Shown here: positions 1-64,000 of the stretch, one piece after another
Layout: every line of letters starts with the position of its first letter
Position numbering within the stretch: position 1 is the first letter of the stretch
Assembly (NCBI GenBank): GCA_965205235.1
Contig: CBDBGD010000008.1
Location: 106,629 to 170,628, forward strand
Direction of reading: 5' to 3'
Source of the DNA: Dehalococcoidia bacterium
Lineage (GTDB): Bacteria > Chloroflexota > Dehalococcoidia > Lucifugimonadales > UBA1127
Length of the DNA: 64,000 nt
Program-made: the position numbers and the translations under genes
The notes under the pieces: generated by a model
Seen by the model: the letters and a program-made list of their open reading frames with translations, nothing else
Databases searched by the model: none
What the model was told of the DNA's origin: nothing

Positions 1-1614
1 GCCCGCTACGCCCCCGCCGGAGGCAACATCCTCTTCAGCATGGACCAGGGCGGCGACGAGCGCGGCCAGCTCTACCTCCTCTCCGACGACACTGCGGAGG
101 TCACGGCGCTGACCAGCGAGCCTGAGGTCATCCACACCTTCGGCGCGTGGTCGCCCGACGGTCGGTCCGTCGCCTACGTCTCCAACCGGCGCCATCGCGC
201 CTTCTTCGACGTCTATGTGCGCGACCTGGGCGCGGACGAGGCGCGGCTCGTGTGGCAGCAGGACGGCAGCAACGGCGTCGTCGCCTGGTCGCCGGACGGC
301 CGCTACCTCCTCGTGAGCCAGGCCGCCACCAGCCTCTACAACGAGCTCTTCCTGCTCGACATAACTACCGGCGAGGCCCGGCAGCTCACTCGTGGGACGG
401 GCGACGCGGCCTACGCCTCTCCCCACTGGTCGGCGGACGGCACGAAGGTCCATCTGCTGACCAACCAGGACCGCGAGTTCCTCGCGCTGGCCTCCATGGA
501 CCCTGCCACCGGCGCCGTCACGACCCGGCACGCGCCCGATTGGGACGTCGAGATGCTGGCCTGCTCCCGCGGCGGCCGCATCGCCTACGTCACCAACGTC
601 GACGGCTACTCGGAGCTGGCGGTGCTCGACGCGGAGGGCGCACAGCCCCGCGCCGTCGACGGCCTCCCGCGCGGCGTCATTACGACGCTCACCTGGTCCC
701 GCGACGGAGAGCGACTGGCAGCGGCTGTGAGCGCTGAGACGCGTCCCAGCGACGTTTGGGTCGTCGACGCGTCGTCGCTCGACGCCCGGCAGCTCACGCA
801 CAGCGACCTGGGTGGCCTGGCTGACGACGCCTTCACCCCGTCGGCCCTCGTCCACTACCCGACCTTCGACAGGCAGCAGGTGCCGTCGTTCTTCCACCTC
901 CCGCCCGGCGCCGCTGCGACCGGCGACCTGCCCGTGCTGGTGTACGTCCACGGCGGCCCCGAGGCGCAGTCGAGGCCGGGCTTCTCGCCCATCGTGCAGT
1001 ACTTCGCCCACCGGGGCTACGCCGTGCTGGTCACCAACGTCCGGGGCAGCACCGGCTACGGGCGCACCTACGTCCACCAGGACGACGTGGAGAAGCGCAT
1101 GGACGCCGTGCGCGACCTCAAGCACGCCGTCGACTGGCTGGTCAGCTCCGGCTACTCCCGGACCGAGCGCATCGCCGTCATGGGCGGAAGCTACGGCGGC
1201 TTCATGACCCTGGCCGCCGTCACGACCTACCCCGACCTCTGGGGCGCCGCCGTCGAGCTGTTCGGCATCGCCAACTTCCACACGTTCATGGAGAACACCG
1301 GCCCGTGGCGGCGCAAGCTGCGGGCGACGGAGTACGGCGACGCGGACCGTGACGCCGACCTCCTGCGGGAGATATCGCCCATCCACCGCGTCGACAGGAT
1401 TCGCGCGCCGCTCATGGCGCTGCACGGCGCCCGTGACCCGCGCGTGCCCATCGGCGAGACGGAGCAGATCGTCGCCGCCCTCCAGGAGCGCGGCCAGCCC
1501 GTCGAGTATGTCCGCTTCGAGAACGAGGGCCACGGCTTCATCAAGTACGACAACCGGGTCCGCGCCTACACCGCCATCGCTGACTTCTTGGACCGCCACA
1601 TCATGGCGGGGTAG
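1..1614 (+). CDS. S9 family serine peptidase (prolyl oligopeptidase / acylaminoacyl-peptidase type), probably 5'-truncated by the window edge
   Basis: The frame is open from nt 1 (ARYAPAGGNILFS precedes the first ATG at 40). Repeated WSPDG/WSADG/WSRDG beta-propeller blades. C-terminal alpha/beta hydrolase with GGSYGGFM nucleophile elbow, HGARDPRVP and NEGHGF. Confidence 0.85.
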   Translation, partial: ARYAPAGGNILFSMDQGGDERGQLYLLSDDTAEVTALTSEPEVIHTFGAWSPDGRSVAYVSNRRHRAFFDVYVRDLGADEARLVWQQDGSNGVVAWSPDGRYLLVSQAATSLYNELFLLDITTGEARQLTRGTGDAAYASPHWSADGTKVHLLTNQDREFLALASMDPATGAVTTRHAPDWDVEMLACSRGGRIAYVTNVDGYSELAVLDAEGAQPRAVDGLPRGVITTLTWSRDGERLAAAVSAETRPSDVWVVDASSLDARQLTHSDLGGLADDAFTPSALVHYPTFDRQQVPSFFHLPPGAAATGDLPVLVYVHGGPEAQSRPGFSPIVQYFAHRGYAVLVTNVRGSTGYGRTYVHQDDVEKRMDAVRDLKHAVDWLVSSGYSRTERIAVMGGSYGGFMTLAAVTTYPDLWGAAVELFGIANFHTFMENTGPWRRKLRATEYGDADRDADLLREISPIHRVDRIRAPLMALHGARDPRVPIGETEQIVAALQERGQPVEYVRFENEGHGFIKYDNRVRAYTAIADFLDRHIMAG

Positions 1615-1650
1615 GCGCACGACTGTCTGCATTCGACTGGAGGCCTGCTG

Positions 1651-2133
1651 ATGCCCGTGGGGCGGTTCATAGCCATGGTCGGGATGCTGGTCTGGCGCCG
1701 CAGCGACGGCAGGTATCTGCTGCTCCGTCGGTCGCCGGAGAGGGACTTCGCTCCTGGGCAGTGGGAGACCGGCTCCGGTCGCCTGGAGCAGGGCGAAGGC
1801 TTCATCCAAGGCTTGCGGCGCGAGGCGCAGGAGGAGCTGGGCTTGGACGTGCGCATCGAGTGCATCCTCGGCACGACGCACTTCTACCGCGGCGCGCCAA
1901 CGCCGGAGAACGACATGGTGGGCGTCAGCTTCGGCTGCTCCGTCGAGGACGCGTCCGGCCTGCGGGTGAGCGCCGAGCACTCGGAGCACCGGTGGGTGAC
2001 CGCCGACGAGGCCGCGGCGTTGGTCCCGGCGGGCCATTGGCTCAGCCGGCTCATCGCGCGCGCCGATGCGTTCCGCGAGCAGATGCCGGCTGAGCTGCGC
2101 AAGCTGCATTGGGATGGGGACTTCGAGTTCTAG
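1651..2133 (+). CDS. NUDIX hydrolase
   Basis: 160 aa. Nudix box GRLEQGEGFIQGLRREAQEELGL fits GX5EX7REUXEEXGU. Confidence 0.85.
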   Translation: MPVGRFIAMVGMLVWRRSDGRYLLLRRSPERDFAPGQWETGSGRLEQGEGFIQGLRREAQEELGLDVRIECILGTTHFYRGAPTPENDMVGVSFGCSVEDASGLRVSAEHSEHRWVTADEAAALVPAGHWLSRLIARADAFREQMPAELRKLHWDGDFEF

Positions 2134-2157
2134 CCGAGATTCGACACAACACGGACG

Positions 2158-2186
2158 TTGACAACAACACGCTTGTTGTGCATGGT
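2158..2186 (+). promoter_or_regulatory. Putative hicAB promoter with overlapping palindromic operator
   Basis: TTGACA at 2158-2163. A 7-bp-arm inverted repeat ACAACAA-cacgc-TTGTTGT at 2161-2179 overlaps it. GAGGG Shine-Dalgarno lies just before the GTG at 2195. The -10 element is poor (CATGGT). Confidence 0.3.
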
Positions 2187-2194
2187 ATGAGAGG

Positions 2195-2383
2195 GTGAAC
2201 GCACGGGAACTCCGTCGCTGGTTGAGGAAGCATGACTGCACGGTCCATACCCACAAGGGCGGAAGCGGCCATCTCACCGTCCGGCTCGGAGACCGCACCA
2301 GCCAATTGCCGATGCACGGTGGCCGGAGGGAGTTAGGACGGAGACTCGTTGCGAAGATCAAGAAGGACTTGGGGTTGGACTGA
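2195..2383 (+). CDS. hicA: HicA family type II toxin (mRNA interferase)
   Basis: 62 aa. KGGSGHLTV...LPMHGGRRELGRRLVAKIKKDLGL fits the HicA/YcfA pattern. The stop overlaps the next ATG (TGATG). Confidence 0.8.
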   Translation: MNARELRRWLRKHDCTVHTHKGGSGHLTVRLGDRTSQLPMHGGRRELGRRLVAKIKKDLGLD

Positions 2384-2841
2384 TGCTTGCTTATCCCATA
2401 ACGCTGGAGAATGACGACGGGACCCTGCTCGTAACATCCCCCGACTTCCCGGAGCTGACGACCTTCGGAGATGACCGCGAGGAGGCCCTCGCCTGCGCCG
2501 TTCACGCCCTGGAAGAGGCTCTGGCAGCCCGCATCCACGACCGCAAGGACATTCCCACGCCGTCTCTGGGCGAGACCTATGCAGTGCTGCCGACCCTGAT
2601 TTCGGTGAAAGTGATGCTCTACCGGGAGATGAGAGACCAGGGTATCGGCAAGGCGGAGTTGGCTCGCCGCCTCGGGTGGTACATGCCGCAGGTGGATCGG
2701 GTGCTGGACGTCCAGCACCGGTCGGGAATGGACGCGATGGACGCTGCCTTGGGCGCCGTCGGACGGCGGTTGCACGTAACCGCCGCAGCCATGGCCCATT
2801 CGTCGGTTGCAGTCGGAGAAGAGACCCGTGGCTCGCATTAG
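2383..2841 (+). CDS. hicB: HicB family antitoxin with C-terminal HTH
   Basis: 152 aa. The N-terminus YPITLENDDGTLLVTSPDFPELTTFGDDREEAL is typical of the HicB fold. C-terminal GIGKAELARRLGWYMPQVDRVL is helix-turn-helix-like. 1-nt overlap with hicA. Confidence 0.78.
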   Translation: MLAYPITLENDDGTLLVTSPDFPELTTFGDDREEALACAVHALEEALAARIHDRKDIPTPSLGETYAVLPTLISVKVMLYREMRDQGIGKAELARRLGWYMPQVDRVLDVQHRSGMDAMDAALGAVGRRLHVTAAAMAHSSVAVGEETRGSH

Positions 2842-2880
2842 CCGCAATGGGCCGTTACATTCCACTGTGAGGTGCTGAGA

Positions 2881-4011
2881 ATGGCCGAAAGATCCGGTAG
2901 CATCGCCAACCTGGAGCGAGTCAACGCCCTCATGGACCGCGACGGCTTCGACGCCCTGGTCCTGCGGTCCGGCATCAACTTCACCTACCTCGCGGGCTTC
3001 GCCTACCCCGGCACCCTCGCCCGCCACCTGGACCTCGCCGACTCGCCTCGCGGCGTGTTGCTGGTCTGGCCCCGCCACGGCAAGCCTGCCCTCGTCCTCA
3101 ACAGCTTCGCCGCGCCCCTGGCCCGCAAGGACTCGTGGATTGAACGCGTCGAGCAGTACGACGACTACGGCGAGTCGGTGTACGCGAAGGCCGCGGCGGT
3201 GCTGGCCGACCTGGGCCTGGCCGACGGCCGGCTGGGGCTGGAGAAGAGCTACGTCAACGCAGCCCACTGGGAAGAGGCGCACGCCCTCCTCCCCGATGCT
3301 CGCATATCCGACTGCACGGCGATGATGCACCGGGCCCGCTGGGTGAAGACCCCCGCCGAGGTTGCGCTGATCGAGGAGGCCGCCGACCTCTTGGACGAGG
3401 CCTACCTGGAGGTGTTCTCGACGGTCCGCGCCGGGCAGTCGGAGCGGGAGGTCCACGGGCGCATCCTGGAGAGCTGCATTCGCAGAGGCGCGGGGTGGGC
3501 CCACGGCATCCTCAACTCCAGCCGCAACACCGTGGTCTACGGCGGCGAGGGAGACACGACGTTCGAGCCGGGCGACATCATCCGCAACGACTACGTCGCG
3601 TATCTCCGAGGCTACCCCGGCCACCAGTCCCGTACGGTGATCATGGGCCCGCCGTCCGACGAGCAGCGCCGCACCTACGGCGCCGTGCGGGACGTCTACC
3701 GCGCCACCATCGACCACTGCCGCCCCGGCGTCCGGGCCAGCGACGTCTACCGCTACGCCGCGAATGCCTTTTTGGACGCGGGCTTCACGGGCCGCGTGGC
3801 CCTGGCCGGGCACAGCGTGGGGGCGTGGTGGCACCAGCAGCCGCCCTTCCTCGTGCCCAGCGACAACACCGTCCTGGAGGCGGGCATGGTGCTGGCCCTG
3901 GAGCCCCACGTCGACTACTGGCACCTGCAGGACATGGCGCTGGTCACCGACGACGGCTCCCGCCTCCTCTCGGACCGCTTCAGCACCGACGAGATGCTGG
4001 TGGTAGGGTAA
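2881..4011 (+). CDS. M24 family metallopeptidase (Xaa-Pro peptidase / creatinase-like)
   Basis: Creatinase/prolidase-type N-domain (LMDRDGFDALVLRSGINFTYLAG) plus pita-bread domain (NDYVAYLRGYPGHQSRT, GHSVG, VLALEP). GAGGTG Shine-Dalgarno 6 nt before the ATG at 2881; the ORF track starts at GTG 2872. Confidence 0.82.
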   Translation: MAERSGSIANLERVNALMDRDGFDALVLRSGINFTYLAGFAYPGTLARHLDLADSPRGVLLVWPRHGKPALVLNSFAAPLARKDSWIERVEQYDDYGESVYAKAAAVLADLGLADGRLGLEKSYVNAAHWEEAHALLPDARISDCTAMMHRARWVKTPAEVALIEEAADLLDEAYLEVFSTVRAGQSEREVHGRILESCIRRGAGWAHGILNSSRNTVVYGGEGDTTFEPGDIIRNDYVAYLRGYPGHQSRTVIMGPPSDEQRRTYGAVRDVYRATIDHCRPGVRASDVYRYAANAFLDAGFTGRVALAGHSVGAWWHQQPPFLVPSDNTVLEAGMVLALEPHVDYWHLQDMALVTDDGSRLLSDRFSTDEMLVVG

Positions 4012-4059
4012 TCCTCTCCAGGGGCGGGACATCGAGCGGGCCAGGAGGATGGCGACGGA

Positions 4060-4404
4060 ATGGGAAAGCCAATGACCGAGGAGTATCGAAAGTTCGACCC
4101 GGCGGACTACATACGGACGGAGGAGGATGTCCGGGGGCTTCTCAGGGCTGCCGTCGATGAGGACCCTGGGGACGGCGCCGTGATTCGTGCCGCGCTGCGA
4201 CACGTGGCACGGACACGGAACATGAGCGCCCTTGCCCGCGACACCGGCCTGAACCGCGGCAACCTCTACGAGGCCCTGTCCGAGGACGGCAACCCCACCC
4301 TGGCGACGCTGTTGAAGATCACCAACGCCCTGGGGTTGAGGCTGTCCCTCGAGCCCGTGGAGGACCGCCCCGGACGTCCCGCTCGACCCCACATCGCGTC
4401 GTAG
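4060..4404 (+). CDS. Addiction-module antidote protein (HigA-like HTH), no partner toxin adjacent
   Basis: FDPADYIRTEEDVRGLL...NMSALARDTGLNRGNLYEALSEDGNPTLATLLKITNALGLRLSLEP matches the 'probable addiction module antidote' family pattern. The alternative start is ATG 4072. Confidence 0.78.
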   Translation: MGKPMTEEYRKFDPADYIRTEEDVRGLLRAAVDEDPGDGAVIRAALRHVARTRNMSALARDTGLNRGNLYEALSEDGNPTLATLLKITNALGLRLSLEPVEDRPGRPARPHIAS

Positions 4405-4979
4405 CGGCACCCCCCCGTTCGTGGTGAGCCCCGTCGAACCACGGGCCCACGCCCGCTGAGGGTGCCGGCGTGCCACCCGCCCCTATCCCCACACCCCTCC
4501 CATCCCCTACCATCACCCCATGCCCACACACCGCACGCGCCCGACCACCATCGTCGTCCCCGCGTCCTCTCTCGCCCCTGCCTGGACGTTGTTCCGCGCC
4601 CCCTCTCCAGCGGCCCGAATCGTGCCTGCGCCGGCCCCCTCCGTTGTTCCGCGGTTGTTTCGATCGGCACTCGTTTCCTATCTGCGCCGCGCGGTTCCAA
4701 CCCGCCCTCGCGAAACAACCTCCAACCTGCGTCCCCCTCTCCGATGGCGGTTCGATCAGACGAGTCCAAGCTGGTCCTCCGCAAGCCCCGATTCAACCGC
4801 GATTCAACCTCAAAGCTGTTTCGGCGCCCCGCCGCGTCGCCCCAGGCACGGACGGGCCGGGAAAAAACCCGCGGGACGAAACGAAACGAATCGAATGCTT
4901 CCCGGAGGAGGGCGTGGCGCGCGTGGGCCCGTTCATGGTGAGCCCCGTCGGACCACGGGCGGGGAGGTGTGGGGGCCGA
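4405..4979. repeat. Composite intergenic repeat locus 1 (hairpin motif B, C-rich/G4 module E, long repeat A, second B-like motif)
   Basis: Motif B (GTGGTGAGCCCCGTCGAACCACGGGCCCAC) at 4421-4450. C-tract module at 4476-4525. Repeat A at 4587-4895. B-like copy at 4931-4962. All recur elsewhere in the window. Confidence 0.8.
4587..4895 (+). repeat. Repeat family A, left copy (~300 bp)
   Basis: By-eye alignment to the reverse complement of 10745-11037. Shared blocks include GCGATTCAACCTCAAAGCTGTTTCG, GACGAGTCCAAGCTG, CGCGGTTCCA(A/G)CCCGCC, CGCGAAACAACC and GGGAAAAAAC. Contains an internal inverted repeat, GGTTGTTTCG (4653-4662) and CGAAACAACC (4711-4720). Confidence 0.75.
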
Positions 4980-5765
4980 CTACACTTTCCGGTTGTCCGT
5001 GACGTACACCGGCAGGCCGTTGACCATCTCCGTGCGGTAGTCGCTGAAGAGGTTGGGCCAGCGCTCCACGGCAATCTCGGCGATCTTGGCGAAGACCAGC
5101 CGGATCTCCTCCTCCGCCCACGGCGCCGTGCGCTGCTCGATGACGTGGCGCAGCGTCCGCATGTTGCAGGACCAACCCACGTTCGTCGCCAGACCGATGG
5201 GCGCCACACGCCGCATCGCCGACGTGATCTCCTTCTTCTCGTCGAAGGAGGCGCGGTCGTCCAGCGCGAACATCTCCGCCAGCTCCCGCTGGAGCTTCGA
5301 CAGCTCCTCGAAGGTGCGGGCGAAGATCGTCATGGCCTCCGGCGACTCCTGGATGCTCACCGGCGCGTACCAGTTGAGGTCGGTCAGACGCACGAACCGC
5401 AGCGACTCCTGGGAGATGGCCGTGCCCACGCGGTGCCGCACCAGCTCGTGCGTGAAGACCCGGCTGACGTCGGCCAGGAAGAAGTTGACCACGCCGTGCT
5501 CCAGCACCGAGCCGTCACCCTTCTGGATGATGTTGGTGAGGTAGCTCTTGTTGGTGCGGCGGACCCGGGTCACGTTGGGGTTGAGGTCCGTGCCGAAGGA
5601 TCGGTAGCACGCCCTGCCGAACACCTCGCACAGCAGCTCCATGTCGGTGGGCGCGTCGGACCGCCAATCGGGCGCGCCCAGGTGCGTCAGCAGGGCCTCC
5701 AGACCGTCGCGGTGCACCTGCGACTCGCCGATGAGGAAGACCTTGGGCTCCACCCGCGTGGCCAT
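4980..5765 (-). CDS. thyX: FAD-dependent thymidylate synthase ThyX
   Basis: 261 aa. ThyX signature region HELVRHRVGTAISQESLRFV (RHR...S motif) and a downstream conserved Arg cluster (MRTLRHVIEQR). Confidence 0.85.
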   Translation of the reverse strand: MATRVEPKVFLIGESQVHRDGLEALLTHLGAPDWRSDAPTDMELLCEVFGRACYRSFGTDLNPNVTRVRRTNKSYLTNIIQKGDGSVLEHGVVNFFLADVSRVFTHELVRHRVGTAISQESLRFVRLTDLNWYAPVSIQESPEAMTIFARTFEELSKLQRELAEMFALDDRASFDEKKEITSAMRRVAPIGLATNVGWSCNMRTLRHVIEQRTAPWAEEEIRLVFAKIAEIAVERWPNLFSDYRTEMVNGLPVYVTDNRKV

Positions 5766-5807
5766 CTTCTGACTGCCCTCCCGGACCGTGTTCGTTGGGC
5801 TTTCGGC

Positions 5808-7358
5808 TTATCCGCTGCGATTGTAGAGGTAGTGGGGCGCCCCCTGCTCCGGGGGGTACGCCTCGTAGAAGCGCTGGACGTAGGGGAGCAGCTCCCGCGC
5901 CACCCGCTGCCGGGTGCGCTCCTCCTCCGTCAGTTCCTGCGCCAGCGACTCCTTGAGCTGCGCGACCACAGCGTCCCTGTCGACCCTGGTGAAGCGGCGC
6001 CCACGCAGCAGCACCTCGCCGTCGACGATCACGGTGTCGACGTCCAGGCCGCGGCCGCGGTACAGCAGCGCGTCGACCATGTCGGTGCTCGGGTCCAGGT
6101 AGGGCTCGACGATGTGCTCCAGGTCGACCAGGACGACGTCCGCCCGCGCGCCCACCTCCAGCGTCCCGATGCGTGCGCCGAAGAGCGTGGCCGTCGCGCC
6201 GTTGACGGTCGCCATGCGCAGCACGTCGCTCGACGACGGCAGCGGCGAGGCCACCCCCGGCTCCCGGTGGATCTTGGCGACCAGCCGCATCTCCTGCAGG
6301 ATGTCGTTGTCGTCGTTGATCCCCGCCTCGTCAATGCCGATGGCCACGGTGACGCCCTTCTGCACCATGCGGTTCACCGGCGCGACGCCGCTCTTGAGGC
6401 GCAGGTTGGAGCTGGCGTTGTGGCAGACCACCGTCCCCGTTTCGGCCAGGATCGCCATGTCCTCCTCGGTGAGCCACACGCCGTGGGCACACGAGACCTC
6501 CGGCCCCAGGAAGCCCAGGTCGTACAGGTGCCGCAGGGGAGTCACGCCCCAGGTCTGGATGCCGTACTGCTTCTGGTAGACGCTCTCCATAAGGTGGATG
6601 TGGAGGCCCGTGTTGTAGCGGGCCGCGGCCTCCTTCATCCCCTGCAGGGCCGCGTCGGTGCACCACTGGACGTTGGCCGGGCTCAGCAGCAGTCGGACGC
6701 GCTCCCGCTCGTTGCGGCCGTGGGCGTCGAAAAGCTGGGCGAACTGCGTGATGTAGTCCTCCCAGGTGATGGCCATGGCCTGAAGCTCCGCCTCGAGCTG
6801 TTGGGCCAGGCTGCGGGGGAGCGTGGCCAGGAACTGCGCGTCGTCCTGGTAGACGATCTGGTTCTGGTCACGAAAGGCGGGCGAGAAGGCCACCCGCATC
6901 CCCGACACCTCGTAGCCGCGCAGCACCTCGTGGGCGTGGTGCATGCGGTCTCCCATCGCCGTGATGCGCACGCCGGAGCCGGCGCCGTTGTGCATCACCG
7001 TCGTGATGCCCGACCCGATCATTTGCAGCGCGCAGTACAGCGTGTCCAGGTAGGGGTCGACGTACCGTGTTCCCTTGCGCTCGGCGATCCACGTCTCCAG
7101 CGGCAGGTCCAGGTTGCCCAGCTGGAAGGGCGTCAGGCCCACGTGGTGGTGGGCGTTGATGAGCCCCGGCAGGACGATGTGCCCCGACGACCCGATCTCC
7201 TCGTCCGGCGTGTGGCGGGCCCGGAGCTCGGCCGTGGTGCCCACGTCGACGATGCGGCCGTCGCGCTGGAACAGCGCGCCGTTGTCGATGACCTGCGCGC
7301 GGCCGCCGGCGTCGACGCCGCAGACCAGGTGCTTGCCGTAGACCAGCGACGAGGGCAT
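5808..7358 (-). CDS. Amidohydrolase family protein (TRZ/ATZ chlorohydrolase / aminohydrolase type)
   Basis: 516 aa. Metal-binding LPGLINAHHHVG (HxH), then later HLMES and CAHGVWL motifs and a C-terminal GxDxxxxD-type region, all typical of amidohydrolase_1. Confidence 0.8.
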   Translation of the reverse strand: MPSSLVYGKHLVCGVDAGGRAQVIDNGALFQRDGRIVDVGTTAELRARHTPDEEIGSSGHIVLPGLINAHHHVGLTPFQLGNLDLPLETWIAERKGTRYVDPYLDTLYCALQMIGSGITTVMHNGAGSGVRITAMGDRMHHAHEVLRGYEVSGMRVAFSPAFRDQNQIVYQDDAQFLATLPRSLAQQLEAELQAMAITWEDYITQFAQLFDAHGRNERERVRLLLSPANVQWCTDAALQGMKEAAARYNTGLHIHLMESVYQKQYGIQTWGVTPLRHLYDLGFLGPEVSCAHGVWLTEEDMAILAETGTVVCHNASSNLRLKSGVAPVNRMVQKGVTVAIGIDEAGINDDNDILQEMRLVAKIHREPGVASPLPSSSDVLRMATVNGATATLFGARIGTLEVGARADVVLVDLEHIVEPYLDPSTDMVDALLYRGRGLDVDTVIVDGEVLLRGRRFTRVDRDAVVAQLKESLAQELTEEERTRQRVARELLPYVQRFYEAYPPEQGAPHYLYNRSG

Positions 7359-7464
7359 GGGAGACCTCCTCCGGGGGCTGGGTTGCCATGAGTGTAGTGG
7401 ATGGAACGGCCTCGTGGAAGGGTGGGGCGTGCTGATTCACCGATTGTGGAAGGGCTCCCCCGCC

Positions 7465-7494
7465 TTGACAGCGTACGTTCAGCATCGGTAGCAT
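7465..7494 (+). promoter_or_regulatory. Putative sigma70-type promoter of the formamidase gene
   Basis: TTGACA (7465-7470), 18-nt spacer, TAGCAT (7489-7494). It lies about 57 nt upstream of the GTG at 7551, which has an AGGAGA Shine-Dalgarno. Confidence 0.4.
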
Positions 7495-7550
7495 CGGGCC
7501 AATCCGTCAACACCCTTGCTATACCGCTGCGCAGTTCGAAAGGAGAAGCC

Positions 7551-8660
7551 GTGAAGAGCGTTGAGATCGATCGCAGCAAACCCCTGGCCGGCGAGCCCCA
7601 TACCGGACATAACCGCTGGCACCCTGACCTCACGCCCGTCCTGGAGGTGGACGAGGGAGAGGAGGTCGTCCTTCCCACGCGGGACGCGCTCGACGGGCAG
7701 TTTGACGCCTCCACCACCGTGGCCGACTTCGGCAACCTCAACCCCGGTCCCATCCATCCGCTCACGGGGCCGGTCTACGTGAAAGGCGCCGGCCCGGGGG
7801 ACCTGCTGGAGGTGGAATTCCTGGACATCCAGCCCGAACCGTGGGCGTTCACGTGCATCATCCCTGGGCTGGGCTTCTTGCGAGACCTGTACGAAGCCCC
7901 CTTCATGGTGCACTGGAACATCGCCGATGGCTGGGCGACGTCGCCCCAGCTTCCGAATGTGCGCATCAAGGGCGCGTCGTTCATGGGCGTATCGGGCGTG
8001 GCGCCGTCGCACGACGAGGTGCAGCGTTGGGCGCAACGGGAGCAGGACCTGGTGGGCCGCGGCGGCTTTGCCTTCCCCCCCGATCCTGGGGGTGCAGTCC
8101 CCGTCGACGGGGCGGCCGCCACCGACGGCCTGCGGACCGTCCCGCCCCGGGAGAACGGCGGCAACTTCGACGTCAAGCAGCTCTCAAGCGGGTCGAAGCT
8201 CTACCTGCCCGTCTCCGTCGAGGGTGCTCTCTTCTCGACTGGTGACGCCCACTTCGCCCAGGGCGACGGCGAGGTGTGCGTGACCGCCGTCGAGATGGGG
8301 GCGACGGCCAACGTGCGCTTCCGGGTGCTCAAGGGCGAGGCGAGCCGTCGGAATATCCAGGCGCCCCTGTTCAGCCGCAGCGACTACTTCATCGACCCCG
8401 CTTGGGCGTCGCCGCAGAGGTTCACCGCGACGATGGGCATGCCCATCGCTCCGGACGGCACGAACGAGGGCGAGAACCTGACCCTGGCCTGCCGGAACGC
8501 TCTCCTGGCCATGATCGACCTGCTGGTAGACCGGGGCTGGAGCAGGGAGCAGGCGTACTGCATCTGCAGCGTGGCGGTTGACCTGCGCATCAGCAACGTG
8601 GTGGACGTTCCCAACTACGTGGTCTCGGCCCTCCTGCCGGAGGACATGTTCGTCCAGTAG
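7551..8660 (+). CDS. Acetamidase/formamidase family protein
   Basis: Start chosen at GTG 7551 (AGGAGA Shine-Dalgarno at 7541-7546). N-terminus VKSVEIDRSKPLAGEPHTGHNRWHPD is the characteristic FmdA/AmdA opening. The ORF track's upstream extension to 7401 has no support. Confidence 0.85.
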   Translation: MKSVEIDRSKPLAGEPHTGHNRWHPDLTPVLEVDEGEEVVLPTRDALDGQFDASTTVADFGNLNPGPIHPLTGPVYVKGAGPGDLLEVEFLDIQPEPWAFTCIIPGLGFLRDLYEAPFMVHWNIADGWATSPQLPNVRIKGASFMGVSGVAPSHDEVQRWAQREQDLVGRGGFAFPPDPGGAVPVDGAAATDGLRTVPPRENGGNFDVKQLSSGSKLYLPVSVEGALFSTGDAHFAQGDGEVCVTAVEMGATANVRFRVLKGEASRRNIQAPLFSRSDYFIDPAWASPQRFTATMGMPIAPDGTNEGENLTLACRNALLAMIDLLVDRGWSREQAYCICSVAVDLRISNVVDVPNYVVSALLPEDMFVQ

Positions 8661-8703
8661 CCGCGACGGGTCGGGACGTTTGGGCGCTCCGAGCGCTGTG
8701 TCG

Positions 8704-9393
8704 CTACTGGGCTTCGGGCGACGGGATGGTGGGGTCTGCGGCGCGCAGTGTGAAGTACTCCATGAGCGGCGCGAACTCGTTGTAGACGCGGCGGAGCTCG
8801 CCCACCGGCTCGTCGTGGAGGTCCACCCGCAGGTCCGTTCGGGAGAAGACCTCCCGGTCGAACACGACCAGGCCGGAGGAGCGCTGCCCGCCGTGCTGGC
8901 CGCCGGCGTCTCGCCCGGCCTCGATGGCCCGCAGTAGGCGCTCCTCCAGCACCTCGTCCTCAGACTCCTCGAAACCGCGTGCGATGGCCTCCGCCACGTG
9001 TCCGCCCAAGAGCACGTTGCCCATGGCCACGTAGTCGCGGCCGGTGATGTGCCCCGCCCAGTCCTTGTTCTCACTGCCCGTGCGGGCGGCTGAGTTGCCG
9101 TCCCTGTCGACGATCCCTATCTGTCGGTGCTCGATGTAGGGGTCGCTGGCGGCGACCTCCTCCAGCACCTTGGGCGCGGAGAAGCCCTGCTCCAGGAGGC
9201 GCAGGGCCAGTCGGCCCAATCGAGGGTCTGTGCTGGCCTGCGTGGCGACAGCGCCGACGTTCGCCTGGACGTAAGGACACCGGCTGGCCACGGCCATGGA
9301 GCGGGTAGTGATCCCCACGCCAAGTGCGCCGGTCCGCCGGCAACGGCCCATTATAGAGAACGTGTGAAAAGAGATGCCGCGTACAAGGTCCAT
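8704..9393 (-). CDS. DUF1028 family protein (Ntn-hydrolase-like)
   Basis: 229 aa from ATG 9393. FSIMGRC...GVGITTRSMAVASRCPYVQANVGAVATQASTDP...HRQIGIVDRDGNSAARTG...GGQHGGQRSSGLVV matches the DUF1028 pattern. The rest of the 506-aa ORF (to 10224) is antisense to the next gene. Confidence 0.8.
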   Translation of the reverse strand: MDLVRGISFHTFSIMGRCRRTGALGVGITTRSMAVASRCPYVQANVGAVATQASTDPRLGRLALRLLEQGFSAPKVLEEVAASDPYIEHRQIGIVDRDGNSAARTGSENKDWAGHITGRDYVAMGNVLLGGHVAEAIARGFEESEDEVLEERLLRAIEAGRDAGGQHGGQRSSGLVVFDREVFSRTDLRVDLHDEPVGELRRVYNEFAPLMEYFTLRAADPTIPSPEAQ

Positions 9394-9528
9394 GACGTGC
9401 TCCTGCCGATGGGGGTTGGAAGACGGGGCCATTGTTGACCAACGGTCAGTGTTCGTCAATCGCCATGGGGCCGCAGGCCGGTGCTGCGTAGCTTGTGGCG
9501 CCCAACTTCGCCATGCTACCATCCGGCG

Positions 9529-10716
9529 ATGATCGCTAGCCGAGGAAACAGAGGGCAGCCGACAGCCGACGCAGTGGTCGTGGGCGGCGGGGTCATAGGC
9601 TGCAGCATCCTCTACAACCTGGCGACCCTGGGCATGAAGCGCCTCCTTCTGCTGGAGCAGGGCATCCTGGCGGGCGGCGGCAGCGGCCTGTCCCAGGCCA
9701 TCCTGCGGCTGCACTACTCCAACCCCATCACCACGCTGCTGTCGTGGCACAGCCTCAAGCTGTTCCAGGACTTCGAGGAGGCCGTGGGCGGGCCCTCCGG
9801 GTACGTGCGCACGGGCTACCTCCTCCTCGCCGCCGCCGAGGACCGCGAGGCCCTGGAAGCGAACGTGGCCATGCAGCGGGAGATGGGCGTGGACACCCAC
9901 GTCCTCTCCCAGGCTGAGGCTCGGGAGGTCGCGCCCATGCTCGACGTGGACGACGCGGCCGGCATCGCCTACGAGCCCCAGTCGGGCTACGCCGACCCCT
10001 CGTCCGTGGCGACCACCTACGCCCGACGCGCTCGGGACATGGGCGCAGAGGTGCGACTGTCGACGGAGGTGACGGCCATCCGGCTCGCGGGCGGGCGGGT
10101 CGTGGGGGTGGAGACGCCGGCGGGCGTCGTGGCGACGCCGACCGTGGTTGTCGCGGCGGGGCCGTGGTCGAACTCGCTGCTCGCCTCCGTGGGCGTCGAC
10201 CTGCCGCAGAAGCCCATGCGGCACCAGGTGCTCACGCTAGAGCGTCCGCTCGACGTGCTGCCCTCGCACCCGACGGTGGCGGACCTCATCAACGAGTTCT
10301 CCTTCCGGCCCGAGGGCGGAAACCTGACCCTCCTCAGCTACGGCGAGGAGGACTGCGAGCTGGAAGGCTACAACCCTGGCGTGGAGATGCGGCTGGCGTC
10401 GGAGGCGCTGCCACGACTGGCGCGGCGATGCCCTGCGTTCGCCCAGGCCACGTTCCGAGGAGGCTGGGCCGGCCTCTTCGACGTCACGCCGGACTGGCAC
10501 CCCATCCTCGACCGGGTGGAGGGCATCGAGGGACTGTACGCCGCGACGGGGTTCAGCGGGCACGGCTTCAAGCTGTCGCCGATGGTGGGGGTGGCGATGG
10601 CGGAGCTCATCGCCCAGGGCCGCTCGACGAGCTTTGACATCACGCCGCTGCGATGGAGCCGCTTCCGCGAGGGAGCACTGATGGACTCCCGCTACCGCTA
10701 CCGCGTCCTGGCCTGA
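9529..10716 (+). CDS. FAD-dependent oxidoreductase (DAO / sarcosine-oxidase-beta-like)
   Basis: Dinucleotide fold ADAVVVGGGVIGCSILYNLA near the N-terminus and a GFSGHGFKLSP C-terminal motif. ATG 9529 is preferred over GTG 9481. Confidence 0.82.
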   Translation: MIASRGNRGQPTADAVVVGGGVIGCSILYNLATLGMKRLLLLEQGILAGGGSGLSQAILRLHYSNPITTLLSWHSLKLFQDFEEAVGGPSGYVRTGYLLLAAAEDREALEANVAMQREMGVDTHVLSQAEAREVAPMLDVDDAAGIAYEPQSGYADPSSVATTYARRARDMGAEVRLSTEVTAIRLAGGRVVGVETPAGVVATPTVVVAAGPWSNSLLASVGVDLPQKPMRHQVLTLERPLDVLPSHPTVADLINEFSFRPEGGNLTLLSYGEEDCELEGYNPGVEMRLASEALPRLARRCPAFAQATFRGGWAGLFDVTPDWHPILDRVEGIEGLYAATGFSGHGFKLSPMVGVAMAELIAQGRSTSFDITPLRWSRFREGALMDSRYRYRVLA

Positions 10717-10744
10717 CGGCGGCTCGGCGCAGCGGCGACTCGAG

Positions 10745-11037
10745 TCGATTCGTCCCGTTTTTCGCGTTTTTTCCCGGCTGCTCTGTGCCTGGGGTCGCGC
10801 CTTCAGCGCTCGAAACAGCTTTGAGGTTGAATCGCTGTTGTTCCGCGCCGGGATGGGGCGCAGCTTGGACTCGTTCTTTCGTCCGGCCATCGGAGAGAGG
10901 GGCCAGCTTGGGGGTTGTTTCGCGAAGGCGGGCTGGAACCGCGGGGCACAGATACGAAACGAACGCCTCGCGAAAAAACCGCGGAACAACCTCCAGATAG
11001 GAAACAGGGGTTGCGTGAAGGGGGCGCGAAACAAGCG
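10745..11037 (-). repeat. Repeat family A, right copy (inverted relative to 4587-4895)
   Basis: Its reverse complement aligns by eye to 4587-4895 at roughly three quarters of positions. Example: CGAAACAGCTTTGAGGTTGAATCGC is the exact reverse complement of the left-copy block. Confidence 0.75.
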
Positions 11038-11138
11038 GCCAGCCGCCTAAGCCAACACGATGGGACGGCGACTGTTGGAGGGGGAAAATGTCGAGGTTCC
11101 TGCGGAGGCAGGAACGGCGAATGGGCCGCCGCCGTTCG

Positions 11139-11258
11139 TGGGACCCTTCGACAGGCTCAAGGCGAACGGCGGCTTCGGCAGGCTCAGGGCGACCCTTCGA
11201 CAGGCTCAGGGCGACCCTTCGACAGGCTCAGGGCGACCCTTCGACAGGCTCAGGGTGA
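11139..11258. repeat. Tandem 22-bp repeat (GACCCTTCGACAGGCTCAGGGC), 3 perfect and about 2 degenerate units
   Basis: Perfect units start at 11191, 11213 and 11235, with degenerate units from 11139. Single copies of the same motif occur at ~13470-13497 and ~14345-14385. Confidence 0.9.
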
Positions 11259-11405
11259 ACGTCGGGCGCGGGCGCGTGCGATCGGTGGGCATGGGGGTAG
11301 GGTAGGGGATGGAGGAGGTGGGGCATAGGCGCGAATGGCACCGAGCGGGTGGGCCCACCCAACGGGACACAACCCTCCTCAGTCTCCGCAGGGAGATGGG
11401 GCGCC

Positions 11406-12608
11406 CTAGCCCTCGATCCTTGGCCCGTAGAGGCGGACGGCGTTGTCCCAGAGGATCTTGCGCTTGGCGTCCTGCGAGATGGGCTGGACCAGGAACGCGT
11501 CGAGGGCCGTGTCCGGGTCGGGGGCGTCGGTGTGGGGGTAGTCGGTGTTCCACACGACGTGCTCACCCCAGCCCAGCGCGACCACCGCGGGCAGTGAGCC
11601 TTCGTCGCCGTCGCAGGCCACGAAGCCCTGGCGTCGGAAGTACTCGCTGGGGGCCAGGGGGAGCAGGGGCGCATCGAACCACATGCCCTGTCGACGGGAC
11701 TCGAGGGCATGGTCGTCGAGGCGGCTGAGCCACCACGGGAGCCAGCCAGCGTTGCCTTCGAGGAAGGAGACGCGCATCTTGGGGAAGCGCTCCAGGATGC
11801 CCATGTAGACCACGTGGCCCAGGGCAAGCATGTTCTCGAACGGGAAGCCCGTGGCGTGGTCCAGGGCCACCTGCTGCCCCGGCACTGCGTGGCGAGGCTG
11901 ATAGCGGGCGGAGGTGTGGGGCGTGCCGCTGCTGGCGCCGTGGAAGGAGAGGGGGAAGTCCAACTCCTCGGCCAGCGCCCAGAAGGGGTCGTAGGCGGGG
12001 TCTTCCCAGGCGAGGCCCCTGGCCGGCGCGGGCATCATCACCGTCACGTGGTTGAGCTCGGCCACGGCGCGGCGGGCCTCCGCCACCAGGCCGTCGACGT
12101 CATGCTGGTCGGGGATGGCGGCCACGGCGTAGAGGCGCGATGCGTCGGTGCTGCAGAAGTCGCGGGCCCAGGTGTTGTAGGCGCGGGTCACGGCCCAGAG
12201 CAGGCCTTGGTCGCGGTCGTGGACGCGGAGGAAGGGGAGGGAGCCGAGGTCCGGGATGCAGACCTGCTTGTCCCAGCCGAACTGGGCCATGTCCCGGAGG
12301 CGGCTCTCCGGGGTCCACTCGTCCTCGTAGGACTGTCCGTACTTGCGGGGCATGAAGTCCCTGGCCTGCGCGCGGCTCTGCCGGTTTGATCCGCCGCCCT
12401 GGATAGACGTGCGACGCCGGGGAGGCTCAGGGAAAAGCTCGCTGGGGAGGAACTGAGCGTAGCGACGCCCCTTGTGGAAGTTCTCGTCGTCGACGATGCG
12501 GATGCGGGGCCGGCGGTCGTAGTACTCGGGCTCGACCATCTCCACCCAGCAGGCGAAGATGTCCTGCATGTGAGCGTCGGCGTCGATGACCCTGAAACCG
12601 TCCTTCAT
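11406..12608 (-). CDS. Amidohydrolase-2 family protein (ACMSD-like metal-dependent hydrolase/decarboxylase), paralog of 35531..36727
   Basis: 400 aa. Opens MKDGFRVIDADAHMQD. WNTDYPHTDAP near the C-terminus. Collinear with the 398-aa paralog over its full length. Confidence 0.8.
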   Translation of the reverse strand: MKDGFRVIDADAHMQDIFACWVEMVEPEYYDRRPRIRIVDDENFHKGRRYAQFLPSELFPEPPRRRTSIQGGGSNRQSRAQARDFMPRKYGQSYEDEWTPESRLRDMAQFGWDKQVCIPDLGSLPFLRVHDRDQGLLWAVTRAYNTWARDFCSTDASRLYAVAAIPDQHDVDGLVAEARRAVAELNHVTVMMPAPARGLAWEDPAYDPFWALAEELDFPLSFHGASSGTPHTSARYQPRHAVPGQQVALDHATGFPFENMLALGHVVYMGILERFPKMRVSFLEGNAGWLPWWLSRLDDHALESRRQGMWFDAPLLPLAPSEYFRRQGFVACDGDEGSLPAVVALGWGEHVVWNTDYPHTDAPDPDTALDAFLVQPISQDAKRKILWDNAVRLYGPRIEG

Positions 12609-12660
12609 GGCGCTCCTCCCAGGCTGGTGGTTTCACGGTAGGGCTGCGCGCCCGATGCTG

Positions 12661-13335
12661 TCAAGCGGCGCCGCCAGGTGCATCGAGCACGACGGGGTAG
12701 TCCATCGGGCCCCAGTCGACGTCGGGGTGGGACATCATGAGGTGGACAAACACGGGCACGAGAGTGGCCATGATGCGCGCGCCATCCTGGACCTGGGAGC
12801 GATTGACGGAGCTACCCCACGTCGCACCCCCGTGCATAAGCTGGATCCGCAGCACGTAGAGCCGGTCGAACAGGGTGCTGAGGATGAAGTGGGTGTCGCG
12901 CTGGGCCAGGGCCTGATTGACGTGCCGCGTGGCCTGCTCGAAGGTGTATTCCCAGTTGTCGTAGCCCCTGCCGCCGTGGTGCTCCCAGAAGGGGTGGTAG
13001 ACGTAGCGGTTCTGCAGGAGGAGGCGGATGGGGCCGGAGAATGTCTCCCAGATAGCGTCGTAAATTGTGTTGTCAGAGTCCAGGGACAGGATGTTGCGGA
13101 AGAAGCCGGCGAACCGCTCCCGCGCAGTTGAGGTGGGATCGCGGGAGACCTCCTTGGCATAGGCGGCGTTGAAGGCTATCCAGTAGAAGATGAACGCTGC
13201 ATCGTGGTCGCTTTCCCCTTCCTGCTCCGCTCGACACAGCCAGCTCAGCGCCCGACGCATGCGGAGCCCCAGCGGGCCCGGCAGCGTTTCCCGGACCTGC
13301 TCCCACTGTGCGGTTAGCTCATCGCAAGACGGCAT
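12661..13335 (-). CDS. Solitary HEPN-domain protein
   Basis: 224 aa from ATG 13335. Rx4H HEPN motif in LRIQLMHGGATWGSSVNR and the N-terminal helix block AAFIFYWIAFNAAYA. The upstream 32 codons of the ORF track are translated repeat sequence. Confidence 0.6.
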   Translation of the reverse strand: MPSCDELTAQWEQVRETLPGPLGLRMRRALSWLCRAEQEGESDHDAAFIFYWIAFNAAYAKEVSRDPTSTARERFAGFFRNILSLDSDNTIYDAIWETFSGPIRLLLQNRYVYHPFWEHHGGRGYDNWEYTFEQATRHVNQALAQRDTHFILSTLFDRLYVLRIQLMHGGATWGSSVNRSQVQDGARIMATLVPVFVHLMMSHPDVDWGPMDYPVVLDAPGGAA

Positions 13336-13508
13336 GGTCGTAGGGTAAGGGATGGGAGAGGCTAGGGGAAGAGACGGGTGGCAGTGGAGGTGCGCCCCCT
13401 GCCTTTGCAGGGGCAGGCTCTGCACCCTCATCCTGGGGTGTCGGGCTGCGGCGGTTGGGCCGCTGGCTAGTCAGGCCCTTCGACAGGCTCAAGGTGATCG
13501 GGATACTG
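13336..13508. repeat. Composite intergenic repeat locus 3 (G-tract module E, hairpin D, motif C)
   Basis: GTAGGGTAAGGGATGGGAGAGGCTAGGGG at 13341-13368. Hairpin CCCCTGCctttGCAGGGG around 13394-13411. CCCTTCGACAGGCTCAAGG around 13474-13492. Confidence 0.7.
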
Positions 13509-13904
13509 TCAAGAAGAGGCGGACTCGTCGCGGTGGGCGGCTGGGGGTTGGCCTTCGAGGTAGGTGGTGTGGGCGAAGGGGTCGGGGACGGGGAAGAAGG
13601 CGAGGACGTGAGCGTCGTCGTCGCCGACGGAGGTGAAGGCGTGGGGGACGCGCGGCGGGACGACGATGGTGTGGTCGGGGCCGACGCGCTGGGTGTCGTC
13701 GCCGAGCCGGGCTTCCAGTGCGCCCTGGAGGACGACGATGAGCTCGTCAGCCTCGTGGTAGTGGAGGGGGGCGCCTGCACCGGGGCTGACCTGGCTGTAG
13801 GCGAGGGTGCTGGAGACGCCCTGGTCGGGGCCGGCGATGTTCCACATGCGGTAGTTGGGTCGCCAGGGGGTCTCGGGGACGGCTCTGTGGTCGATGATGG
13901 ACAT
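13509..13904 (-). CDS. Cupin domain protein
   Basis: 131 aa from ATG 13904 (AAGGAGA Shine-Dalgarno). Cupin motifs GAPLHYHEADELIVVLQG and TIVVPPRVPHAF. Confidence 0.75.
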   Translation of the reverse strand: MSIIDHRAVPETPWRPNYRMWNIAGPDQGVSSTLAYSQVSPGAGAPLHYHEADELIVVLQGALEARLGDDTQRVGPDHTIVVPPRVPHAFTSVGDDDAHVLAFFPVPDPFAHTTYLEGQPPAAHRDESASS

Positions 13905-13940
13905 GGGGTTCTCCTTTGCAGCGACCTTGGTTGGGCCCAC

Positions 13941-16058
<2,118 letters not shown>

Positions 16059-16172
16059 CAATTGTGTCTGTTTCTTACGTGTGGTCCCTTTTACCGGACC
16101 TTCTTCCCACATTCCAGCTGTTAAGGTGCTCTTGCGCGCCGCGAGCGTTACCACCCGCGAGGCGTACCCGCC

Positions 16173-16201
16173 ATGTTGACAGGTTCCAAAGGGGTTGTCA
16201 A
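16173..16201 (-). promoter_or_regulatory. Candidate 16S promoter
   Basis: On the minus strand: TTGACA (16201..16196), 17 nt, CAACAT (16178..16173), about 110 nt upstream of the mature 5' end. The -35 hexamer is part of a palindrome, TTGACAggttccaaaggggtTGTCAA. Confidence 0.3.
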
Positions 16202-16240
16202 GGAGGATACGGGGGTATTGAGAGGGTGGGGCCCGTGGGG

Positions 16241-18733
16241 TCAGAGGGTCCTGACGGCCTGCTCTATGGCTGCGGTGGCCTGCTGGTAGTCGGCGCCGGG
16301 GGTGAAGGTGAGGGGCGGGCCGAAGCGGACCTCGACGCGGCCTCGTCGGAGGAAGGGGAGCCACGAGGGCATGCCGAACCGCGTGACCTCCAGTCGTATG
16401 GGCACGACGGGGACCCGGCCCTCGACGGCGATGAGGCCCGCGCCCTGCATGAAGGGCTGCATGGGGCCACCGACGGTCAGCACGCCCTCCGGGTAGACGA
16501 GGACCGACCAGCCACGGTCGATGATGCGGCCCAGGTTCTCAAGGCTGGGGCGGATCGGGCCCTCCCTGGCGATGGGAAAGCCGTTGCCCAGGAGGGGGTT
16601 CAACACCCACCAGACGGGGTTCTGCCACAGCTCGGCGGCGGCGGCGATGGCGAGATTCCGTCGCCACCGCCGGGTGACGGCTTTGAGGATGAGGGGGTTG
16701 TCCAGGCCCAGGTGGTGGTTGGAGGCGAAGAGGACGGGGCCGGTGAGCCCGGCGAGGTTCTCCCTGCCCGACACCCTCAGGCCGTAGGCGAGGGTCATGA
16801 GCGGGAAGACGAGACCCTGCTGGAGGAAGCCGCGGGCCATGCGGGCCCACAATCGCATGCCCCAGACGGGGAACTTGACGACGGGCGGACGCCGGGAGCC
16901 CTCCTCGACGAGGGCGGCGAGCTGCGCGACCGTGGTCTCCGGCGCGACCTGGGACTCGTCGAGGTAGACGCCGAGCTCGGCCTCCACGGCGGAGAGGAGC
17001 TCGACGCGGCCGAGGGAGTCGAGGTCCAGGTCGTTGCCGAGGCTTGCGGTCTCGGGGACGTCCTCCGGCCGCGTGCGTGCGACTTCGGCGATGATGTGCA
17101 CCAGGCCGCGGGGGCCTGGGGAAGCCGGGCGGGCCGCGGGGACTGTCGGAGGGGCCTGTTGGTCGGCGCCGCGTAGGATGGCGTCGATGACGACCTGGTT
17201 CTTCACCTTGAGGGTGTGGGTGCGAGGGAAGTCCTCCTCGGGCCAGACGGTGAAGCCGCGGACTCGCTGCTGCTCGGCGAGCTGGGCGTTGGTCCAATCG
17301 ACGGCCTCGCGGGCGGCCTTGGGGTCGTCGAGGATGAGGGCGGCGTGGACCTCGACGGAGGCGCCCCTGGGCAGGCCGACGACCACGGCGTCGGTCACGT
17401 TCGGGTGCTTGACCAGGATGCTCTGGACGTCCTGAGGGTAGACGTTCTGGCCGCTGGGCAGAACGATCATGTCCTTGACGCGGCCCTGGATGTGGAGGAA
17501 ACCGTCGTCGTCGAAATAGCCAAGGTCGCCCGTCTTGTACCAGCCGTCCTCGAAAGCCCTGGCGGTCTCCTCCGGGGCGTTGTAGTAGCCGGGGGTGACA
17601 TTCTCGCCCTTGACCAGAATCTCGCCGCGGTCGCTGATCCTGACCTGGACGTTGGGGAGGGGGCGGCCGGTGGAGTCGGGGCGGCGCTCGCGCATGGTGT
17701 GGTTGCTGATGACCGGCGAGGCCTCTGTGGCGCCGTAGCCCTGGAGGACCTTGACGCCCAGGAGCTCCCACTTTCGGCCGAGCTCGCGGTCGAGGGGAGC
17801 GCCGCCGGACACGATGAGGTCGAGCTTGCCGCCGAACTGCCGGTGCACTGTGCGGAACAGGTGACGCCGCAGGCCGAAGGGCACGCGCTCGGCGATCCGG
17901 AGCAGGCGCTCCCAGAGCCGTTGCCTGCCCTGTCGGGCCACCTCCCTCTCGATGCCGTTCATCAGCAGCTCCAACGCCTGGGGGACCATCAGCATGGTCG
18001 TGATCCTGCGCTCCCGCATGGTGCGGGCCAGGACGGTGGGCTGCCGGCTGGTGGGGTAGGTGACGCCGGCGCCGGAGTGGAGGGTCATGAAGAGGCCGCC
18101 CATCTGCTCGTACATGTGGCTGAGGGGGAGGATGGACAGGAGCCTGCTGGACGGCGCGACGGTGATGTACTGGGCGATGCCCTCTATGTTAGCGGTGAGG
18201 TTGCGGTGCGTGATCATGACGCCCTTGGGGTCGCCGGTGGTGCCGGACGTGAACATGATTTCGGCGAGGTCGTCCCGGGCGATGGGGACGGGGGCGGGGT
18301 CGGGGAGGCCGGCGATGGCCGCTTCGAGCTCCTCGAACGTGATCTCCGGGACGCCGAGCGCGACATCGCCCTTGGGCGTGAGGCGCGAGGTGAAGGCGAT
18401 CTTGGGGTCGGTGCGGGATACGACGCGGGCGACGTAGTCGGGAGCGCTGCGAAGGTCCAGCGGAACGAGCACGACGCCCGCCCTGATGCAGCCGAAGAAC
18501 GCGAGGACCCAGTGCGGGGAGTTGGGGCCCCACAGGATGGCCTGGTCTCCCTTGACGAGACCCCGGCGTTGAAGAAGGGTGGCGACCCGGCCGGAGTCCT
18601 CCCAGAGTTGCTTGTAGGACCAGCGCACATACCGGAAGGCGGGCTTGATGAGCAGGGCGTCACGCGACCCGTGCCGCCCCACGGCCTCGCGGAGGAGGTC
18701 GACCACGGTGTCGCGAACGGGTGTGACGGGCAT
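16241..18733 (-). CDS. Tri-domain fusion: AMP-dependent acyl synthetase, carrier (PP-binding) domain and PlsC-type acyltransferase
   Basis: 830 aa. Adenylation motifs FTSGTTGDPKGV, GYGATE and YKTGDLGYFDDDGFLHIQGRVKD. Carrier motif LGNDLDLDSLGRVELL. Acyltransferase motifs SNHHLGLDNP (HX4D) and VYPEG. Confidence 0.85.
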   Translation of the reverse strand: MPVTPVRDTVVDLLREAVGRHGSRDALLIKPAFRYVRWSYKQLWEDSGRVATLLQRRGLVKGDQAILWGPNSPHWVLAFFGCIRAGVVLVPLDLRSAPDYVARVVSRTDPKIAFTSRLTPKGDVALGVPEITFEELEAAIAGLPDPAPVPIARDDLAEIMFTSGTTGDPKGVMITHRNLTANIEGIAQYITVAPSSRLLSILPLSHMYEQMGGLFMTLHSGAGVTYPTSRQPTVLARTMRERRITTMLMVPQALELLMNGIEREVARQGRQRLWERLLRIAERVPFGLRRHLFRTVHRQFGGKLDLIVSGGAPLDRELGRKWELLGVKVLQGYGATEASPVISNHTMRERRPDSTGRPLPNVQVRISDRGEILVKGENVTPGYYNAPEETARAFEDGWYKTGDLGYFDDDGFLHIQGRVKDMIVLPSGQNVYPQDVQSILVKHPNVTDAVVVGLPRGASVEVHAALILDDPKAAREAVDWTNAQLAEQQRVRGFTVWPEEDFPRTHTLKVKNQVVIDAILRGADQQAPPTVPAARPASPGPRGLVHIIAEVARTRPEDVPETASLGNDLDLDSLGRVELLSAVEAELGVYLDESQVAPETTVAQLAALVEEGSRRPPVVKFPVWGMRLWARMARGFLQQGLVFPLMTLAYGLRVSGRENLAGLTGPVLFASNHHLGLDNPLILKAVTRRWRRNLAIAAAAELWQNPVWWVLNPLLGNGFPIAREGPIRPSLENLGRIIDRGWSVLVYPEGVLTVGGPMQPFMQGAGLIAVEGRVPVVPIRLEVTRFGMPSWLPFLRRGRVEVRFGPPLTFTPGADYQQATAAIEQAVRTL

Positions 18734-18735
18734 GC

Positions 18736-19485
18736 CTATGGCCTCTGGGGCGCGTTCTGCACAGAGCGGGAGGGTCGTGCCGTGTGGCGCTCGACGAGAC
18801 GCCGGAGGGACTCCCAGGCGTTCTTTCGCAGGGGCGGGAAGTGGCTGAAGCAGATGGTCCGGAAGTCCAAGGTCAGGAGCTTCTCCAGGGAGCGCATGGC
18901 CGTGTCGGGGCAGCGGGTGACGCCGGGCGCGGGAGGATAGAGCCGCCAGCCGAACTTGTACTGCAGCGCGTCGCCGACGATGACTATGCCCTTCTGCGGC
19001 AGGTGCAGGCCGACGCTGCCGGGGGTGTGGCCGGGGAGATGGACGATGCGGACCTCGGTGGGGAAGGGTATGAGGTCGCCGTCCCGGAGGCGCTGGTCGA
19101 CGGGGACGGGCGCGCCGTTCAGCCGGGACATGGCGGGCCGGGCGAGGGCGGCGAGGAGGTTTGACCGGAGGGGGCTGGGAGCGGCGACGCCGCCCTCGAC
19201 GACGTCCGCCTCCGACTCGTGGACGGCGACGGAAACGGCGGCGCCGTCGACAAGCTCTGCGAGGCCGCCGGAGTGGTCGGGGTGGGCGTGGGTGATAACG
19301 ACGCGGCTCACGCGGTCGCGGGCGATGCCGCAGTCCCTGAGGCCGCGCATGATGATGCGAGAGCTTCCCGGCAGGCCCGAGTCGATGAGGATCGCGTCGC
19401 CGCCCTCCGCGAGGACGGTGACCCGGGCCCCGAGCGCCCGTAGCTGGAAAACGCCGTCGGCTATTCTTACTGGCCTGCCGAACAC
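18736..19485 (-). CDS. MBL-fold metallo-hydrolase
   Basis: 249 aa with a GTG start. THAHPDHSGG (HxHxDH) motif. Its stop lies 2 nt before the downstream start. Confidence 0.85.
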   Translation of the reverse strand: MFGRPVRIADGVFQLRALGARVTVLAEGGDAILIDSGLPGSSRIIMRGLRDCGIARDRVSRVVITHAHPDHSGGLAELVDGAAVSVAVHESEADVVEGGVAAPSPLRSNLLAALARPAMSRLNGAPVPVDQRLRDGDLIPFPTEVRIVHLPGHTPGSVGLHLPQKGIVIVGDALQYKFGWRLYPPAPGVTRCPDTAMRSLEKLLTLDFRTICFSHFPPLRKNAWESLRRLVERHTARPSRSVQNAPQRP

Positions 19486-19493
19486 ATCAACCC

Positions 19494-21191
19494 TCAGCGT
19501 TCCAGGATGGCCTGCACGGCGGCCGTCGCGTCTTCGAGCGGGGGGGTGGTGGCTTCGCTGTCGGTGCGGGCCTTGACCTCGACGGCGTCGCTGCGGAGGG
19601 TGCGGGGGCTGACGACGACGCGAACGGGGAAGCCCATGAGGTCGGCATCGTTGAGCTTGACACCCGCGGACTCGCCACGGTCGTCGAAGAGCACTTGCGC
19701 GCCCGCGCGCGTGAGCTGGGCGTACACATCGTCAGCGGCCCGAACGACGGCGGGGTCCTCGACGTTGAGGGCGGCCAGGTACACCTGGTAGGGCGCGATG
19801 GCGGGCGGGAGGCACATGCCCTTGTCGTCATGGTGCTGCTCGATGGAGGCGGCGAGGAGGCGTCCGACGCCGATGCCGTAGCAGCCCATGATGCTGGGTA
19901 TGGGCACGCCCTGGGGGCCCAGGTAGGTGAGGCCCAGGGTCTCGCTGAAGTGGGTGCCGAGCTTGAAGACGTGGCCGACCTCGATGCCGCGCTCGGAGCG
20001 GAGGGGCGTGCCGCAGTGCAGGCAGGGGTGGCCCTCCTGGGCGCTGGCGATGTCGGCGAGGAGGTCGGCCTGGAAGTCGCGGGGGTAGTTGGCATTGCGG
20101 AGGTGGAACTGGGGCTTGTTGGCGCCCACGACGAAGTTGCTGCCGGACCGGACCGACTCGTCGGCGACGGTGCGGACGGAGGTCAGGCCGATAGGCGACG
20201 CATAGCCGGCGACGAGGCCCGCCGCGGCGACCTCCGCGTCGGTGGCGGGGCGCAAGTCCTGGGCGTTCAGGGCGCGCTTGAGCTTGATCTCGTTGATGGT
20301 GAGGTCGCCGCGAACGGTCGCAAAGACCACCTCGCCGTCCACCCAGTAGAAGACGGCCTTGAGCGTCTTGCTCGTCGGAATGCCAAGATAATCCGCGACG
20401 GCTTCGATGGTGGTCGTGTTGGGGGTGTGGACCTCCTCGAGGGGGAGGGGGTCTTCCGCTGCGACGGGAGGCTTGCCGAAGACGGCGCGCTCGACGTTGG
20501 CGGCGTAGCCGCAGCCGGGGCACTGCAAGAGAAGGTCCTCGCCGACGGGGGTGGGCAGGATGAACTCGTGGGAGTCCTTGCCGCCGATGGCGCCGCTGTC
20601 GGCCTCGACCTGGACGACGGGCAGGCGGCATCGGCCGAAGATGTTGAGGTAGGCCTGCACCATGCGCTGGTAGGTGCGCTCCAGGCTCTCTTCGTCGGCG
20701 TCGAAGCTGTAGGCGTCCTTCATGTCGAACTCGCGGACGCGGATGAGGCCGGCGCGAGGGCGTGGCTCGTCGCGGAACTTGGTCTGGATCTGGTAGAGGA
20801 TGCGGGGGAGGTCCCGGTAGCTCTGGATGAACTGGCGGGCCAGCAGGGTGACCGTCTCCTCGTGGGTTGGGGCCATGACCATGGGCCGGCCGCGGCGGTC
20901 TTCCAGGCGGAGCATGTCGGGGCCGAAGGCCTGGTCGCGGCCCGTGGACTGCCACAGCTCGCGGGGCTGGAAGGCCGGCAGCTTGACCTCGAGGCCGCCG
21001 GCGGCGTCCATCTCCTCGCGGATGATGGTCTGTACCTTGGCCAGGGCGCGCTGGGCCAGGGGGCCGTAGGAATAGACGCCCGCAGCGACCTGCTGGACCA
21101 TGCCCGTCTTGAGCAGCAGGCGATGGCTGGGCGTCTCCGCCTCTCCAGGGTCGGAGCGCTGGGTCCGGAAGAGGCTCTGGGTTATGCGCAC
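19494..21191 (-). CDS. proS: Proline--tRNA ligase (bacterial type with editing insertion)
   Basis: About 566 aa from GTG 21191 (VRITQSLFRTQRSDPGEAETPSHRLLLKTGMV is the typical ProS N-terminus). Class II motifs and a C-terminal anticodon-binding domain. ATG 21227 is an alternative start. The ORF track's extension to 21344 is unsupported. Confidence 0.9.
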   Translation of the reverse strand: MRITQSLFRTQRSDPGEAETPSHRLLLKTGMVQQVAAGVYSYGPLAQRALAKVQTIIREEMDAAGGLEVKLPAFQPRELWQSTGRDQAFGPDMLRLEDRRGRPMVMAPTHEETVTLLARQFIQSYRDLPRILYQIQTKFRDEPRPRAGLIRVREFDMKDAYSFDADEESLERTYQRMVQAYLNIFGRCRLPVVQVEADSGAIGGKDSHEFILPTPVGEDLLLQCPGCGYAANVERAVFGKPPVAAEDPLPLEEVHTPNTTTIEAVADYLGIPTSKTLKAVFYWVDGEVVFATVRGDLTINEIKLKRALNAQDLRPATDAEVAAAGLVAGYASPIGLTSVRTVADESVRSGSNFVVGANKPQFHLRNANYPRDFQADLLADIASAQEGHPCLHCGTPLRSERGIEVGHVFKLGTHFSETLGLTYLGPQGVPIPSIMGCYGIGVGRLLAASIEQHHDDKGMCLPPAIAPYQVYLAALNVEDPAVVRAADDVYAQLTRAGAQVLFDDRGESAGVKLNDADLMGFPVRVVVSPRTLRSDAVEVKARTDSEATTPPLEDATAAVQAILER

Positions 21192-21306
21192 GCGGGCACC
21201 CCTGCAAGCAAGGTTTTCAACGTGCATCAGGGTACCAGAAGGCTCCCGTCTCTTCCAAGTGAGCCTGCGGGAACGGGCCATTGGCAAAACTGGGCCGGTC
21301 AAGAGG

Positions 21307-21418
21307 TTGACAGCCCAGCGATAGCTATGCTTACATTGGGCCACTTATCGCCTGTGCGAATGGTCTACCTATGCCCAGGCGATGCGGGAATCTGGGAGCA
21401 CATGTGTGAGGAGGTGTC
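21307..21418 (+). promoter_or_regulatory. Promoter and conserved 5' leader of binding-protein gene copy 1
   Basis: TTGACA (21307-21312), 18-19 nt, TTACAT/TACATT. Leader hairpin CGCCTG(21349-54)...CAGGCG(21376-81) encloses GGTCTACC. GAGGAGG Shine-Dalgarno. The same architecture is repeated at 23597-23699. Confidence 0.45.
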
Positions 21419-23332
21419 ATGCGCAAGAAAGGCATGTGGAAGCTCGCTCCCTTTGCGGTAGTGGTCGCACTACTGCTGGCCGTCGCCTGCGGCGGCGGTG
21501 ACGACGAGGAGACGAGCGCAGCCACAGGAACGACGACGTCTGGCACGCAGACGCAGGCTGCGGCGCAGACGACGACGACAGAGTCGACATCGACGACCAC
21601 GACGGCGGCGACGACCACGACCGCGACCACGTCGACGACGACGGCCCAGCCGTCGGAGACGTCGGCGGAGAAGGTCGCTGAGGCGGGCGCGACGCTGACG
21701 ACGTTCGAGGTCGGCAAGGGTGGAGAGGCCGTGATCAGCGTCAACCCGGACCTGGGTGAGCCGATCTACGGCGGCACCATCAACCGCCGCTCCTTCTCGA
21801 CGTTCAAGACCATCGACACGTGGGTGTCAGACTTCGGCGGTGCGACGAGCACGATGTACGCGCAGATCCTGTACGAGGCGCTGCTGACGTACGACGCCCC
21901 CTTCGACCCGGAAAAGGGCGTGGTGCTGGTGCCCAACCTGGCGAAGGACTGGGAGTTCAGCGACGACGGCAGCCTGCTGACGCTGCACCTGCGCGAGGGC
22001 ATCACGTGGCACGACGGGACGCCGTTCACCAGCGCGGACGTCGCTGCGACGTTCAACCGCTGCCTGGACCCGGAGTTCACGGCATCGGGTGAGTCGGCGA
22101 ACAAGTGCAAGGACCTGGTGCAGAGCGTCCAGGTGGTGGACACGCACACGATCGTGCTGGACCTGGGCGGCCCCTCCTACATCATCCTGCCGTGGCTGGC
22201 CAACCCGCAGATCTCCATGGTGGCGGCGCACATCCTGGCCCGCGACGGTCACACCCGTGACGCGGACATGGGGACGGGCCCGTACCTGTCCACCGAGAAG
22301 GACACCGAGACCGGTATGACGTTCCAGAAGAACCCCAACTACTGGGGCCGGGACGACTCCGGCCGGCAGCTTCCCTACATGGACGCCATGAACCGGCCGG
22401 TCATCGCCGAGAAGGCGACGGCGCTGGCGCTGATGCTGGCCGGCAACCTGGACACGTACGAGCACTGGCCGGTCATCGAGCAGATCGAGGCCGAGGGCGT
22501 CAAGAACCAGCTGGGCGACAAGATCGACGTCCGGCAGGTGAACCCGGGCGTGTGGCACAACCTGATCATCAACGCCGGCAAGCCGCCCTTCGACGACATC
22601 CGAATGCGGCAGGCGCTGAACTACGCCATCGACCGGAACTTGGCGACGCGAGCCGGCTACGGGGACCCGCCCTTCGGCGGCATCCCCGGGCACATTCTGG
22701 ACCCCCGTGACTTTGGCGACTTCGCCCTGACCGATGCGGAGATCGCCGAGCTGCCCGGCTTCAGCGCGGCTCGCAGGGCCGAGGACCAGGACCGGGCGCG
22801 GCAACTGGTGGCAGACGCGGGCTACGCCGATGGCGTTTCGCTCGACCAGGGCTTCCTGGTGTACACGCGGCCCCGAGACGTCGACATGATGTCGAACATC
22901 GGCGAGCAGCTGGCAGAGGTGGGCATCAACGGTGACCTGGAGGTCATGGACTTCGCAGCGTTGAACCCGCGACAGCTGGCCGGTGACTACAACCTCTCCA
23001 AGGGAGCGTGGGCGACCATCATCGCCGACCCGCTTGGGGTGCTGGACCGTGTCTTCACCAAGTTCGGCCGGCCCAACGGTTACACCTTCTGGGACACGTC
23101 CGAGTGGGACGCCTGGTGGATCAAGGCGACTCGAACGCTGGATACGGATGAGCGCCGGGCTGCCATCAAGGACGCTCAGAAGCGGTGGCTGACGGACGAC
23201 GGGATCAGCAACATCACGCTGCTGTGGGCGACCAACAACGTGCCGTTCTACACGCACGTGAAGAACTACTTCCAGCCGGGCCCCACGTTCTACGGCAACT
23301 GGAGCTTCCGGCACGTCTGGCTGGACCGGTAG
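21419..23332 (+). CDS. ABC transporter substrate-binding lipoprotein, peptide/nickel (family 5) type, copy 1
   Basis: 637 aa. Signal peptide with lipobox LLLAVAC|GGG, a Thr/Ser-rich linker of about 60 aa, then a family-5 SBP body (NLAKDWEFSDDGSLLTLHLREGITWHDGTPFTSADV). Confidence 0.88.
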   Translation: MRKKGMWKLAPFAVVVALLLAVACGGGDDEETSAATGTTTSGTQTQAAAQTTTTESTSTTTTAATTTTATTSTTTAQPSETSAEKVAEAGATLTTFEVGKGGEAVISVNPDLGEPIYGGTINRRSFSTFKTIDTWVSDFGGATSTMYAQILYEALLTYDAPFDPEKGVVLVPNLAKDWEFSDDGSLLTLHLREGITWHDGTPFTSADVAATFNRCLDPEFTASGESANKCKDLVQSVQVVDTHTIVLDLGGPSYIILPWLANPQISMVAAHILARDGHTRDADMGTGPYLSTEKDTETGMTFQKNPNYWGRDDSGRQLPYMDAMNRPVIAEKATALALMLAGNLDTYEHWPVIEQIEAEGVKNQLGDKIDVRQVNPGVWHNLIINAGKPPFDDIRMRQALNYAIDRNLATRAGYGDPPFGGIPGHILDPRDFGDFALTDAEIAELPGFSAARRAEDQDRARQLVADAGYADGVSLDQGFLVYTRPRDVDMMSNIGEQLAEVGINGDLEVMDFAALNPRQLAGDYNLSKGAWATIIADPLGVLDRVFTKFGRPNGYTFWDTSEWDAWWIKATRTLDTDERRAAIKDAQKRWLTDDGISNITLLWATNNVPFYTHVKNYFQPGPTFYGNWSFRHVWLDR

Positions 23333-23358
23333 GCAGATAACGCAAGCAGGTCACGTTT

Positions 23359-23392
23359 CCCCAGCCCCGGCCCACCCGGGTCTGGGTTGGGG
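23359..23392 (+). terminator. GC-rich hairpin after SBP copy 1 (no U-tract)
   Basis: CCCCAGCCCCGG-cccac-CCGGGtcTGGGTTGGGG. A paralogous hairpin follows copy 2. Confidence 0.3.
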
Positions 23393-23596
23393 AGCGGTGA
23401 CCGCAGAAAGACGAAGCTAGGCATGGGCTCGCCGAGGGTGCACCAGCCCCCGGCGGGCCCATGTGCGTAACGCAGGGCCTCGACCTCTCCCCGGCGACCT
23501 CACCGCGGCCGCCTCGCACAGGCGTCTTCTCCGGCGCAACGAGAGGCGCTTCCCAAGAGAGCAGCTACTGTCGGCCATTTACGCGCGATAAAGGCC

Positions 23597-23699
23597 TTGA
23601 CAGCCCAGCAAGGGCTGTGCTTACATTGGGCAACTTATCGCCTGTGCGAAGGGTATACCTATGCCCAGGCGGGCCACAGTCCATCTGTGAGGAGGCGCT
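23597..23699 (+). promoter_or_regulatory. Promoter and conserved 5' leader of binding-protein gene copy 2
   Basis: TTGACAGCCCAGC...GCTTACATTGGGCAACTTATCGCCTGTGCGAAGGGTATACCTATGCCCAGGCG is nearly identical to copy 1. The enclosed palindrome here is GGTATACC. Confidence 0.45.
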
Positions 23700-25610
23700 A
23701 TGCGCAAGAGAGGCATGTGGAAGCTCGCTCCCTTTGCGGTAGTCGTTGCGCTGTTGCTGGCGGTTGCCTGCGGCGGCGGCGACGACGAGGAGACGAGCGC
23801 ATCCACCGGAACGACGACGTCTGGCACACAGACGCAAGCTGCGGCGCAGACGACGACAACGGAGTCGACATCGACGACGACGACGGCCGCGTCCACGACC
23901 GCGAGCACGTCGACGACGACGGCCCAGCCGTCGGAGACGTCGGCGGAGAAGGTCGCTGAGGCGGGCGCGACGCTGACGACGTTCGAGGTCGGCAAGGGCG
24001 GCGACGCGGTGATCAGCGTCAACCCGGACCAGGGCGAGCCCATCTTTGGTGGGACGATCAACCGCCGCTCCTTCTCGACGTTCAAGACCATCGACACATG
24101 GGTGTCGGACTTCGGCGGTGCGACGAGCACCATGTACGCGCAGATCCTGTACGAGGCGCTGCTGACGTACGACGCTCCCTTCGACCCGGAGAAGGGCGTG
24201 GTGCTGGTGCCGAACCTGGCCAAGGACTGGTCCTTCAGCGACGACGGCAGCCTGCTGACCCTGAACCTACGGGAAGGGGTCACATGGCACGACGGTACGC
24301 CGTTCACCAGCGCAGATGTTGCGGCGACGTTCAACCGCTGCCTGGATCCGGAGTTCACGGCATCGGGTGAGTCGGCGAACAAGTGCAAGGACCTGGTGCA
24401 GAGCGTGCAGGTGGTCGACGACCACACCATCGTGCTGGACCTGGGCGGCCCCTCCTACATCATCCTGCCGTGGCTGGCCAACCCGCAGATCTCCATAGTC
24501 GCGTCCCACATCCTTGAGCGTGACGGTCACACTCGGGACGCCGACATGGGGACCGGGCCCTACCTGTCCACCGAGAAGGACACCGAGACCGGTATGACCT
24601 TCGTCAAGAACCCCAACTACTGGGGCCTGGACGACTCCGGCCGGCAGCTTCCCTACATGGACGCCATGAACCGGCCGGTCATCGCCGAGAAGGCGACGGC
24701 GCTGGCGCTGATGCTGGCGGGGAACCTGGACACGTACGAGCACTGGCCGGTGATCGAGCAGATCGAGGCCGAGGGCATCAAGAACCAGCTTGGCGACAAG
24801 GTGGACGTCCGGCAGGTCAACCCCGGCGTCTGGCACAACATCATCTTTAACGCCGGCAAGCCGCCCTTCGACGATGAGCGGGTGCGGACGGCGATGAACT
24901 ACGCCATCGACCGGACACTGGCGACGCGAGCCGGCTACGGGGACCCGCCCTTCGGCGGCATCCCCGGACACATTCTGGACCCCCGGGACTTTGGCGACTT
25001 CGCCCTGACCGATGCGGAGATCGGGGAGCTCCCCGGCTTCAACCCTGCCCGCAGGGCCGAGGACCTGGACAGGGCGCGGCAGCTGATGGCGGACGCCGGC
25101 TATGCCGACGGTATTGAACTGACCGAAGGCTTCATCGTCGCCCCCAGCCCCCGGGACGTCGACCTGATGGAGAACATCGCTGAGCAGATGGCTGAGATCG
25201 GTATCGAGGCCAACGTTGAGGTCATCGACTGGCCGGTGAAGGGTCCGCGGCAGCTGGACGGCTCGATGAACGTCTCGAAGAATGCTTGGGCGACCATCAT
25301 CGCCGACCCGCTTGGGGTGCTGGACCGTGTCTTCACCAAGTTCGGCCGGCCGAACAACTACACCTTCTGGGACACGTCCGAGTGGGACGAGTGGTGGCTC
25401 AAGCAGACCCGCACGCTGGACATGGAAGAGCGGCGAGCTGCGATCAAGGACGCCCAAAAGCGCTGGCTGACGGACGACGGGATCAGCAACATCACCATCC
25501 TATGGGCAACGAACAACGTGCCCTTCTACACGCACGTGAAGAACTACTTCCAGCCGGGCCCGACCTTCTACGGGAACTGGAGCTTCCGGCACGTCTGGCT
25601 GGACCGGTAG
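23700..25610 (+). CDS. ABC transporter substrate-binding lipoprotein, peptide/nickel (family 5) type, copy 2 (tandem paralog)
   Basis: 636 aa. Collinear with copy 1 and by eye identical at roughly nine residues in ten. Divergence is concentrated around residues 470-540. Confidence 0.88.
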   Translation: MRKRGMWKLAPFAVVVALLLAVACGGGDDEETSASTGTTTSGTQTQAAAQTTTTESTSTTTTAASTTASTSTTTAQPSETSAEKVAEAGATLTTFEVGKGGDAVISVNPDQGEPIFGGTINRRSFSTFKTIDTWVSDFGGATSTMYAQILYEALLTYDAPFDPEKGVVLVPNLAKDWSFSDDGSLLTLNLREGVTWHDGTPFTSADVAATFNRCLDPEFTASGESANKCKDLVQSVQVVDDHTIVLDLGGPSYIILPWLANPQISIVASHILERDGHTRDADMGTGPYLSTEKDTETGMTFVKNPNYWGLDDSGRQLPYMDAMNRPVIAEKATALALMLAGNLDTYEHWPVIEQIEAEGIKNQLGDKVDVRQVNPGVWHNIIFNAGKPPFDDERVRTAMNYAIDRTLATRAGYGDPPFGGIPGHILDPRDFGDFALTDAEIGELPGFNPARRAEDLDRARQLMADAGYADGIELTEGFIVAPSPRDVDLMENIAEQMAEIGIEANVEVIDWPVKGPRQLDGSMNVSKNAWATIIADPLGVLDRVFTKFGRPNNYTFWDTSEWDEWWLKQTRTLDMEERRAAIKDAQKRWLTDDGISNITILWATNNVPFYTHVKNYFQPGPTFYGNWSFRHVWLDR

Positions 25611-25636
25611 GCAGATAACGCAAGCAGGCCGCGTTT

Positions 25637-25670
25637 CCCCAGCCCCAGCCCACAGGGGCCGGGGCTGGGG
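25637..25670 (+). terminator. GC-rich hairpin after SBP copy 2 (no U-tract)
   Basis: CCCCAGCCCC(25637-46)...GGGGCTGGGG(25661-70), a perfect 10-bp stem. Confidence 0.3.
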
Positions 25671-25790
25671 AGCGAGGCCGTGGAAACAGCAAGCTAGGCA
25701 TGGGCTCGCGTTGGGCGCCCCCGCCCCTGGCGGGCCCATAGCTATAGCATGAGAACCTGACCCCGTAGACGGGAACCAAGAGGGTGTCAT

Positions 25791-26768
25791 ATGTCTGGGA
25801 CTGGGATGCGGAAGTACATAATCAACCGCCTCCTCGTGGTGCCTGTTACCCTCTTGATTGCATCCCTCTTCATCTTTGGCGTTCTCAGGACGATCCCCGG
25901 CGATCCCATTGCGGCCCTTTTCGCGGAGGACTCCTTCTTCGGCGGAGCCAACGAGCGGCGCCTCCAGATGCAGATGCGAGAGGAGGTTGGCCTGGCCGAG
26001 CCAATCCACATCCAGTACTACGATTGGTGGGCCAACCTACTCAAGGGCAACTTCGGCCAGTCCTTCGCCTACCGCAAGCCCGCGATCGACGTGCTGAAGG
26101 ACCGCTTGCCACCCTCGTTTGCGATCATGGGCATTGGCCTGGTGACCGGAGTGGTCGTTGGGCTGCCTGCGGGCATCCTCTCCGCGGTCAGACGAAACTC
26201 GTGGCTGGACTACCTGGTCCGGGGTATCGTGGTGGCCGGCTTAAGCATGCCTTCCTTCGTGACCGCTGCTGTCGTCATGGTAGGCCTCATCTGGGCCTTC
26301 AAGTGGCTGCCTCCCGCGCGCTTTGTCCCGCTCCACGAAGACCCCATCGAAAGTCTCAAGACACTCCTCTTCCCCGGCCTCATCGTCGGATACTCGATGG
26401 CCGCGGGCTTGGCGCGCGTCTCTCGGACCCAGTTCCTAGAGGTCATCCGCGAGGACTACATTCGCACCGCGTGGGCCAAGGGGCTGCGGGAGCGGGCCGT
26501 GGTCTTCCGGCACGCCCTGAGGAACAGTCTGCTGCCCGTGATAACGCTGCTGGGGGTCTACGTGGCCCAGCTCATTGCCGGTGCGGTGGTAGTGGAGACC
26601 ATGTTCAACATCCCCGGCCTGGGCCAGGGGCTGGTCCGGACCGTACTCTTCCGAGACTATGCCGTCATCCAGCTCTTTGTCATATCCGTGACGCTGCTGG
26701 TGCTGGGCATCAACCTCTTTGTCGACCTTCTCTACAGCTGGATTGACCCGCGCGTCCGCTACGAATAG
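25791..26768 (+). CDS. ABC transporter permease (DppB/OppB-like)
   Basis: 325 aa. N-terminus MRKYIINRLLVVPVTLL. Multiple TM helices. EAA-like loop ...YIRTAWAKGLRERAVVFRHALRNSLLPVIT. Confidence 0.88.
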   Translation: MSGTGMRKYIINRLLVVPVTLLIASLFIFGVLRTIPGDPIAALFAEDSFFGGANERRLQMQMREEVGLAEPIHIQYYDWWANLLKGNFGQSFAYRKPAIDVLKDRLPPSFAIMGIGLVTGVVVGLPAGILSAVRRNSWLDYLVRGIVVAGLSMPSFVTAAVVMVGLIWAFKWLPPARFVPLHEDPIESLKTLLFPGLIVGYSMAAGLARVSRTQFLEVIREDYIRTAWAKGLRERAVVFRHALRNSLLPVITLLGVYVAQLIAGAVVVETMFNIPGLGQGLVRTVLFRDYAVIQLFVISVTLLVLGINLFVDLLYSWIDPRVRYE

Positions 26769-26786
26769 AGGACAGGGAAAGGACAG

Positions 26787-27704
26787 ATGGCAACACGCGA
26801 AGGCGAGGAGCTAGCAAGCGTACTGCGGGCGCCTCCCGGCATGACAGAGCGCTGGCAGCGGGGCGCAAAGATCGTTCTGCGGCACGCTCGCACGAATCTC
26901 CTCGGGAGCTTCTCGGCGGTGGTTATCGCGGTGCTGATTATCGTCGCCATAGCTGCTCCCGTCCTTGCGCCATACGACTACAGCGAGCGGAACCTGGACC
27001 GCCGGTACGACCCTCCGAGCTCCGATCACTTCTTCGGCACGGACCGCCAAGGCCGCGACATGTTGAGCCGCATCATGCAGGGCTCGCGGATCTCCCTGAG
27101 GGTGGGGATCTTCAGCGTTGCGAGCGGGGTAACCATAGCGCTGCTCATCGCGCTGACGTCGGGGTACATCGGCGGCATATTCGACAACGCCGTACAGCGC
27201 GTGGTCGACACGCTCCTGGCCTTTCCAGGCCTGGTGGTCGCTCTCTTCCTTGTCGCGGTCTTTACCCCATCGCAGAACACGGTGATAGGCGCGCTCGCCT
27301 TCACTTTCATCGCGCCCGCGAGCCGGCCTCTTCGCGCGCAAGTCATCTCCGTCAGAAGCAACGTCTACGTCGAGGCAGCTCGTGCCATTGGCTGCTCCAA
27401 CGTTCGAGTCATGGCCCGCCACATTCTGCCCAACGTGATGCCGCTCTACGTGGTGGTGGTGAGCCTGTTCCTGGGCGGCGCTATCATCGTCGAGTCCTCG
27501 CTGACGTTCCTGGGCGTGGGCGTTGACCCCACGACGCCATCGTGGGGACGGATGGTGACGGACGGCACGACGAGCCTGTTCCTGGCGGGGGCGTACCTGA
27601 CGATCTTCCCGTCCCTGGCCATTGCGGTCACGGTCTTTGCCTTCAACATGCTGGGGGACACGCTGCGGGACATCTGGGACCCGCGGCTTCGCGGCTCGCA
27701 GTAG
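26787..27704 (+). CDS. ABC transporter permease (DppC/OppC-like)
   Basis: 305 aa. PPSSDHFFGTDRQGRDMLSRIMQG is the typical OppC N-domain. YVEAARAIGCSNVRVMARHILPN is the EAA loop. Confidence 0.88.
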   Translation: MATREGEELASVLRAPPGMTERWQRGAKIVLRHARTNLLGSFSAVVIAVLIIVAIAAPVLAPYDYSERNLDRRYDPPSSDHFFGTDRQGRDMLSRIMQGSRISLRVGIFSVASGVTIALLIALTSGYIGGIFDNAVQRVVDTLLAFPGLVVALFLVAVFTPSQNTVIGALAFTFIAPASRPLRAQVISVRSNVYVEAARAIGCSNVRVMARHILPNVMPLYVVVVSLFLGGAIIVESSLTFLGVGVDPTTPSWGRMVTDGTTSLFLAGAYLTIFPSLAIAVTVFAFNMLGDTLRDIWDPRLRGSQ

Positions 27705-27727
27705 CGTCTACGGTAGAGCGGAAAAGC

Positions 27728-27766
27728 ACAGGGGAGGAGGCAACCGCCTCCTCCCCTGTTTCTTTC
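27728..27766. terminator. Bidirectional rho-independent terminator between convergent operons
   Basis: Perfect 14-bp stem ACAGGGGAGGAGGC-aacc-GCCTCCTCCCCTGT, followed by TTCTTTC on the plus strand and by GCTTTTCC on the minus strand. Confidence 0.8.
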
Positions 27767-27791
27767 GCAGGGTCTTGTGACGGGGTCCGGT

Positions 27792-28475
27792 CTACGCCGT
27801 CTGCTTCGCCGCCGCCCAGGTGGTGATGAGCTCCTCCGACATGGGGCTGTCGTAGCGGTCGAGGAGGAGCTTGACGCCCAGGTCGTGCTTCTCATGGTTG
27901 CTCATGGTGATGCAGTCCTGGGCCATGAGCACGTAGTAGTCGTGGGCGTAGGCGCCGATGGCCGTCTCGAGCACGCAGCCGGTGGTGGCGGTGCCGGTGA
28001 CGACGACGCTCTCAATGCCGTTGGAGCGCAGGACCTGGTCCAAGCGCGTGGCCCAGAAGGCGCCGTTGCGGTTCTTCCGCACGATGATGTCGCCGGACTG
28101 GGGCGCGAGCTCCGGGATGGTCTCGTGGCCCCAGGTGTCCTCTACGCAGACCTGCAGCGGCATCTTGTTCCTGCCGCCGGTGGGGCGCTCCCGGTACCAG
28201 TAGTGGATGTAGGCCGGGGCCACGGTGGCCAGGCTCTTCTCCACCACGTACTGGATGTAGATGATGGGCACCTTGGCCGCGCGGGCCGCGTCGAGCAGCA
28301 CGCGGAGAGGCTCGATGATGCGCCGGTTGCCTGCGATGTTCTCGCCGCCCTTCGACAGCAGCCCCTCCGGGTCGCAGAGGTCGTTCTGCATGTCGACGAC
28401 GATGACGGCGGTGTGCGCCGGGTCCGCAAGCTCGTCCAGGGTGTCATAGACCGAGTGGCCGAGAATCTCCTTCAC
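27792..28475 (-). CDS. Isochorismatase-family cysteine hydrolase, paralog 1 of 4
   Basis: 227 aa. TAVIVVDMQNDL (Asp), IIVRKNRNGAF (Lys), VVVTGTATTGCVLETA (Cys). GTG start with AAGGAGAAGG Shine-Dalgarno. Confidence 0.85.
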   Translation of the reverse strand: MKEILGHSVYDTLDELADPAHTAVIVVDMQNDLCDPEGLLSKGGENIAGNRRIIEPLRVLLDAARAAKVPIIYIQYVVEKSLATVAPAYIHYWYRERPTGGRNKMPLQVCVEDTWGHETIPELAPQSGDIIVRKNRNGAFWATRLDQVLRSNGIESVVVTGTATTGCVLETAIGAYAHDYYVLMAQDCITMSNHEKHDLGVKLLLDRYDSPMSEELITTWAAAKQTA

Positions 28476-28522
28476 GTTCCTTCTCCTTTCGTCAGGGCGG
28501 CTCTAGAGCGCCCGTTGGGAAA

Positions 28523-29188
28523 CTAGGACCAGAGTCCCACCAGCTCGTCCGAGGTCACGCTCACGTAGCGGTCGACCAGGACGGCCAGGCCCTTCTGATG
28601 GCGCTCCTGGTTCGTCTCTGCGACGCCGTCGGTGAGGACGGCGGTGTAGTAGTCGTAGGCGTGGGCGCCGACGGCCGTGTCGAGGACGCAGCCGGCGGTG
28701 GCGGTGCCCGTCACGACGACGCTTTCGATGCCGTGGCCGCGCAGGGCCTTGTCCAGGTTGGTGGCCCAGAAGCCGCCGCGCCGGGTCTTCTCGATGATGA
28801 AGTCCTCCGGCTCGGGGGCCAGCTCCGGCACCACCTCCCAGCCCCAGCTCTTGTCGAAGAGCGCGTCCAGGGCCACCGTCGGCGTCTCCGGGTCGACGTT
28901 GCCGTTGTAGCAGGAGTGGATCCACGCCGGGGCCATGGCCGAGCGCAGGTCGTCCTGGGTGTAGACGATGTAGACGATGCGCACGCCCGCCTGTCGCCCC
29001 GCCTCGATGGTCCGACGGAGCGGCTCCAGGATCTCCAGCTTGGGGCCAACGTCGTGGCCGCGCTTGGCGGACCACCCGTCAGGCGACACCAGGTCGTTCT
29101 GCATGTCGACAACCAGGATGGCCGTCTGCTCGGGTCGCAGTATCTCCTCTGTGGTCTGATAGACCGGCTTTCCGTGCACCTCAATCAT
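28523..29188 (-). CDS. Isochorismatase-family cysteine hydrolase, paralog 2 of 4
   Basis: 221 aa. TAILVVDMQNDL, FIIEKTRRGGF, VVVTGTATAGCVLDTA. GAGGAGG Shine-Dalgarno. Confidence 0.85.
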   Translation of the reverse strand: MIEVHGKPVYQTTEEILRPEQTAILVVDMQNDLVSPDGWSAKRGHDVGPKLEILEPLRRTIEAGRQAGVRIVYIVYTQDDLRSAMAPAWIHSCYNGNVDPETPTVALDALFDKSWGWEVVPELAPEPEDFIIEKTRRGGFWATNLDKALRGHGIESVVVTGTATAGCVLDTAVGAHAYDYYTAVLTDGVAETNQERHQKGLAVLVDRYVSVTSDELVGLWS

Positions 29189-29224
29189 GGGCTCCTCCTC
29201 GCAGTTGTGTTCGTCGTATCGTAT

Positions 29225-29923
29225 CTACGCCGCCACCGGCCTCGCCGCTGAAGCCCAGCAGGTGACGAGGTCCTCGGCGGACGGCCCGAGGTAGCGCTGC
29301 GCCAAAAAGGCCATGCCGAGCTCGTGGCCCGTGGGGTCGTTGGTCGCCACGCAATCCTTGGCGTAGACGGTGTAGTAGTCGTTGCCGGCGGCGCCGACGG
29401 CGGTGTCGAGCACGCAGCCGTGGGTGGCGGTGCCGGTGATGACCACCGTGTCGATGCCGTTGCCGCGCAGCACCTTGTCCAGGTTGGTGCCCCAGAAGCC
29501 GCCCATGTTGTTCTTCAGAACGCAGACGTCGCCCGGCTCGGGGGCCAGCTCCGGGATGACCTCCCAGCCCCAGGTGCCCTCGAAGCAGGCCTCCATCTCG
29601 ACGCGGTAGGACCGCTTGCGCTCGCCCATGTACTCCAGCACGCCGCCCTGGTGGACCCACGCGGGCGTTGCGAGCCGGTGGCCCTTGTCCATGGTGTACT
29701 GGATGTAGACGATCATCACACCGGCCTGCCGGGCGGCGTTGATGACGGTGCGAATGGGCTCGATGATGCGGCGGTTGGCGCCGATGTCCTCGCCGACCTT
29801 GTCCAGGAAGCCGTCGGGGGAGACCAGGTCGTTCTGCATGTCGACGACGATGACCGCGGTGTGCGACGGGTCCAGAAGCTCCTCGAAGGAATCGTAGATC
29901 GGGGTATCGAAGTCTATCCTCAT
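29225..29923 (-). CDS. Isochorismatase-family cysteine hydrolase, paralog 3 of 4
   Basis: 232 aa. TAVIVVDMQNDL, VCVLKNNMGGF, VVITGTATHGCVLDTA. GAGGAGG Shine-Dalgarno. Confidence 0.85.
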   Translation of the reverse strand: MRIDFDTPIYDSFEELLDPSHTAVIVVDMQNDLVSPDGFLDKVGEDIGANRRIIEPIRTVINAARQAGVMIVYIQYTMDKGHRLATPAWVHQGGVLEYMGERKRSYRVEMEACFEGTWGWEVIPELAPEPGDVCVLKNNMGGFWGTNLDKVLRGNGIDTVVITGTATHGCVLDTAVGAAGNDYYTVYAKDCVATNDPTGHELGMAFLAQRYLGPSAEDLVTCWASAARPVAA

Positions 29924-29971
29924 GCCCTACCTCCTCAACGTTGTGCTGTGTATCGAGCCGGCGGGTCGACC

Positions 29972-30301
29972 CTAGCCGGCGTCCTTCTCGACGACGACCG
30001 CAGTGCCGTACGCGAGTATCTCCGACGCGCCCGACATGACTGCGGACGTCGTATACCTGACGCCGACGACGGCGTTTGCGCCGAGCGCATTCGCCGCGTC
30101 GATCATGATGCCGGTGGCCTCGGCGCGTGCGGCGGCTAGGAGCTGCGAGTACTCGGGCACGTCGCCGCCCTTGATGCCGCGGAGCCCGGCGGTGATGTCC
30201 CGACCGATGCCGCGCGTCCTGACGGCGTTGCCCTGCACCAGCCCCTTCACCTCCACCACGCGCACACCGGGCACCGTGTCCGTCGTCGCAAGAAGCGTCA
30301 C
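29972..30301 (-). CDS. YbjQ/UPF0145 family protein
   Basis: About 109 aa from GTG 30301. VEVKGLVQGNAVRTRGIGRDITAGLRGIKGGDVPEYSQLLAAARAEA...ANAVVGVRY matches the YbjQ pattern. The GTG overlaps the upstream TGA (GTGA). The ORF track's longer start would overlap paralog 4 by 49 nt. Confidence 0.75.
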   Translation of the reverse strand: MTLLATTDTVPGVRVVEVKGLVQGNAVRTRGIGRDITAGLRGIKGGDVPEYSQLLAAARAEATGIMIDAANALGANAVVGVRYTTSAVMSGASEILAYGTAVVVEKDAG

Positions 30302-31017
30302 GCCGATGCCTCTTCGCCTGCGCCGTTGCCGTCGGCGGCCGCCCACAGGGCGAGCAGCTCCTCGGACGACGGCCCGTCGTAGCGGGCGGCGAGCAGCTTC
30401 ATCCCCACCTCGTGGGTCTTGGGGTTCATGGTGGTCACGCAGTCCCGGACGTAGACGGTGTAGTAGTCGTTGGCCGCTGCGCCGACGGCCGTGTCGAAGA
30501 CGCAGCCGGACGTGGCGGTGCCCGTCACGACCACGGTCTCGATGCCGTTGCCGCGCAGGATCTTGTCCAGGTTGGTGTCCCAGAAGCCGCCCAGGTGGTG
30601 CTTCTGCACCAGGATGTCGCCCTCCTCCGGCGCCAGCTCCTCGATCACCTCCCAGCCCCAGGTGCCCTCGAACAGGCCCTCAAGGCTGGAGATGCCCTTC
30701 TTGGCGGGCGAGAGGAGCGTGCCACTGAACAGCCGGATACCGTTGTACACCCACGCGGGCGTTACCGTGGGCAGCCCCGGATGGATGGTGTACATGATGT
30801 AGATCACGGGGATGCTCGCCTCGCGGGCGCCCTGCAGCAGCACGCGCAGGTCGCCGATGATGCGCCTGTTGCCCTCCAGTTCAGCGCCGTTGCGGTCGGC
30901 GAGGCCGCCGGGCGCGACGAGGTCGTTCTGCATGTCGACCACGACCACCGCCGTGTGCGACGGATCGACCACCTCCGCCAGCGAGTCGTAGACCAGTTTG
31001 CCGTAGGCTTCCTTCAT
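30298..31017 (-). CDS. Isochorismatase-family cysteine hydrolase, paralog 4 of 4
   Basis: 239 aa. TAVVVVDMQNDL, ILVQKHHLGGF, VVVTGTATSGCVFDTA. GGAGGAGGG Shine-Dalgarno. Confidence 0.85.
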   Translation of the reverse strand: MKEAYGKLVYDSLAEVVDPSHTAVVVVDMQNDLVAPGGLADRNGAELEGNRRIIGDLRVLLQGAREASIPVIYIMYTIHPGLPTVTPAWVYNGIRLFSGTLLSPAKKGISSLEGLFEGTWGWEVIEELAPEEGDILVQKHHLGGFWDTNLDKILRGNGIETVVVTGTATSGCVFDTAVGAAANDYYTVYVRDCVTTMNPKTHEVGMKLLAARYDGPSSEELLALWAAADGNGAGEEASA

Positions 31018-31035
31018 ACGCCCTCCTCCCGCTCG

Positions 31036-32949
31036 TCAGTCTCCCAGGAACTTGGCGACGTGGGCGGCGGCGCGGCGCAGCGCGTCGGCCACCGTCTCGG
31101 GTCGCCAGTCGTACCAGCCGTGGTGCTCGCAGTTGTACTGGATGAACTCCACGTACTTCCCCTTGGCTTTGGCCTGGCGGAAGTAGTCCTGGGCCATGCT
31201 AATGCGCACGCCGTCGCGGTCGCCCCAGAGGAACAGCAGCGGCGTGACGATGTTGTCGAGGTTGTAGACGGGGGAGCGCTCCATCCAGTGGTCGAGGGCG
31301 ATGTCCGGGCCGCCGTAGTCGCCGCCGACGACGTCGCCGAGGGTGGACCTGCCGGCGGCGGAGCCGTAGCGCTCCATGTGAACGAGGTCCGGCGGGCCGT
31401 AGAAGTTGATGGCAGCCTTGATGAGGTCCGGGTAGCGGGAGATGGTCTGGTTGGTGAAGTAGCCGCCCGTGCTCCCGCCGTGCATGGCCACCCTGGCCGG
31501 GTCGATGAGGCCCTGGCTCGCCAGGTGCTCCACGCCGGCCGCGATGTCGTCGACGTCGCCGCCGCCCCAGTCGCCGAAGTTCATGGTCTCGTAGACCTTG
31601 CCCAGGCCGCCGCTGCCTCGCACCTCGGGCGCGAGGACGGTGTAGCCCTTGCTGCACCAGTACTGGATGAAGGGGTAGAAACCGTTGACGTGGAAGCCGT
31701 GGATGTTGGCCCGGGCGAAGATGACCAGCGGCGTCGCGCCCGTCGCGCTCGGCGGCCTGTACAGCCACGCAGGCACCTCCAGCCCGTCCTTGGACGCGTA
31801 GCGGATGAGCGTGGGCTCGACGAACGCGCTGCGGTCCAGGTCCTTGGGCATGTGGTCGGTGATCTGTCGAGGCGCGCCGCCGCTGACCGGGATGGCCCAC
31901 AGGTCGCTGCAGGTCTGGTAGTCCGCGTGGGTGTAGACGATCTCCTTGCCGTCGGGCGTCCAGGCCAGGGAGCCGCGGACCTGGCTGCCCTCGTAGCCGC
32001 CGTTGATGCCGTCGCCCTGGGTGAGCTGGATGGGCTCGCCGCTGCCGTCGGCGGCGACCAGCATGATATGGAAGTTCCAGCTCTTGCTGGCCGTGTAGGC
32101 GATCCACTTGCCGTCCGGGGAGAAGTAGGGGTTGTTCTCGTCCCACTCGCTGGTGGTGAGCATGGTGGTCTCGCCGGTGGCGACGTCGATGACGCCGATG
32201 TTGCGCCACCCCGTGCGGTCCGAGACGAAGGCGATGCGCGTGCCGTCGGGCGACCATCGGGGGTGCGAGTCGTGGTGGTCCTTGGTGTTGGGCGTCAGGT
32301 TGCGAGCGGGGCCGCCCGAGATGGGGGCGATGAAGACGTCCATGCGCTTGTTGTCGGCATAGCCGCTGCGGTCCGACTGGAAGGCCACCCACTGGCCGTC
32401 GGGCGAGAGCTGGACGTTGGTGTTGTTCCACTCGTCGTTGGTGATGAGGCGAGGCCGGATCTTGCCCGTGGGGATCTCCGTGGGCAGGGCCTTGACCTGG
32501 CTGTGCCCGGTGGGGCCGCCGCCGGTGAAGACTACCTCACTGCCGTCGGGCGTCCATCGAGTCCACTCGTTGTAGCGGCCGGGGCTGTTGTCGTAGGTGA
32601 TGTTGTAGGGGGCCTCCGTGCCGTCGGCGCGGACGATGTAGAGGTTGCCGGTGGGCGAGGAGTAGCGGGCCCCGTAGGAGATCCACTCGCCGTCGGGCGA
32701 CCAGGAGGGGACGAGGCACTGCTCCGGGTACATGTGCACGATGCAGCGGTTGTTGGAGCCGTCGATGTCGACGACCCACAGGTCGTAGCCGCCGCTCTCG
32801 GCGGAGACGTAGGCGATGCGGGAGCCGTCGGGGGAGATGGCGAAGTCCTCCACCTTGGCGTTGGTGCGTGCCAGCGCGTCGATGAGGGGATCGTCGGGGA
32901 GCACGGGGGGTTCGGGGAACGTGGCGCCGCGGTTGTAGTGCGCAGCCAT
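31036..32949 (-). CDS. S9 family serine peptidase with TolB-like beta-propeller
   Basis: 637 aa. Six blades (WSPDGEWISY, WTPDGSEVVF, LSPDGQWVAF, WSPDGTRIAF, FSPDGKWIAY, WTPDGKEIVY). Hydrolase domain with HGGSTGGYF and GDRDGVRIS. Confidence 0.88.
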   Translation of the reverse strand: MAAHYNRGATFPEPPVLPDDPLIDALARTNAKVEDFAISPDGSRIAYVSAESGGYDLWVVDIDGSNNRCIVHMYPEQCLVPSWSPDGEWISYGARYSSPTGNLYIVRADGTEAPYNITYDNSPGRYNEWTRWTPDGSEVVFTGGGPTGHSQVKALPTEIPTGKIRPRLITNDEWNNTNVQLSPDGQWVAFQSDRSGYADNKRMDVFIAPISGGPARNLTPNTKDHHDSHPRWSPDGTRIAFVSDRTGWRNIGVIDVATGETTMLTTSEWDENNPYFSPDGKWIAYTASKSWNFHIMLVAADGSGEPIQLTQGDGINGGYEGSQVRGSLAWTPDGKEIVYTHADYQTCSDLWAIPVSGGAPRQITDHMPKDLDRSAFVEPTLIRYASKDGLEVPAWLYRPPSATGATPLVIFARANIHGFHVNGFYPFIQYWCSKGYTVLAPEVRGSGGLGKVYETMNFGDWGGGDVDDIAAGVEHLASQGLIDPARVAMHGGSTGGYFTNQTISRYPDLIKAAINFYGPPDLVHMERYGSAAGRSTLGDVVGGDYGGPDIALDHWMERSPVYNLDNIVTPLLFLWGDRDGVRISMAQDYFRQAKAKGKYVEFIQYNCEHHGWYDWRPETVADALRRAAAHVAKFLGD

Positions 32950-33061
32950 GTAACGCCTCCACTCGGGCGGGTACCCTGGGGTGGGGCCATTCTAGGTAGG
33001 CGGTGGGGGTTTGGTCAAGCGTAGGGGGAGTGGGGGGTGAAGGTCGGCGTTCCGACGCACG

Positions 33062-34204
33062 CTATTGCAAAGCGCCCAACTCTCGCACAACCTTCTCCAA
33101 CCGCTCCACCATCACGTCAACGTGCGGCGCCAGTTTATTGTACGACGCGCTCCAGCCTCGCCTGTCTTTCTCAACCTTGTTCATGGAGTCGCCCTCGAAA
33201 CTCGCTATGTACCGCCGAAGTACGGCCAGAACCATTTCGTCGGGTGAGGGGGTGTAGGTGGAGACCGCCTCGCCGAAATGGGCATCGTTCAGTTCTTCGC
33301 CCACCCAACCGCCCTGTGCACCTGGAGGCGTTAGTATGGCGACGGTAATCGGGTTCCTCCCCCATCGGGGGCACTTAGCGCGAATGCTGACACTGGTGCT
33401 GCCCCAGTTGAGCGTCGCGCCGGCGGCCACGGCACCATCCAGGAGGCGCTCTGCTACTTTGCGGTCAGTCGCATTGGTGAATGCGCTGAAGAACGACTCT
33501 CGCGTGTAGTTGGGGGTGCGTGGATTCGGCTTCCTGTCGCCCGCAATTCTGCCCATCACCCTCGGGACCAAAGTCTGTCCTCCATGGCCCCTGAACTGCT
33601 TGATCTCCACCGCAAGCACTTCGATGGCCGGCATTGCTCGGTTCAGGAATTCGATGACGCGCAGGAGCTCGTCCGGGACCTTGTCGGCGACGAACAGCAG
33701 CCGCATATGACGTGCATCAAGGTTTCGGGCGACCTCCTGGAAGAAGGACTCCATGTCGACCTCATCGGTCTGCAGGAGGGTTGCTAAGCGCGCCGCGGAG
33801 TCGTCGCCTACCTCTTCACATTGGGCCTCAAAGCGCTCGCGCATCACGTCGGCCGTCCAAGTCTCCGACGCGTAGGCCGCGTACTCTAACAACTGGCCGA
33901 CAACAGTGCGACGGATCTCTGTATTGGCGCTGCGCTTGCACTCCACGAGTGTCGGAATGCGGTCCTGGTCCACAAGCAGGAGATCAAGGGACCAGCGGGT
34001 CGATTCTTCCGGCTTTTCGGCAATGCCCATTTCACGTGAGATGACGAGCCATCGCCTGGGGTCTTGGGGCCGCACCTGCTCACCAGCCAACAATTCGGGG
34101 TGGTTTGCGAGCAACTTTTGGAGATCGTCTTCCGTTGAGAAGCGCTCCTCTTCCAAAGGCTCCAGTTTTCCACCGTCGCCTCTGAGGTAGATGCGCTCGG
34201 CCAT
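33062..34204 (-). CDS. PD-(D/E)xK (NucS/DUF91-like) nuclease-domain protein of unknown function
   Basis: 380 aa from ATG 34204. N-terminal LEPLEEERFSTEDDLQKLLANHPELL, then the core WSLDLLLVDQDRIPTLVECKR (D...ExK), then GQLLEYAAYA and LLFVADKVPDELLRVIEFLNRAM..IEVLAVEIKQF. Two hand-counted 100-nt samples gave 59-60% GC, against 68% in the next gene. The rest of the 755-aa ORF is antisense to the next gene. Confidence 0.6.
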   Translation of the reverse strand: MAERIYLRGDGGKLEPLEEERFSTEDDLQKLLANHPELLAGEQVRPQDPRRWLVISREMGIAEKPEESTRWSLDLLLVDQDRIPTLVECKRSANTEIRRTVVGQLLEYAAYASETWTADVMRERFEAQCEEVGDDSAARLATLLQTDEVDMESFFQEVARNLDARHMRLLFVADKVPDELLRVIEFLNRAMPAIEVLAVEIKQFRGHGGQTLVPRVMGRIAGDRKPNPRTPNYTRESFFSAFTNATDRKVAERLLDGAVAAGATLNWGSTSVSIRAKCPRWGRNPITVAILTPPGAQGGWVGEELNDAHFGEAVSTYTPSPDEMVLAVLRRYIASFEGDSMNKVEKDRRGWSASYNKLAPHVDVMVERLEKVVRELGALQ

Positions 34205-34245
34205 GTCAGGACTCCCGGTTGGATTCGCGGGGTGGGCGGGCGCGG

Positions 34246-35373
34246 CTACGCGATAAACCCGTAGAGGCGGCCGGCGTTCTCGCAGATGAGCTTGCGGCGC
34301 TTGTTCTCCGGCAGGCCTCCCAGGTTGCGCTCGATGACCGACTGGGACTCGGGCCAGACGGAGTCCGGGTGGGGGTAGTCGGATCCCCAGATGACGCGGT
34401 CCTCGCCCACCAGCTCCAGCACCGTCGCGACGGATTGCTCGTCCTGGTACGTCGAGTGGCCGTGCTCGTGCCAGAACTCGCTGGGCTTGCGGTCCAGGTC
34501 CGTGGCGAAGTCGCCGCGCTTCTCGGCGAACGCGGCGTCGAGTCGCTCCAGCGCGAAGGGGATCCACGAGATGCCGCACTCGCCCAGGACGAAGCGGAAG
34601 TCCGGGTAGCGCTGGCAGGCGCCGGAGAGGAGGATGCTGCCCAGCGCCTCTATCCCGCCCATCTGGAACATCGCGTTTCGGAGGTTCTCGTGCTGGGGCT
34701 TGTAGGTCTCGACGTCGTCGCCCACCAGCTCGCGGGGCCTGAGGCCCAGGCTGTGGAAGGAGACCGGCATGCCGCACTCGGCAGCTGCGGCCCACAGCGG
34801 CTCCCAGTCGCGGTGGTAGAGTGGCTTGGCCGTGAGCGGCAGGTCGGCGCCCTTGAGGCCCAGTCGGGCTGCGAGGCGCAGGTCCTCTGCGGCGGCGTCC
34901 GCGTCGTGGATGACCAGCGGCGCCAGGGCGGCCCACCGGCCGGGGTAGGAGGCGCAGAAGCCGGCGGCCCACTCGTAGTACACCCGGTACATGTAGCGGA
35001 GCAGCTCCGGGTCCTGGAACTGCAGGTGCGTGCCCGACAGGCCGTAGATGACCTCCGCCTCCACGCCGTCGCGCTGCATGTCGCGCAGGCGGAGGTGCGG
35101 CGTGGTGGGGTGCAGGCCCTCCTCGTAGAACCCGGCGTCGGACATGGCCGAGATGCGACGGGAGCGCTCCTTCACCGCTGGGTTGAAGGAGAAGGCCAGG
35201 CCGCCCTGGATGCCGAGCTGCCTGCCCTCCGCCCACCATCGGGGGCCGACGTTGGTGTCGACGACGCGGGGGGCGGTGTCGCGGAAGCGCGGCGGGGCGT
35301 TGTCGATCCAGAGGTCGCCGGGCATCCACGTCATGTCGACGTGGGAGTCGCCGGAGATGACCTGGTACTCCAT
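34246..35373 (-). CDS. Amidohydrolase-2 family protein
   Basis: 375 aa from ATG 35373 (GAGGG Shine-Dalgarno). MEYQVISGDSHVDMTW is the typical opening. IWGSDYPHPDS near the C-terminus. Confidence 0.8.
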   Translation of the reverse strand: MEYQVISGDSHVDMTWMPGDLWIDNAPPRFRDTAPRVVDTNVGPRWWAEGRQLGIQGGLAFSFNPAVKERSRRISAMSDAGFYEEGLHPTTPHLRLRDMQRDGVEAEVIYGLSGTHLQFQDPELLRYMYRVYYEWAAGFCASYPGRWAALAPLVIHDADAAAEDLRLAARLGLKGADLPLTAKPLYHRDWEPLWAAAAECGMPVSFHSLGLRPRELVGDDVETYKPQHENLRNAMFQMGGIEALGSILLSGACQRYPDFRFVLGECGISWIPFALERLDAAFAEKRGDFATDLDRKPSEFWHEHGHSTYQDEQSVATVLELVGEDRVIWGSDYPHPDSVWPESQSVIERNLGGLPENKRRKLICENAGRLYGFIA

Positions 35374-35394
35374 GTCGCCCTCGCTTCTCTTCCG

Positions 35395-35530
35395 CCCTTG
35401 TAACGCTGGCTCTTGCTGTGTCGAGGTTTCCTGCTTCCGCAGGAACGACGAAATCGGCCGTCGCTTCCCTTGCGCCCTGCCCTCACCGTGGGCCCGTGGT
35501 TCGACGGGGCTCACCACGAGCGGGTGGTTG
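35395..35530. repeat. Composite intergenic repeat locus 5 (hairpin D and motif B)
   Basis: TTCCTGCttccGCAGGAA around 35429-35446. GTGGGCCCGTGGTTCGACGGGGCTCACCACGAGCGG at 35488-35523 is the near-exact reverse complement of 4415-4450. Confidence 0.8.
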
Positions 35531-36727
35531 CTACGTGATGCGGTCTCCGTAGAGGCGGATGGCATTGTCCCAGAGGATCTTCTGCTTGGCCTCGTCGGAG
35601 ATGGGCTGCTCCAGGAGTCCGTCCAGGGCCTTGTCGGGGTCCGGGGCGTCCGGGTGCGGGTAGTCCGTGTTCCAGACCACGTGGTCGCCCCAGCCCAAGG
35701 CCACGACGGCCGGCAGCGCGCCCTCGTCGCCGTCGCACGCCACGAAGCCCTGGCGTCGGATGTACTCGCTGGGCGTCAGAGGCAGCAGCGGCGCATCGAA
35801 CCACATGCCCTGCCGACGGCTCTCCATGGCGTGGTCGTCCAGGCGGCTCACCCACCAGGGGAGCCAGCCGGCGTTGCCCTCCAGGAAGGAGACGCGCATC
35901 TTCGGGAACCGCTCCAGCACGCCCATGTAGATCATGTGGCCCATCGACAGCATGTTCTCGAAGGGGAAGCCTGCGGCGTGGTCCAGGGCCACCTGCTGGC
36001 CCGGCACTGCGTGGCGTGGCTGGTATCGGGCGGCGGTGTGCGACTCGCCGCTGCTGGCGCCGTGGAAGGACATGGGGAAGTCCAACTCCTCCGCCAGGGC
36101 CCAGAACGGGTCGTAGGCGGGGTCGTGCCACTGGGTCCCTTGGTTCGCCATCATCATCAGCACGGTCACGTGGTTGAGCTCCGCGACGGAGCGGCGGGTC
36201 TCCGCCACCAACCCTTCGACGTCGTGCTGGTTGGGCATGGCCGCCACGGCGTACAGCCGTTTGGGGTCGGCGTCGCAGAACTGGCGGGCCCAAGTGTTGT
36301 AGGCGCGGACGAGAGCCCAGAGGTAGCCCTGGTCGCGGCCCTGCACCTTGATGAAGGGCAGCGATCCCAGGTCCGGGATGCAGACCTGCTTGTCCCAGCC
36401 GTAGCGGTCCATGTCCTGCAGGCGGCTCTCCGCGCTCCACTCTGCCGGGAACGCGTCCGGGTACTTGGCGGGCATCATCTCGCGCAGGTTCAGCCGGGTG
36501 CGGCGGCGATTCGAGCCGCCCTGGAGGGACGTCGTTCGAGGAGCGGCGTCGGGGAGCAGCTCCGAAGGCAGCCACTCCGCAATCCGCGGCCCCATGCCGA
36601 ACTGGTCCTCCGTGACGTGGATGCGAGGACGCCGGTCGTAGTACTCGGGCTCCACCATGTCGACCCAGCTTGCGAGCCGGTCCTGCATGTGGGCGTCAGC
36701 GTCGATGACCTTGAAGCCGTTCTTCAC
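35531..36727 (-). CDS. Amidohydrolase-2 family protein, paralog of 11406..12608
   Basis: 398 aa. MKNGFKVIDADAHMQD...WNTDYPHPDAP. Collinear with the 400-aa copy, with most residues identical by eye. Confidence 0.8.
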   Translation of the reverse strand: MKNGFKVIDADAHMQDRLASWVDMVEPEYYDRRPRIHVTEDQFGMGPRIAEWLPSELLPDAAPRTTSLQGGSNRRRTRLNLREMMPAKYPDAFPAEWSAESRLQDMDRYGWDKQVCIPDLGSLPFIKVQGRDQGYLWALVRAYNTWARQFCDADPKRLYAVAAMPNQHDVEGLVAETRRSVAELNHVTVLMMMANQGTQWHDPAYDPFWALAEELDFPMSFHGASSGESHTAARYQPRHAVPGQQVALDHAAGFPFENMLSMGHMIYMGVLERFPKMRVSFLEGNAGWLPWWVSRLDDHAMESRRQGMWFDAPLLPLTPSEYIRRQGFVACDGDEGALPAVVALGWGDHVVWNTDYPHPDAPDPDKALDGLLEQPISDEAKQKILWDNAIRLYGDRIT

Positions 36728-36754
36728 GATTCCTCCCTCTCCTGTGGGTTGTCG

Positions 36755-38113
36755 CTACGAGGCCGCTTGCGCTCCGCCGAGCAGTCTCGTGATCTCGCGA
36801 ACGTCGTCGAGCTTGTCGAGGCGCTCCACCTGCTCCAGCACGGCCTGGGCCCGGGCTGCGCCGAGCACGGGGACTGCGAGCACCAGGAACTTCCGGTGCA
36901 GACGCTCCCGCGGCGCCGGGTTGGCCGCGTCGCCCCAGATTGCGCCGGCGGTCGACACCAGCTCGCGGCCGTCGGTCAGGCGCACCGACACGCGCGCCGT
37001 GTCGCCGTCGTCCCGCCGCATCGACATGGTCGCGTCCATGCTCACCTGCACCTTGCCCGCAAGCTCCCGCGCCCGCTGTGAATCGATGGCCTGGGGGCGG
37101 AAGGCGCCGGTGCCGGTCTCGCCGTGGACCAGGGCCGCAGCCACAGCGTAGGGGATGGAGAACCTGGCGGCAAGTGGGTTCTCCGGGTAGGCGCCGACCA
37201 TGCCCGCGGGGAAGGGCACCGTGGTCACGTGCACCTGGTCTATCTCCTCGGGAGCGATCTCGTGCCGCCCGCGCAGGGCGTGGACGGCGTCGAGGGTGGG
37301 GTGGTTGTAGCGGCAGCAGGCGTGGAACTTGAAGTAGTTCTGCTCGATGCGGTAGCCGGCGCCGAGACCCTCCACCACGGCGTCGGGGTCGAAGGCGTCG
37401 CCCAGGATAACGCCGTAGACGTCGGCGGGGCCGTCGGCCAGGGCGGTGAAGCCGCACGCGTGGAGGTGCGTCGCCAGGATGCCCTGCAGGGAGGAGCGTC
37501 CGGGGTACAGGTTGCGCACGGTGGCGCCCTCGAAGCAGGGCGTCCAGGTGTTGGCGGGGCTCATGGACGCGGCCATGCTGATGACCGAGCGAATCGAGGG
37601 GGCGTCGAGGCCCTTGAGCCGCGCGACGGCGGCCGCGGTGCCGGGCGCGCCCCAGTGGCCGTGCGAGTGGACGTTGTGTCGAGGCTTGGTCGCGCCGCCA
37701 AGTCGAGAGGTCACCTCGTAGCCGGCGACCAGTGCGCCGAGCACCTCCGATCCCCCGGCCCCCGACTCCTCCGCGGCCGCGAGCAGGCCCGGCAGGACGT
37801 GGATGGCCGGATGGCCGCCGCCGTAGCGATTGCCCTCGTCGACCTCCAGGGCCACTCCGGCGGTGGCGTTGACCAGGGACGCGAGGAGGGGGTCGGCCTT
37901 CAGATCGTGGCCGATGAGCGTAGCGCCGGGCGTTCCCGGCGCGTGGGCCACCTGCCGCGCCAGCGATGCGTTCTCCGGGAGCGCGCTGCCCGCCACCATC
38001 GCCCCGACGGTGTCCAGGAACACGTCCTTGGCCGCGAGGACGGTATCGGTCGGCAGCTGTGCGCTATCCGTCCCGGCTACGTACTCGGCCAGCGCGTCCA
38101 GGTAGTGGGCCAC
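36755..38113 (-). CDS. MmgE/PrpD family protein
   Basis: 452 aa. N-terminal LAEYVAGTDSAQLPTDTVLAAKDVFLDTVGAMVAGS and central HPAIHVLP/HSHGHWG blocks are typical of the 2-methylcitrate-dehydratase superfamily. Confidence 0.8.
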   Translation of the reverse strand: MAHYLDALAEYVAGTDSAQLPTDTVLAAKDVFLDTVGAMVAGSALPENASLARQVAHAPGTPGATLIGHDLKADPLLASLVNATAGVALEVDEGNRYGGGHPAIHVLPGLLAAAEESGAGGSEVLGALVAGYEVTSRLGGATKPRHNVHSHGHWGAPGTAAAVARLKGLDAPSIRSVISMAASMSPANTWTPCFEGATVRNLYPGRSSLQGILATHLHACGFTALADGPADVYGVILGDAFDPDAVVEGLGAGYRIEQNYFKFHACCRYNHPTLDAVHALRGRHEIAPEEIDQVHVTTVPFPAGMVGAYPENPLAARFSIPYAVAAALVHGETGTGAFRPQAIDSQRARELAGKVQVSMDATMSMRRDDGDTARVSVRLTDGRELVSTAGAIWGDAANPAPRERLHRKFLVLAVPVLGAARAQAVLEQVERLDKLDDVREITRLLGGAQAAS

Positions 38114-38119
38114 AACCGC

Positions 38120-39538
38120 CTACTCCACTGCCCCCATGATGGGCGCCGTGGGCCGGCTCGCGGGGAGGAACTGGCCATACCCCGACTGCTGATGGAGCTC
38201 GCCGTCCTTGAGCACCACCTTGCCGCGGAGCAGCGTCATCCAGGGGCGACCCTTCACCGCCCAACCCTCGTAGGGGGTGTAGCCTGCGTTGCTGAGGTGG
38301 TCGACCGCCCTGATGGCGCCTTCGTGGTCGGGGTCGTAGATCAGCAGGTCGGCGTCGGAGCCGGGCCGGATGGTACCCTTGCGAGGGTACAGGCCGAACA
38401 TTCGAGCCGGGTTCTCGCTCAGCACTCGCGCCATCCAGGTGATGGGGAAGTTGCGCTTGACCACGCCTTCGCTGTAGACCAGGCGCACCAGCGTCTCGAC
38501 GGAGGGCGTGCCGAAGGGGATGGGCTTGCCGTCGTCCGGGTGCTTGAAGATGTTCTGCCAGCCCGGAGCGCGCCGGTCGTCGGGGGCCGGGGCGTGGTCG
38601 CTGCCGATGGCCGATACGTAGCCCTGGCGCAGGCCGCTCCACAGACCCTCCTGGTGGAAGCGGTCAGCGGAGCGCAGCGGCGGGCCGATCTTGGCGTAGG
38701 GTCCAAGGCGCTCCATCTCTCCTTCGTCCAGCAGCAGGTAGTGGGGCACGGTCTCCGTCCAGACCACCTGGCCCTGCCGCTGCGCCAGCTTGATGCGCTC
38801 CAGCGCCGTGGCCGTGCTCAGATGGACGATGAAGACGGGGCAGCCCGTCATTGCGCCGATGTTGATGCCCCGGTTCACCGCCTCCTCCTCCACCCAGGGA
38901 GGGCACGTGGCCGAGAAGTCGCGGGGGTGGACCCGCCCCTCCGCCATGGCCTTGTCCTCCAGGTAGTCGATGACGTCACCGTTCTCGGCGTGGAGCTGCA
39001 TGATGCCGCCGTGGGCTGCGACCTGGTCCATGGCCTTGGCGATGTGGGCGTCGGTGCACATGCCGCCGCCCTTCTTGTAGGTCATGAACATCTTGAAGGA
39101 GGCCACTCCCATGCGGATGGCCTCTGCGATGCCGTCGACGATGTAGTCCTGGGGGCCCAGGATGAAGTGCGGCGTGTAGTCCAGGACAGTCTGGGTGCTG
39201 AGCTCCCTCTTCATACGATTGATGGCGTCGGGCAGGGTCTCCCCCGCGCCCCGGTCGTAGTGCATGAAGGGAACGAGCGTGGTGAGGCCGGCCAGGGCGG
39301 CCGCCCGTGGGCCCAGGTCGTGGTCGTCGGCATTGCCGAAGTGGACGTGGCAGTCGAGGGCGCCCGGGAGGACGTACTTCCCCGTGGCGTCGATGGTGAG
39401 GTCGGCGTCGGGCATGAACTCCTGGGGGCCCACGGCGGCGATCTGCTCGCCCTGGATGGCCACGGACGCCTCGAAGCTGTTGGCGGCGGTGACGACCGTG
39501 CCGCCGTGGACTACAACATCGACTTTCTGCGCTGGCAT
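38120..39538 (-). CDS. Cyclic amidohydrolase (D-hydantoinase / dihydropyrimidinase family)
   Basis: 472 aa from ATG 39538 (AAGGAGGAA Shine-Dalgarno). VLPGALDCHVHFG (HxH), VASFKMFMTY (carboxylated-Lys context), GSDHAP. Confidence 0.82.
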   Translation of the reverse strand: MPAQKVDVVVHGGTVVTAANSFEASVAIQGEQIAAVGPQEFMPDADLTIDATGKYVLPGALDCHVHFGNADDHDLGPRAAALAGLTTLVPFMHYDRGAGETLPDAINRMKRELSTQTVLDYTPHFILGPQDYIVDGIAEAIRMGVASFKMFMTYKKGGGMCTDAHIAKAMDQVAAHGGIMQLHAENGDVIDYLEDKAMAEGRVHPRDFSATCPPWVEEEAVNRGINIGAMTGCPVFIVHLSTATALERIKLAQRQGQVVWTETVPHYLLLDEGEMERLGPYAKIGPPLRSADRFHQEGLWSGLRQGYVSAIGSDHAPAPDDRRAPGWQNIFKHPDDGKPIPFGTPSVETLVRLVYSEGVVKRNFPITWMARVLSENPARMFGLYPRKGTIRPGSDADLLIYDPDHEGAIRAVDHLSNAGYTPYEGWAVKGRPWMTLLRGKVVLKDGELHQQSGYGQFLPASRPTAPIMGAVE

Positions 39539-39695
39539 GATTCCTCCTTCGTGCGGGCCTTGAGAAGTTGCGCGGGTATTCCCCTTGAACGTGGAGCGTT
39601 GCCAATGTACCCCTAGCTGCATCAGGCGTCAAGCGAGGGGCGGGGGCGCGAGGGGATGAGGTGGTGTCGAATCAGGGATGCAATGCGGTTTGACT

Positions 39696-39854
39696 ATGTC
39701 GACGGTTAGGGATGCCATTCGTATGACAGAGCGCGATGGATGGCGGTTGGTCCGGACTCGCGGCAGCCATCGGTAGTACCATCATCCCGACAAGCCGGAG
39801 ACGGTTACGGTCCCCGGTCATCCTGGCGGCGATTTGTCGCAGGGCTTGTGGTGA
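39696..39854 (+). pseudogene. hicA: hicA toxin pseudogene (in-frame TAG, shortened C-terminus)
   Basis: MSTVRDAIRMTERDGWRLVRTRGSHR*YHHPDKPETVTVPGHPGGDLSQGLW*. The TAG at 39774-39776 sits where HicA proteins normally continue (GSHxxYxHP). The C-terminal helix is missing. Confidence 0.7.
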
Positions 39855-39862
39855 AGGAGGCT

Positions 39863-40006
39863 ATGGCCTACCACGGCGAGCCCCTTGCGGCGCACGTCCT
39901 GGAAAGCATCGCTGAGTTTGGTGAAGCGCCCGCCGATCTGCCGACGACCGTGGAGATGGTCGAGATCGAGGTCGTCCTGCCCCAGACTACGCCAAGCCGC
40001 GTGTAG
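39863..40006 (+). pseudogene. Possible truncated hicB remnant (47 codons)
   Basis: AGGAGG Shine-Dalgarno, then ATG 39863. MAYHGEPLAAHVLESIAEFGEAPADLPTTVEMVEIEVV resembles only the C-terminal half of a HicB N-domain. Too short for a functional antitoxin. Confidence 0.35.
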
Positions 40007-40028
40007 CCATCCAGGCGGACCCGTAGGA

Positions 40029-40092
40029 TTGACTTGGCAACTGGCCAGCGCAATAATCTAGCCAGCATCGCTAGCCAGAAGGAGCAGCAGGT
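40029..40092 (+). promoter_or_regulatory. Putative phd-vapC promoter/operator
   Basis: TTGACT (40029-34), 17 nt, AATAAT (40052-57). Palindrome CTGGCCAG in the spacer. Direct repeat CTAGCCAG x2 (40058-40078). AAGGAG Shine-Dalgarno before ATG 40093. Confidence 0.5.
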
Positions 40093-40353
40093 ATGGCCGA
40101 ATGGTCACTGCAAGACGCCAAGAACCGTTTCAGCGCCGTGGTCAATGCTGCATTGGACGGCGCGCCCCAAACCGTCACGCGCAGAGGCGCCCCCGCCGTC
40201 GTCGTATTGGCGGTAGAGGACTACCAGCGGCTTTGCCAGGCGGAGAAAGCCAACGCACCCACCTTCATCGAACACCTGCTGGCAATTCCCACAGGCGGGC
40301 CGGACGATATGTTTGACCGTCCGCCGTTGAAGCTTCGCGACATCGAGTGGTGA
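40093..40353 (+). CDS. Phd/YefM family antitoxin
   Basis: 86 aa. WSLQDAKNRFSAVVNAALDGAPQTVTRRGAPAVVVLAVEDYQRL is the canonical Phd/YefM N-domain. Confidence 0.85.
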   Translation: MAEWSLQDAKNRFSAVVNAALDGAPQTVTRRGAPAVVVLAVEDYQRLCQAEKANAPTFIEHLLAIPTGGPDDMFDRPPLKLRDIEW

Positions 40354-40769
40354 TGTATCTGCTGGACACCGACGTGATCTCCGCCCTGCGCCGTCCGGAC
40401 CGCCATCCTGGACCAAGGCTGTGGCTAGAGGCTCAGCGGGCATCCGACGTCTACGTCAGCGTCGTCACCCTCGGGGAGCTGGAGCGCGGCATAGCCCGGC
40501 AGGCCCCCCTGAACCCGAACTTTGCTCGTGACCTTGCTCTGTGGGCGGAGCGTATCCTGGCATGGTTTGCGGACCGTGTCCTGCCAGTGGACGCCGCGAC
40601 AGCACGTCGATGGGGCCGACTCTCCGCCTCCCTTGGCAACCGGGAAGCAGACCTGCTCATCGCCGCAACCGCCCTCGAACGCGGCCTCACCGTCGTCACC
40701 CGCAACGTCAAACACTTCGAACCCACGGGGGCGCCCGTGCTCGATCCCTTCGGGAACGAAACCGTCTGA
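40353..40769 (+). CDS. vapC: VapC-type PIN-domain toxin
   Basis: MYLLDTDVISALRR (first acidic residues). Later LLIAATALERGLTVVTRNVKHF. The ATG overlaps the phd stop (TGATG). Confidence 0.85.
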   Translation: MYLLDTDVISALRRPDRHPGPRLWLEAQRASDVYVSVVTLGELERGIARQAPLNPNFARDLALWAERILAWFADRVLPVDAATARRWGRLSASLGNREADLLIAATALERGLTVVTRNVKHFEPTGAPVLDPFGNETV

Positions 40770-40887
40770 CCGTCTCTTGGTGACGCCATACTAGCCAGAG
40801 TCAGCGAAGCAGGAAGCAAGGAATCATGGCATGCCTGAGACAGAGAAACGCTAGGCGCTAAGGTTGGCCTCCTAAAGGACGGACGGT

Positions 40888-41502
40888 ATGGACATCAACG
40901 AGCTCTTTGCCGGCGGCCTGAACGTAAACGACGCCATGGACCTGCTGTCCGACGTGGCGGTCTACGTGGTGGGGATGGCAGTCTACGCCGTCTTCGTGTT
41001 CAACTTCTATCGCTTCCTGGCCTCAAAGGACATGTTCCAGATCGACCTGAGCCGGTACGAGAAGTCGCGTTTCCGGTTGGTGCGCCGAATGCTGCACGTC
41101 TTCTTCTACGTCCTCAAGTACATCATCCTCTTCCCCATCTTCGCCTTCTTCTGGTTCGCGGTGCTGACGCTCATCCTGGCCTTTCTGTCCAAGGAGCGGT
41201 CCTTTGCCGACACGCTGCTGGTGGCACTGGCGACGGTCAGCGCGATCCGCGTGACCGCCTACTACAACGAGGACCTGTCGCGGGACCTGGCCAAGATCCT
41301 GCCGTTCGCAGTGCTGGCCGTCTTCCTCATCGACGCCTCGTTCTTCGCCATCGGGGAGTCGCTGGAAGCCCTGCGCGAGGCTGAGGACTACACGACGAAC
41401 ATCGTCTACTACCTGCTGTTCCTGGTGCTGCTGGAGTTCGCGCTGCGGATCCTGAACGGCATTGTGAGGGCGCTGTTCCGGCGGGGCAAGCAAGCGCCAT
41501 GA
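40888..41502 (+). CDS. Hypothetical integral membrane protein
   Basis: 204 aa with about 5 hydrophobic helices (VAVYVVGMAVYAVFVF, IILFPIFAFFWFAVLTLILAF, and others). No recognisable domain. Confidence 0.55.
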   Translation: MDINELFAGGLNVNDAMDLLSDVAVYVVGMAVYAVFVFNFYRFLASKDMFQIDLSRYEKSRFRLVRRMLHVFFYVLKYIILFPIFAFFWFAVLTLILAFLSKERSFADTLLVALATVSAIRVTAYYNEDLSRDLAKILPFAVLAVFLIDASFFAIGESLEALREAEDYTTNIVYYLLFLVLLEFALRILNGIVRALFRRGKQAP

Positions 41503-42131
41503 GCTTGGACGTGGAAGCTGAGCTCCGCGCGGTGAAGCGTACCGTGTCGTCGTCGGACGTCGACGGATGCCCCGCCCACGTCGTCACCCTCTCCCGCCGC
41601 TTTGCGACGACGACCGCAGAAGCGTGGGACGCCCTGACGAGCGCGGAGCGCATCGCCCGCTGGTTCCTGTCCGTCACCGGCGACCTGCAGCTCGGCGGGC
41701 GGTATCAGCTCGAGGGCAACGCCGACGGGATGATCACGGCGTGCGTGCCACCGACCCACTTCGCGCTGACGTGGGAGTTCGGCGGTGACGTGAGTTGGGT
41801 CGAGGTGCGCCTTGCGGACGGAGGCGACGGCAGCGTGCGGCTGACTCTTGCGCACACGTCGCACCACTCGCCGCACTGGGACGAGTTCGGTCCGGGCGCG
41901 ACCGGCGTCGGCTGGGAGATGGGGCTGATGGGGCTTGCGGCGCACCTGGAGCGACCGGACGAGCCGCAGATCGACGAGGCCGCGTTCGTCGCATCGGCGG
42001 AGGGGAGGGCGCTCATGGCCGGCAGCAGCGAGGCGTGGGGCCGGGCCGCCATCGCAGCAGGGGCAGACTCTGCGGCCGCTCGGTCGGCGGCCCAGCGCAC
42101 CAGCGCGTTCTACACCGGCGAGGGCGCGTAG
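41499..42131 (+). CDS. SRPBCC (AHSA1/START-like) family protein
   Basis: 210 aa. TTAEAWDALTSAERIARWF...GGRYQLEGNADGMITACVPPTHFALTWEFGG is typical of the Aha1-like SRPBCC fold. ATGA overlap with the upstream gene. Confidence 0.7.
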   Translation: MSLDVEAELRAVKRTVSSSDVDGCPAHVVTLSRRFATTTAEAWDALTSAERIARWFLSVTGDLQLGGRYQLEGNADGMITACVPPTHFALTWEFGGDVSWVEVRLADGGDGSVRLTLAHTSHHSPHWDEFGPGATGVGWEMGLMGLAAHLERPDEPQIDEAAFVASAEGRALMAGSSEAWGRAAIAAGADSAAARSAAQRTSAFYTGEGA

Positions 42132-42132
42132 C

Positions 42133-42906
42133 CTACCGCCGCGGCTCCCACGAGAAGTACCGGACCGCGACCGCCAGCCCCAGGACCATCCAACCGCCCA
42201 ACACCAGCAGGTCCACCCACTCGAAGCCTGCGCCGGTCTCGAACGGGTTGAACGCCGTGTGCATCGCCGCCGCGAGTCGCTTGATGGGGAAGATGTCGGC
42301 GAAGACGGTGAGCCACTGCGGAGCGTCCTGCAGCGGGATGAACACGTCCGATATGAACAGCAGCGGTAGCGTCGCGCCGTTCACGACCGCCGGAGACGCG
42401 TCGGCGTTGGGGATGATGGCGGTGACGGCCAGCGCGAGCGCGCAGAACGTGGCCGCGCCGACGACCAGGGTCACGGCCAGCGCCGGCAGGGTGTTGGAGG
42501 GAATGTCCACGTTGTAGAAGATTGCGCCCGTCGCCGTGACGATGGCGACCAGCAGGATGGCCAGGAGCACGGCGTGTGCGATCCTCCCGAAGAGGTACGA
42601 CCAGCTGGGCAGCGGGGTGCCACGCGTGCGCTTCAACAACCCGCGTTCCCTGCTGTAGCACACGCCGATGGCCACGTTGTGGAAGCAGGTGTAGATGACC
42701 GACAGCGCCATGATGGCGGGGACGTAGAAGGTGGAGGTATGTGTCGTCCCGCCGGGCACGTCCATCTCCCAGTTCCCGAAGATCAGGTTGAAGACCACCA
42801 TGAACATCAGGGGGAAGACGATGACGAAGAAGGCCGAGACGGGATTGCGCCAGAAGGCGGTGTTCTCGTAGCGGACCTGTCGCAGGGCTAGCGCGAAGGC
42901 GTTCAC
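42133..42906 (-). CDS. ABC-2 type transporter permease
   Basis: 257 aa from GTG 42906 (GTGA overlap with the ATPase stop). Six predicted TM helices and the ABC-2 pattern (RNPVSAFFVIVFPLMFMVVF...). Confidence 0.8.
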   Translation of the reverse strand: MNAFALALRQVRYENTAFWRNPVSAFFVIVFPLMFMVVFNLIFGNWEMDVPGGTTHTSTFYVPAIMALSVIYTCFHNVAIGVCYSRERGLLKRTRGTPLPSWSYLFGRIAHAVLLAILLVAIVTATGAIFYNVDIPSNTLPALAVTLVVGAATFCALALAVTAIIPNADASPAVVNGATLPLLFISDVFIPLQDAPQWLTVFADIFPIKRLAAAMHTAFNPFETGAGFEWVDLLVLGGWMVLGLAVAVRYFSWEPRR

Positions 42907-43844
42907 GCGTCCCCCTGGCCTGTGCCGCCGCGGTCCGCCAACTCGACGAACAGGTCTTCCAGCGTGGGCTGCGAGACCGACAGCTCCGCGAGCTCGATGC
43001 CGTGCTCCACGGCCCAGCCCGTGAGCCGGTGCAGCGTCTGCGTCGGGGTGTCGGTGGTGACTGCGTAGCCGCCGGACTGGCCGGTGGGCTCGGAGCGGAG
43101 TTCGGCAGGCGGGCCGCCGGCCCCAGGCGCCACCCTGAAGCGAATGGTCGTGGCCCTGTCCTTGCGGACCAACTCCGCCGGTGTTCCCTCGGCGACGATC
43201 TGGCCGTCGACCATGATCGCCACGCGGTCGGCCAGGTTCTCCGCCTCGTCCATATAGTGCGTGGTCAGCACCACGGTCTTGCCCAGGGAGCGGAGGTTCC
43301 TGATCATTCCCCACGCCCCGCGGCGCGCCGACGGGTCGAACCCGGTGGTCGGCTCGTCGAGGAACAGCAGCTCGGGGTCGCCGGCGAGGCCGATGGCGAC
43401 GTCGAGCCGTCGCTGCTGGCCGCCGGAGAGGCGTCGCACGAGGGTGCGGCGCTGCTCCCGCAAGCCGATCACGTCCAGGATTTCGTCGGTGGGCAGCGGA
43501 TGTGGGTAGTAGCCGCGGAAGAGGTTGATGGTCTCCTGCACCGTCAGGTAGGGCTCCACGCCCGTGGACTGCAGCACGATACCGATGCGCCGCTTCAGCG
43601 CGCGCTCGTTGCGGCCGGGGTCGTGGCCCAGGACCGAGACCTCGCCCGACGTCCGGTCCCGCTGGCCCTCCAGGATCTCGACCGTCGTCGTCTTACCGGC
43701 GCCGTTGGGGCCGAGGAGAGCGAAGACCTCGCCGCTCGACACGGTCAGGTCGAGGCCGCGCACGGCCTCCACCTTGCCGTACGACTTGCGGAGGCCGCGG
43801 ACGGTGATGACCGGGGTGGAGGTGTGCGTCATTGAGGTCGACAT
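42903..43844 (-). CDS. ABC transporter ATP-binding protein (DrrA/CcmA-like)
   Basis: Walker A GPNGAGKTT, signature LSGGQQRRLDVA, Walker B LLFLDEPTTGFD. The start is uncertain (ATG 43844, 43832 or 43883). Confidence 0.88.
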   Translation of the reverse strand: MSTSMTHTSTPVITVRGLRKSYGKVEAVRGLDLTVSSGEVFALLGPNGAGKTTTVEILEGQRDRTSGEVSVLGHDPGRNERALKRRIGIVLQSTGVEPYLTVQETINLFRGYYPHPLPTDEILDVIGLREQRRTLVRRLSGGQQRRLDVAIGLAGDPELLFLDEPTTGFDPSARRGAWGMIRNLRSLGKTVVLTTHYMDEAENLADRVAIMVDGQIVAEGTPAELVRKDRATTIRFRVAPGAGGPPAELRSEPTGQSGGYAVTTDTPTQTLHRLTGWAVEHGIELAELSVSQPTLEDLFVELADRGGTGQGDA

Positions 43845-43869
43845 AACGATGGCGGGCAAGGAATGGTGG

Positions 43870-44361
43870 TCATTCGCTCGCAATGTCCGCGTCGGTGGGG
43901 TGTCCCTTCGCCCAGCGCGCCAGGGCCTTGTCTAGGCATGCGATGTCGTCGAGGGACGTGTAGTAGAAGTCCTGCCACCCCTGCTGGGGCATGCCCGTGA
44001 ACAGCATCAGGTTGAGCGGGTACTCGTCGCTGTCGGTGGCGCGACGGAAGTCATCCCGAAACAGGAACGTGGGCTTGCCCAGGGCGATGGCCATGCCAAG
44101 CTCGACCATGACGCCCTCGTCCGGGGGCACGCCGTTCACCACGGCGAAGATTGCGTCGGCGTCGCGCACGTCCTTGTAGTCGGCTTGGCCTATGCGGTAC
44201 GCCCAACCCGGCGCCGAGAAGTCGACCTGGTTGTTGCGCTCGAAGGGCTCCCAGACCTCGAGCCCAAGCGACTCGAGGGCGGCGACAAGCTGCGGCAGCA
44301 GCAACTCCCGCTGTTGCGCCGAGAATCCGTAGGGGCTGGCGAGGTAGACCGTTCTGCCCAT
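43870..44361 (-). CDS. Nucleoside 2-deoxyribosyltransferase family protein
   Basis: 163 aa from ATG 44361. VYLASPYGFS...DADAIFAVVNGVPPDEGVMVELGMAIALGKPTFLF matches the NDT fold, with the catalytic-Glu context (VELG). Confidence 0.75.
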   Translation of the reverse strand: MGRTVYLASPYGFSAQQRELLLPQLVAALESLGLEVWEPFERNNQVDFSAPGWAYRIGQADYKDVRDADAIFAVVNGVPPDEGVMVELGMAIALGKPTFLFRDDFRRATDSDEYPLNLMLFTGMPQQGWQDFYYTSLDDIACLDKALARWAKGHPTDADIASE

Positions 44362-44599
44362 GCGAGGCCCTTCCGTTCCCTCCCCGTGGTCGTCGAAATG
44401 CGTTCGTTCGATTATAACATCGCCGCCGGACACGGACGGGAAGTGATGCGGCGATGCGGTGGGAGCCCGGCTTTCCGCCAGTCCCGGTCCCGCTATGCGA
44501 GTGGGGCCCCAAGTAGGCTATAATGGCATTGGGCCAGTGCAGTAACGACCGTATCGGACGAGGGTGGTCGCAGCTCCTGAGCCTGTGAGGAGGGACATC

Positions 44600-45250
44600 A
44601 TGCTGAGGTTCGCCGAAGAGTTCATGCTGCTCCTGCTCAACGACGAGGACGGCAGGTTCGCGAACGTGCCGAGCTGGTCAGTGAACTATGCCCTGGCCGG
44701 CAGCGTGCTCATGGACCTGGCGCTCGAGAACCGCATCGACACCGACCTGGAGAACCTGCTGCTCATCGACGCGACACCTGTGGGCGATGGCCTGCTCGAC
44801 CCGACGCTCGCGGAGATCGCCAGGGAGGGGAAGCGGGACGCTCGCTTCTGGGTGGAGCGCACCGCGAATCGCGCCTACGAGATCCGCGAGGAGGCGCTCT
44901 CCCGGCTGGTCTCCGGCGGCATCCTGGAGCGCCGCGACGACCGCTTCCTGTGGGTGTTTCGCTCCCGCCGCTATCCCGCCGTCCAGGGCGAGGCGGAGCG
45001 CGAGGTCAAGCTGCGCATCATGGGCGTGCTGTTCAGCGACGACATTCCCGACCCGCGCGACGTGGTCATCATCTGTCTGGCCGACGCGTGCGGCATCTTC
45101 CGCGGGCTCCTGTCACGGCGGGAGCTCGACAGGGCGTCCGCCCGCATCGAGCAGGTGCGCAAGCTGGACCTCATCGGCCAGGCCATGACCCAGGCCATCC
45201 GGGACATCGAGCTGTCCGTGGCCGTCTCCATCCAGTCGTACATCCACTAG
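44600..45250 (+). CDS. GPP34/GOLPH3 family protein
   Basis: 216 aa from ATG 44600 (GAGGAGGG Shine-Dalgarno). FAEEFMLLLLNDEDGRF and the later ...RLVSGGILERRDDRF are characteristic. Confidence 0.75.
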   Translation: MLRFAEEFMLLLLNDEDGRFANVPSWSVNYALAGSVLMDLALENRIDTDLENLLLIDATPVGDGLLDPTLAEIAREGKRDARFWVERTANRAYEIREEALSRLVSGGILERRDDRFLWVFRSRRYPAVQGEAEREVKLRIMGVLFSDDIPDPRDVVIICLADACGIFRGLLSRRELDRASARIEQVRKLDLIGQAMTQAIRDIELSVAVSIQSYIH

Positions 45251-45313
45251 CGGCGCGCCGCCTGGGCGCGCGTGGAACATCGACGGCCTGCGGCCCGGGA
45301 GGGAAGGGGCGAC

Positions 45314-46003
45314 GTGAAGACAACGATCGAGTACGAACCGGCCTATGCCATGCTGACGGTGGACCTGGAGCCGGGCGAAGCCATCAAGGCCGAGCCGGGT
45401 GCGATGGTCCTCCAGCACGGCGTCGAGATGCAGACGGGCATGGGAGGGGGCGGCCTGCTCGGCGGGTTCAAGAGGATGCTGGGCGGCGAGTCCTTCTTCG
45501 TCAACACCTTCACTGCGGAGAGCGGCGGCGGGCTGGTCAGCCTTGCCCCGAGCTCACCCGGAGACATAGGCTCCTTCAACCTGCAGCCGGGAATGGACCT
45601 CTTTGTCCAGTCGGGCTCCTTCCTGGCATGCACCGAGAACGTCCAGACCGACGCGAAGTTCCAGGGCATGAAGGGCTTTTTCAGCGGGGAGAGCCTGTTC
45701 TTCATCCGGGTCTTCTCCACGGAGGGCGTGGGGACGGTCTTCTACAACTCCTACGGCGCGATCAAGAAGGTTGAGGTTGTGCCGGGGATGGAGCTTGTCG
45801 TCGACACGGGTCACCTGGTCGCGTTCGGCGAAGGCGTCGAGTACTCCATCGGCAAGGTGGGCGGCATCCGGTCGCTCATCGCCGGCGGAGAGGGCCTGGT
45901 GATGAAGTTCCGGGGCACGGGCGAGGTGTGGATTCAGACCCGGAACCTCGCGTCCCTGGCCGACAAGATCATCCCGTTCCTGCCCAAGACCAGCGGCAAC
46001 TAG
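45314..46003 (+). CDS. AIM24/TIGR00266 (DUF124) family protein
   Basis: YEPAYAMLTVDLEPGEAIKAEPGAMV...GESFFVNTFTA...GESLFFIRV...GEGLVMKFRGTGEVWIQT is the repeated beta-helix pattern of this family. The start is GTG 45314 or GTG 45272. Confidence 0.75.
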   Translation: MKTTIEYEPAYAMLTVDLEPGEAIKAEPGAMVLQHGVEMQTGMGGGGLLGGFKRMLGGESFFVNTFTAESGGGLVSLAPSSPGDIGSFNLQPGMDLFVQSGSFLACTENVQTDAKFQGMKGFFSGESLFFIRVFSTEGVGTVFYNSYGAIKKVEVVPGMELVVDTGHLVAFGEGVEYSIGKVGGIRSLIAGGEGLVMKFRGTGEVWIQTRNLASLADKIIPFLPKTSGN

Positions 46004-46093
46004 CGTTCGGCGCAATCCGCTGGCGCCCTTCGCCCGAAACGAGATGCTGCCGTTGCTGGACCGCCGCGTGGATTCCCCCGTGGAAGCAGCGCC

Positions 46094-46720
46094 ATGATGC
46101 CTGCGACTGACCCACGCTGCGACTACAAGGACGTGGTGCGTCGCGGCTACGATAACTGCGCGGTGGCGTACCATGAATCTCGAAGCGCCGAGTCCGGGGC
46201 CGAGCTCCAGGCGCTGACCGCGAGACTGGTCGACGGCGATGCGGTGCTCGACATTGGCTGCGGCGCCGGAGTTCCCATCGCCAAGTCGCTGGCCTATCGC
46301 TACCGTGTCACGGGTGTGGACATCTCGCCCGAGATGGTCCGACGAGCGCGGCGAAATGCGCCGACGGCCACCTTCCTATGTGTGGATGTCACGTCCGTCC
46401 GCCTGCCCCCATCGAGCTTCGACGCAGCGGTCGCGCTCTACTCCGTGTTTCACCTCCCCAGGGAGGAGCACCCGCGTCTGTTCGAGAAAGTCCACGGGTG
46501 GCTCAAGCCGGGCGGCTACCTGCTATGCACGCTGAGCCATCACAGCGAGGAGGGCTACACGGAGCAGGACTTCTACGGGGCGACGATGTACTGGAGCAAC
46601 TACAGCCTCGATGAGTACGTGGACATACTGGCCGAGGTGGGTTTCGAGCTGCTCGAGACGCGATCGGTGGGTTGCGAAAGGGGGGAAGACTATCCCCTCG
46701 TGCTCGCTCGCAGGCGCTGA
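46094..46720 (+). CDS. Class I SAM-dependent methyltransferase
   Basis: 208 aa. Motif I VLDIGCGAGVP. Acidic loop VTGVDISPEM. LKPGGYLL. Confidence 0.85.
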   Translation: MMPATDPRCDYKDVVRRGYDNCAVAYHESRSAESGAELQALTARLVDGDAVLDIGCGAGVPIAKSLAYRYRVTGVDISPEMVRRARRNAPTATFLCVDVTSVRLPPSSFDAAVALYSVFHLPREEHPRLFEKVHGWLKPGGYLLCTLSHHSEEGYTEQDFYGATMYWSNYSLDEYVDILAEVGFELLETRSVGCERGEDYPLVLARRR

Positions 46721-46739
46721 GGCGACGCCGGCAGCCCCG

Positions 46740-47615
46740 CTACCCGCCGCCCCGCCCCGCGCGCACCCGCACCTCCACCTCCAGCCGGGTGCTGCCGCCG
46801 CCCAGGAAGATGCCCCGCACGGGGGCCACGTCGTGGTAGTCGCGGCCCACGCCCACCCGAATGTGCCGTTCGCCGGCCAGACAGCGGTTCGTCGGGTCGA
46901 AGCCCACCCAGCCCAGACCGGGTAGGCGACACTCGACCCACGCGTGGGAGGCGTACTGCATCTCGGCCTCGCCGTTCTGGCCCTCGACGTAGAGGTAGCC
47001 CGAGACGTAGCGTGCGGGGACGTGCCAGGAGCGGGCAATCGCGATCATCACGTGGGCGTAGTCCTGGCAGACGCCCTTCCTCGATTGCAAGGTCTCCTCG
47101 ATCGGCGACGCGGCCGACGTGCTGCCCGGCACGTATTCGAAGCTGTCGTGGAGCGTGTCCGACAGGCGGAGCAGGGACTCCAGTGGGTCGTCGCCGGCCT
47201 TGATGTCCCGCTCGTCGACGAAGGCTGCCAGGGCGGGCGAGGGCCGCGCGTAGGCGCTGGGGCGGATGAAGTCCCAGTAGTCGAACGCGTCCCGCCACGA
47301 GAGGAGCTCCTCCCAGGCGCCGGCGCCCAGGGAGTCCGGGAGCCTCGCGGGCTTCGCGCGCTCCACCGTGGAACGGGTCACGAGCTCCAACGATGCGTGC
47401 TCGCCGTGGACGTTCAGGACGTGCTTGGTGTTGCCGAAGACGTCCGTCTCGCTGTTGAACGCCGCCGGAGGGTCCGTGGCCAGGGCGAACGACAGGAGGC
47501 GTTGTCCGGCGTCGCTGCGGGGCTTCAGGCAGAGGGACAGCATGCAGTGCCGTATAGGCGAGGAGTAGGTGTACCGGGAGACGTGCTCGACATGGTAGAG
47601 CACCGGCTCGCTCAT
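46740..47615 (-). CDS. Transglutaminase-like cysteine protease family protein (Bact_transglu_N plus core)
   Basis: 291 aa. N-domain YHVEHVSRYTYSSPIRHCMLSLCLKPR. Core KGVCQDYAHVMIAIARSWHVPARYVSGY...SHAWVE...GFDPTN (Cys-His-Asp). Confidence 0.88.
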   Translation of the reverse strand: MSEPVLYHVEHVSRYTYSSPIRHCMLSLCLKPRSDAGQRLLSFALATDPPAAFNSETDVFGNTKHVLNVHGEHASLELVTRSTVERAKPARLPDSLGAGAWEELLSWRDAFDYWDFIRPSAYARPSPALAAFVDERDIKAGDDPLESLLRLSDTLHDSFEYVPGSTSAASPIEETLQSRKGVCQDYAHVMIAIARSWHVPARYVSGYLYVEGQNGEAEMQYASHAWVECRLPGLGWVGFDPTNRCLAGERHIRVGVGRDYHDVAPVRGIFLGGGSTRLEVEVRVRAGRGGG

Positions 47616-47619
47616 GCAG

Positions 47620-48588
47620 CTAGCGGGTGGGAAAGTCTTCCACGGGGTAGTCGAAGTAGGCGGCGGTCACCAGGTGGTGCAGGTCCCGGCAGTACTCTCG
47701 CACCTGCAGCAGCAGCTCTGGGCGGTCCTCCCTGTCGGGCCACTCGTAGTGGATCAGCGCTGCCGTGCGGCCCGCCAGCCGCTGAGCGGCGCCGCTGGAC
47801 CTCGCGTCCGGCCCCCGGCCGATGGTGCGCAGGTCTGACGCCGTCCGGTCCAGCGATCTGCACAGCGAGTCCGGCAGCAGGGAGTCCGTGGCCAGCAGGT
47901 CCAGCACCTGGTCCGGCCGCACCTCCACGCTGTACGTGCGGTTGTACACCTCGAAGGCGTGGTAGATGCGCAGCAGGCTCGTCCAGTCGGCCTCCGACGA
48001 CTCCCCCGCCTCCTCATCTGCGGCCAGCTGCGCCAGGAGCAGCGACGACGAGATCTGGGCACGCTCGATGAAGCGGCCAAGCTGCGTGAAGCGCCAACCG
48101 TCGTCCCGGTACGTGGTGGCCGCGGCGACGCCGGAGAAGGTGTTCATCTCCGCCTCGGTCTCCGCGTAGAAGCTCTCGGGCGAAGTCCGCCAGATGTCCT
48201 GTATGGTGAGCCTCTGGATTTTGAGGTAGGCCAGGTTCAGGCTGGTCCAGAGCCCGCTGCTGATGCAGTGGCGCATCTGGCGGGCGTTTTCCCGCCCCAG
48301 GGCGAAGCAACTCCACACCGAGTCCGGGTTCGTGCGCTCGAAGGTCAGGTCGTCGGCGAGGGTGTACGAGTCGGCGAGCGTGAACTCTTCGCCGCCGAGG
48401 AGGTCGCGGCTGCCTCCGGGGGGTTCCCGGCCCAGGGTGTCGTAGATGCGGAGCCAGCCGGTGTGAATCTCGCGGACGGGCCGATCGACCAAGGCTTCCA
48501 CCTGCAGGCGCAGGAGGCGGCACAGGAACTCCGCCCGCTCCAGGTAGCGCCCCATCCAGTAGAGTCCCTGTGCGCTGCGAGCAAGCAT
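47620..48588 (-). CDS. Alpha-E domain protein (DUF403)
   Basis: 322 aa. Opening MLARSAQGLYWMGRYLERAE is the family hallmark. Confidence 0.85.
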   Translation of the reverse strand: MLARSAQGLYWMGRYLERAEFLCRLLRLQVEALVDRPVREIHTGWLRIYDTLGREPPGGSRDLLGGEEFTLADSYTLADDLTFERTNPDSVWSCFALGRENARQMRHCISSGLWTSLNLAYLKIQRLTIQDIWRTSPESFYAETEAEMNTFSGVAAATTYRDDGWRFTQLGRFIERAQISSSLLLAQLAADEEAGESSEADWTSLLRIYHAFEVYNRTYSVEVRPDQVLDLLATDSLLPDSLCRSLDRTASDLRTIGRGPDARSSGAAQRLAGRTAALIHYEWPDREDRPELLLQVREYCRDLHHLVTAAYFDYPVEDFPTR

Positions 48589-48589
48589 G

Positions 48590-50023
48590 TCAGTCCCCCA
48601 GCACCCAGAGGTCCTTGCCGCCGCCGCCCTGGCTGGAGTTCACGACCAGGCTGCCCCGCCGCAGTGCCACGCGGCAGAACGCCCCCGGCACCATGCGGGT
48701 CTGCTGCCCTTGCAGCACGAAAGGCCGCAGGTCCACGTGCCTCGGCTCGAAGGCGCCCTCGACCAGGCATGGCGCCCGGGAGAGGGCGAGCACCGGCTGC
48801 GAGATGAAGTCGGCGGGGTTCGCGCGCAGCTGCACGGCGTACTCGGCCCGCTCCTCCCTGGTGGAGTGCGGGCCGATGATCATGCCGTATCCCCCGGACT
48901 CGCCCACCCGCTTCACCACCAGGTCCTGCATGTTGTCCAGGGTGTACTCCAGACCCTCAGGATTGCGGCAGAGGTAGGTCTCGACGTTTGCCAGAATGGC
49001 CTCTTCGCCCATGTAGTAGCGAATCATATCGGGCACGTAGGCGTAGACGCTCTTGTCGTCGGCAACGCCCGTACCCGGCGCGTTGACCAGGGCCACGTTG
49101 CCCAGCTTGTAGGCGTGGATGAGGCCGGGCACACCCAAGAGCGAGTCTGGTCGGAACACCAGCGGGTCCAGGAAGTCATCGTCCACGCGGCGGTAGATCA
49201 CGTCCACGCGGCGCAGTCCCGTGGTGGTCCGCATGTAGACGAAACCGTCGCTGACCAGCAGATCGCGCCCCTCCACCAGCTCCGCGCCGAGCTCGCGGGC
49301 CAGGAACATGTGCTCGTAGAAGGCCGAGTTGAAGACGCCGGGGGTCAGCAGCGCGATGGACGGCTCCGACCGCCCGCTGGGCGCCAGCTCCCGCAGCGTC
49401 TCGAGCAGCAGCAGACCGTACCGCTCCACCTCCTGGACGCGGGAGCTCCTGTACAGGCGAGGCAGGCTGGCCTTCACTGCCTTGCGATTGGCGATCATGT
49501 AGGAGACGCCGGAGGGCACGCGCAGGTTGTCCTCCAGCACGCGAAAGCCGTCGTTGGTGCGGACCAGGTCGGTGCCACAGATCGCAGCCCAGGTGCCGTG
49601 GGGCGCGGAGACGCCCCGCATCTCCAGGCGGTACTGGGGGCAGCCCCGCACCACGTCGACGGGGATGACGCCGTCGTTGATGATGCGGGCCGGGCCGTAC
49701 ACGTCTTCCAGGAAGAGGTTGAGCGCCCGAACGCGCTGCGTGAGACCCTTCTCCAGATGCCGCCACTCGGCGCCCGACAGCACGCGCGGGAGGCAGTCGA
49801 TGGGGATGATGCGCTCTTCGCCTTCCTCGTCGCCGTAGACGGTGAAGGAGATGCCCTCGTTGGAGAAGGAGCGGGTGACCCGTTCCTGGATGCTGCCGAG
49901 CTCCTCGACGGAGAGCTCGGTCAGGGTCTCGTGGATGGGGCGCCAGTGGTCCCTGGGCGTGCCGTCCGACAGGAACATCTCGTCATAGATGGTGGGGTCG
50001 AGGTTGTAGCTGTCGAAGTTCAC
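48590..50023 (-). CDS. Circularly permuted type-2 ATP-grasp protein
   Basis: 477 aa with a GTG start. [32 protein letters not shown] and [12 protein letters not shown] are typical of the CP_ATPgrasp_2 family. Confidence 0.85.
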
Positions 50024-50027
50024 GGCG

Positions 50028-52253
50028 CTATTCGTCGTCCTGGGAGCCGTCGCCCGGCGGCGAAGCTTCCACAGCCTCCGCCTCTTCTTCGTCCTCCTCC
50101 ACTTCTCCGAAGAGCGTTCGGGGCGGCACCAGTGGCAGCTCCACGGTCATTTCCGTGAACTGTCCCGCCTCCGATTCGACGTGAATGGTGCCGCCGTGCT
50201 TCCGCACGATGTCGCTGGACATGGCAAGGCCCAGGCCCGTGCCCTTGTTGGTGGGCTTGGTGGTGAAGAACGGGTTGAAGATCTTGTCGATGGCGTCCAG
50301 CGGGATCCCGTTCCCGTTGTCCCTGATCCTGACCTCCACGTGGTCCTCCGACCGCTTGGTGGCCAGCACCAGCGTGGGCATGTAGCCTGCGTCGCCCGCC
50401 TCCAGGCCCTGGCGCCGCTTCTCGTCAGTGGCGTAGCACGCGTTGCTGACCATGTTGAGGAAGACGCGGCCCATCTCCTGCGGAATCACCTGGAGGTTGC
50501 CCATCTGCGGGTCCAGGTCGTGCTCCAGCGTCAGGTTGAAGTCCGGGTCCGTGGCGCGGGCGCTGTGGTAGGCCAGGCGTGCGTGCTCCTCCAAGAGGTT
50601 GTTGATGTCCGTGGCCTGGACGTCTCCGGCGTCCCGCCCCATCTGCAGCATGTCGTGGACGATGCGGTTGGCCCGCTCACCGTGGGACCGGATGCGGCCC
50701 AGATTGTCCTTCAAGTCCCCGAAGATGTCGTCGATCAGCCCAGTCTGCTCTTCAGTCAGGGTTACGCCCTCTTCCTGGAGGACCTCCTTTACCTCGGTCA
50801 CAAGCTCCTGGGAGACCTCTGAGAAGTTGTTGATGAAGTTCAACGGGTTTCGAATCTCGTGGGCAACGCCCGCGGTCAGCTCACCCAGCGCCGCCAGCTT
50901 TTCCCGCATGACTATCTGGTCCTGCGCCTGCTGTAGGTCCGCCAGCACAACCTCCAGCTGCTCGTTCTTCCCCTGCAGCTCGTCCGCCAGCTTCTCCACC
51001 AGGTTGAGGCGTTGGACCTCCAGAGCGTGGCGGCGGAAGACCTCCAGGGCGGCGGCCATCTCCGCCACCTCGTCGCGGCCTTCCATCGTCACCGTGGCCT
51101 CCAGGTCGCCTCCCGCCATGCGCCGCATCCAGTCCGACAGGAGCTTGAGGCGACGCACCAGCATGCGCCCGACGAAGAGCCAGGCGATGAGCAGAGCGCC
51201 CGCAACGCTGATGGCGCTGATGGCGAGAAGCAGTGTGCGACCGGTGAAGATCGCATCGCTGGAGGCTTGGGTCGCCGCCTGGGCGCTGGCCCCGGCAACC
51301 TCCACAAGCCCGTTCACCTCTGCCACCAGGTTGTTGGCGATGTTGCGATTGCCCTCCACCAGGCCCTGCTGGGTCAGCGTCAGCGCCAGTCGGTCGGCGA
51401 TGAGATCGAAGCCGTTCTCATCTCCCGTGCCCAGGTCGGACAGCTCAGCGAAGATGGGCTTCACCTGGGCCTGCAGCGGCGACCCCTCGAGGGCCGACAG
51501 GTTGCGGTCGATGCGGCTGGTGGACGCCTCGAACCGCTCCCGCAGAGGCTCGATAAGCGACAACTCGGAAATCGCGAAGGAGTTCGCCAGCAGCTCCATG
51601 GCGATGTTGCCCTCCACCTGCAGCAAGGCCAGGTGGCGGTAGTGCCCGAACTCCTCCTCCGAGAAGTGCTCGGCGCGCGCGTCCGGAGGCTCCCCGAGCG
51701 TGTGATAGCCCGTTATCGTGTAGAAGAGTTGGTCGTCGATGGCCGGAACGATGATGCCGTCCAAGCGCGTGCGCAGCCTCGCCAGCTGGGACCCCAGCGC
51801 TTCGGTCTCGGAGGTCAGGACGAAGGACTGGAGCGTGGCTGACTTGATCGCCTCGATGTTCTCGATGAGACCCCCCGCCATGTCGAGGATGGTGGCAAAG
51901 TTCTCGTCCTCCGTGCTCCCCACGATCAGGCGGTCCAGCTGCTCCGAGAAAGCCGTGAAGTCCTCGTCGATGCTGAGGACGACGCTGTTGAACTCCTCCT
52001 CGTTCGCGGCGGTGGTCAGGCGAGGGGCGGCAGCGGAGAGAATACCGGTCAGCCGTGCGACCTCGAAGGAGGCGGAGATGGCCGGGATGCTGCCCTCGTT
52101 CACGCGACTCTGCACTTCGCCCACCCGGTTGAAAGAGAGCCACCCTACAAGGCTGGCGCACATGGTCAGCGCCACAGCGCCCCAGATCGCCAGGTAGAGC
52201 TGGGTGGAGACGCGCGAGGCGCTGCCGGGTATGCGTTTCAGCGTCTGTATCAC
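50028..52253 (-). CDS. Sensor histidine kinase (2 TM, large extracytoplasmic domain, HAMP, HisKA, HATPase)
   Basis: 741 aa. TM1 [21 protein letters not shown]2 [23 protein letters not shown]-box [13 protein letters not shown]-box [10 protein letters not shown]1 DNGNGIP, G2 GTGLGLAMS. Acidic C-terminal tail. Confidence 0.9.
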
Positions 52254-53551
52254 CGCCGCACCTCCTCCAGGCTGTCGATGGAGTAGTAGCCGGCGTCGGC
52301 GCCAATCACGGTCAGGAAGACCTGGTCGGACCCCTGGTTGTCCTCGGGCCCGAAGAGGAGCTCGAAGCCGTCGATGTCCGTGAGGCTGGTGCCCTGCAGG
52401 GTCTCCAGGAAGCAGTCCCTGTCCACGTCCCGACCGCAGAGCTCCAGCGCGGCGATGGTGAGCCGGCCCGCCATGTAGCCTTCCAGCGACACGAAGCTTG
52501 GCGCGGCGCCGGAGCCGGCGGCCTGCAGTGCGTCGAGGTAGGAGGCGACGATGGGCACGGAGTCGTCCGTTGGGAACGGCACCACCTGGGTGACGAAGAC
52601 GCCCTCGCCGCCGGGGCCGTCATCGGTCGCGGGGCCCAGCTCCGCAGCCAGCGCGTTGCTGCCCACGAAGGAGACGGTCATAAAGATTGGGTCCATACCC
52701 GTGTAGCGCGCCCACTTGATGAGCTCGGCGACCGGCTGGTAGGCGCCTATGATGACCACCGCCTGGGGCGAACCCTGCGCCAGGTCCAGCAGCGCCGCCT
52801 TCACCGCCAGCGTGTTGCGGGTGTACAGGCCCACTGCGGCCGGCGTCATACCCCGGCGCGCCAGGGCGTCCCTGGTCCCGGTGTAGCCTGCGCGGCCGTA
52901 GGAGTCGTCCTGGTACATGATGCCGATGCGCTCAATGCCCAGGCGCTCCGTCAGCTGGGCCACCATCTCCTCGGTCTCCTGGTTGTAGGAGGCCCGCAGG
53001 TTGATCACCGTGCTCCACTTGGGGTCGCGCAGAATGGCCGCGCCGGTGAACGGCGCAATGTAGGGCACTCCACGGGCGTCGGCGACGGGGACCGCGGAGC
53101 GGGACGTGGGTGTGCCGACGGCCCCGATCAGCGCGAAGACCGAGTCCTGCTCGATGAGCTGGAGGGTGTTGGAAATGGCGGCCTCCGGCTCGTATGCGTC
53201 GTCCAGGGACAGGAGGTCCAGCAGCCGTCCGTGGACGCCTCCGGCCTGGTTCACCTCGAAGAAGGCCGCCTCGATGCCCCGCCTCATGTCCTTGCCCAAC
53301 TCCTGGGCCGGGCCGGTGAAGGCCGCCGACTGTCCGAAAAGGATGGCGTTGTCCGTGATGCCCGGCGGGGGGCCTGCAGGCGTGGATGCCGTTGTGGGTG
53401 TGGCGACGATTACCGGGTCAACGACCTCGGCTTCTTCGGTAACGCCCAGGAAGAACCATGCTGCCAGGCTGAAAATGATGGTGAGGGAGACACCCCCGCC
53501 GATCCCCAGCGCAAACAGTATGTCGGACTGTATTCGAGGAATGCCCCTCAC
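52250..53551 (-). CDS. Membrane-anchored periplasmic-binding-protein (Leu/Ile/Val-binding type, Peripla_BP_6)
   Basis: 433 aa. N-terminal TM anchor, then ILFGQSAAFTGPAQELGKDMRRGIEAAFFEVNQAGGVHGR..LLSLDDAYEP. 4-nt overlaps with both neighbouring genes. Confidence 0.85.
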   Translation of the reverse strand: MRGIPRIQSDILFALGIGGGVSLTIIFSLAAWFFLGVTEEAEVVDPVIVATPTTASTPAGPPPGITDNAILFGQSAAFTGPAQELGKDMRRGIEAAFFEVNQAGGVHGRLLDLLSLDDAYEPEAAISNTLQLIEQDSVFALIGAVGTPTSRSAVPVADARGVPYIAPFTGAAILRDPKWSTVINLRASYNQETEEMVAQLTERLGIERIGIMYQDDSYGRAGYTGTRDALARRGMTPAAVGLYTRNTLAVKAALLDLAQGSPQAVVIIGAYQPVAELIKWARYTGMDPIFMTVSFVGSNALAAELGPATDDGPGGEGVFVTQVVPFPTDDSVPIVASYLDALQAAGSGAAPSFVSLEGYMAGRLTIAALELCGRDVDRDCFLETLQGTSLTDIDGFELLFGPEDNQGSDQVFLTVIGADAGYYSIDSLEEVRR

Positions 53552-53967
53552 TCAACCCTGCGCTTTACCAGAATCAGATGGTTCTTGCCACCCTCTCGGC
53601 TGTACCGCATGTCGTCCATCATGGTGCGCACCAGGTGGACGCCAAGCCCGCCTATCGACCTGTCGCCCAGGGCGGCGGTCACATCCGGGACGGGCGCGTT
53701 CTCCAGCGGGTTGAAGGGCTTGCCGTCGTCGGTGATCTCGATGGTCAGCGACTCCGCCTCGGACGTCATCTCGATCTCCACGACGTGTTCGCCGTTGTCG
53801 TGTCCGTGGTTCACCACGTTGAGCCACAGCTCCTCAAGGACCAGGTTCACCTGGAACGTGAGGTCGTTGGGCCATTCCTGCTCCCGGGCAAAGTCCTCCA
53901 CGGATGCAGCCAGACCCTCCAGCTCCTCCACCCGGGTTGGAACGGTCAGGGACAGCTTTGCACTCAC
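53548..53967 (-). CDS. RsbW/SpoIIAB-like anti-sigma-type serine kinase (HATPase_c_2)
   Basis: About 139 aa from GTG 53967 (GTGA overlap with the upstream stop). LVLEELWLNVVNHGH and GGLGVHLVRTMMDDM. Confidence 0.8.
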   Translation of the reverse strand: MSAKLSLTVPTRVEELEGLAASVEDFAREQEWPNDLTFQVNLVLEELWLNVVNHGHDNGEHVVEIEMTSEAESLTIEITDDGKPFNPLENAPVPDVTAALGDRSIGGLGVHLVRTMMDDMRYSREGGKNHLILVKRRVE

Positions 53968-55169
53968 TGGGCGTCCCCGCTGCAGTGGAGTGCCAGGCAC
54001 GTGATGTCGTCCGACTGGGGGGTCTCTCCGGCGAAGGCGTTGACAGCCTCGAAGACCACCTCCGTGGCCGTCTCGGGGTCCTTCGGCGGACTGGCGTGCA
54101 GCTGCTCGCGCAGCGTGTCCAGACCGAACTCCTCCTCTGCGTGGTTCATAGCCTCGGTCACACCGTCCGTATAGAAGAGGACCGTGTCTCCGGGAGCTAG
54201 GGTCACCGTATCCTGCTTGTACTCCAGGTCAGGCACAATCCCCAGCGCTATGCCGCCCGTGAGCGGGAGGAGCTCGGAGCTCCCGTCGGCGTGGACGATG
54301 AGGGGGCTGTTGTGGCCGCCGTTGGCGTAGGACAGCTCCCTGGTCGCGGGGTCGTAGATGGCGTAGAGGACGGTGACGAACATCCCTTCCCTGTTGTCCT
54401 CCAGGAGCAGCTCGTTCACCTCCCGGAGCACGTCTCCGGGCGGGCCCACGCCGATGGCGGAGCCCTTCAGCAGGGTGCGGCTGGACATCATGAAGAGGGC
54501 CGCGGGCACACCCTTGCCGGAGACGTCTGCCACGGCAAGGCCAATGCGTCCATCGCTCAGGGAGAGGACGTCGAAGAAGTCGCCGCCCACCTCGCGTGCG
54601 GCCTGCATCTTGCCGTGCACGGCGTAGCCGTTGCTGCGGGGGAACTGGGTGGGAAGAATGGACTGCTGCATTCCCCTGGCAACATCCAACTCGTTCTGGA
54701 GCGAGACCAGCTTGTCGCGGAACTGCAGCGCCTCGCGCCACTCGGCCATGTGGCGCAGCGTCCGGTCGATGGTCACCTGCAGGTCCTCGAAGTCGACGGG
54801 CTTGGTGACGAAGTCGAACGCGCCCCGGTTCATGGCCGTGCGGATGTTCTTCATGTCGCCGTAAGCGGAGATGATGACTGATCGGATGTTGGGGTCCACC
54901 TTGGGGATCTGGTCCAGGAGCGTGAGGCCGTCCATCTGCGGCATGTTGATGTCGGAGAGCACCATGTCGATCTCGTCGTCTTCGTTCAGCTTCTCCAGGG
55001 CCTCCACGCCGTTGTGCGCGAAGACGAAGGTGTAGCGCCCCGCGCGGATGCTCCGCCGCATGCGTTGGAGCACCAGCGGCTCCAGGTCGGGCTCATCATC
55101 GACGACGAGGATCTTGTATGGCTCTTGCATCGTTGTCATCCGGTACGGCTTCCTCCTTGCGTTTGTCAT
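53964..55169 (-). CDS. Response-regulator receiver fused to PP2C/SpoIIE phosphatase (RsbU-like)
   Basis: REC domain: KILVVDDEPDL...DMVLSDINMPQMDGL. PP2C domain: GGDFFDV, VADVSGKGVPAALFM, ANGGHNSP, YTDGVTEA, DDITCLAL. The start may be ATG 55139 or 55130 rather than 55169. Confidence 0.88.
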   Translation of the reverse strand: MTNARRKPYRMTTMQEPYKILVVDDEPDLEPLVLQRMRRSIRAGRYTFVFAHNGVEALEKLNEDDEIDMVLSDINMPQMDGLTLLDQIPKVDPNIRSVIISAYGDMKNIRTAMNRGAFDFVTKPVDFEDLQVTIDRTLRHMAEWREALQFRDKLVSLQNELDVARGMQQSILPTQFPRSNGYAVHGKMQAAREVGGDFFDVLSLSDGRIGLAVADVSGKGVPAALFMMSSRTLLKGSAIGVGPPGDVLREVNELLLEDNREGMFVTVLYAIYDPATRELSYANGGHNSPLIVHADGSSELLPLTGGIALGIVPDLEYKQDTVTLAPGDTVLFYTDGVTEAMNHAEEEFGLDTLREQLHASPPKDPETATEVVFEAVNAFAGETPQSDDITCLALHCSGDAQ

Positions 55170-55221
55170 TCGGTTCCGTCCAAGGAGTGCTCGGCTGCAG
55201 GGCTTGGCAGCCCGGCGGCGC

Positions 55222-55560
55222 CTATCTGTTGAACGCGGCCAGGGCCTCCGCCTGCGAGGTGTGCACCGTGATGATCTTGTCGAATCCGCTGATCTGGAAG
55301 ACCTCTTGGATCGAGTTCGAGAGGGAGCACACGGCGAACTTGGTGTTCTTACCCTGCAGCGTCTTCGCCATAAGCAGAATCACGCGCAGCCCCGCACTAC
55401 TGATATACGACAGCTTCTCCATGTCCAGGATGACGCCGCTCTCGCTGTCGTTGAGAGACTCCTCCAGAGCGGTCTGAAACTCGCGGGCGTTGGTGCCGTC
55501 CACGCGCCCTTCCGTCTTTGCGATGAGGGTTTCTCCGTGTCGCTCGGCCGTAATTTCCAT
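55222..55560 (-). CDS. STAS-domain anti-sigma-factor antagonist (RsbV/SpoIIAA-like)
   Basis: 112 aa. VILDMEKLSYISSAGLRVILL contains the conserved phosphorylatable-Ser context. Confidence 0.85.
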   Translation of the reverse strand: MEITAERHGETLIAKTEGRVDGTNAREFQTALEESLNDSESGVILDMEKLSYISSAGLRVILLMAKTLQGKNTKFAVCSLSNSIQEVFQISGFDKIITVHTSQAEALAAFNR

Positions 55561-55749
55561 TGATTGCGTCTCCTTACCAGTAGTATGGCTGCCCAGGTGG
55601 TCCTGCTCGTCCCGCCCTTGGAAGTTTGTCCCTTATTGCCGCAAGGAGTATATGGCTAGGCCATAGTTGGCGTCCAGTTTAGCCGCGTTCCCCACCCCTT
55701 TCAATACCGGACACCCCGCAAGCCTCAATTGCCACAACAATTTTACGCC

Positions 55750-57402
55750 CTAGATCGCCAGTATGCGCTTCGCAACCTCCCTTGCGCCGTCCAGGTCCTC
55801 GACGAAGTTCTCCTCGGGCACGTGCCGCAGCACGTTCAGCGCGCTGAGCGTGGTGGCGGGGAGGCCCGTCAGCCCCATCACGATGCAGTTCACGTCCTCC
55901 GCCATGGCCCCGTCGATGAGTTGCTCCATGACCAGGGCGGCGCTGTCGTCCATGTAGACGGTGTTGGAGAAGTCCAGGATCACAATCTCATGGTCGCGTA
56001 TGTCCACGCTGATGGTGTTGATCATCTTGGCAGCGGACGCCACGGAGAAGTTCCCTCGCAGCGCAACAAGCCCAACCCGTGCGGAGAAGATGTCCGCATC
56101 GTCGCCGTCGGCGCTGTTGGTGCCCAGAAATGCCTGGTCCAGCAGCGGCGTGGAGACCACGCTGTCCAGCTCCAAGCGCTCGAACTGCCGCGCGCTGGTC
56201 ACCATCGCGGCGATCATGCCGACGACGACCGCGGTGAGCAGGTCCAGGAACACGGTGAGCACCAGGGTCAGCAGCATGACCATGAGGTGCTCCCGCTGGA
56301 CGTGGAGGACCCGCGTGACGAAGCGCCAGTCGATCGTGTCCCAGCCCACCTTGATCAGGATGCCGGCGAGGACGGCGTTCGGGATGGAGGCCACCTGCTC
56401 CCCCAGGACGACGACCATGGCAACCAGGACGCCCACGGCGATGATGCCGGACACGATGGTCCATCCCCCGGCAACGATGTTCGCCACGGTGCTCGGCGTG
56501 GCCCCGGCGCCCGGCAGCCCGCCGATCAGCCCCGTGACCATGTTCCCGAGGCCCTGGCCCAGCAGCTCCTTGTCGGGGTTATGGCGCGCCCGCGTGTGCG
56601 AGTCCGCCACCAGAGAGGTGAGGAGCGTGTCGACGGAGCTTACCAGCGCGATGACCAGCGCGGGCTCGATTGCGCGGAGCAGGAAGTCGCCGGAGAAGTC
56701 CGGCACCTGCAGCGTCGGCCACGTCGTCGACACCGTGCCGATTACCGGCGCGTCGGTGAGCCAGACGACACCCAGGAACGTCCCCGCGACCAGCGCCACC
56801 AGCGTGTACGGCATGTACCGGCTCACCCGGCTCGGCCACAGCGCCGCCACCGCCAGCGTGATCGCGGCGATGCCCAGCGCGTCGATGTTGAAGTCCTCGA
56901 TGAGGTCCGGCCACGATTTGATGGCGCCAACCGGCCCGCCCGCGGCGATGTTCCCGCCCATGAAGGGGAGGCTCTGCACCAGAATGATGATGATCCCGAC
57001 GCCGGACATGAACCCGGATATGACGGAGTAGGGCGTGTACGCGACGAAGCGCCCGATTCTCATGACGCTCAGGAGGATCTGGATCAGCCCCGCCATCATG
57101 ACGATGGTGAACGCTTCGACCAGGGAGTCCGCACGGCTCGTGACGATGACCGCCATCGCCACGGTCATGGAGCCCGTGGGGCCGGAGATCTGCGACCGGG
57201 TGCCCCCGAAGACGGCTGCGAAAAAGCCGACTGCGATGGCCCCGTAGATGCCCGCAAGCGGCCCCAGGCCGGAGGCTATGCCGAACGCCAGCGCCACCGG
57301 CAGTCCCACCACGGCCGCGGTGACGCCGCCGAAGACGTCCCCCCTCAGGGTCTGTAGGTCGTAGTCCTCGGGGGGCCGCCAACCGAGGATGCGGCGGAGC
57401 AT
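55750..57402 (-). CDS. SulP family anion transporter with C-terminal STAS domain
   Basis: 550 aa from ATG 57402. LRGDVFGGVTAAVVGLPVALAFGIASG, many TM helices, and C-terminal EIVILDFSNTVYMDDSAALVMEQL. Confidence 0.88.
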   Translation of the reverse strand: MLRRILGWRPPEDYDLQTLRGDVFGGVTAAVVGLPVALAFGIASGLGPLAGIYGAIAVGFFAAVFGGTRSQISGPTGSMTVAMAVIVTSRADSLVEAFTIVMMAGLIQILLSVMRIGRFVAYTPYSVISGFMSGVGIIIILVQSLPFMGGNIAAGGPVGAIKSWPDLIEDFNIDALGIAAITLAVAALWPSRVSRYMPYTLVALVAGTFLGVVWLTDAPVIGTVSTTWPTLQVPDFSGDFLLRAIEPALVIALVSSVDTLLTSLVADSHTRARHNPDKELLGQGLGNMVTGLIGGLPGAGATPSTVANIVAGGWTIVSGIIAVGVLVAMVVVLGEQVASIPNAVLAGILIKVGWDTIDWRFVTRVLHVQREHLMVMLLTLVLTVFLDLLTAVVVGMIAAMVTSARQFERLELDSVVSTPLLDQAFLGTNSADGDDADIFSARVGLVALRGNFSVASAAKMINTISVDIRDHEIVILDFSNTVYMDDSAALVMEQLIDGAMAEDVNCIVMGLTGLPATTLSALNVLRHVPEENFVEDLDGAREVAKRILAI

Positions 57403-57633
57403 ACCAGGCGTTTCCCGCCTGACGCGGCTGGAGAATGCGTCCAAGAACCCCTCCACGGTTGCGTGTCTTCCCTGGTCGGCGGCTTTTTCGCCGCGCGGAA
57501 GCCTGCGGAACGGCCTCGTGCCCCCGCATTCTACGGGACGATGGCGTGATTGTCCAAGTGCCCGCCGATTTGGGACCATCGTGGTGTATCCTGAAGGGGC
57601 AGAGAACGGATGAACGCGCTGGAGGGGCATGTC

Positions 57634-58113
57634 ATGCCGGAGAAACTGGTGCAGGGCGACCGCTTCCCAACAATCGGGCTATCCCTCACGGACGGGTCCA
57701 CCCTTACGCTCCCCGACCAGGCCCCCGGCCGCTACGTTGCCCTGCTGTTCTTCCGAGGCGCGTGGTGAGGCTACTGCAGGCGGCAGTTGGCCGCCTACCA
57801 GGGCAGCATCGATGCGCTGGACGAGCTGGGCGTGACGGTCGTCGCTGCAACGGTTGACGACCGGGATGCGGTGGCGGACATGGTCCGGGAGGAGGGCATC
57901 ACCTTCCCCGTCGCCTACGGCGTCACGCAGGAGGCGGTGGGCGCCCTGTCGCCGTGGTGGACGGAGGACAACCGGCACGGGCGCTACCTCCAGCCCATGG
58001 AGTTCCTGGTTCGGCGCAGCACAGTGCTGGGCTCCATGTACGCCTCCGGCCCCATCGGGCGGATGGACGTGGAGCAGGCGCTGGCCTTCATCAGGAGCCG
58101 GGAGCAGCGGTAG
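57634..58113 (+). CDS. Peroxiredoxin-like (AhpC/TSA, thioredoxin-fold) protein with an in-frame TGA at codon 45: probable selenoprotein (UxxC)
   Basis: GGAGGGG Shine-Dalgarno, then ATG 57634. Translation reads ...RYVALLFFRGAW-TGA-GYCRRQLAAYQGSIDALDELGVTVVAATVDDRD...GITFPVAYG. The TGA (57766-57768) is exactly where the first Cys of the FxRGxWCxxC redox motif belongs. The frame stays open to 58113. A hairpin follows the TGA. Confidence 0.65.
57774..57806 (+). promoter_or_regulatory. SECIS-like stem-loop downstream of the in-frame TGA
   Basis: Upper stem AGGCGGC(57778-84)/GCCGCCT(57790-96), 7 bp, with apical loop AGUUG. Lower stem CUGC(57774-77)/GCAG(57803-06). The apical loop starts 17 nt after the UGA. 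Confidence 0.5.
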
Positions 58114-58134
58114 CGGGGATTCGGCGCCAGCCGG

Positions 58135-58434
58135 ATGAGGAGGCAGCGAGTGGACGTGAAAGAGGCGGTCCGGACGGCCAAGGCGTACCTCATCGACCTC
58201 TTCGAGGACGAGCAGATCACCAACGTCGGCCTTGAGGAGGTGGTGTTCGACGAGGAGTCGGCTGCGTGGAGGATCACCATCGGCTTCTCCCGGTCGTGGG
58301 ACCTCAAGGGCCCGCTGTCCGTGACGATGGCCGGCGCGAGCCCCGACCGCTCGTACAAGATGCTCAGCATCAACGACGCCACGGGCAAAGTCGAGTCGCT
58401 TCGGGACCGCGTCCTGTGGGCCGCGGAAAGCTGA
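58135..58434 (+). CDS. Hypothetical small protein
   Basis: 94-99 aa (ATG 58135, or GTG 58150 preceded by AGGAGG). No motif I recognise. Starts 21 nt after the putative selenoprotein gene. Confidence 0.45.
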   Translation: MRRQRVDVKEAVRTAKAYLIDLFEDEQITNVGLEEVVFDEESAAWRITIGFSRSWDLKGPLSVTMAGASPDRSYKMLSINDATGKVESLRDRVLWAAES

Positions 58435-58533
58435 GATCTCAACGCCAGCTAACTTTTTCGATGCGCCCAGCGTTTCCCATGTCGGCGGTGTGGGTGGACG
58501 TCGGGCGCGTGACAAAGATATCGGAGGGTGAGC

Positions 58534-60555
58534 ATGGCAGTTCCGGCATCGCGGCTGAAGTGGGCACGGTCGAGGAAGGCCCTGGTCGTTGCGGTGCTGG
58601 CGGCCGTCGGCATTGGCGCTGCGGTGTTCGCGTACATGGAGACCCGCAGCGGTGACGAGGCGCCGCTGGAGGAAGGGCAGCAGCTCGTGGAGGTGCGCCT
58701 GGGCGACCTGGTGAACCAGGTCAGCAGCAGCGGCAGCATCATCTTTCCCAACCGCGAGGAGCTCTCCTTCGGCGTCGCCGGGACCGTGAGCGCGCTCATG
58801 GTCGCCGAGGGCGATCAGGTGACGACGGGCCAGGAGCTGGCGCGCCTCGACGATGAGACGGTGGCCGGACTCGAGCGCGACCTGGCCCAGGCCGAGGTGG
58901 ACCTGCAGGCGTCCCGGAACGCACTCGACGACGCCATGGCCCCGCCCACGCCCCTGGCGCGCGTGGAGGCTGAGGCGGCCGTGGCGACGGCGGAGCTGGC
59001 CCTCCAGCAGGCGGAGCAGGCGCTCGTCGACATCAACGCGCCCTTCACCCAGGCGGAAATCGACGAGGCGCGCGCTGACGTGGCCCTGGCGGAGGAGAGC
59101 GTGGTCAGGGCGCAGGCCGACCTGGCCCTCGACGTCCGCGAGCATGCGGACATGGTGGATGCGGCCGCCGAGGCCCTGGAATCGGCGAGGGAGGGCTACC
59201 AGGACGTCGTGCGCAGCTACCTCGGCATGACGCTGGCTGCTGGTGACTACGCGAGGACGCCGTCGGAGTTCCTGGCCCACCACGGAGTCGACGTTGACGA
59301 CATCTTCTCGGATGCTCACCAGGAAGCGGCTATAGCGTGGGTGTTCCCCGTCTTCTTCCAGCCTGCGCAGCCCCTGGACGACCCCTCGACGCCGTGGGAC
59401 GAGTTCACCGTCTACAGCTGGATCGCCCTCTATCCGGGGACCGTCTACGGGACGTGCGAGGACGTCGTATTTGACTCGCAGGACCGGTGCATGCTCCAGG
59501 ACTTGGAGAAGGTATGGGACGTGGTCGACGCCGAGCAGGGGGGCCTCGACAACGCCGAGAACAACGCGGCCAAAGTGCGCTCCGATGGCGACAAGGCTGT
59601 CGATAAGGAGGAGGACGCGCTGACCGCGGCCCGCGAGGCCCTGGACGACATGCTCGCGGCAGCGGACCCGCTGGAGGTCCGGGTGAAGACCCACGACATT
59701 GAGGTGGCCAGGGCGAAGCTCGCCGATGCCCGCGACTCCCTCGCCGACCTGGACGTGGGGCCGGACCCTGCGGAAGTCGCGCTGATGGAGGCGGAGATCA
59801 AGTCGGACCAGGTGGCCCTCGCCGCCGCCAGAGATGCCCTGGCCGCCCAGGTGATCACGGCGCCCTTCGCCGGCGTCGTCAGTGCGATCAACGTCGAGGA
59901 AGGTCGCAGCGTCAACGCCACCGCCGCCATCCTTGAAATCGTGGACCCCACCGTGGCGGAGGTGGACGCCCGGCTCGACGAGATCGACGTCCTGGCCGTG
60001 CGGGAGGGCGCGGAGGCCATGGTCTCGCTGGACGGCCTGCCGGGGGCACAACTCCCCGGTATCGTGGCAAGCATCTCCCGGACCGGCGACAACCAGCAGG
60101 GCGTGGTGACCTACCCCGTCCAGATCTCCGTACGGACGCCGCCCTTCTTCCAGTTGCACGAGGGGTTGAGCGCAACGGCCAGCATCGTCCTACACCAGGA
60201 GCTGGGCGTGCTGCTCATCCCCAGCACCGCCATTGCCGGGACCATCCAGCAGCCCACGGTGCTGGTGAGCCTTGACGGCGAGGTGACCGAACGCCCGGTG
60301 ACCCTGGGCGCGTCCGACGGCTTCTGGACCATCGTCACCTCCGGGGTGAACGAGGGCGAGCAGCTCGTCTCGACCAGCGGCAGCCCAACTGCCAACATCT
60401 TCGGCAACATCGCCCGGTTCCAGAGCATCGCCATCCAGGGCGGCGCGGGGCCCGGAGGGCAGGGCTTGAGCCCGGAACAGCGGCAGGCGTTGCGCGAGCA
60501 GTTCCGACAGCAGGGCGGCGGCCAGGGCCAACAGCAGCAGGCGCCGGGCAGGTAG
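58534..60555 (+). CDS. HlyD/MacA-type periplasmic adaptor (membrane fusion protein), unusually long
   Basis: About 673 aa from ATG 58534 (GGAGGG Shine-Dalgarno). N-terminal TM anchor, lipoyl-like halves (VSALMVAEGDQVTTGQELARLD / APFAGVVSAINVEEGRSV), long heptad regions, beta-barrel/MP domains, and a Gly/Gln-rich tail. Confidence 0.8.
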   Translation: MAVPASRLKWARSRKALVVAVLAAVGIGAAVFAYMETRSGDEAPLEEGQQLVEVRLGDLVNQVSSSGSIIFPNREELSFGVAGTVSALMVAEGDQVTTGQELARLDDETVAGLERDLAQAEVDLQASRNALDDAMAPPTPLARVEAEAAVATAELALQQAEQALVDINAPFTQAEIDEARADVALAEESVVRAQADLALDVREHADMVDAAAEALESAREGYQDVVRSYLGMTLAAGDYARTPSEFLAHHGVDVDDIFSDAHQEAAIAWVFPVFFQPAQPLDDPSTPWDEFTVYSWIALYPGTVYGTCEDVVFDSQDRCMLQDLEKVWDVVDAEQGGLDNAENNAAKVRSDGDKAVDKEEDALTAAREALDDMLAAADPLEVRVKTHDIEVARAKLADARDSLADLDVGPDPAEVALMEAEIKSDQVALAAARDALAAQVITAPFAGVVSAINVEEGRSVNATAAILEIVDPTVAEVDARLDEIDVLAVREGAEAMVSLDGLPGAQLPGIVASISRTGDNQQGVVTYPVQISVRTPPFFQLHEGLSATASIVLHQELGVLLIPSTAIAGTIQQPTVLVSLDGEVTERPVTLGASDGFWTIVTSGVNEGEQLVSTSGSPTANIFGNIARFQSIAIQGGAGPGGQGLSPEQRQALREQFRQQGGGQGQQQQAPGR

Positions 60556-60566
60556 GGGCCGTCGCC

Positions 60567-61286
60567 GTGCTGCACGACTCGCCGGTCATCGTCCTGCAGG
60601 ACGTTGCCAAGACGTACCGGATGGGGCGCGTGGGGGTTGCCGCCCTCCAGGGCGTCAGCCTCTCCATCGACCGCGGGGAGATGCTGGCCGTCATGGGCCC
60701 GTCCGGGTCCGGCAAGTCCACCATGATGAACATCGTCGGCTGCCTGGACGTCCCCTCTGAAGGGCGCTACTTCCTGGAGGGCGAGGATGTCCGGGACATG
60801 AACGACGACCAGCTGGCGGAGGTCCGACAGGGGAAGATCGGCTTCGTGTTTCAGACGTACCACCTGCTGCCTCGCGCCACCGCGCTGGCCAACGTGGAGA
60901 TGCCCCTCCTGTACGGCAACGGACGAAACCGGCGCGAGCGGGCGATGGAGGCCCTCGATCGCGTGGGGTTGGGCCACCGGGCGGGGCACCTGCCCGCCGA
61001 GTTGTCCGGCGGCGAGCAGCAGCGCGTGGGCATCGCTCGGGCGCTGGTGAAGGACCCGTCCATCCTGCTGGCCGACGAGCCCACGGGCAACCTGGACACC
61101 AGGTCCAGCGACGAGATCATGGCCGTCCTCCAGCGGCTGAACCGCGAGGAGCGCCTCACCATCCTCCTGGTGACCCACGAGATGGACATCGCCCGCCACA
61201 CGGACCGCATCGTCTCCTTCCGCGACGGACGCGTCGTGGACGACGCCCCCGTGGGGGACCCCCTGCTGGCGGGACAGCGCCCATGA
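60567..61286 (+). CDS. ABC transporter ATP-binding protein (MacB/LolD type)
   Basis: Walker A GPSGSGKST, signature LSGGEQQRVGIARAL, Walker B ILLADEPTGNLD. Confidence 0.9.
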   Translation: MLHDSPVIVLQDVAKTYRMGRVGVAALQGVSLSIDRGEMLAVMGPSGSGKSTMMNIVGCLDVPSEGRYFLEGEDVRDMNDDQLAEVRQGKIGFVFQTYHLLPRATALANVEMPLLYGNGRNRRERAMEALDRVGLGHRAGHLPAELSGGEQQRVGIARALVKDPSILLADEPTGNLDTRSSDEIMAVLQRLNREERLTILLVTHEMDIARHTDRIVSFRDGRVVDDAPVGDPLLAGQRP

Positions 61287-62527
61287 CGCCGCTGACCACG
61301 CTCCTGACGGCCCTGGACGCGCTGAACTCCAACAAGCTCCGCTCCGTGCTCACCCTGCTGGGCATCATCATCGGCGTCACGGCGGTCATCGCCCTGACGG
61401 GCATCGGTCGCGGGGCGCAGGAGTCCATCACGTCCCGCATCGAGGCCCTGGGCACCAACCTGCTCTTCGTCCAGCCCGGGGCTACCGTCACCTTCGGGTT
61501 CGTCGGTGCGCCGGGCAGCGGGACCAGCCTCACGCTGGAGGACTCGGAGGCGCTGCGAGACCCAGTCCTGGCGCCCTCCGTCGTGGACGTCGCGCCGGAG
61601 ACCACCACCTTCGGCCAGATCGTGTTCGAGCGGAACAACACCGGCACGCAGGTCGTGGGCGTCACGCCGTCCTACCTTCCCGTCCGAGCCTACGAGCTCG
61701 AGGACGGGAGGCCGCTGACAGAGGCGGATGTGGCCGCCTCGGCGCAGGTGGCGCTGCTGGGATCGAGTACGGCGGAGGACCTCTTTGGGCTGCGTCACCC
61801 CGTGGGCCACACCATCCGCATCAACGGGCGGCCCTTCGAGGTCGTGGGACTGCTGGCCAGCAGGGGCGGCGGCGGCTTCGGCAACCTGGACGACCGCGTG
61901 CTGGTGCCCATCACCACGGCCTACTACCGACTTGGCGGACAGCGCACTCCCGGCGGCGAGGTCACCGTGCAGCGCATCAGCGTGCAGATTGTCGACGAAG
62001 AGGCCAGCGACGCCGCGACGGCGGAGATCAGCAGCATCCTCCGCCTGCGCCACCGCATCACCGGCGAGGACGACTTCAGCGTGACCAGCCAGGTGGAGAC
62101 GATCGAGACGCTGGAGGAGACCACGCAGACCTTCGTCATCTTCCTGGGGGCAATTGCGGGCATCTCCCTGCTCGTCGGCGGCATCGGCATCATGAATATC
62201 ATGCTCGTGTCCGTCACGGAGCGGACGCGGGAGATCGGCATTCGCAAGGCCATGGGGGCCAAGCGGCGGGACATCCTCTCGCAGTTCCTCGTCGAGGCGG
62301 TGCTGCTGAGCCTCGCCGGGGGCGTCGCGGGCGTGGCCCTCGGCTACGCCATCACCCACTTCTTCGACGGCGTGGAGCTGGCGTCGCAGCCGTTGGACAT
62401 GGTGTTCAGCACGGACATCGCTCTGCTGGCGACGGCGGTCTCCGGGGCCATCGGGCTCTTCTTCGGCATCTACCCGGCCATGCAGGCGGCGCGCCTCCAC
62501 CCCATCGACGCGCTCCGCCACGAGTAG
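61283..62527 (+). CDS. ABC transporter permease (MacB_PCD plus FtsX domain)
   Basis: 414 aa. LRSVLTLLGIIIGVTAVIAL, an extracytoplasmic domain, and C-terminal FtsX helices with GIMNIMLVSVTERTREIGIRKAMGA. ATGA overlap with the ATPase gene. Confidence 0.9.
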   Translation: MTPLTTLLTALDALNSNKLRSVLTLLGIIIGVTAVIALTGIGRGAQESITSRIEALGTNLLFVQPGATVTFGFVGAPGSGTSLTLEDSEALRDPVLAPSVVDVAPETTTFGQIVFERNNTGTQVVGVTPSYLPVRAYELEDGRPLTEADVAASAQVALLGSSTAEDLFGLRHPVGHTIRINGRPFEVVGLLASRGGGGFGNLDDRVLVPITTAYYRLGGQRTPGGEVTVQRISVQIVDEEASDAATAEISSILRLRHRITGEDDFSVTSQVETIETLEETTQTFVIFLGAIAGISLLVGGIGIMNIMLVSVTERTREIGIRKAMGAKRRDILSQFLVEAVLLSLAGGVAGVALGYAITHFFDGVELASQPLDMVFSTDIALLATAVSGAIGLFFGIYPAMQAARLHPIDALRHE

Positions 62528-62529
62528 AC

Positions 62530-62564
62530 GGAGGAGGGCCGGCCGCGACAGGCGGCCCTCCTCC
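62530..62564. terminator. GC-rich hairpin between convergent genes
   Basis: GGAGGAGGGCCG(62530-41), 11-nt loop, CGGCCCTCCTCC(62553-64). No U-tract. Confidence 0.35.
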
Positions 62565-62577
62565 GCACGGTCGCCCG

Positions 62578-64000
62578 CTACTGGCCGGCGAGGTGGGCCA
62601 GCTCCTCCTCCACCAGCTTGACCACCAGGTCATCCAGGTTCTCCACCGAGTACTCGCTCACCTGGTGGGGAGTCTGGCCGCCGTAGAGGATGAACAGGAA
62701 CCGCCCCATGGTGTGGACGGCCACCTGCCGGAATATGTACTCGCCCTGGGTGTTGAGTCCGCTGGATGCGATGGGAAAGACCTTGATGCCGCGCCGGCTG
62801 GCTTCCATCATCTCCACGGCGTAGTCGTAGTCCTGTGCGTAGTCCAGGTGGGGCGGCGCATCGGCGATGAGGAAGACCAGCCTCAGCGCCTCGCCGCCTC
62901 GCCACTCCGGGCCGTTGACCGCGGTGTGGAGCGCCTCGTTGAGTGACTCCGGCTCGTCGCCGCCGCCGTCTGCCTGCACCCCGCGAATGGAGTCCAGGAA
63001 CTGCCCGATGTCGGCCTCGAAGTCGTACGTCCTCGTGACGAACTCGTCGCCCCGGTCGCGGTAGGCCACCATCCCGAACCGCAGGTCAGGCTGGGACGGC
63101 AGGTCGCTGATGCGTGCGGCGATGGACAGAAGCGTCGTCTTGATCTGGTCTATCTCGTCCGACATGCTCCCGGTGGCGTCCAGCAGGAACAGAACGTCCA
63201 GTGGCACGTCCCCGGAGCGCTCCGGCGCGCCGTCCATCGCGATGGTCCATTCGGAGTCTCCGTTTCGCTCGAACTCGGCGGTCTGGCTGGCGTCGCCCTT
63301 CTCGACCACGACGCGGAACCGCATGGCCTCGGCGTGGTCCGACGACAGTCGGGGGAAGAAGAGGGTCTGCCCGTTCGCGTACGTGCGCCCCTCCGACAGC
63401 AGCGCCTCCCCTGCGAACGTCCGCACGGTGGCGTTGGGGATTGGCCGGCCGTCGGGCCCGACGATGGTGATGATATAGCGCTCGGACACGTCCAGGTCGT
63501 GGACTGCCGGGCCCTCGTACCCCTGCCGGTACGCCAGGTACTCCTCCCATCGCTGGTTGTCGTCCACCTCCCCTGCGGAGATCGAGACTGGGACCCAGTC
63601 CGCCGACGAGGAAGATTCGGCGCTCGTCGTCACCGCGGCTGTTGCAGCTTCCGCTGAGGAGGCGGGCGCGGCACTCATCGAATCAGCTCTGGCCGCCGCT
63701 GATGAGGTGGATGCGACGCTGGTCGTCGTCGCGGCAGTCGTGGCCGCGACGGTCGTCGTGGAGGCTCGCGTGGTGCTGGTCGTCGTCGCGGTGGTTGTCC
63801 CCGTCGTCGAGGAAGCGGGCGCGGTGCTGGTCGTCGTCGTTTCGGCTGCCGTCGCCGTCGTCGAGGAGCCGATGGCCGGGCTCGTCGTCGCCGCGGTGGA
63901 CCCGCTGCTGACGTCTCCTCCGGAGTCGGACGCTCCCCCGCCGCACGCGCCCATCATGACGGCGATGAGTGCCATTCCCGCGATGCTGGCGGCTAGCTTG
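62578..64000 (-). CDS. von Willebrand factor type A (VWA) domain lipoprotein, N-terminus probably beyond the window edge
   Basis: Lipobox-like VMMGAC|GGG. A Thr/Ser/Ala-rich linker of about 100 aa. MIDAS LFLLDATGSMSDE. The frame stays open to nt 64000 (KLAASIAGMALIAV...). Confidence 0.8.
   Translation of the reverse strand, partial: KLAASIAGMALIAVMMGACGGGASDSGGDVSSGSTAATTSPAIGSSTTATAAETTTTSTAPASSTTGTTTATTTSTTRASTTTVAATTAATTTSVASTSSAAARADSMSAAPASSAEAATAAVTTSAESSSSADWVPVSISAGEVDDNQRWEEYLAYRQGYEGPAVHDLDVSERYIITIVGPDGRPIPNATVRTFAGEALLSEGRTYANGQTLFFPRLSSDHAEAMRFRVVVEKGDASQTAEFERNGDSEWTIAMDGAPERSGDVPLDVLFLLDATGSMSDEIDQIKTTLLSIAARISDLPSQPDLRFGMVAYRDRGDEFVTRTYDFEADIGQFLDSIRGVQADGGGDEPESLNEALHTAVNGPEWRGGEALRLVFLIADAPPHLDYAQDYDYAVEMMEASRRGIKVFPIASSGLNTQGEYIFRQVAVHTMGRFLFILYGGQTPHQVSEYSVENLDDLVVKLVEEELAHLAGQ

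Follow-up and report, generated by a model that had tools for sequence, protein, structure and literature searches.

Gene content of the locus

The window analysed here, a 64,000-nucleotide stretch from a Dehalococcoidia bacterium (GCA_965205235.1), carries on its minus strand a gene for an S9 peptidase followed by iso4, a YbjQ/UPF0145 gene, iso3, iso2 and iso1, where iso1 to iso4 encode isochorismatase-like cysteine hydrolases (Table 1). An ORF check of the window reproduced exactly the gene order and coordinates given in a preliminary description of this DNA. All four hydrolases match PF00857 (Pfam; E 1e-36 to 4e-43). Gene gaps are tight (18 to 48 nt) and, as had been described, the YbjQ GTG start overlaps the iso4 TGA (GTGA; gap of -4), and every hydrolase gene has its own strong Shine-Dalgarno motif: GGGAGGAGGG before iso4, GAGGAGG before iso3, GAGGAGGAG before iso2 and AAAGGAGAAGG before iso1. 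The YbjQ motif, GAAGAGG, is weaker. The promoter candidate preceding the S9 gene is a consensus match only (10 of 12 positions of sigma-70), promoter types not being validated in Chloroflexota.

The operon ends at an intrinsic terminator hairpin that it shares with a convergent operon. The stem has 14 bp, including 10 G-C pairs, with a TTCTTTCG tail and T-rich tails on both strands; the predicted RNA fold (-40.5 kcal/mol) has z = -4.9 relative to shuffled sequences, 0 of 200 of which fold equally well. The strong bidirectional terminator claimed earlier is thus confirmed, as is the peptide-type ABC importer said to face the array. The importer operon contains no ATPase gene.

Table 1. Features of the locus, by position in the window
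Feature	Position	Strand	Remarks
Peptide/opine-type ABC importer genes	21419-27704	plus	two SBP_bac_5 lipoprotein paralogs and two permeases (Pfam, NCBIfam)
SBP_bac_5 paralogs	21419-23332 and 23700-25610	plus	87% identical
Permeases	25791-26768 and 26787-27704	plus	importer operon
Bidirectional intrinsic terminator hairpin	27728-27759	both	common to hydrolase operon (minus) and convergent importer operon (plus)
iso1	27792-28475	minus	227 aa; PF00857 at 9e-42; pocket position Asn
iso2	28523-29188	minus	221 aa; PF00857 at 1.5e-36; pocket position Arg
iso3	29225-29923	minus	232 aa; PF00857 at 3.6e-43; pocket position Met
YbjQ/UPF0145	29972-30301	minus	109 aa; PF01906 at 4e-31; longest ORF reaches 30346
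iso4	30298-31017	minus	239 aa; PF00857 at 9e-39; pocket position Leu
S9 peptidase	31036-32949	minus	637 aa; first gene of operon
Sigma-70-like promoter candidate	32989-33018	minus	TTGACC-18-TAGAAT, ~40 nt 5' of S9 start codon
Variable inserted gene	33062-34219	minus	385 aa; PADLOC PDC-S11 at 2e-13
Amidohydro_2 protein B	34246-35373	minus	about 375 aa; PF04909 at 1e-31; metal-dependent decarboxylase/hydrolase superfamily
Amidohydro_2 protein A (amh2A)	35531-36727	minus	398 aa; PF04909 at 9e-30
MmgE/PrpD-family protein	36755-38113	minus	452 aa; PF03972 and PF19305
D-hydantoinase/dihydropyrimidinase homolog	38120-39538	minus	472 aa; first gene of upstream operon

The S9 protein combines PD40 propeller repeats with a Peptidase_S9 alpha/beta-hydrolase domain (Pfam). 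GGSTGG (residues 491-496) is its sole G-x-S-x-GG nucleophile-type motif, and its N-terminus, inspected by eye, has no hydrophobic signal-like stretch. In the PDB it comes closest to 8wt1, 5l8s (aminoacyl peptidase), 3azo and 5yzm (acyl-peptide hydrolase). Upstream, the hydantoinase homolog, whose 472 aa are counted from an internal ATG with a GAAGGAGG Shine-Dalgarno, matches D-hydantoinase 1yny at 1e-84 and scores 380.6 bits with TIGR02033, against a cut-off of 393; a consensus scan found a promoter-like site for this gene at 39632-39604. The nearest PDB matches of Amidohydro_2 protein B are PtmU3, DitZ and LigW. Among amide-releasing enzymes encoded in the window's upstream part are another S9 peptidase, an M24 protein of the creatinase/prolidase type, a formamidase, a DAO oxidase and further amidohydrolases.

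Conservation of the cluster

Identical synteny was found at four other loci (L001, L086, L089, L090). A diverged relative, L091, keeps the hydantoinase, both Amidohydro_2 genes, the S9 peptidase, iso4, iso2 and iso1, and this core is conserved in L091 and L092 despite saturated synonymous sites. Orthologs in L091 are 85% identical for amh2A, 82% for the hydantoinase, 81% for the S9 peptidase and 66% for Amidohydro_2 protein B. The enzymes (66-85%) are better conserved there than the importer (38-40% for the binding proteins, 52% for the permeases). The S9 peptidase and four intact RutB/biuret-hydrolase-like amidase copies are a real, conserved operon. The segment from S9 to iso1 (27792-32949), first taken as the unit, proved too small, the hydantoinase homolog and the two Amidohydro_2 genes being conserved with it; it forms the downstream half of a catabolic island that comprises two operons, in a Chloroflexota (Dehalococcoidia-like) genome. 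The gene inserted between the operons has no Pfam or NCBIfam match, is missing from L091 and is replaced by different genes in L089; it resembles the phage-defence candidate PDC-S11 and lies outside the conserved pathway.

YbjQ, described earlier as embedded in the array, turned out not to be integral to it. It matches PDB entries 1y2i, 2gtc and 1vr4 at about 1e-10 (five chains deposited per entry), is called as 109 aa on contigs of close relatives (L001, L089 and L090) and as 100 aa in L086, and has a dN/dS of 0.19. Its place beside the hydrolases is confined to the lineage of the window: no homolog was found in L091, L092 or the other loci compared outside that lineage. The order in L091 and L092 is S9-iso4-iso2-iso1. 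Since YbjQ and iso3, together with the MmgE/PrpD gene, which occurs in the window lineage only, are missing from L091, YbjQ and iso3 represent a lineage-specific indel outside the core, which does not require YbjQ.

A single isochorismatase gene within +/-10 kb is the rule among homolog loci from diverse bacteria (78 of 80), so the tandem grouping exceeds chance. Related Chloroflexota contigs, some of them marine, repeatedly show tandem arrays of two to six copies, with number and composition varying by lineage (2, 3+1, 4, 5-6), and at least two tandem copies are present in all six short metagenome contigs with matches of at least 55% identity. No neighbour accompanies the arrays more widely than amh2A, which follows them across the most diverged loci too: 52.6% identical orthologs flank the six-copy arrays (L002, L095), and in L005 and L099 strong matches (phmmer E 7e-136 and 5e-80) lie beside the iso genes. 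In L091 and L087 the iso genes have an SBP_bac_5 system next to them, and in L094 one lies within a few kb. The six-copy arrays sit with an HpcH aldolase, an SDR, an MFS transporter and an RraA-like gene; neither hydantoinase nor S9 genes accompany them, so the peptide or hydantoin link is not universal. They also keep a paralog with Pro in place of the catalytic Cys, a change that an independent contig shares (L002-L004 and L096). With hydrolase genes so abundant in these genomes, part of the adjacency may be fortuitous. The arrangement had not been recognised as a described pathway, and our literature search found no paper describing the cluster or tying SAR202 or Chloroflexi to isochorismatase arrays.

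Four old paralogs with distinct predicted pockets

Alignment bore out that the catalytic Asp (VVDMQND), Lys and Cys (TGTATxGCV) are kept in all four proteins. The preliminary description had put shared residues at about half; pairwise amino-acid identity is 46-56%, with 55-64% identity at third codon positions. Phylogeny gave iso1, iso2 and iso4 separate orthologs in L091 (bootstrap 99-100%; 83%, 75% and 70% identity), whereas iso3 has no ortholog there, its best match (54%) being the iso4 ortholog. Values of dN/dS are 0.11 for iso1 (against L001), 0.06 for iso2, 0.11 for iso3 (against L089) and 0.10 for iso4. All four are thus old, intact paralogs under purifying selection, not recent duplicates, and, as had been supposed, none is decaying.

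By sequence profile the closest proteins of solved structure are RutB (6e-40), biuret hydrolase (BiuH), the cysteine hydrolase 6xix (TrtA by its Foldseek label) and N-carbamoylsarcosine amidase (5e-19 to 6e-20), with uncharacterised PDB entries such as 3kl2 and 3hb7 also among the closest matches; nicotinamidase, maleamate amidase and isochorismatase match more weakly. Foldseek with the AF2 model of iso3 (pLDDT 92.4) likewise placed RutB, BiuH and TrtA nearest (TM 0.73-0.79). RutB and BiuH are the best NCBIfam models, yet both curated cut-offs are failed (TIGR03614 for RutB, 101-122 bits against 378; BiuH, 93-107 against 370). Rather than belonging to four separately characterised subfamilies, the hydrolases fall, by family models and phylogeny, into one uncharacterised clade; its closest relatives of known structure (RutB, BiuH, TrtA) are all ureide hydrolases.

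At the positions predicted to contact substrate, each protein has residues specific to its orthogroup. RutB Tyr136 aligns with Asn, Arg, Met and Leu in iso1 to iso4, and RutB Tyr35 with Leu, Trp, Phe and Leu, none of which varies inside an orthogroup; the lid loop (residues ~78-112) varies between the paralogs in length and sequence. RutB Tyr29, Tyr35, Asn72 and Tyr136 are kept by none of the four. Motif spacing (K-x-x-K in BiuH, K-x-x-Y in RutB), read by eye and not aligned, assigns BiuH Lys145, essential for binding substrate (PMC5806882), to the Tyr136 position, where none of the four has Lys. With these residues missing, the ureido assignment rests on clade proximity and on the neighbouring genes.

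A candidate nitrogen-scavenging pathway

Their own fixed pocket residues and lid loops suggest that the four old paralogs are not redundant. Since each copy appears to have its own substrate pocket, the locus most likely encodes an uncharacterised nitrogen-scavenging pathway, and no new kind of machine. We infer its substrate class, direction of flow and oligomeric state as follows. The lipoprotein-anchored importer would take up small peptide-like or ureide compounds; the S9 propeller peptidase, probably cytoplasmic, would cleave oligopeptide-sized substrates, as its family does; and the hydantoinase homolog, from its close homology, would open cyclic ureides to N-carbamoyl (ureido) acids. 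The Asp-Lys-Cys triad of the hydrolases would attack the terminal amide of ureido, carbamoyl or related small amide groups, forming a thioester and releasing ammonia, then CO2 from carbamate, a chemistry shared with RutB, BiuH, TrtA and N-carbamoylsarcosine amidase. Each copy, most likely a homo-oligomer, would act within one substrate class on a compound of its own or on the product of an earlier breakdown step. We give a probability of about 0.5 to this reading, in which substrate-specialised ureido/carbamoyl amidohydrolases, hydantoinase, S9 peptidase and importer jointly remove nitrogen from the peptide-like or ureide compounds taken up. Two paralogs acting in succession have a precedent in trtA clustered with biuH (PMC7948467; PMC12625717).

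The substrates might instead be other small amides, esters, vinyl ethers or peptide-linked groups, and the neighbours a loosely related, hydrolase-rich island. The chemical breadth of the isochorismatase superfamily, seen among the weaker PDB matches, the lost RutB contact residues and Lys145 equivalent, the organic-acid-type context of the six-copy arrays and the many other hydrolases in the window are consistent with this. We nevertheless consider it unlikely: the closest characterised relatives by profile, curated models and structure hydrolyse ureide or carbamoyl compounds (RutB, BiuH, TrtA and N-carbamoylsarcosine amidase), and ureido-making enzymes occur in two independent contexts, the hydantoinase homolog heading the adjacent operon and, beside an independent pair of the same clade, a protein-arginine deiminase homolog (PF03068; such enzymes make the ureido group of citrulline) with an SBP_bac_5 gene. 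The hydantoinase and S9 synteny, moreover, outlasts saturated synonymous divergence.

Of the two options first proposed for the array, a graded substrate series appears to fit best, given the differing pocket residues (N/R/M/L) and lid loops. The other, a single hetero-oligomeric enzyme of mixed dimers or tetramers with active sites from two different subunits and YbjQ perhaps as an accessory subunit in the window's lineage, seems distinctly improbable. The BiuH active site is completed by Gln215 of the adjacent monomer (PMC5806882), so mixed subunits would make new pockets. The iso4-iso2-iso1 order common to the window and L091 despite saturated synonymous sites, the close spacing and YbjQ/iso4 overlap, and His200 and Arg210 of the C-terminal helix, invariant in an 11-sequence alignment of the subgroup, would agree with such a complex, and the Cys to Pro paralog would suit a non-catalytic partner. 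Against it, copy number and composition vary and iso3 and YbjQ come and go, something uncommon among obligate complexes; each of the four copies in the window has a full triad and its own strong ribosome-binding site. To our knowledge, the isochorismatase-like hydrolase family has no heteromeric member. The states given in the papers cited here are homo-oligomers, a tetramer for BiuH (PMC5806882) and a dimer for TrtA (PMC7948467). A recent amplification yielding redundant isozymes (a dosage effect) or decaying copies, suggested by the tandem, same-strand genes of similar length and by the recently duplicated binding-protein genes nearby, is virtually ruled out, as far as sequence analysis reaches, by the divergence of the four, the separate L091 orthologs, the low dN/dS and the pocket residues varying from copy to copy.

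Relation to known systems

The proposed scavenging pathway resembles that of the triuret and biuret hydrolases TrtA and BiuH, isochorismatase-like enzymes clustered in Herbaspirillum and nitrifier genomes, whose pathway involves a decarboxylase and further amidohydrolases as well (PMC7948467; PMC12625717). Fold and Asp-Lys-Cys mechanism are alike, and so are the side-by-side paralogs, here probably acting on related ureides. However, the four hydrolases are only 22-27% identical to them (structure-based alignment), fall short of the BiuH model and differ at the assigned Lys145 position; the Chloroflexota arrays have three to six copies rather than two, with no AtzF or AtzD gene, and the window partners are the S9 peptidase, hydantoinase, Amidohydro_2 genes and peptide-type importer. 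RutB, the ureidoacrylate amidohydrolase of the Rut pyrimidine pathway, is the best match in both sequence and structure (TM 0.76-0.77, ~30% identity, triad aligned), but its model cut-off and contact residues are missed, RutB-type loci of other bacteria are single-copy, and no other Rut-pathway gene type turned up when the window's annotated ORFs were scanned with Pfam.

There is also a likeness to the hydantoinase-carbamoylase route and to the creatinine route, in which N-carbamoylsarcosine amidase takes part: the window clusters a cyclic amidohydrolase, the D-hydantoinase homolog, with hydrolases that could take off a carbamoyl group, and N-carbamoylsarcosine amidase shares its superfamily with the four hydrolases, although it is far more distant from them than RutB or BiuH. 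The window has no racemase or ATP-dependent N-methylhydantoinase, and four paralogs instead of one enzyme. Classical carbamoylases are nitrilase-type or M20 enzymes; an M20 peptidase gene lies divergent to the hydantoinase gene in L091 and could encode the real carbamoylase.

Marine SAR202/Dehalococcoidia show paralog expansions of catabolic enzyme families. The present case is similar in its Chloroflexota lineage, in the Tara Oceans marine contig among the related arrays, and in contigs with multiple diverged paralogs of one hydrolase family and many Amidohydro_2 and MmgE/PrpD genes.

Organization and selection of the array

The ORF table and the sequence bear out the minus-strand gene order and coordinates first proposed for this locus, in which an S9 peptidase gene heads iso4, YbjQ, iso3, iso2 and iso1, the iso genes being four tandem copies coding for isochorismatase-like cysteine hydrolases. 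Intergenic gaps, from the S9 gene down to iso1, are 18, -4, 48, 36 and 47 nt, the negative value corresponding to the overlap between the GTG of YbjQ and the TGA of iso4 recorded in the preliminary description. The Shine-Dalgarno sites of the iso genes match what had been described, and the bidirectional terminator facing the importer was recovered as a 14-bp hairpin. No Rfam family and no tRNA was found within or near the cluster.

Features of the window discussed in the text (window coordinates)
Feature	Position	Strand	Remarks
Second S9 peptidase	40-1614		upstream part of window
Creatinase/prolidase-type M24	2872-4011		upstream part of window
Amidohydro_1	5808-7358		upstream part of window
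Formamidase/acetamidase	7401-8660		upstream part of window
DAO-family oxidase	9481-10716		upstream part of window
Third Amidohydro_2	11406-12608		upstream part of window
Importer operon facing terminator		plus	two SBP_bac_5 lipoproteins and two permeases
Terminator hairpin	27728-27759	both	14-bp G+C-rich stem, T-rich tails on either strand, z = -4.9
iso1	27792-28475	minus	PF00857
iso2	28523-29188	minus	PF00857
iso3	29225-29923	minus	PF00857
YbjQ	29972-30301	minus	PF01906
iso4	30298-31017	minus	PF00857
S9 peptidase	31036-32949	minus	PD40 propeller repeats and Peptidase_S9 (Pfam)
385-aa variable gene	33062-34219	minus	PADLOC PDC-S11 match, 2e-13
Amidohydro_2 B	34246-35373	minus	upstream of S9
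Amidohydro_2 A	35531-36727	minus	upstream of S9
MmgE/PrpD gene	36755-38113	minus	upstream of S9
D-hydantoinase homolog	38120-39538	minus	PDB D-hydantoinases, 1e-84

All four iso products match PF00857 with E values of 1e-36 to 4e-43 (127-148 bits against a Pfam cut-off of 27). Their pairwise identity amounts to 46-56% in protein and 63-69% in DNA, and to only 55-64% at third codon positions, in agreement with the estimate by eye that they share roughly half their residues. Alignment with RutB (ureidoacrylate amidohydrolase) and with the orthologs upheld the assignment of the catalytic Asp, Lys and Cys, which are retained in the four copies and in every ortholog aligned, in register with D24/K133/C166 of RutB. 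An exact-sequence look-up of iso3 found no record. Measured against the close relatives of the window, dN/dS is 0.11 for iso1, 0.06 for iso2, 0.11 for iso3 and 0.10 for iso4, with values of 0.19 for YbjQ and 0.15 for the S9 gene. All four iso genes are thus under purifying selection, and their full triads and dN/dS of 0.06-0.11 agree with the view that none is a decaying copy.

Recurrence of the arrays in other genomes

A single isochorismatase gene was present within +/-10 kb in 78 of 80 homolog loci from diverse bacteria; this control comprises the matches listed for the general VVDMQN motif, which are mostly Proteobacteria RutB-type loci with identities of 43% or less. Compared with these single-copy loci, the arrays are unusual. 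The preliminary description had raised the question of recurrence, and four copies in the synteny of the window were indeed found in its close relatives (loci L001, L086, L089 and L090). Other loci carry three plus one copies (L091/L092), pairs (L087/L088 and L093/L094), or five or six copies (L002-L004 and L095, a Tara Oceans marine contig among them). Two or three tandem copies also occur on all six short metagenome contigs with matches of at least 55% identity, the metagenome matches being mostly contigs of 1-8 kb, too short for neighbourhood statistics. In a neighbour-joining tree all array members fall into a single clade (96% bootstrap), apart from RutB and from the single-copy homologs of Ktedonobacteria and Dormibacterota. 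Literature searches on SAR202/Chloroflexi isochorismatase arrays or isochorismatase-hydantoinase clusters returned nothing relevant, in line with the initial remark that the arrangement was not recognised as a described pathway. The arrangement is real, recurrent and undescribed in the searchable literature.

The diverged syntenic cluster of L091/L092 has core proteins 66-85% identical to those of the window; because synonymous sites are saturated, it gives no usable dN/dS. Genes in L091 follow the order hydantoinase, Amidohydro_2 A, Amidohydro_2 B, S9, three iso genes, SBP_bac_5, two permeases and a fourth iso gene. Taken in order, the three adjacent iso genes are the orthologs of iso4 (70%), iso2 (75%) and iso1 (83%), an assignment with 99-100% bootstrap, and the fourth copy falls in a different subgroup. 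Neither an iso3 ortholog nor YbjQ nor PrpD was found in the L091 cluster. Since iso3 and YbjQ are both missing between the iso4 and iso2 orthologs, the pair constitutes a two-gene indel, which is either a gain in the window lineage or a loss in the L091 lineage. The 46-56% identity among copies, the purifying selection and the separate L091 orthologs rule out a recent amplification or decay of the array.

In L089 (8543-9967), a long-read contig of 12x coverage, iso3 and iso2 appear as a 474-aa fusion, the result of a 1-nt frameshift immediately ahead of the iso3 stop. Because other genes of this low-coverage contig are broken as well, an assembly error is the most likely cause, and the fusion was not accepted as Rosetta-stone support for a complex.

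The arrays with five or six copies include a paralog in which the catalytic Cys is replaced by Pro (AGTTTDGPV/I; L002 4886-5593, L003 2418-3125, L004 2311-3018, L096 779-1510). It is otherwise well conserved, also in an independent JGI contig, and the L095 ortholog retains Cys. From its sequence, this paralog may be a non-catalytic family member.

Family placement and pocket residues

Profile searches ranked RutB (6e-40) first among solved relatives, followed by biuret hydrolase (BiuH) and by the cysteine hydrolase 6xix, which carries the label TrtA (triuret hydrolase) in the Foldseek library; the uncharacterised 3kl2 and 3hb7 also rank among the best. The iso proteins are not close relatives of characterised N-carbamoylsarcosine amidases (1nba, 26st), whose matches (5e-19 to 6e-20, 72-75 bits) lie well behind those of RutB and BiuH. 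A structural model of iso3, the one copy modelled (AF2, pLDDT 92.4, pTM 0.91), has a Rossmann-like alpha/beta fold, and Foldseek gave the same ranking, with RutB, BiuH and TrtA at probability 1.00, TM 0.73-0.79 and 22-30% identity. The best NCBIfam models are likewise those of RutB and BiuH; scores reach 101-122 bits on the RutB equivalog TIGR03614 (cut-off 377.95) and 93-107 bits on the BiuH equivalog NF050097 (cut-off 370). With some 100 bits against cut-offs of 370-378, the iso proteins are, as judged from sequence, members of the isochorismatase superfamily that neighbour the ureide-hydrolase group and are neither RutB nor BiuH. Rhizobium loci considered as BiuH references turned out to be RutB orthologs.

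The residues that we take to contact the substrate in RutB, Tyr29, Tyr35, Asn72 and Tyr136, are all replaced in iso1-4 when aligned with RutB. Tyr29 is replaced by Leu and Asn72 by Tyr in all four copies, and the Tyr35 position reads L/W/F/L. Three residues past the catalytic Lys, where RutB has Tyr136, iso1 to iso4 have Asn, Arg, Met and Leu, respectively, and every ortholog of a given copy has the same residue there. A loop at residues ~78-112, presumably the substrate lid by analogy with RutB, differs from copy to copy in both its length and its sequence and is conserved among the orthologs of a given copy; it is the least confident stretch of the iso3 model. The Tyr136 position was equated with Lys145 of BiuH by motif spacing (K142-x-x-K145), not by aligning BiuH, and none of iso1-4 has Lys at the position so assigned. 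In BiuH, Lys145 is essential for biuret binding and Gln215 is contributed by the adjacent monomer (PMC5806882). Local alignments end before the Gln215 helix, near which the clade has an invariant Arg210.

Neighbouring genes and the proposed substrates

Both the window lineage and L091 have kept a D-hydantoinase homolog with the array. In L087 and L088 (7807-13723), an iso pair belonging to the array clade has an SBP_bac_5 gene on one side and, directly following the pair, a gene for a 696-735-aa protein-arginine deiminase homolog (PF03068) on the other; the group sits on a 2.28-Mb contig, possibly circular. This latter context suggests a link between the hydrolases and ureido groups of the citrulline type. 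Two independent contexts hold enzymes yielding ureido-group products. In the window, in L091 and in L087, SBP_bac_5 transport genes adjoin the iso genes, and in L094 they lie within a few kb; these binding proteins are 38-40% identical across loci and are not orthologous. Of all neighbours, Amidohydro_2 A accompanies the arrays over the greatest divergence: its identity is 85% in L091 and 52.6% in L002 and L095, and strong matches also flank iso genes in L005 and L099.

In the best-supported reading, to which we assign a probability of about one half, the iso proteins would be cysteine amidohydrolases with specialised substrates that work side by side or one after another on one class of imported compounds, namely ureido/carbamoyl or related small amides. 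Paralogous ureide hydrolases have a known precedent in the TrtA/BiuH pair (PMC7948467, PMC12625717), and in its enzymology the array extends a family and a design that are both known, the design being that of clustered paralogous ureide hydrolases. If correct, the reading would imply an uncharacterised route of nitrogen recovery from peptide-like or ureide compounds in uncultured Chloroflexota, some from marine samples, in which the work is done by RutB/BiuH-like amidases of a new, expanded clade. With a different fixed pocket residue in each, the four to six natural variants offer a ready series for specificity evolution, and are candidate decarbamoylase biocatalysts for pairing with hydantoinases.

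Amide- and peptide-cleaving genes are dense at 40-12608, which fits a region for nitrogen release from amides. The iso proteins could owe their company to a neighbourhood that is merely hydrolase-rich and carry out non-ureido chemistry; with hydantoinase and deiminase homologs beside the arrays, we consider this rather unlikely. Assembly of the paralogs into a hetero-oligomer is a legitimate rival, albeit an improbable one: active sites of the BiuH type span subunit interfaces (PMC5806882), the genes keep their order, and a conserved Cys-to-Pro copy persists in related arrays, but array composition differs between lineages and each copy in the window has a complete catalytic triad. A long shot is a so far unknown system of marine Dehalococcoidia, stepwise or heteromeric, in which the paralogs, Cys-less ones of related arrays included, would draw on dissolved organic nitrogen by stripping carbamoylated or citrullinated peptides and cyclic ureides of their ureido/carbamoyl nitrogen, an orphan reaction of the citrullinase type being part of it and YbjQ serving as an accessory or regulatory subunit in one lineage.

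Divergent to the hydantoinase gene, L091 has an M20-family peptidase gene (2595-3944, minus strand); M20 is the family of the classical L-carbamoylases. The window is without a counterpart there, its hydantoinase gene being followed by the PrpD-family gene instead.

The YbjQ gene

YbjQ matches PF01906 over profile positions 2-103 of 103 (108 bits, cut-off 23) and the PDB entries 1y2i, 2gtc and 1vr4 at ~1e-10. Its Shine-Dalgarno sequence, GAAGAGG, is weaker than those of the iso genes. The same 109-aa protein was called in L001, L089 and L090. Homologs with 60-70% identity are common in Chloroflexota. In the clade with 69% identity, YbjQ and a distant isochorismatase-family gene (245 aa; 25-28% identity with iso1-4) are convergent, with groES/groEL alongside; in the 63% clade no isochorismatase-family gene was found nearby. 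An isochorismatase-family neighbour thus accompanies YbjQ in two of the three Chloroflexota YbjQ clades examined. No YbjQ function was reported in the literature searched. That YbjQ is embedded in the array and overlaps iso4 stands; the case for its being an integral member of the pathway is weakened, the L091/L092 clusters being without it. The two-of-three count adds a small clue. YbjQ is best treated here as a lineage-specific passenger or accessory.

In both of these other clades an ORF of 69-85 aa precedes YbjQ, with a 4-nt overlap or ~20 nt upstream (L124-L127 5771-7244; L128-L130 5747-6324). By eye, its product looks like a two-helix membrane protein.

Other flanking genes

Promoter-like sites, which are consensus matches only, precede the S9 and the hydantoinase genes, so that the island looks like two operons. 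On TIGR02033, the dihydropyrimidinase equivalog, the hydantoinase homolog aligns end to end with 380.6 bits, just under the cut-off of 393.25. The S9 peptidase scores 101 bits on PF00326 and 120 bits on the PD40 repeats, with the nucleophile-elbow motif GGSTGG at residue 491; the Asp and His of its triad were located by eye only. Its catalytic domain matches 5l8s, 5yzm, 7px8 and 1ve6 (1e-13 to 2e-30), and matches to the aminopeptidase 3azo and to DPP4-type enzymes are comparable to those with acyl-peptide hydrolases. It passes no NCBIfam model. The enzyme thus appears closest to the acyl-peptide-hydrolase and aminopeptidase types, without a clear subfamily. The nearest solved relatives of Amidohydro_2 A, all distant, are PtmU3, DitZ, LigW and ACMSD; that it might be a decarboxylase, by analogy with TrtB in triuret degradation, is no more than speculation.

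The 385-aa gene that separates the two catabolic operons has no Pfam or NCBIfam match; it resembles the phage-defence candidate PDC-S11, and a PD-(D/E)xK-like motif, D...ECK, was seen by eye. L091 lacks the gene and L089 has other genes in its place, so that this is a variable insertion site. A 755-aa ORF at 33062-35329 (minus strand) was discarded as a high-GC read-through artefact that runs across the real Amidohydro_2 gene in a different frame, one example of the long spurious ORFs overlapping real genes in this high-GC window (G+C 63-71%); the 740-aa gene called at the same position in L001 may be the same artefact.

The two SBP_bac_5 genes of the importer operon (21419-23332 and 23700-25610, plus strand) are 87% identical, with Thr/Ser-rich linkers after the lipobox, and are a recent tandem duplication. 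The operon has two permease genes and no ATPase genes, as in L091. The prolyl-tRNA synthetase of the window shows 63-68% identity with the enzymes of MAGs that are named Chloroflexota or Dehalococcoidia, on which the taxonomic placement is based; an identical copy is present on a 329.5-kb contig. Beside proS, at 16241-19485 on the minus strand, genes for an 830-aa protein with AMP-binding, carrier-protein and acyltransferase domains and then for a metallo-beta-lactamase-fold protein bear no relation to the hydrolase array.

Follow-up and report, generated by a model that had tools for sequence, protein, structure and literature searches.

Among bacterial partner-switching modules, the RsbU/V/W-sigmaB and SpoIIE/AA/AB-sigmaF operons of B. 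subtilis, and the RsbK-RsbY-RsbV-RsbW-sigmaB operon of Bacillus cereus, with its REC-PP2C phosphatase driven by a histidine kinase, all encode their own sigma factor. TorT/TorS and LuxP/LuxQ are binding-protein-dependent histidine kinases; covalent modification toggles the small protein PII (GlnB/GlnK), whose classical targets are AmtB and GlnE. The triad of a circularly permuted (CP) ATP-grasp protein, an Alpha-E protein and a transglutaminase (TGase) was reportedly described by Iyer et al. 2009 as part of the 'Anbu operon' system. In HsbR-HsbA of Pseudomonas aeruginosa and CrsR-CrsA of Shewanella oneidensis, a REC-controlled PP2C opposes an RsbW-type kinase on a STAS protein, a histidine kinase provides the input, and the target gene lies apart from those of the switch; HsbA outputs depend on its own phosphorylation state, a precedent for a non-sigma output (PMC6482189). 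A second such precedent is HenR/All4160 of Anabaena, where, according to a preprint abstract, the STAS protein in its unphosphorylated form acts directly on a biosynthetic enzyme and not on a sigma factor (bioRxiv 10.64898/2026.04.08.717354).

The window, by which we mean the whole 64-kb stretch of DNA analysed here, carries on its minus strand a string of eight genes (55560..46740) that joins a partner switch to a triad; an ORF check and Pfam matches bore out the genes, coordinates and domains named in a first-pass annotation. In evolutionary terms the string falls into two units. The first, unit A (55560-50028), is a five-gene cassette for a STAS protein, a REC-PP2C phosphatase, an RsbW-type kinase, a LivK-type binding protein and a TorS-like histidine kinase (HK), and unit B (50023-46740) is the triad.

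The STAS-only protein (55222..55560, minus strand; 112 aa; PF01740, E 6e-19) scores 80 bits against the NCBIfam anti-sigma factor antagonist superfamily (cut-off 53). It is predicted to be the phosphorylatable switch protein, with Ser55 as acceptor in the motif YISSAGLR, which is conserved in 32 of 36 orthologues. The SpoIIE-type response-regulator phosphatase REC-PP2C (53964..55169, minus strand; PF00072 and PF07228, E 1e-54 and 2.5e-24) has its likely start at an ATG, position 55139, giving 391 aa, to judge by an AAGGAGG 9 nt before it and by orthologue lengths of 388-393 aa; the gap behind the STAS gene would thus be 82 nt and not the 52 nt given at first. Its receiver residues D24/D25, D73 and K123 and its PP2C motifs GGDFFD, ADVSGKG, YTDGV and SDDIT are in place, and its best NCBIfam model, Pseudomonas RssB, is matched under the cut-off. 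The RsbW/SpoIIAB-type serine kinase (53548..53967, minus strand; 139 aa; HATPase_c_2, PF13581, E 3e-27) has its N box (ELWLNVVNHG), G1 (DDGKPF) and G2 (GGLGV) and matches the SpoIIAB and RsbW models weakly, under their cut-offs. An upstream GTG at 54000 was rejected as its start in favour of 53967, which overlaps the PP2C stop.

The LivK-type binding protein (Peripla_BP_6; 52250..53551, minus strand; PF13458, E 4e-52) is membrane-anchored, as had been annotated, because its single N-terminal hydrophobic segment (residues 11-35) is followed by a Pro/Thr-rich linker. Its nearest solved structure is a 'probable Leu/Ile/Val-binding protein' (4kv7_A, E 4e-66), and comparison with UrtA and AmiC found it to be a close relative of neither. 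We predict that it is the co-sensor of the HK (50028..52253, minus strand; Pfam HAMP-HisKA-HATPase_c), and the 4-nt overlap of the two genes is retained in four related loci (L001, L002, L003, L166). The HK has a transmembrane (TM) segment (21-39), an extracytoplasmic domain of ~300 aa, a second TM segment (about 340-366), HAMP, HisKA (His465) and HATPase_c. Its residues 17-439 align with positions 4-431 of the TorS model TIGR02956 at 164 bits, against a cut-off of 676, and PF21689 (TorS_sensor_domain) is precomputed for many of its orthologues.

These families and their conserved residues suggest an order of phosphotransfer. The binding protein would capture an extracytoplasmic ligand, probably amino-acid-like, and would modulate the HK by TorT/TorS logic; the HK would phosphorylate Asp73 of REC-PP2C, which would oppose the RsbW-type kinase and so set the phosphorylation state of STAS Ser55. 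The chain from binding protein through HK and REC-PP2C to STAS/RsbW proposed in the first-pass annotation gains support, as judged from sequence: the catalytic and phospho-acceptor residues are all present, the sensor half of the HK is TorS-like, and the five genes travel together, complete, in 32 of the 38 species-level loci among the related loci fetched. These span about 7 phyla, assigned by record titles and taxonomy with taxon labels that derive from metagenome bins (Chloroflexota, Actinomycetota, Acidobacteriota, Gemmatimonadota, Pseudomonadota, Latescibacterota and Bdellovibrionota); the counts include kin (close pairs window/L001, L003/L004 and L022/L023), and the loci are not phylogenetically independent. 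The cassette is most likely a horizontally mobile signalling block.

The triad begins 4 nt (CGCC) after the HK gene. Its CP-ATP-grasp amidoligase (48590..50023, minus strand; 477 aa; CP_ATPgrasp_2, PF14403, E 2e-156) matches a 'putative glutathionylspermidine synthase' (PDB 3n6x_A, E 3e-165) and is 60-94% identical to cassette-adjoining copies elsewhere. After a 1-nt gap follows the Alpha-E protein (47620..48588, minus strand; 322 aa; PF04168, E 6.5e-64), which has >120 database clusters at >=67% identity and for which a structure search found no solved homologue. A 4-nt gap leads to the last gene, for a transglutaminase-like Cys-His-Asp protein (46740..47615, minus strand; 291 aa; PF08379 and PF01841) with Bact_transglu_N and Transglut_core domains and Cys183 (GVCQDY), His224 and Asp240 in place.

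Junctions across the string range from 4-nt overlaps to one gap of 52-82 nt. The RsbW/binding protein overlap, given as ATGA in the first-pass annotation, reads GTGA, as do the PP2C/RsbW and binding protein/HK overlaps. Upstream of the STAS gene lie 189 nt of lower G+C (55561..55749, minus strand), its leader and probable promoter region, which hold the only two sigma-70-like matches in 46000-56200: TTGAAA-17-TAAACT (55704-55676, minus strand), retained in a relative whose HK is 87% identical (L001), and TGGACG-18-TATACT (55676-55647, minus strand). The Shine-Dalgarno sequence of this leader, AAGGAGA, is unchanged in 5 orthologues, and an Rfam search of the leader gave no match. Terminator-like matches inside the genes are below expectation (2, versus 3.6 from shuffles), and no inverted repeat >=14 nt occurs in the string. 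Because the spacing is tight, the promoter-like region single and hairpins absent, one transcription unit, as first proposed, is the simplest reading, and the eight genes are most likely co-transcribed as one operon. Upstream is a SulP-family transporter gene with a C-terminal STAS domain (55750..57630, minus strand; PF00916, PF01740), and downstream a plus-strand gene with methyltransferase domains (46094-46720) converges on the TGase gene, 19 nt away. In L001, L002, L031 and L164 a SulP gene again adjoins one of the two units, cassette or triad, and in L002 and L164 a carbonic anhydrase gene accompanies it.

How far does the association of the two units extend? Among the 32 loci with >=6 kb on both sides of the cassette ('fully flanked'), 11 have a triad within 10 kb, whereas our own rough expectation, with one or two triads in a genome of 3-6 Mb, is no more than about 1%. 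The cassette precedes the triad on the same strand in the window, L001, L003, L004, L008, L009, L021 and L166, and follows it in L022, L023 and L032; the two are convergent in L016 and L019 and divergent in L039. These four arrangements span four phyla. The window Alpha-E belongs to a distinct subclade by its sequence: generic triads score 85-177 bits against it and 11 of 12 cassette-linked loci 298-642, the twelfth being L039, a generic-type triad (177). The linkage is real but facultative, which bears out the first-pass annotation in part: it goes well beyond chance, yet when five close relatives of the Alpha-E protein were looked up without bias, the cassette adjoined the triad in one, and it adjoins none of 79 generic triads.

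This facultative pattern could reflect mere juxtaposition, the units being unrelated, their proximity in this lineage accidental and their tight spacing a product of genome compaction alone. Close relatives do separate them, since the triad is missing from L002 (HK orthologue 73% identical), which has the cassette, and the cassette from L164 (Alpha-E 80% identical), which has the triad; the gap from HK to CP-ATP-grasp varies from 4 to about 1700 nt, and the SulP/carbonic anhydrase/cassette/triad region looks rearrangement-prone. We nevertheless regard juxtaposition as very unlikely, given the frequency and variety of the adjacency, its recurrence with a generic-type triad, the retention of the eight-gene order between entirely different flanks in L003, and the parallel enrichment of two further genes near the cassette.

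Those genes encode the ammonium transporter Amt and GlnE, neither of which figured in the first-pass annotation. Within the fully flanked loci, Amt lies near the cassette in 11 of 32 and GlnE in 4 of 32, and at least one of triad, Amt and GlnE in 20; the other 12 have none of these nitrogen genes and no neighbour in common. The window has no Amt, GlnE, GlnA or PII gene. In other loci, triads of the window triad's subclade usually have an ammonium transporter gene inserted among their genes or ahead of them: L008, L009, L016, L166, L167 and L168 carry Amt between the CP-ATP-grasp and Alpha-E genes, and in L165 amt-glnK comes before the CP-ATP-grasp/Alpha-E pair. Where cassettes are split, RsbW/STAS remain with nitrogen genes (GlnE > RsbW > STAS in L034; RsbW > STAS > Amt > triad in L039), a solo STAS gene follows the TGase gene in L084, and a second STAS gene precedes CP-ATP-grasp-Amt-Alpha-E in L016. 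According to published work, nitrogen limitation induces the triad in Pseudomonas and Burkholderia (PMC5491218, PMC8050072, PMC5666114, PMC6376114). In nitrogen-limited B. cenocepacia the triad depends on NtrC/sigma-54 (PMC5491218), P. putida induces it on nitrate as compared with ammonium (PMC8050072, Table 2), and its domains co-vary with urea-metabolism domains in marine metagenomes (PMC3597751). From this neighbourhood we infer a nitrogen-related role for the string, and we propose, at roughly even odds, that it is one operon of two units whose repeated association stems from a common function in nitrogen (ammonium) acquisition.

What the switch would act on is a separate matter. It is conceivable, though doubtful, that STAS or the freed RsbW-type kinase acts directly on nitrogen-assimilation proteins, for example those of the triad, Amt or GlnE. 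To a similarly tentative degree, the cassette may be a classical anti-sigma partner switch whose RsbW-type protein sequesters an unlinked sigma factor, in the way that HsbR/CrsR handle RpoS; the triad would then merely share the transcript of the switch, or belong to the regulon of that sigma factor, without protein-level coupling. Such an unlinked sigma output, itself doubtful, would fit the canonical switch residues that STAS, RsbW-type kinase and PP2C all hold, the matches to anti-sigma antagonist/anti-sigma models (to the RsbW/SpoIIAB models only under their cut-offs), the triad's absence from most cassette loci, and the unlinked sigma targets established for HsbR/HsbA and CrsR/CrsA (PMC6482189). 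However, phmmer with RpoE, SigB, SigF and RpoD, together with Pfam scans of the other ORFs, found no sigma factor gene in the window, and none is conserved near the cassette in the 38 related loci, in agreement with the earlier reading that no sigma factor is encoded here. A lineage-specific sigma target is also awkward because the cassette has crossed about 7 phyla with different sigma repertoires, and RsbW/STAS are operon partners of GlnE (L034) and of an Amt-triad (L039), with solo STAS genes beside triads (L084, L016).

The triad might instead lie upstream of the switch, if it made or degraded a peptide or amide that is exported and sensed by the binding protein. That protein belongs to an amino-acid/amide-binding family, amide-bond ligation or cleavage is the predicted activity of the triad (PMC3495828, PMC6376114), and L009 carries an extra Peripla_BP_6 gene between HK and CP-ATP-grasp. 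Such a feedback loop is nonetheless highly improbable, as signal peptides and TM segments are absent from the triad proteins, the loci share no conserved exporter, and most cassettes have no triad nearby. Returning to the shared nitrogen function, direct control of the triad by the partner switch is possible, and the triad as output fits no better than shared membership in an Amt/GlnE nitrogen/ammonium neighbourhood; the two fit equally well. A literature search found no prior description of switch-triad coupling, as the first-pass annotation had also said. If the proposal is true, both orphan systems gain a testable role in nitrogen control.

The cassette shares the STAS/RsbW-type kinase/PP2C trio with the Bacillus sigmaB/sigmaF modules; unlike them, neither the window cassette nor its 38 relatives include an operon sigma factor, and its histidine kinase is non-hybrid and predicted to be binding-protein dependent. 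HsbR and CrsR carry their kinase as the third domain of the response regulator, whereas here it is a separate 139-aa gene in an operon that also encodes a TorS-like kinase and its own binding protein, and the neighbours are nitrogen-assimilation and not flagellar or biofilm genes. As in TorT/TorS and LuxP/LuxQ, the genes for binding protein and kinase are translationally coupled, and about 420 residues of the HK, covering its sensor and HAMP part, can be aligned to the TorS model, far under the cut-off; however, the LivK-type binding protein is not a homologue of TorT or LuxP, and the HK has neither the receiver nor the Hpt domain found in TorS. The triad has the three families of the 'Anbu operon' in the same order, with the TGase Cys-His-Asp intact, but no Anbu gene here, and its subclade is typically Amt-interleaved, with a minority joined to the partner-switch cassette. 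HenR/All4160 likewise pairs a REC-PP2C phosphatase with a STAS protein; it serves a heterocyst polysaccharide pathway with unlinked kinases and no cis binding-protein/HK pair, and for the cassette STAS such control of an enzyme is a hypothesis. The STAS protein has no sequence or fold relation to PII, and a search of the cassette loci found no PII gene; yet STAS/RsbW genes are found beside Amt and GlnE, the two classical PII targets, which suggests, by inference only, an analogy between the two small proteins.

Eight open reading frames on the minus strand, with the coordinates and domains proposed in the first-pass annotation, were borne out by ORF calling and Pfam searches. In order, they encode a STAS protein (55222-55560), a receiver domain fused to a SpoIIE-type phosphatase (REC-PP2C, 53964-55169; PF07228, E 1e-54), an RsbW-type HATPase_c_2 kinase (53548-53967; PF13581, E 3e-27), a LivK-type Peripla_BP_6 binding protein (SBP, 52250-53551), a HAMP-HisKA-HATPase_c histidine kinase (HK, 50028-52253), a CP_ATPgrasp_2 protein (48590-50023; PF14403/PF04174), an Alpha-E protein (47620-48588; PF04168) and a transglutaminase-like protein (TGase, 46740-47615; Bact_transglu_N + Transglut_core, PF08379+PF01841). 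Read from the sequence, GTGA overlaps join PP2C to RsbW, RsbW to SBP and SBP to HK, the second of which had been annotated as ATGA; the HK is then followed by gaps of 4 nt to the CP-ATP-grasp gene, 1 nt to Alpha-E and 4 nt to TGase. The 52-nt gap reported between STAS and PP2C holds for the ORF start at 55169, but the start is probably 55139, because AAGGAGG lies 9 nt upstream of it and the orthologues are 388-393 aa long; the gap would therefore be 82 nt.

The 189 nt upstream of STAS are lower in GC and contain the sole two sigma-70-like matches that a pattern scan found within 46000-56200, and relatives retain the first promoter-like site together with an invariant AAGGAGA Shine-Dalgarno sequence. 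A sigma-54-like TGGCA...TTGC in this leader was rejected, having the wrong spacing and not being kept in L001, one of the loci with an HK orthologue; Rfam gave no match to a riboswitch or leader RNA 5′ of STAS. Inside the genes the scan found two terminator-like matches, below the number in shuffled sequence, and the 9.2-kb string contains no inverted repeat of at least 14 nt. The string thus looks like an operon in these pattern scans, being co-directional with short or overlapping junctions, one promoter-like region and no internal terminator. Because the junctions are tight, promoter-like sites occur only 5′ of STAS and internal hairpins are absent, the simplest reading is that the eight genes form one transcription unit, as the first-pass annotation had supposed. 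PADLOC recognised none of the eight proteins, which makes a defence system unlikely.

To judge by their conserved residues, all the signalling and TGase proteins that we checked look functional. The predicted phosphorylatable serine of the STAS protein (Ser55) lies within YISSAGLR, a motif retained in 32 of 36 orthologues, and the protein scores 80 bits against TIGR00377 (cut-off 53). The RsbW-type kinase has its N box (ELWLNVVNHG), G1 (DDGKPF) and G2 (GGLGV) motifs and matches the RsbW and SpoIIAB equivalog models only below their cut-offs. The REC-PP2C protein carries the phosphatase motifs GGDFFD, ADVSGKG, YTDGV and SDDIT and the receiver residues D24/D25, D73 and K123; it is the sole response regulator of the operon, and its pairing with the HK is retained in 35 of 38 loci. 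The HK has a conserved His465, a HAMP domain and two transmembrane segments flanking an outside domain of ~300 residues, and the SBP has a single N-terminal transmembrane segment followed by a Pro/Thr linker; the nearest solved structure to the latter is 4kv7, an uncharacterised ‘Leu/Ile/Val-binding protein’.

TorS senses via a binding protein. Residues 17-439 of the HK align with positions 4-431 of the TorS model TIGR02956 (the whole protein scores 164 bits against a cut-off of 676), PF21689, the TorS sensor domain, gives just a faint match, and the 4-nt SBP/HK overlap is retained in four other loci (L001, L002, L003 and L166). The TorS-model alignment and the retained overlap support the SBP as a co-sensor of the HK. 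In the predicted pathway, the SBP would signal to the TorS-like HK and this to REC-PP2C, which would set the balance between STAS-P and STAS, opposed by the RsbW-type kinase. This internal logic, which follows the chain originally proposed, is well supported at the level of predicted function, with the catalytic and phospho-acceptor residues in place.

No sigma-70-family gene was found within the 64-kb window, in agreement with the initial statement that the switch has no sigma factor encoded beside it. Nor does a sigma factor gene recur across the 38 related loci; the only examples found are an RpoD-like gene in L025 and, 9 kb off, an ECF gene in L009.

An HK alignment, scanned against a single genome from each species, gave these 38 loci, each with a full-length orthologue. 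The HK has many close homologues in databases; exact-sequence look-up of the window HK and of the sequence P0123 returned no record. By their titles and taxonomy, with labels that derive from metagenome bins, the loci belong to Chloroflexota, Actinomycetota, Acidobacteriota, Gemmatimonadota, Pseudomonadota, Latescibacterota and Bdellovibrionota, and several names and isolate codes are ones that we take to be those of sponge-symbiont bins. Genes in the loci were found by homology, searching six-frame ORFs with the eight window proteins. The five genes from STAS to HK are complete in 32 of the 38 loci and constitute a mobile sensory cassette.

A neighbourhood census anchored on the HK shows that linkage of this cassette to the ATP-grasp/Alpha-E/TGase triad is recurrent, but not obligatory. 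Of the 32 loci that extend at least 6 kb to either side, 11 have the triad, or at least ATP-grasp and Alpha-E, within 10 kb of the cassette. By our own rough estimate, a given gene would lie this close to a system present once or twice in a genome of 3-6 Mb in about 1% of cases or fewer, so the linkage is not chance. The loci include three close pairs and are not independent. Four arrangements occur: the triad lies downstream on the same strand (the window, L001, L003, L004, L008, L009 and L021), upstream on the same strand (L022, L023 and L032), convergent with the cassette (L016 and L019) or divergent from it (L039). L003, with 63% HK identity, has the identical eight-gene order amid entirely different flanks, whereas in L002 (73% HK identity) carbonic anhydrase and SulP genes follow the cassette in place of the triad. 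Mantel correlations of HK distances with CP-ATP-grasp or Alpha-E distances are about 0.9, but this equals the value for HK against REC-PP2C, and shared species history would also produce it, so the correlation does not discriminate. The HK and Alpha-E match lists share at least 14 of 120 contigs, a loose lower bound given that the matching misses L001 and L003.

From the triad side, a CP-ATP-grasp alignment scan of metagenomes yielded 80 triad loci, nearly all of them generic (55-61% identity, Alpha-E scoring 85-177 bits against the window protein), and none of the 80 has the cassette beside the triad. The lone close relative among them, L084 (78%), has an orthologous STAS gene directly after TGase, and the rest of the cassette is absent. 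The window Alpha-E falls within a large subclade at ≥67% identity, and we looked up five members of it, picked without regard to the HK: the cassette adjoins one and an ammonium transporter (Amt) four. These comprise L166 (cassette, ATP-grasp, Amt, Alpha-E, TGase), L167 and L168 (ATP-grasp, Amt, Alpha-E, TGase), L164 (SulP, carbonic anhydrase, triad) and L165, in which amt, glnK (P-II), CP-ATP-grasp and Alpha-E lie on one strand (6804-10969). L165 lacks a transglutaminase gene, which makes the ATP-grasp/Alpha-E pair the apparent core of the triad, able to ride on a canonical amtB-glnK operon. Modelling Alpha-E with AlphaFold2 on a 20-sequence alignment gave a mean pLDDT of 55.8, too poor for a fold search.

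We clustered all flanking ORFs of 39 loci and checked them with Pfam and phmmer. After the triad, the next recurrent neighbour of the cassette is Amt, in 11 loci, nine of which form one close clade. In six loci the amt gene lies between CP-ATP-grasp and Alpha-E (L008 13809-15206, L009 15090-16766, L016 13240-14829, L166 8488-9873, L167 8513-9949 and L168 8441-9835); these span several lineages and have no adjoining PII gene, and the insertion is absent from all 80 generic triad loci. Its position inside the triad suggests that the triad may handle ammonium or an amine delivered by Amt. GlnE, the glutamine synthetase adenylyltransferase, occurs in four cassette loci (L029, L030, L033 and L034), and at least one of triad, Amt and GlnE in 20 of the 32 fully flanked loci. 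By phmmer, the 39 cassette loci contain no PII gene and the window itself none for Amt, GlnE or PII; the 17 cassette loci showing no triad, Amt or GlnE, some on incomplete contigs, have no shared neighbour among 86 flanking ORFs searched with Pfam.

Where the cassette is split, the RsbW/STAS half remains with the nitrogen genes. In L034 (3592-7460, minus), GlnE, RsbW and STAS follow one another with a 42-nt gap and then a 4-nt overlap, divergent from REC-PP2C, SBP and HK; in L039, RsbW, STAS, Amt, ATP-grasp, Alpha-E and TGase are divergent from the input genes. In L016, the ATP-grasp-Amt-Alpha-E genes are preceded by a second STAS gene.

Published work connects the triad with nitrogen: it is strongly NtrC/sigma-54 dependent in B. 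cenocepacia under nitrogen limitation (PMC5491218), P. putida induces it when grown on nitrate as against ammonium (PMC8050072, Table 2), and marine metagenomes show its domains co-varying with those of urea metabolism (PMC3597751). The last three genes of the string are an amidoligase triad associated with nitrogen starvation and belonging to a subclade linked to Amt. What the data support best is a role of the cassette in nitrogen-related signalling, with the triad as one functional partner. The interpretation in the first-pass annotation is supported in part. The STAS/RsbW pair may target the triad directly, as that annotation suggested, Amt/GlnE, or an unlinked sigma factor; the placement of RsbW and STAS genes in L034, L039, L084 and L016, with no sigma gene, leans slightly toward a protein-level, non-sigma output.

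Classically, PII acts on two targets, AmtB and GlnE, and PII is absent from the cassette loci, which suggests, by analogy, a PII-like role for STAS. Extended to its full form, in which STAS/RsbW would be a PII-like, phosphorylation-toggled ammonium controller that binds the triad, the triad would be an ammonia system and the circuit would have spread horizontally, this reading is, we think, unlikely to be correct as a whole. STAS/RsbW would then report extracellular nitrogen compounds sensed by the SBP/HK pair, binding directly to the Amt-coupled ATP-grasp/Alpha-E amidoligase machine or, in other genomes, to Amt or GlnE. The triad would be an ATP-dependent system that captures or releases ammonia at the transporter, and the whole circuit would have moved among unrelated bacteria, several with names or codes that we recognise as those of sponge symbionts. 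The PII-like reading is compatible with the lack of PII in the cassette loci, the operonic arrangement of RsbW/STAS with GlnE and with the Amt-triad, and the presence of Amt inside the triad.

Several other features accompany these genes. A SulP-STAS transporter adjoins the cassette or triad in close relatives (window 55750-57630, L002 12453-14968, L164 5883-8468), joined by carbonic anhydrase in L002 and L164; in L164 the order SulP, carbonic anhydrase, triad is on one strand. Activation of bicarbonate is common among ATP-grasp enzymes, and a bicarbonate link to the triad is therefore conceivable; equally, these neighbours may reflect lineage-specific synteny. Six loci have a bacterial GPP34 (Golgi phosphoprotein 3-like) gene close to the cassette: the window (region 44546-46717, with AIM24 and methyltransferase genes), L001 (15583-17715), L002 (5451-6098), L013, L029, where it is between a STAS gene and GlnE, and L031. 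In L009, a Na+/H+ exchanger-CBS gene separates STAS from REC-PP2C, and a second Peripla_BP_6 gene (12196-13785) overlaps the HK stop, followed by CP-ATP-grasp, Amt, Alpha-E and TGase.

Elsewhere in the window, amide-cleaving enzymes are unusually numerous (5811-8657, 11409-12632 and 34249-39628), with five Amidohydro_1/2 proteins and a formamidase/acetamidase, plus a DAO oxidase; this fits an organic-nitrogen-scavenging lifestyle and thus the nitrogen theme. Four tandem isochorismatase-family hydrolase paralogues (27795-31035, minus) adjoin an S9 peptidase of the prolyl-oligopeptidase type (31039-32991) and a peptide ABC transporter (21410-27701) that includes two tandem SBP_bac_5 genes. A PIN-domain gene (40317-40766, plus) and the small overlapping ORF that precedes it (40075-40350) are probably a toxin-antitoxin pair. 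The 16S rRNA gene is complete (14553-16062, minus; 1462 bits) and no 23S or 5S rRNA match occurs anywhere within the 64-kb window; the rRNA arrangement is therefore unlinked, in agreement with the Chloroflexota/Dehalococcoidia affinity of the best genome matches. A giant gene of 1494 codons at 1-4482 (minus) was rejected: it has no Pfam match, its GC1 is 0.87 and it is an antisense shadow, an open frame created by high G+C, opposite plus-strand genes that include a partial peptidase-like gene running off the window start.

The triad is widespread, and partner-switch cassettes without a sigma factor are common orphans. Both orphans become testable here: a five-gene cassette recurs beside the triad, ammonium transporters and GlnE, Amt lies inside a triad subclade, and the RsbW/STAS half stays with nitrogen genes after a split. 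Predictions are a nitrogen-limitation phenotype, ammonium as a candidate amine substrate of the amidoligase, and specific STAS partners. Direct action of the switch on these proteins would amount to a second post-translational route of nitrogen control that does not depend on PII. Its setting would be uncultured bacteria, several apparently sponge-associated, in which ammonium exchange may matter for symbiosis. The components are of known kinds, and their coupling and the cassette's link to ammonium genes appear undescribed: a full-text literature search found no paper tying a partner switch to the triad or to Amt/GlnE, and the first-pass annotation knew of no description of the coupling to the triad.

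TorS is a hybrid kinase that also carries receiver and Hpt domains, whereas the HK here terminates after HATPase_c and has neither, and its SBP is of the Peripla_BP_6 (LivK) type and not of the TorT family. The frequent but not obligatory Anbu (proteasome beta-like) gene of the triad system (Iyer et al. 2009, as cited in later papers) is absent after TGase, where the next gene is a convergent methyltransferase, and the remaining window ORFs have no proteasome-family match in Pfam; the two systems have in common the three families, the order ATP-grasp, Alpha-E, transglutaminase-like (found in the window and in 67 of 80 metagenome loci) and the catalytic Cys-His-Asp (Cys183, His224 and Asp240). 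This ‘Anbu operon’, predicted to be a peptide-ligation/removal system (PMC3495828), is without an experimentally defined function in papers from 2012-2021 (PMC5666114, PMC6376114). REC-PP2C partner switches with non-sigma or unlinked outputs have precedents in HsbR/HsbA and CrsR/CrsA (PMC6482189), and a preprint describes HenR/All4160 as another with a non-sigma output (bioRxiv 10.64898/2026.04.08.717354).

Follow-up and report, generated by a model that had tools for sequence, protein, structure and literature searches.

A very probable selenoprotein gene with a UxxC redox motif on a peroxiredoxin-like scaffold, and a candidate SECIS hairpin behind its UGA codon, in a Dehalococcoidia bacterium

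Introduction

Does the in-frame TGA at positions 57766–57768 end a short gene, or is it read as selenocysteine inside a longer one? The question is raised by a locus on the forward strand of a 64-kb stretch of Dehalococcoidia DNA, which was analyzed as a whole and is called the window below. A sequence-only reading of this stretch had proposed a peroxiredoxin-like selenoprotein gene with the TGA at the position of the redox Cys, followed by a stem-loop resembling a bacterial SECIS element. The proposal has precedents, since a Prx-like selenoprotein family that carries UXXC instead of TXXU is already established (PMC1088965, PMC2398784, PMC13188914). A review of 2026 counts the Prx-like thiol:disulfide oxidoreductase (PF00578; UxxC, UxxU) among the high-confidence predictions (PMC13188914).

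We examined the reading frame and its conservation in relatives, the protein family and predicted fold, the RNA downstream of the TGA, the selenocysteine (Sec) machinery, and the neighboring genes. Taken together, the data make it very probable that 57634–58113 is a selenoprotein gene in which UGA 57766–57768 encodes selenocysteine. The best explanation for its product is a cytoplasmic peroxiredoxin-fold UxxC thiol-disulfide oxidoreductase with the center U45-G-Y-C48.

Results

Gene organization and reading frame

Between ATG 57634 and TAG 58111–58113, the forward strand holds a single gene of 159 codons, and its sole interruption is TGA 57766–57768, with 44 sense codons before it and 114 after it. 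The complete selenoprotein coding sequence would occupy 57634–58113 (+) and specify 158 residues plus the stop, with Sec as residue 45. The in-frame UGA at 57766–57768 (+), read as U45, would be position 1 of the UxxC redox motif, and the second residue of the motif, Cys48, is encoded by UGC at 57775–57777 (+) and is invariant in the homolog alignment. Translation verified the description given earlier, a 44-codon ORF that continues in the same frame to 58113. The joined product reads ...YVALLFFRGAW up to the TGA and GYCRRQLAAYQ... behind it, which is the FxRGxWCxxCxxQL block that had been reported, with the TGA in place of the first Cys.

The Shine-Dalgarno motif that had been noted before ATG 57634 is present: a GGAGGGG, read from the sequence at 57621–57627 (+), is separated from the start codon by a 6-nt spacer. 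Translation could also begin at a second in-frame ATG, at 57610. ATG 57634 appears likelier because the N-termini of homologs match its residue in the homolog alignment.

The expectation that standard gene callers would split this gene proved right. Public-database gene calls cut it into pieces of 52 aa and 108 aa, and on near-identical metagenome contigs, the gene callers likewise set a 52-aa ORF beside a 108-aa ORF. The records at NCBI, ENA, and JGI contain the 108-aa fragment, the pair of 52 aa and 108 aa, or a spurious Trp at the Sec site.

Conservation of the TGA codon in relatives

A protein search with the joined product as the query was performed against 5.8 billion proteins. It returned dozens of matches of ~108 aa, whose alignments are confined to the 3' 68% of the query (60–99% identity), and a smaller set of full-length matches of 164–205 aa at 52–59% identity. 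The ~108-aa matches represent the same gene, truncated at the TGA. The alignment with full-length Cys homologs extends across the TGA from one end of the protein to the other, and the Cys forms are single uninterrupted genes; the two halves are thus not normally separate genes, an arrangement that would have spoken against the selenoprotein proposal. In 12 full-length homologs, the TGA column corresponds to the first Cys of W-C-P-Y-C, so that U45 and the redox Cys coincide in the alignment, as had been anticipated. Two other residues were found in this column, and neither was accepted as a counter-example at the Sec site: W occurs in a few JGI proteins, whose underlying DNA has TGA translated as Trp under another code table, and S occurs in one ENA protein, where the codon is TCA, one base from TGA.

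A scan with one genome per GTDB species yielded 80 loci, nearly all of them in Dehalococcoidia MAGs, many of which are complete chromosomes of 2–4 Mb, with SAR202 and other Chloroflexota in addition. TGA stood at exactly the matching codon in 77 of the first 83 loci. Over all 167 related loci, which likewise come almost entirely from Dehalococcoidia and other Chloroflexota, this codon was TGA in 163 gene copies, TGC or TGT in 11, and TCA in 2, and the protein identity to the window product ranged down to ~50%. Even when a metagenome scan was seeded exclusively with Cys forms, most of what it returned were TGA forms.

The entropy at codon positions 1/2/3 was calculated for 80 Sec-form genes; the 44 codons before the TGA gave 0.77/0.49/1.41, and those behind it gave 0.78/0.56/1.48. 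The two flanks of the TGA thus vary as coding sequence of a single reading frame does, which rules out a pseudogene, a sequencing error, or a pair of unrelated genes. A real pseudogene does occur among the related loci (L077), and it carries an extra stop and a change of Cys48 to Tyr.

Protein family, fold, and redox center

For the Pfam search, Cys was substituted for the stop in the joined 159-aa query. The product matched AhpC-TSA (PF00578; 3e-18, 66.4 bits, cut-off 26) and Redoxin (PF08534; 2e-15, 57.1 bits, cut-off 26.6), both above the curated cut-offs. No NCBIfam model scored above its cut-off, and the best sub-threshold ones were ResA (34 bits, cut-off 170) and a redox protein related to SelL (20 bits, cut-off 120). 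The AlphaFold2 model, built on an alignment of 18 sequences, had a pLDDT of 90.3 and a pTM of 0.87. A Foldseek search of the PDB gave Bcp4 (3hjp) as the first match (E = 5e-13, TM 0.85 over the full length) and hundreds of other Prx matches. The predicted fold draws on both halves of the gene, with strands at residues 14–39 upstream of the TGA. The earlier assignment to the AhpC/TSA (redoxin) thioredoxin-fold proteins is therefore borne out, both by Pfam and by the Prx/BCP fold of the model.

By sequence, the nearest solved proteins were ResA thiol-disulfide oxidoreductases (4nmu, 3e-7). The product shares with ResA, StoA, and TlpA the W-C-x-x-C block residue for residue, U45 aligning with the first Cys of the ResA motif, its N-terminal nucleophile. 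It differs from them in an overall fold nearer to BCP-type Prx, in extra C-terminal elements, and in having Sec for Cys. With BCP/PrxQ peroxiredoxins, it has in common the best structural match, Bcp4 3hjp, and the alignment of Cys48 with the peroxidatic Cys. In a BLASTP comparison with an approximate E. coli BCP sequence, U45 fell on the catalytic Thr of TxxC and Cys48 on the peroxidatic Cys. In the Prx frame, the motif is R41-G-A-W-U45-G-Y-C48, in which, relative to the same approximate BCP sequence, Pro is replaced by Arg41 and Thr by Sec. The PxxxTxxC active-site motif of true peroxiredoxins was not found in the product, which reads RxxxUxxC, with Arg for the conserved Pro and Sec for the catalytic Thr. 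In Sec-containing peroxiredoxins (TxxU), by contrast, it is the peroxidatic residue that is Sec.

The alignments thus argue for a thioredoxin-like UxxC redox center carried by a Prx scaffold, in which Sec does not take the place of the peroxidatic Cys. The claim of Sec at the redox Cys of a peroxiredoxin-like gene holds in the sense that U45 is at the first Cys of CxxC; it does not hold for the peroxidatic position, which belongs to Cys48, U45 lying at the catalytic Thr. In the AlphaFold2 model, U45 is located just before the helix of residues 47–57, and the position before the helix is the usual place of the nucleophilic CxxC residue. The Sec45-Cys48 pair would most likely act as a selenenylsulfide/selenol-thiol couple that reduces disulfides and possibly peroxides.

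A hydrophobic N-terminus, as read from the sequence, is absent, and for this reason the UxxC protein is probably cytoplasmic, unlike ResA and TlpA, which are membrane-anchored and extracytoplasmic. Two Cys-form homologs adjoin genes for Grx-Pyr_redox_2 or Pyr_redox_2/dim flavoproteins, and these neighbors are a weak hint at the electron donor.

RNA structure downstream of the UGA codon

A bacterial SECIS hairpin had been proposed immediately behind the UGA. Its upper stem and loop are present in the minimum-energy structure: in the hairpin at 57778–57796 (+), hereafter model A, AGGCGGC (57778–57784) pairs with GCCGCCU (57790–57796) around the loop AGUUG (57785–57789), and the loop begins at the 17th nt after the UGA, as had been stated. 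RNAfold gave 57760–57815 an energy of −28.2 kcal/mol (z = −2.4), which was matched by 7 of 200 dinucleotide shuffles; the fold of the window alone is only modestly better than chance, and the case is carried mainly by the comparison of relatives. The full minimum-energy structure (57763–57811, +) includes lower stems that embed the UGA. A lower stem of CUGC with GCAG (57803–57806) had been described; RNAfold instead pairs CUG 57774–57776 with CAG 57799–57801, and the lower stems of the window fold are not conserved in orthologs. The covariance-model check detected no Rfam SECIS family at E <= 10 in 57600–58000, a negative of little weight given the diversity of bacterial SECIS elements and their poor coverage. 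A second hairpin, model B (57773–57787, +; ACUGC / AGGCG / GCAGU), is mutually exclusive with model A.

Codons 46–54 had a third-position entropy of 0.69, half of the ~1.45 found elsewhere in the gene. Synonymous sites were compared between 130 distinct Sec-form and 10 Cys-form segments. Arg50 was G-ending in 109 of 115 Sec forms and in 2 of 9 Cys forms (Fisher p = 7e-7). The codon of Leu52 ended in a purine in all 130 Sec forms vs. 4 of 10 Cys forms (p = 2e-8) and was UUR in 112 of 130 vs. 1 of 10 (p = 9e-7), while Ala53 was GCC in 99/108 vs. 2/7 (p = 2e-4). For Gln51, CAG was used in 127/128 Sec forms and in 4/5 Cys forms (p = 0.07); at the nearby Gln56, taken for comparison, Sec forms had 55 CAG to 30 CAA. 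The string conserved in Sec forms is UGC-NNN-NGG-CAG-YUR-GCC. This pattern shows selection on the RNA 3' of the UGA that is not present in the Cys forms. The motif GGCAGUURGCC occurred 116 times in 1.8 Mb of loci, 109 times within the UxxC gene family. None of the other 7 occurrences lies behind an open in-frame TGA, so there is no sign that the motif is shared with other selenoprotein genes in this sample. The mean folding energy was −14.1 kcal/mol for Sec forms and Cys forms alike; overall hairpin stability was rejected as a discriminator, and only the specific structure and sequence differ.

In the ortholog alignment, model A was defined as columns 16–22 with 28–34 and the loop AGUUR. Its cells were paired in 73.5% of cases over 129 sequences, against 66% in shuffles and 21–47% with the partners slid, and its covariation score was 0.184 against 0.104 in shuffles, none of 500 shuffles reaching 0.184. 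Covariation was located in pairs 17–33 and 18–32, the latter being GC in 52 and CG in 30 of the 129 sequences. Variants of the L098 and L113 type (CGC...GCG) keep a register-shifted model A of 6 bp, and model B is broken in them. The part conserved across the family is the core GGC-AGUUR-GCC at 57782–57792 (+). In 63 of 130 orthologs, the contiguous stem of model A shrinks to the 3 bp of GGC/GCC, and in a distant clade, designated SYC (L063–L083), to <=2 bp; pair 19–31 is mismatched in 81 of 129 sequences, usually as C·A.

It is possible, although we consider it the less likely reading, that the gene encodes a selenoprotein whose SECIS is hairpin B, perhaps extended by an outer UGGU/GCCR helix in which the UGA takes part, or that the SECIS depends on the clade. 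Model B was 95% paired in 129 sequences and had 5–6 contiguous bp in 117 of 130, and RNAalifold selected it together with the outer helix. CUGCC-NNN-GGCAG persists in the SYC clade, where model A is reduced to its <=2 bp, and L091, judged by eye, seemingly uses another hairpin further downstream. Against model B, no compensatory change was found in it among the 129 sequences, its 5' arm coincides with the protein-fixed Tyr-Cys codons, and its 3' arm is made of nucleotides that are also required by model A. It leaves unexplained the third-position purine of Leu52 and the covariation of pairs 17–33 and 18–32. Its loop is only 12–13 nt from the U of the UGA, a shorter distance than that of described bacterial SECIS elements. 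With the UGA in the A-site, this loop would probably be inside the mRNA channel of the ribosome. In the window, model B is also 5.9 kcal/mol less stable than model A (−19.5 vs. −25.4 kcal/mol).

Model A, or at least its GGC-AGUUR-GCC top, is therefore favored as the putative SelB-binding element over model B and clade-specific alternatives, because it shows covariation, accounts for the constraint on Leu52 and Ala53, and places a loop G-U ~20 nt after the UGA. The last feature reportedly resembles the G23/U24 geometry of the E. coli fdhF SECIS. From the SECIS proposal, the best local fold with a conserved, covarying top is retained; its lower part is not family-wide, and it has a competitor in hairpin B.

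The candidate element resembles bacterial SECIS elements (PMC1088965) in being a stem-loop within the coding sequence, right 3' of the UGA, with a small G-containing apical loop. Unlike described ones, it has a very short conserved stem (GGC/GCC) and a lower stem that is variable or mismatched in most orthologs.

Selenocysteine machinery and genetic code

A tRNA-Sec search by ARAGORN, which covered the window and 1.8 Mb of related loci, was negative. Neither selA nor selD was found there by tblastn, a weak negative because the E. coli queries were approximate, and no sel-type Pfam domain was present in the 20 window ORFs sized to fit SelB, SelA, or SelD. The lack of Sec machinery in the window says little because 64 kb is a small share of the genome. 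We infer the Sec machinery of the host genome, and with it SelB-dependent decoding in this organism, from the class-level literature on Dehalococcoidia. BSepDB, whose selenoprotein search was limited to species having two or more of SelA, SelB, and SelD, has two Dehalococcoidia MAGs in its top ten, with 49 and 46 selenoprotein genes (PMC13326102).

The genes for ProRS, a SpoIIE-phosphatase, and a DAO protein in the window stop at TGA with complete domains. TGA is therefore an ordinary stop elsewhere, which excludes a change of the genetic code and makes the recoding site-specific. Three further TGA sites were considered as selenoprotein candidates and rejected. The TGA-joined pair 32991..30298 (−) consists of two ordinary genes, for a peptidase S9 and an isochorismatase; TGA 19162 (+) is antisense to a large gene; and TGA 63683 (−) lies in low-complexity, off-frame sequence. 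The UxxC gene is the sole credible in-frame-TGA gene in the window.

Readthrough of the UGA without selenocysteine, through a suppressor tRNA or a near-cognate tRNA that inserts Trp or Cys, for example, would give a W/CxxC protein. We regard this as very unlikely, even if the Sec machinery of the host genome rests on inference and JGI pipelines print W at the Sec site. That W is TGA read with another code table, the active site would not survive a Trp at what is the redox-Cys position, and TGA serves as a normal stop in other genes of the window. The selection on the downstream hairpin, specific to TGA forms, is a signature of SECIS-dependent decoding, and Dehalococcoidia are documented as Sec-utilizing (PMC13326102).

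The reading of the TGA as a genuine stop, whether in a pseudogene, through a sequencing error, or between two genes (a peptide of 44–52 aa and a 108-aa protein from TTG 57787), agrees with the two pieces annotated by the NCBI and ENA gene callers and with the absence of visible Sec machinery in the window, but it is effectively refuted by a TGA fixed at one codon in ~160 diverged copies with mostly third-position variation on both flanks, by the uninterrupted Cys forms, by a fold that needs the strands upstream of the TGA as well as the downstream half, and by the different appearance of the real pseudogene.

Neighboring genes

Upstream and divergent from the UxxC gene lies a gene for a SulP-family anion permease with a STAS domain (55750..57630, −; Pfam Sulfate_transp, 4e-71, plus STAS). 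A SulP/STAS ortholog adjoins the Sec gene in 15 of 81 loci, which belong to separate clades. The permease gene is divergent in the window and in its relatives L001 and L004; in the distant SYC clade, it lies on the same strand and ends ~60 nt upstream of the Sec gene. The remaining recurrent neighbors reflect clade-specific synteny.

A small ORF of 99 aa (58135..58434, +) starts 21 nt downstream of the UxxC gene. It had been reported as unknown, and it indeed matched nothing in Pfam and NCBIfam. It adjoins the UxxC gene only in L001, L002, and L004, and with its adjacency limited to these closest relatives, it was rejected as a partner of the UxxC protein; the two genes are possibly co-transcribed.

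Discussion

The gene at 57634–58113 fits, by its sequence features, the already known Prx-like thiol:disulfide oxidoreductase, or Prx-like 1, selenoprotein family of Zhang and Gladyshev (PMC1088965, PMC2398784, PMC1794560, PMC13188914). It shares with this family the PF00578 domain and UxxC in place of the TxxU of Prx selenoproteins, the existence of Cys homologs, and a SECIS-like hairpin directly after the UGA. The assignment rests on the domain, the motif, the Sec/Cys pair, and the hairpin; Prx-like 1, whose published representative is the Geobacter protein WP_010940744.1, is itself known from sequence prediction rather than from biochemistry. What stands out in the Chloroflexota subfamily is the large excess of Sec over Cys forms (163 vs. 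11 in a sample chosen by similarity), unlike in the GOS data, where Prx-like 1 (pfam00578, UxxC) comprised 225 Sec and 2,740 Cys sequences (PMC2398784).

According to the mechanism that we propose, UGA 57766–57768 would be recoded as selenocysteine during translation. SelB with Sec-tRNA(Sec) would be recruited by the stem-loop just downstream within the coding sequence, most likely the hairpin at 57778–57796, whose AGUUG loop would present its G-U ~20 nt after the UGA. Sec45, which in the folded enzyme would cap helix 47–57 at its N-terminal end, would be the attacking nucleophile and would form a selenenylsulfide with Cys48 during turnover.

A more far-reaching idea, and in our opinion an improbable one, is that this subfamily, which occurs almost solely in Chloroflexota and consists almost wholly of Sec forms, has its own lineage-specific minimal SECIS, consisting of a 3-bp GGC/GCC stem and the conserved AGUUR loop with interchangeable flanking helices, and that the enzyme is coupled to the SulP/STAS permease. 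If true, the minimal SECIS would lie outside current bacterial SECIS models, and the coupling could mean, for example, reduction of an imported sulfur or selenium oxyanion.

The finding adds little to the biology of selenoproteins as such, UxxC Prx-like selenoproteins and selenoprotein-rich Dehalococcoidia both having been described. Its practical value is the correction of annotation in NCBI, ENA, and JGI records: because these contain fragments or a spurious Trp, Dehalococcoidia and SAR202-type bacteria, abundant groups in the ocean, sediment, and groundwater, have proteomes from which the enzyme is missing. Moreover, the 130 Sec-form and 10 Cys-form sequences constitute a natural experiment on what a coding-region SECIS demands at synonymous sites, and this set could help refine bacterial SECIS models.

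Variation at the selenocysteine codon

Four JGI protein records homologous to the Sec gene (P0036, P0038, P0041, and P0048) print Trp at the selenocysteine position, within the motif WWPYC. The underlying DNA has TGA at this codon, as at L084:162-656 (JGI Ga0683312_0188176), and the triplet was therefore translated as Trp by the pipeline. The WWPYC proteins are Sec forms masked by an annotation artefact. In two gene copies the Sec codon is TCA (Ser), which differs from TGA by a single base: locus L085:71-574, where the hairpin sequence is still present downstream of the codon, and the second copy of locus L127, where the codon starts at position 1624. In these copies, Sec was recently exchanged for Ser or the codon contains a sequencing error.

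The TGA form at L091:536-601 grouped by sequence with the Cys forms and had 75% identity to the homologous protein P0015. The usual motif downstream of the TGA was absent from this locus, with CAC CUG GUA in its place. By eye, an apparent 7-bp hairpin (CCUGGUA/GGC/UACCAGG) could be recognized, its loop lying about 27 nt after the UGA. This locus may have been converted from Cys to Sec independently and may have a candidate SECIS of its own, as judged by eye. The ortholog at L077:10001-10477 had a second in-frame stop in addition to the TGA, and Tyr in place of Cys48, the second residue of UxxC. This copy is probably in decay and serves as a useful contrast to the conserved Sec genes.

Many organisms possess the Sec gene in two copies, some in tandem and others at distant loci of one chromosome. 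Such cases were found on metagenome contigs (L092-L094, L100, L101, and L123) and in genomes (OZ244564.1, CBDCEF010000004.1, and CBDCTF010000007.1). Tandem copies were spaced by about 530 nt and had TGA in both genes; one tandem partner was a divergent W-U-Q-F-C variant with the loop AUUUG.

Other features of the window

The window contained a complete bacterial 16S rRNA gene at 14553-16062 on the minus strand (1462 bits). Since neither 23S nor 5S rRNA had a match anywhere in the 64 kb, the rRNA genes do not seem to be linked. Three ORFs arranged head to tail in tandem, with similar lengths of 233-236 codons and GC3 of 0.92-0.95, were located at 27792-29926 on the minus strand.

Neighboring genes and possible functional partners

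Two Cys-form homologs directly follow genes of the flavoprotein disulfide-reductase type, in one case a Glutaredoxin-Pyr_redox_2 fusion (L086:271-1479) and in the other a gene with Pyr_redox_2 and Pyr_redox_dim (L087:1-1171). The encoded flavoproteins are possible candidate electron donors for the Sec/Cys oxidoreductase family. The only Sec-gene neighbor recurring in separate clades was a SulP/STAS anion permease (15 of 81 loci). In the window's clade it is divergent from the Sec gene (window 55750-57630, minus strand), and in the distant 'SYC' clade (L063-L083, around 8200-9940, plus strand) it lies on the Sec gene's strand, about 60 nt upstream. This recurrence across clades hints at a functional link between the anion transporter and the Sec oxidoreductase.
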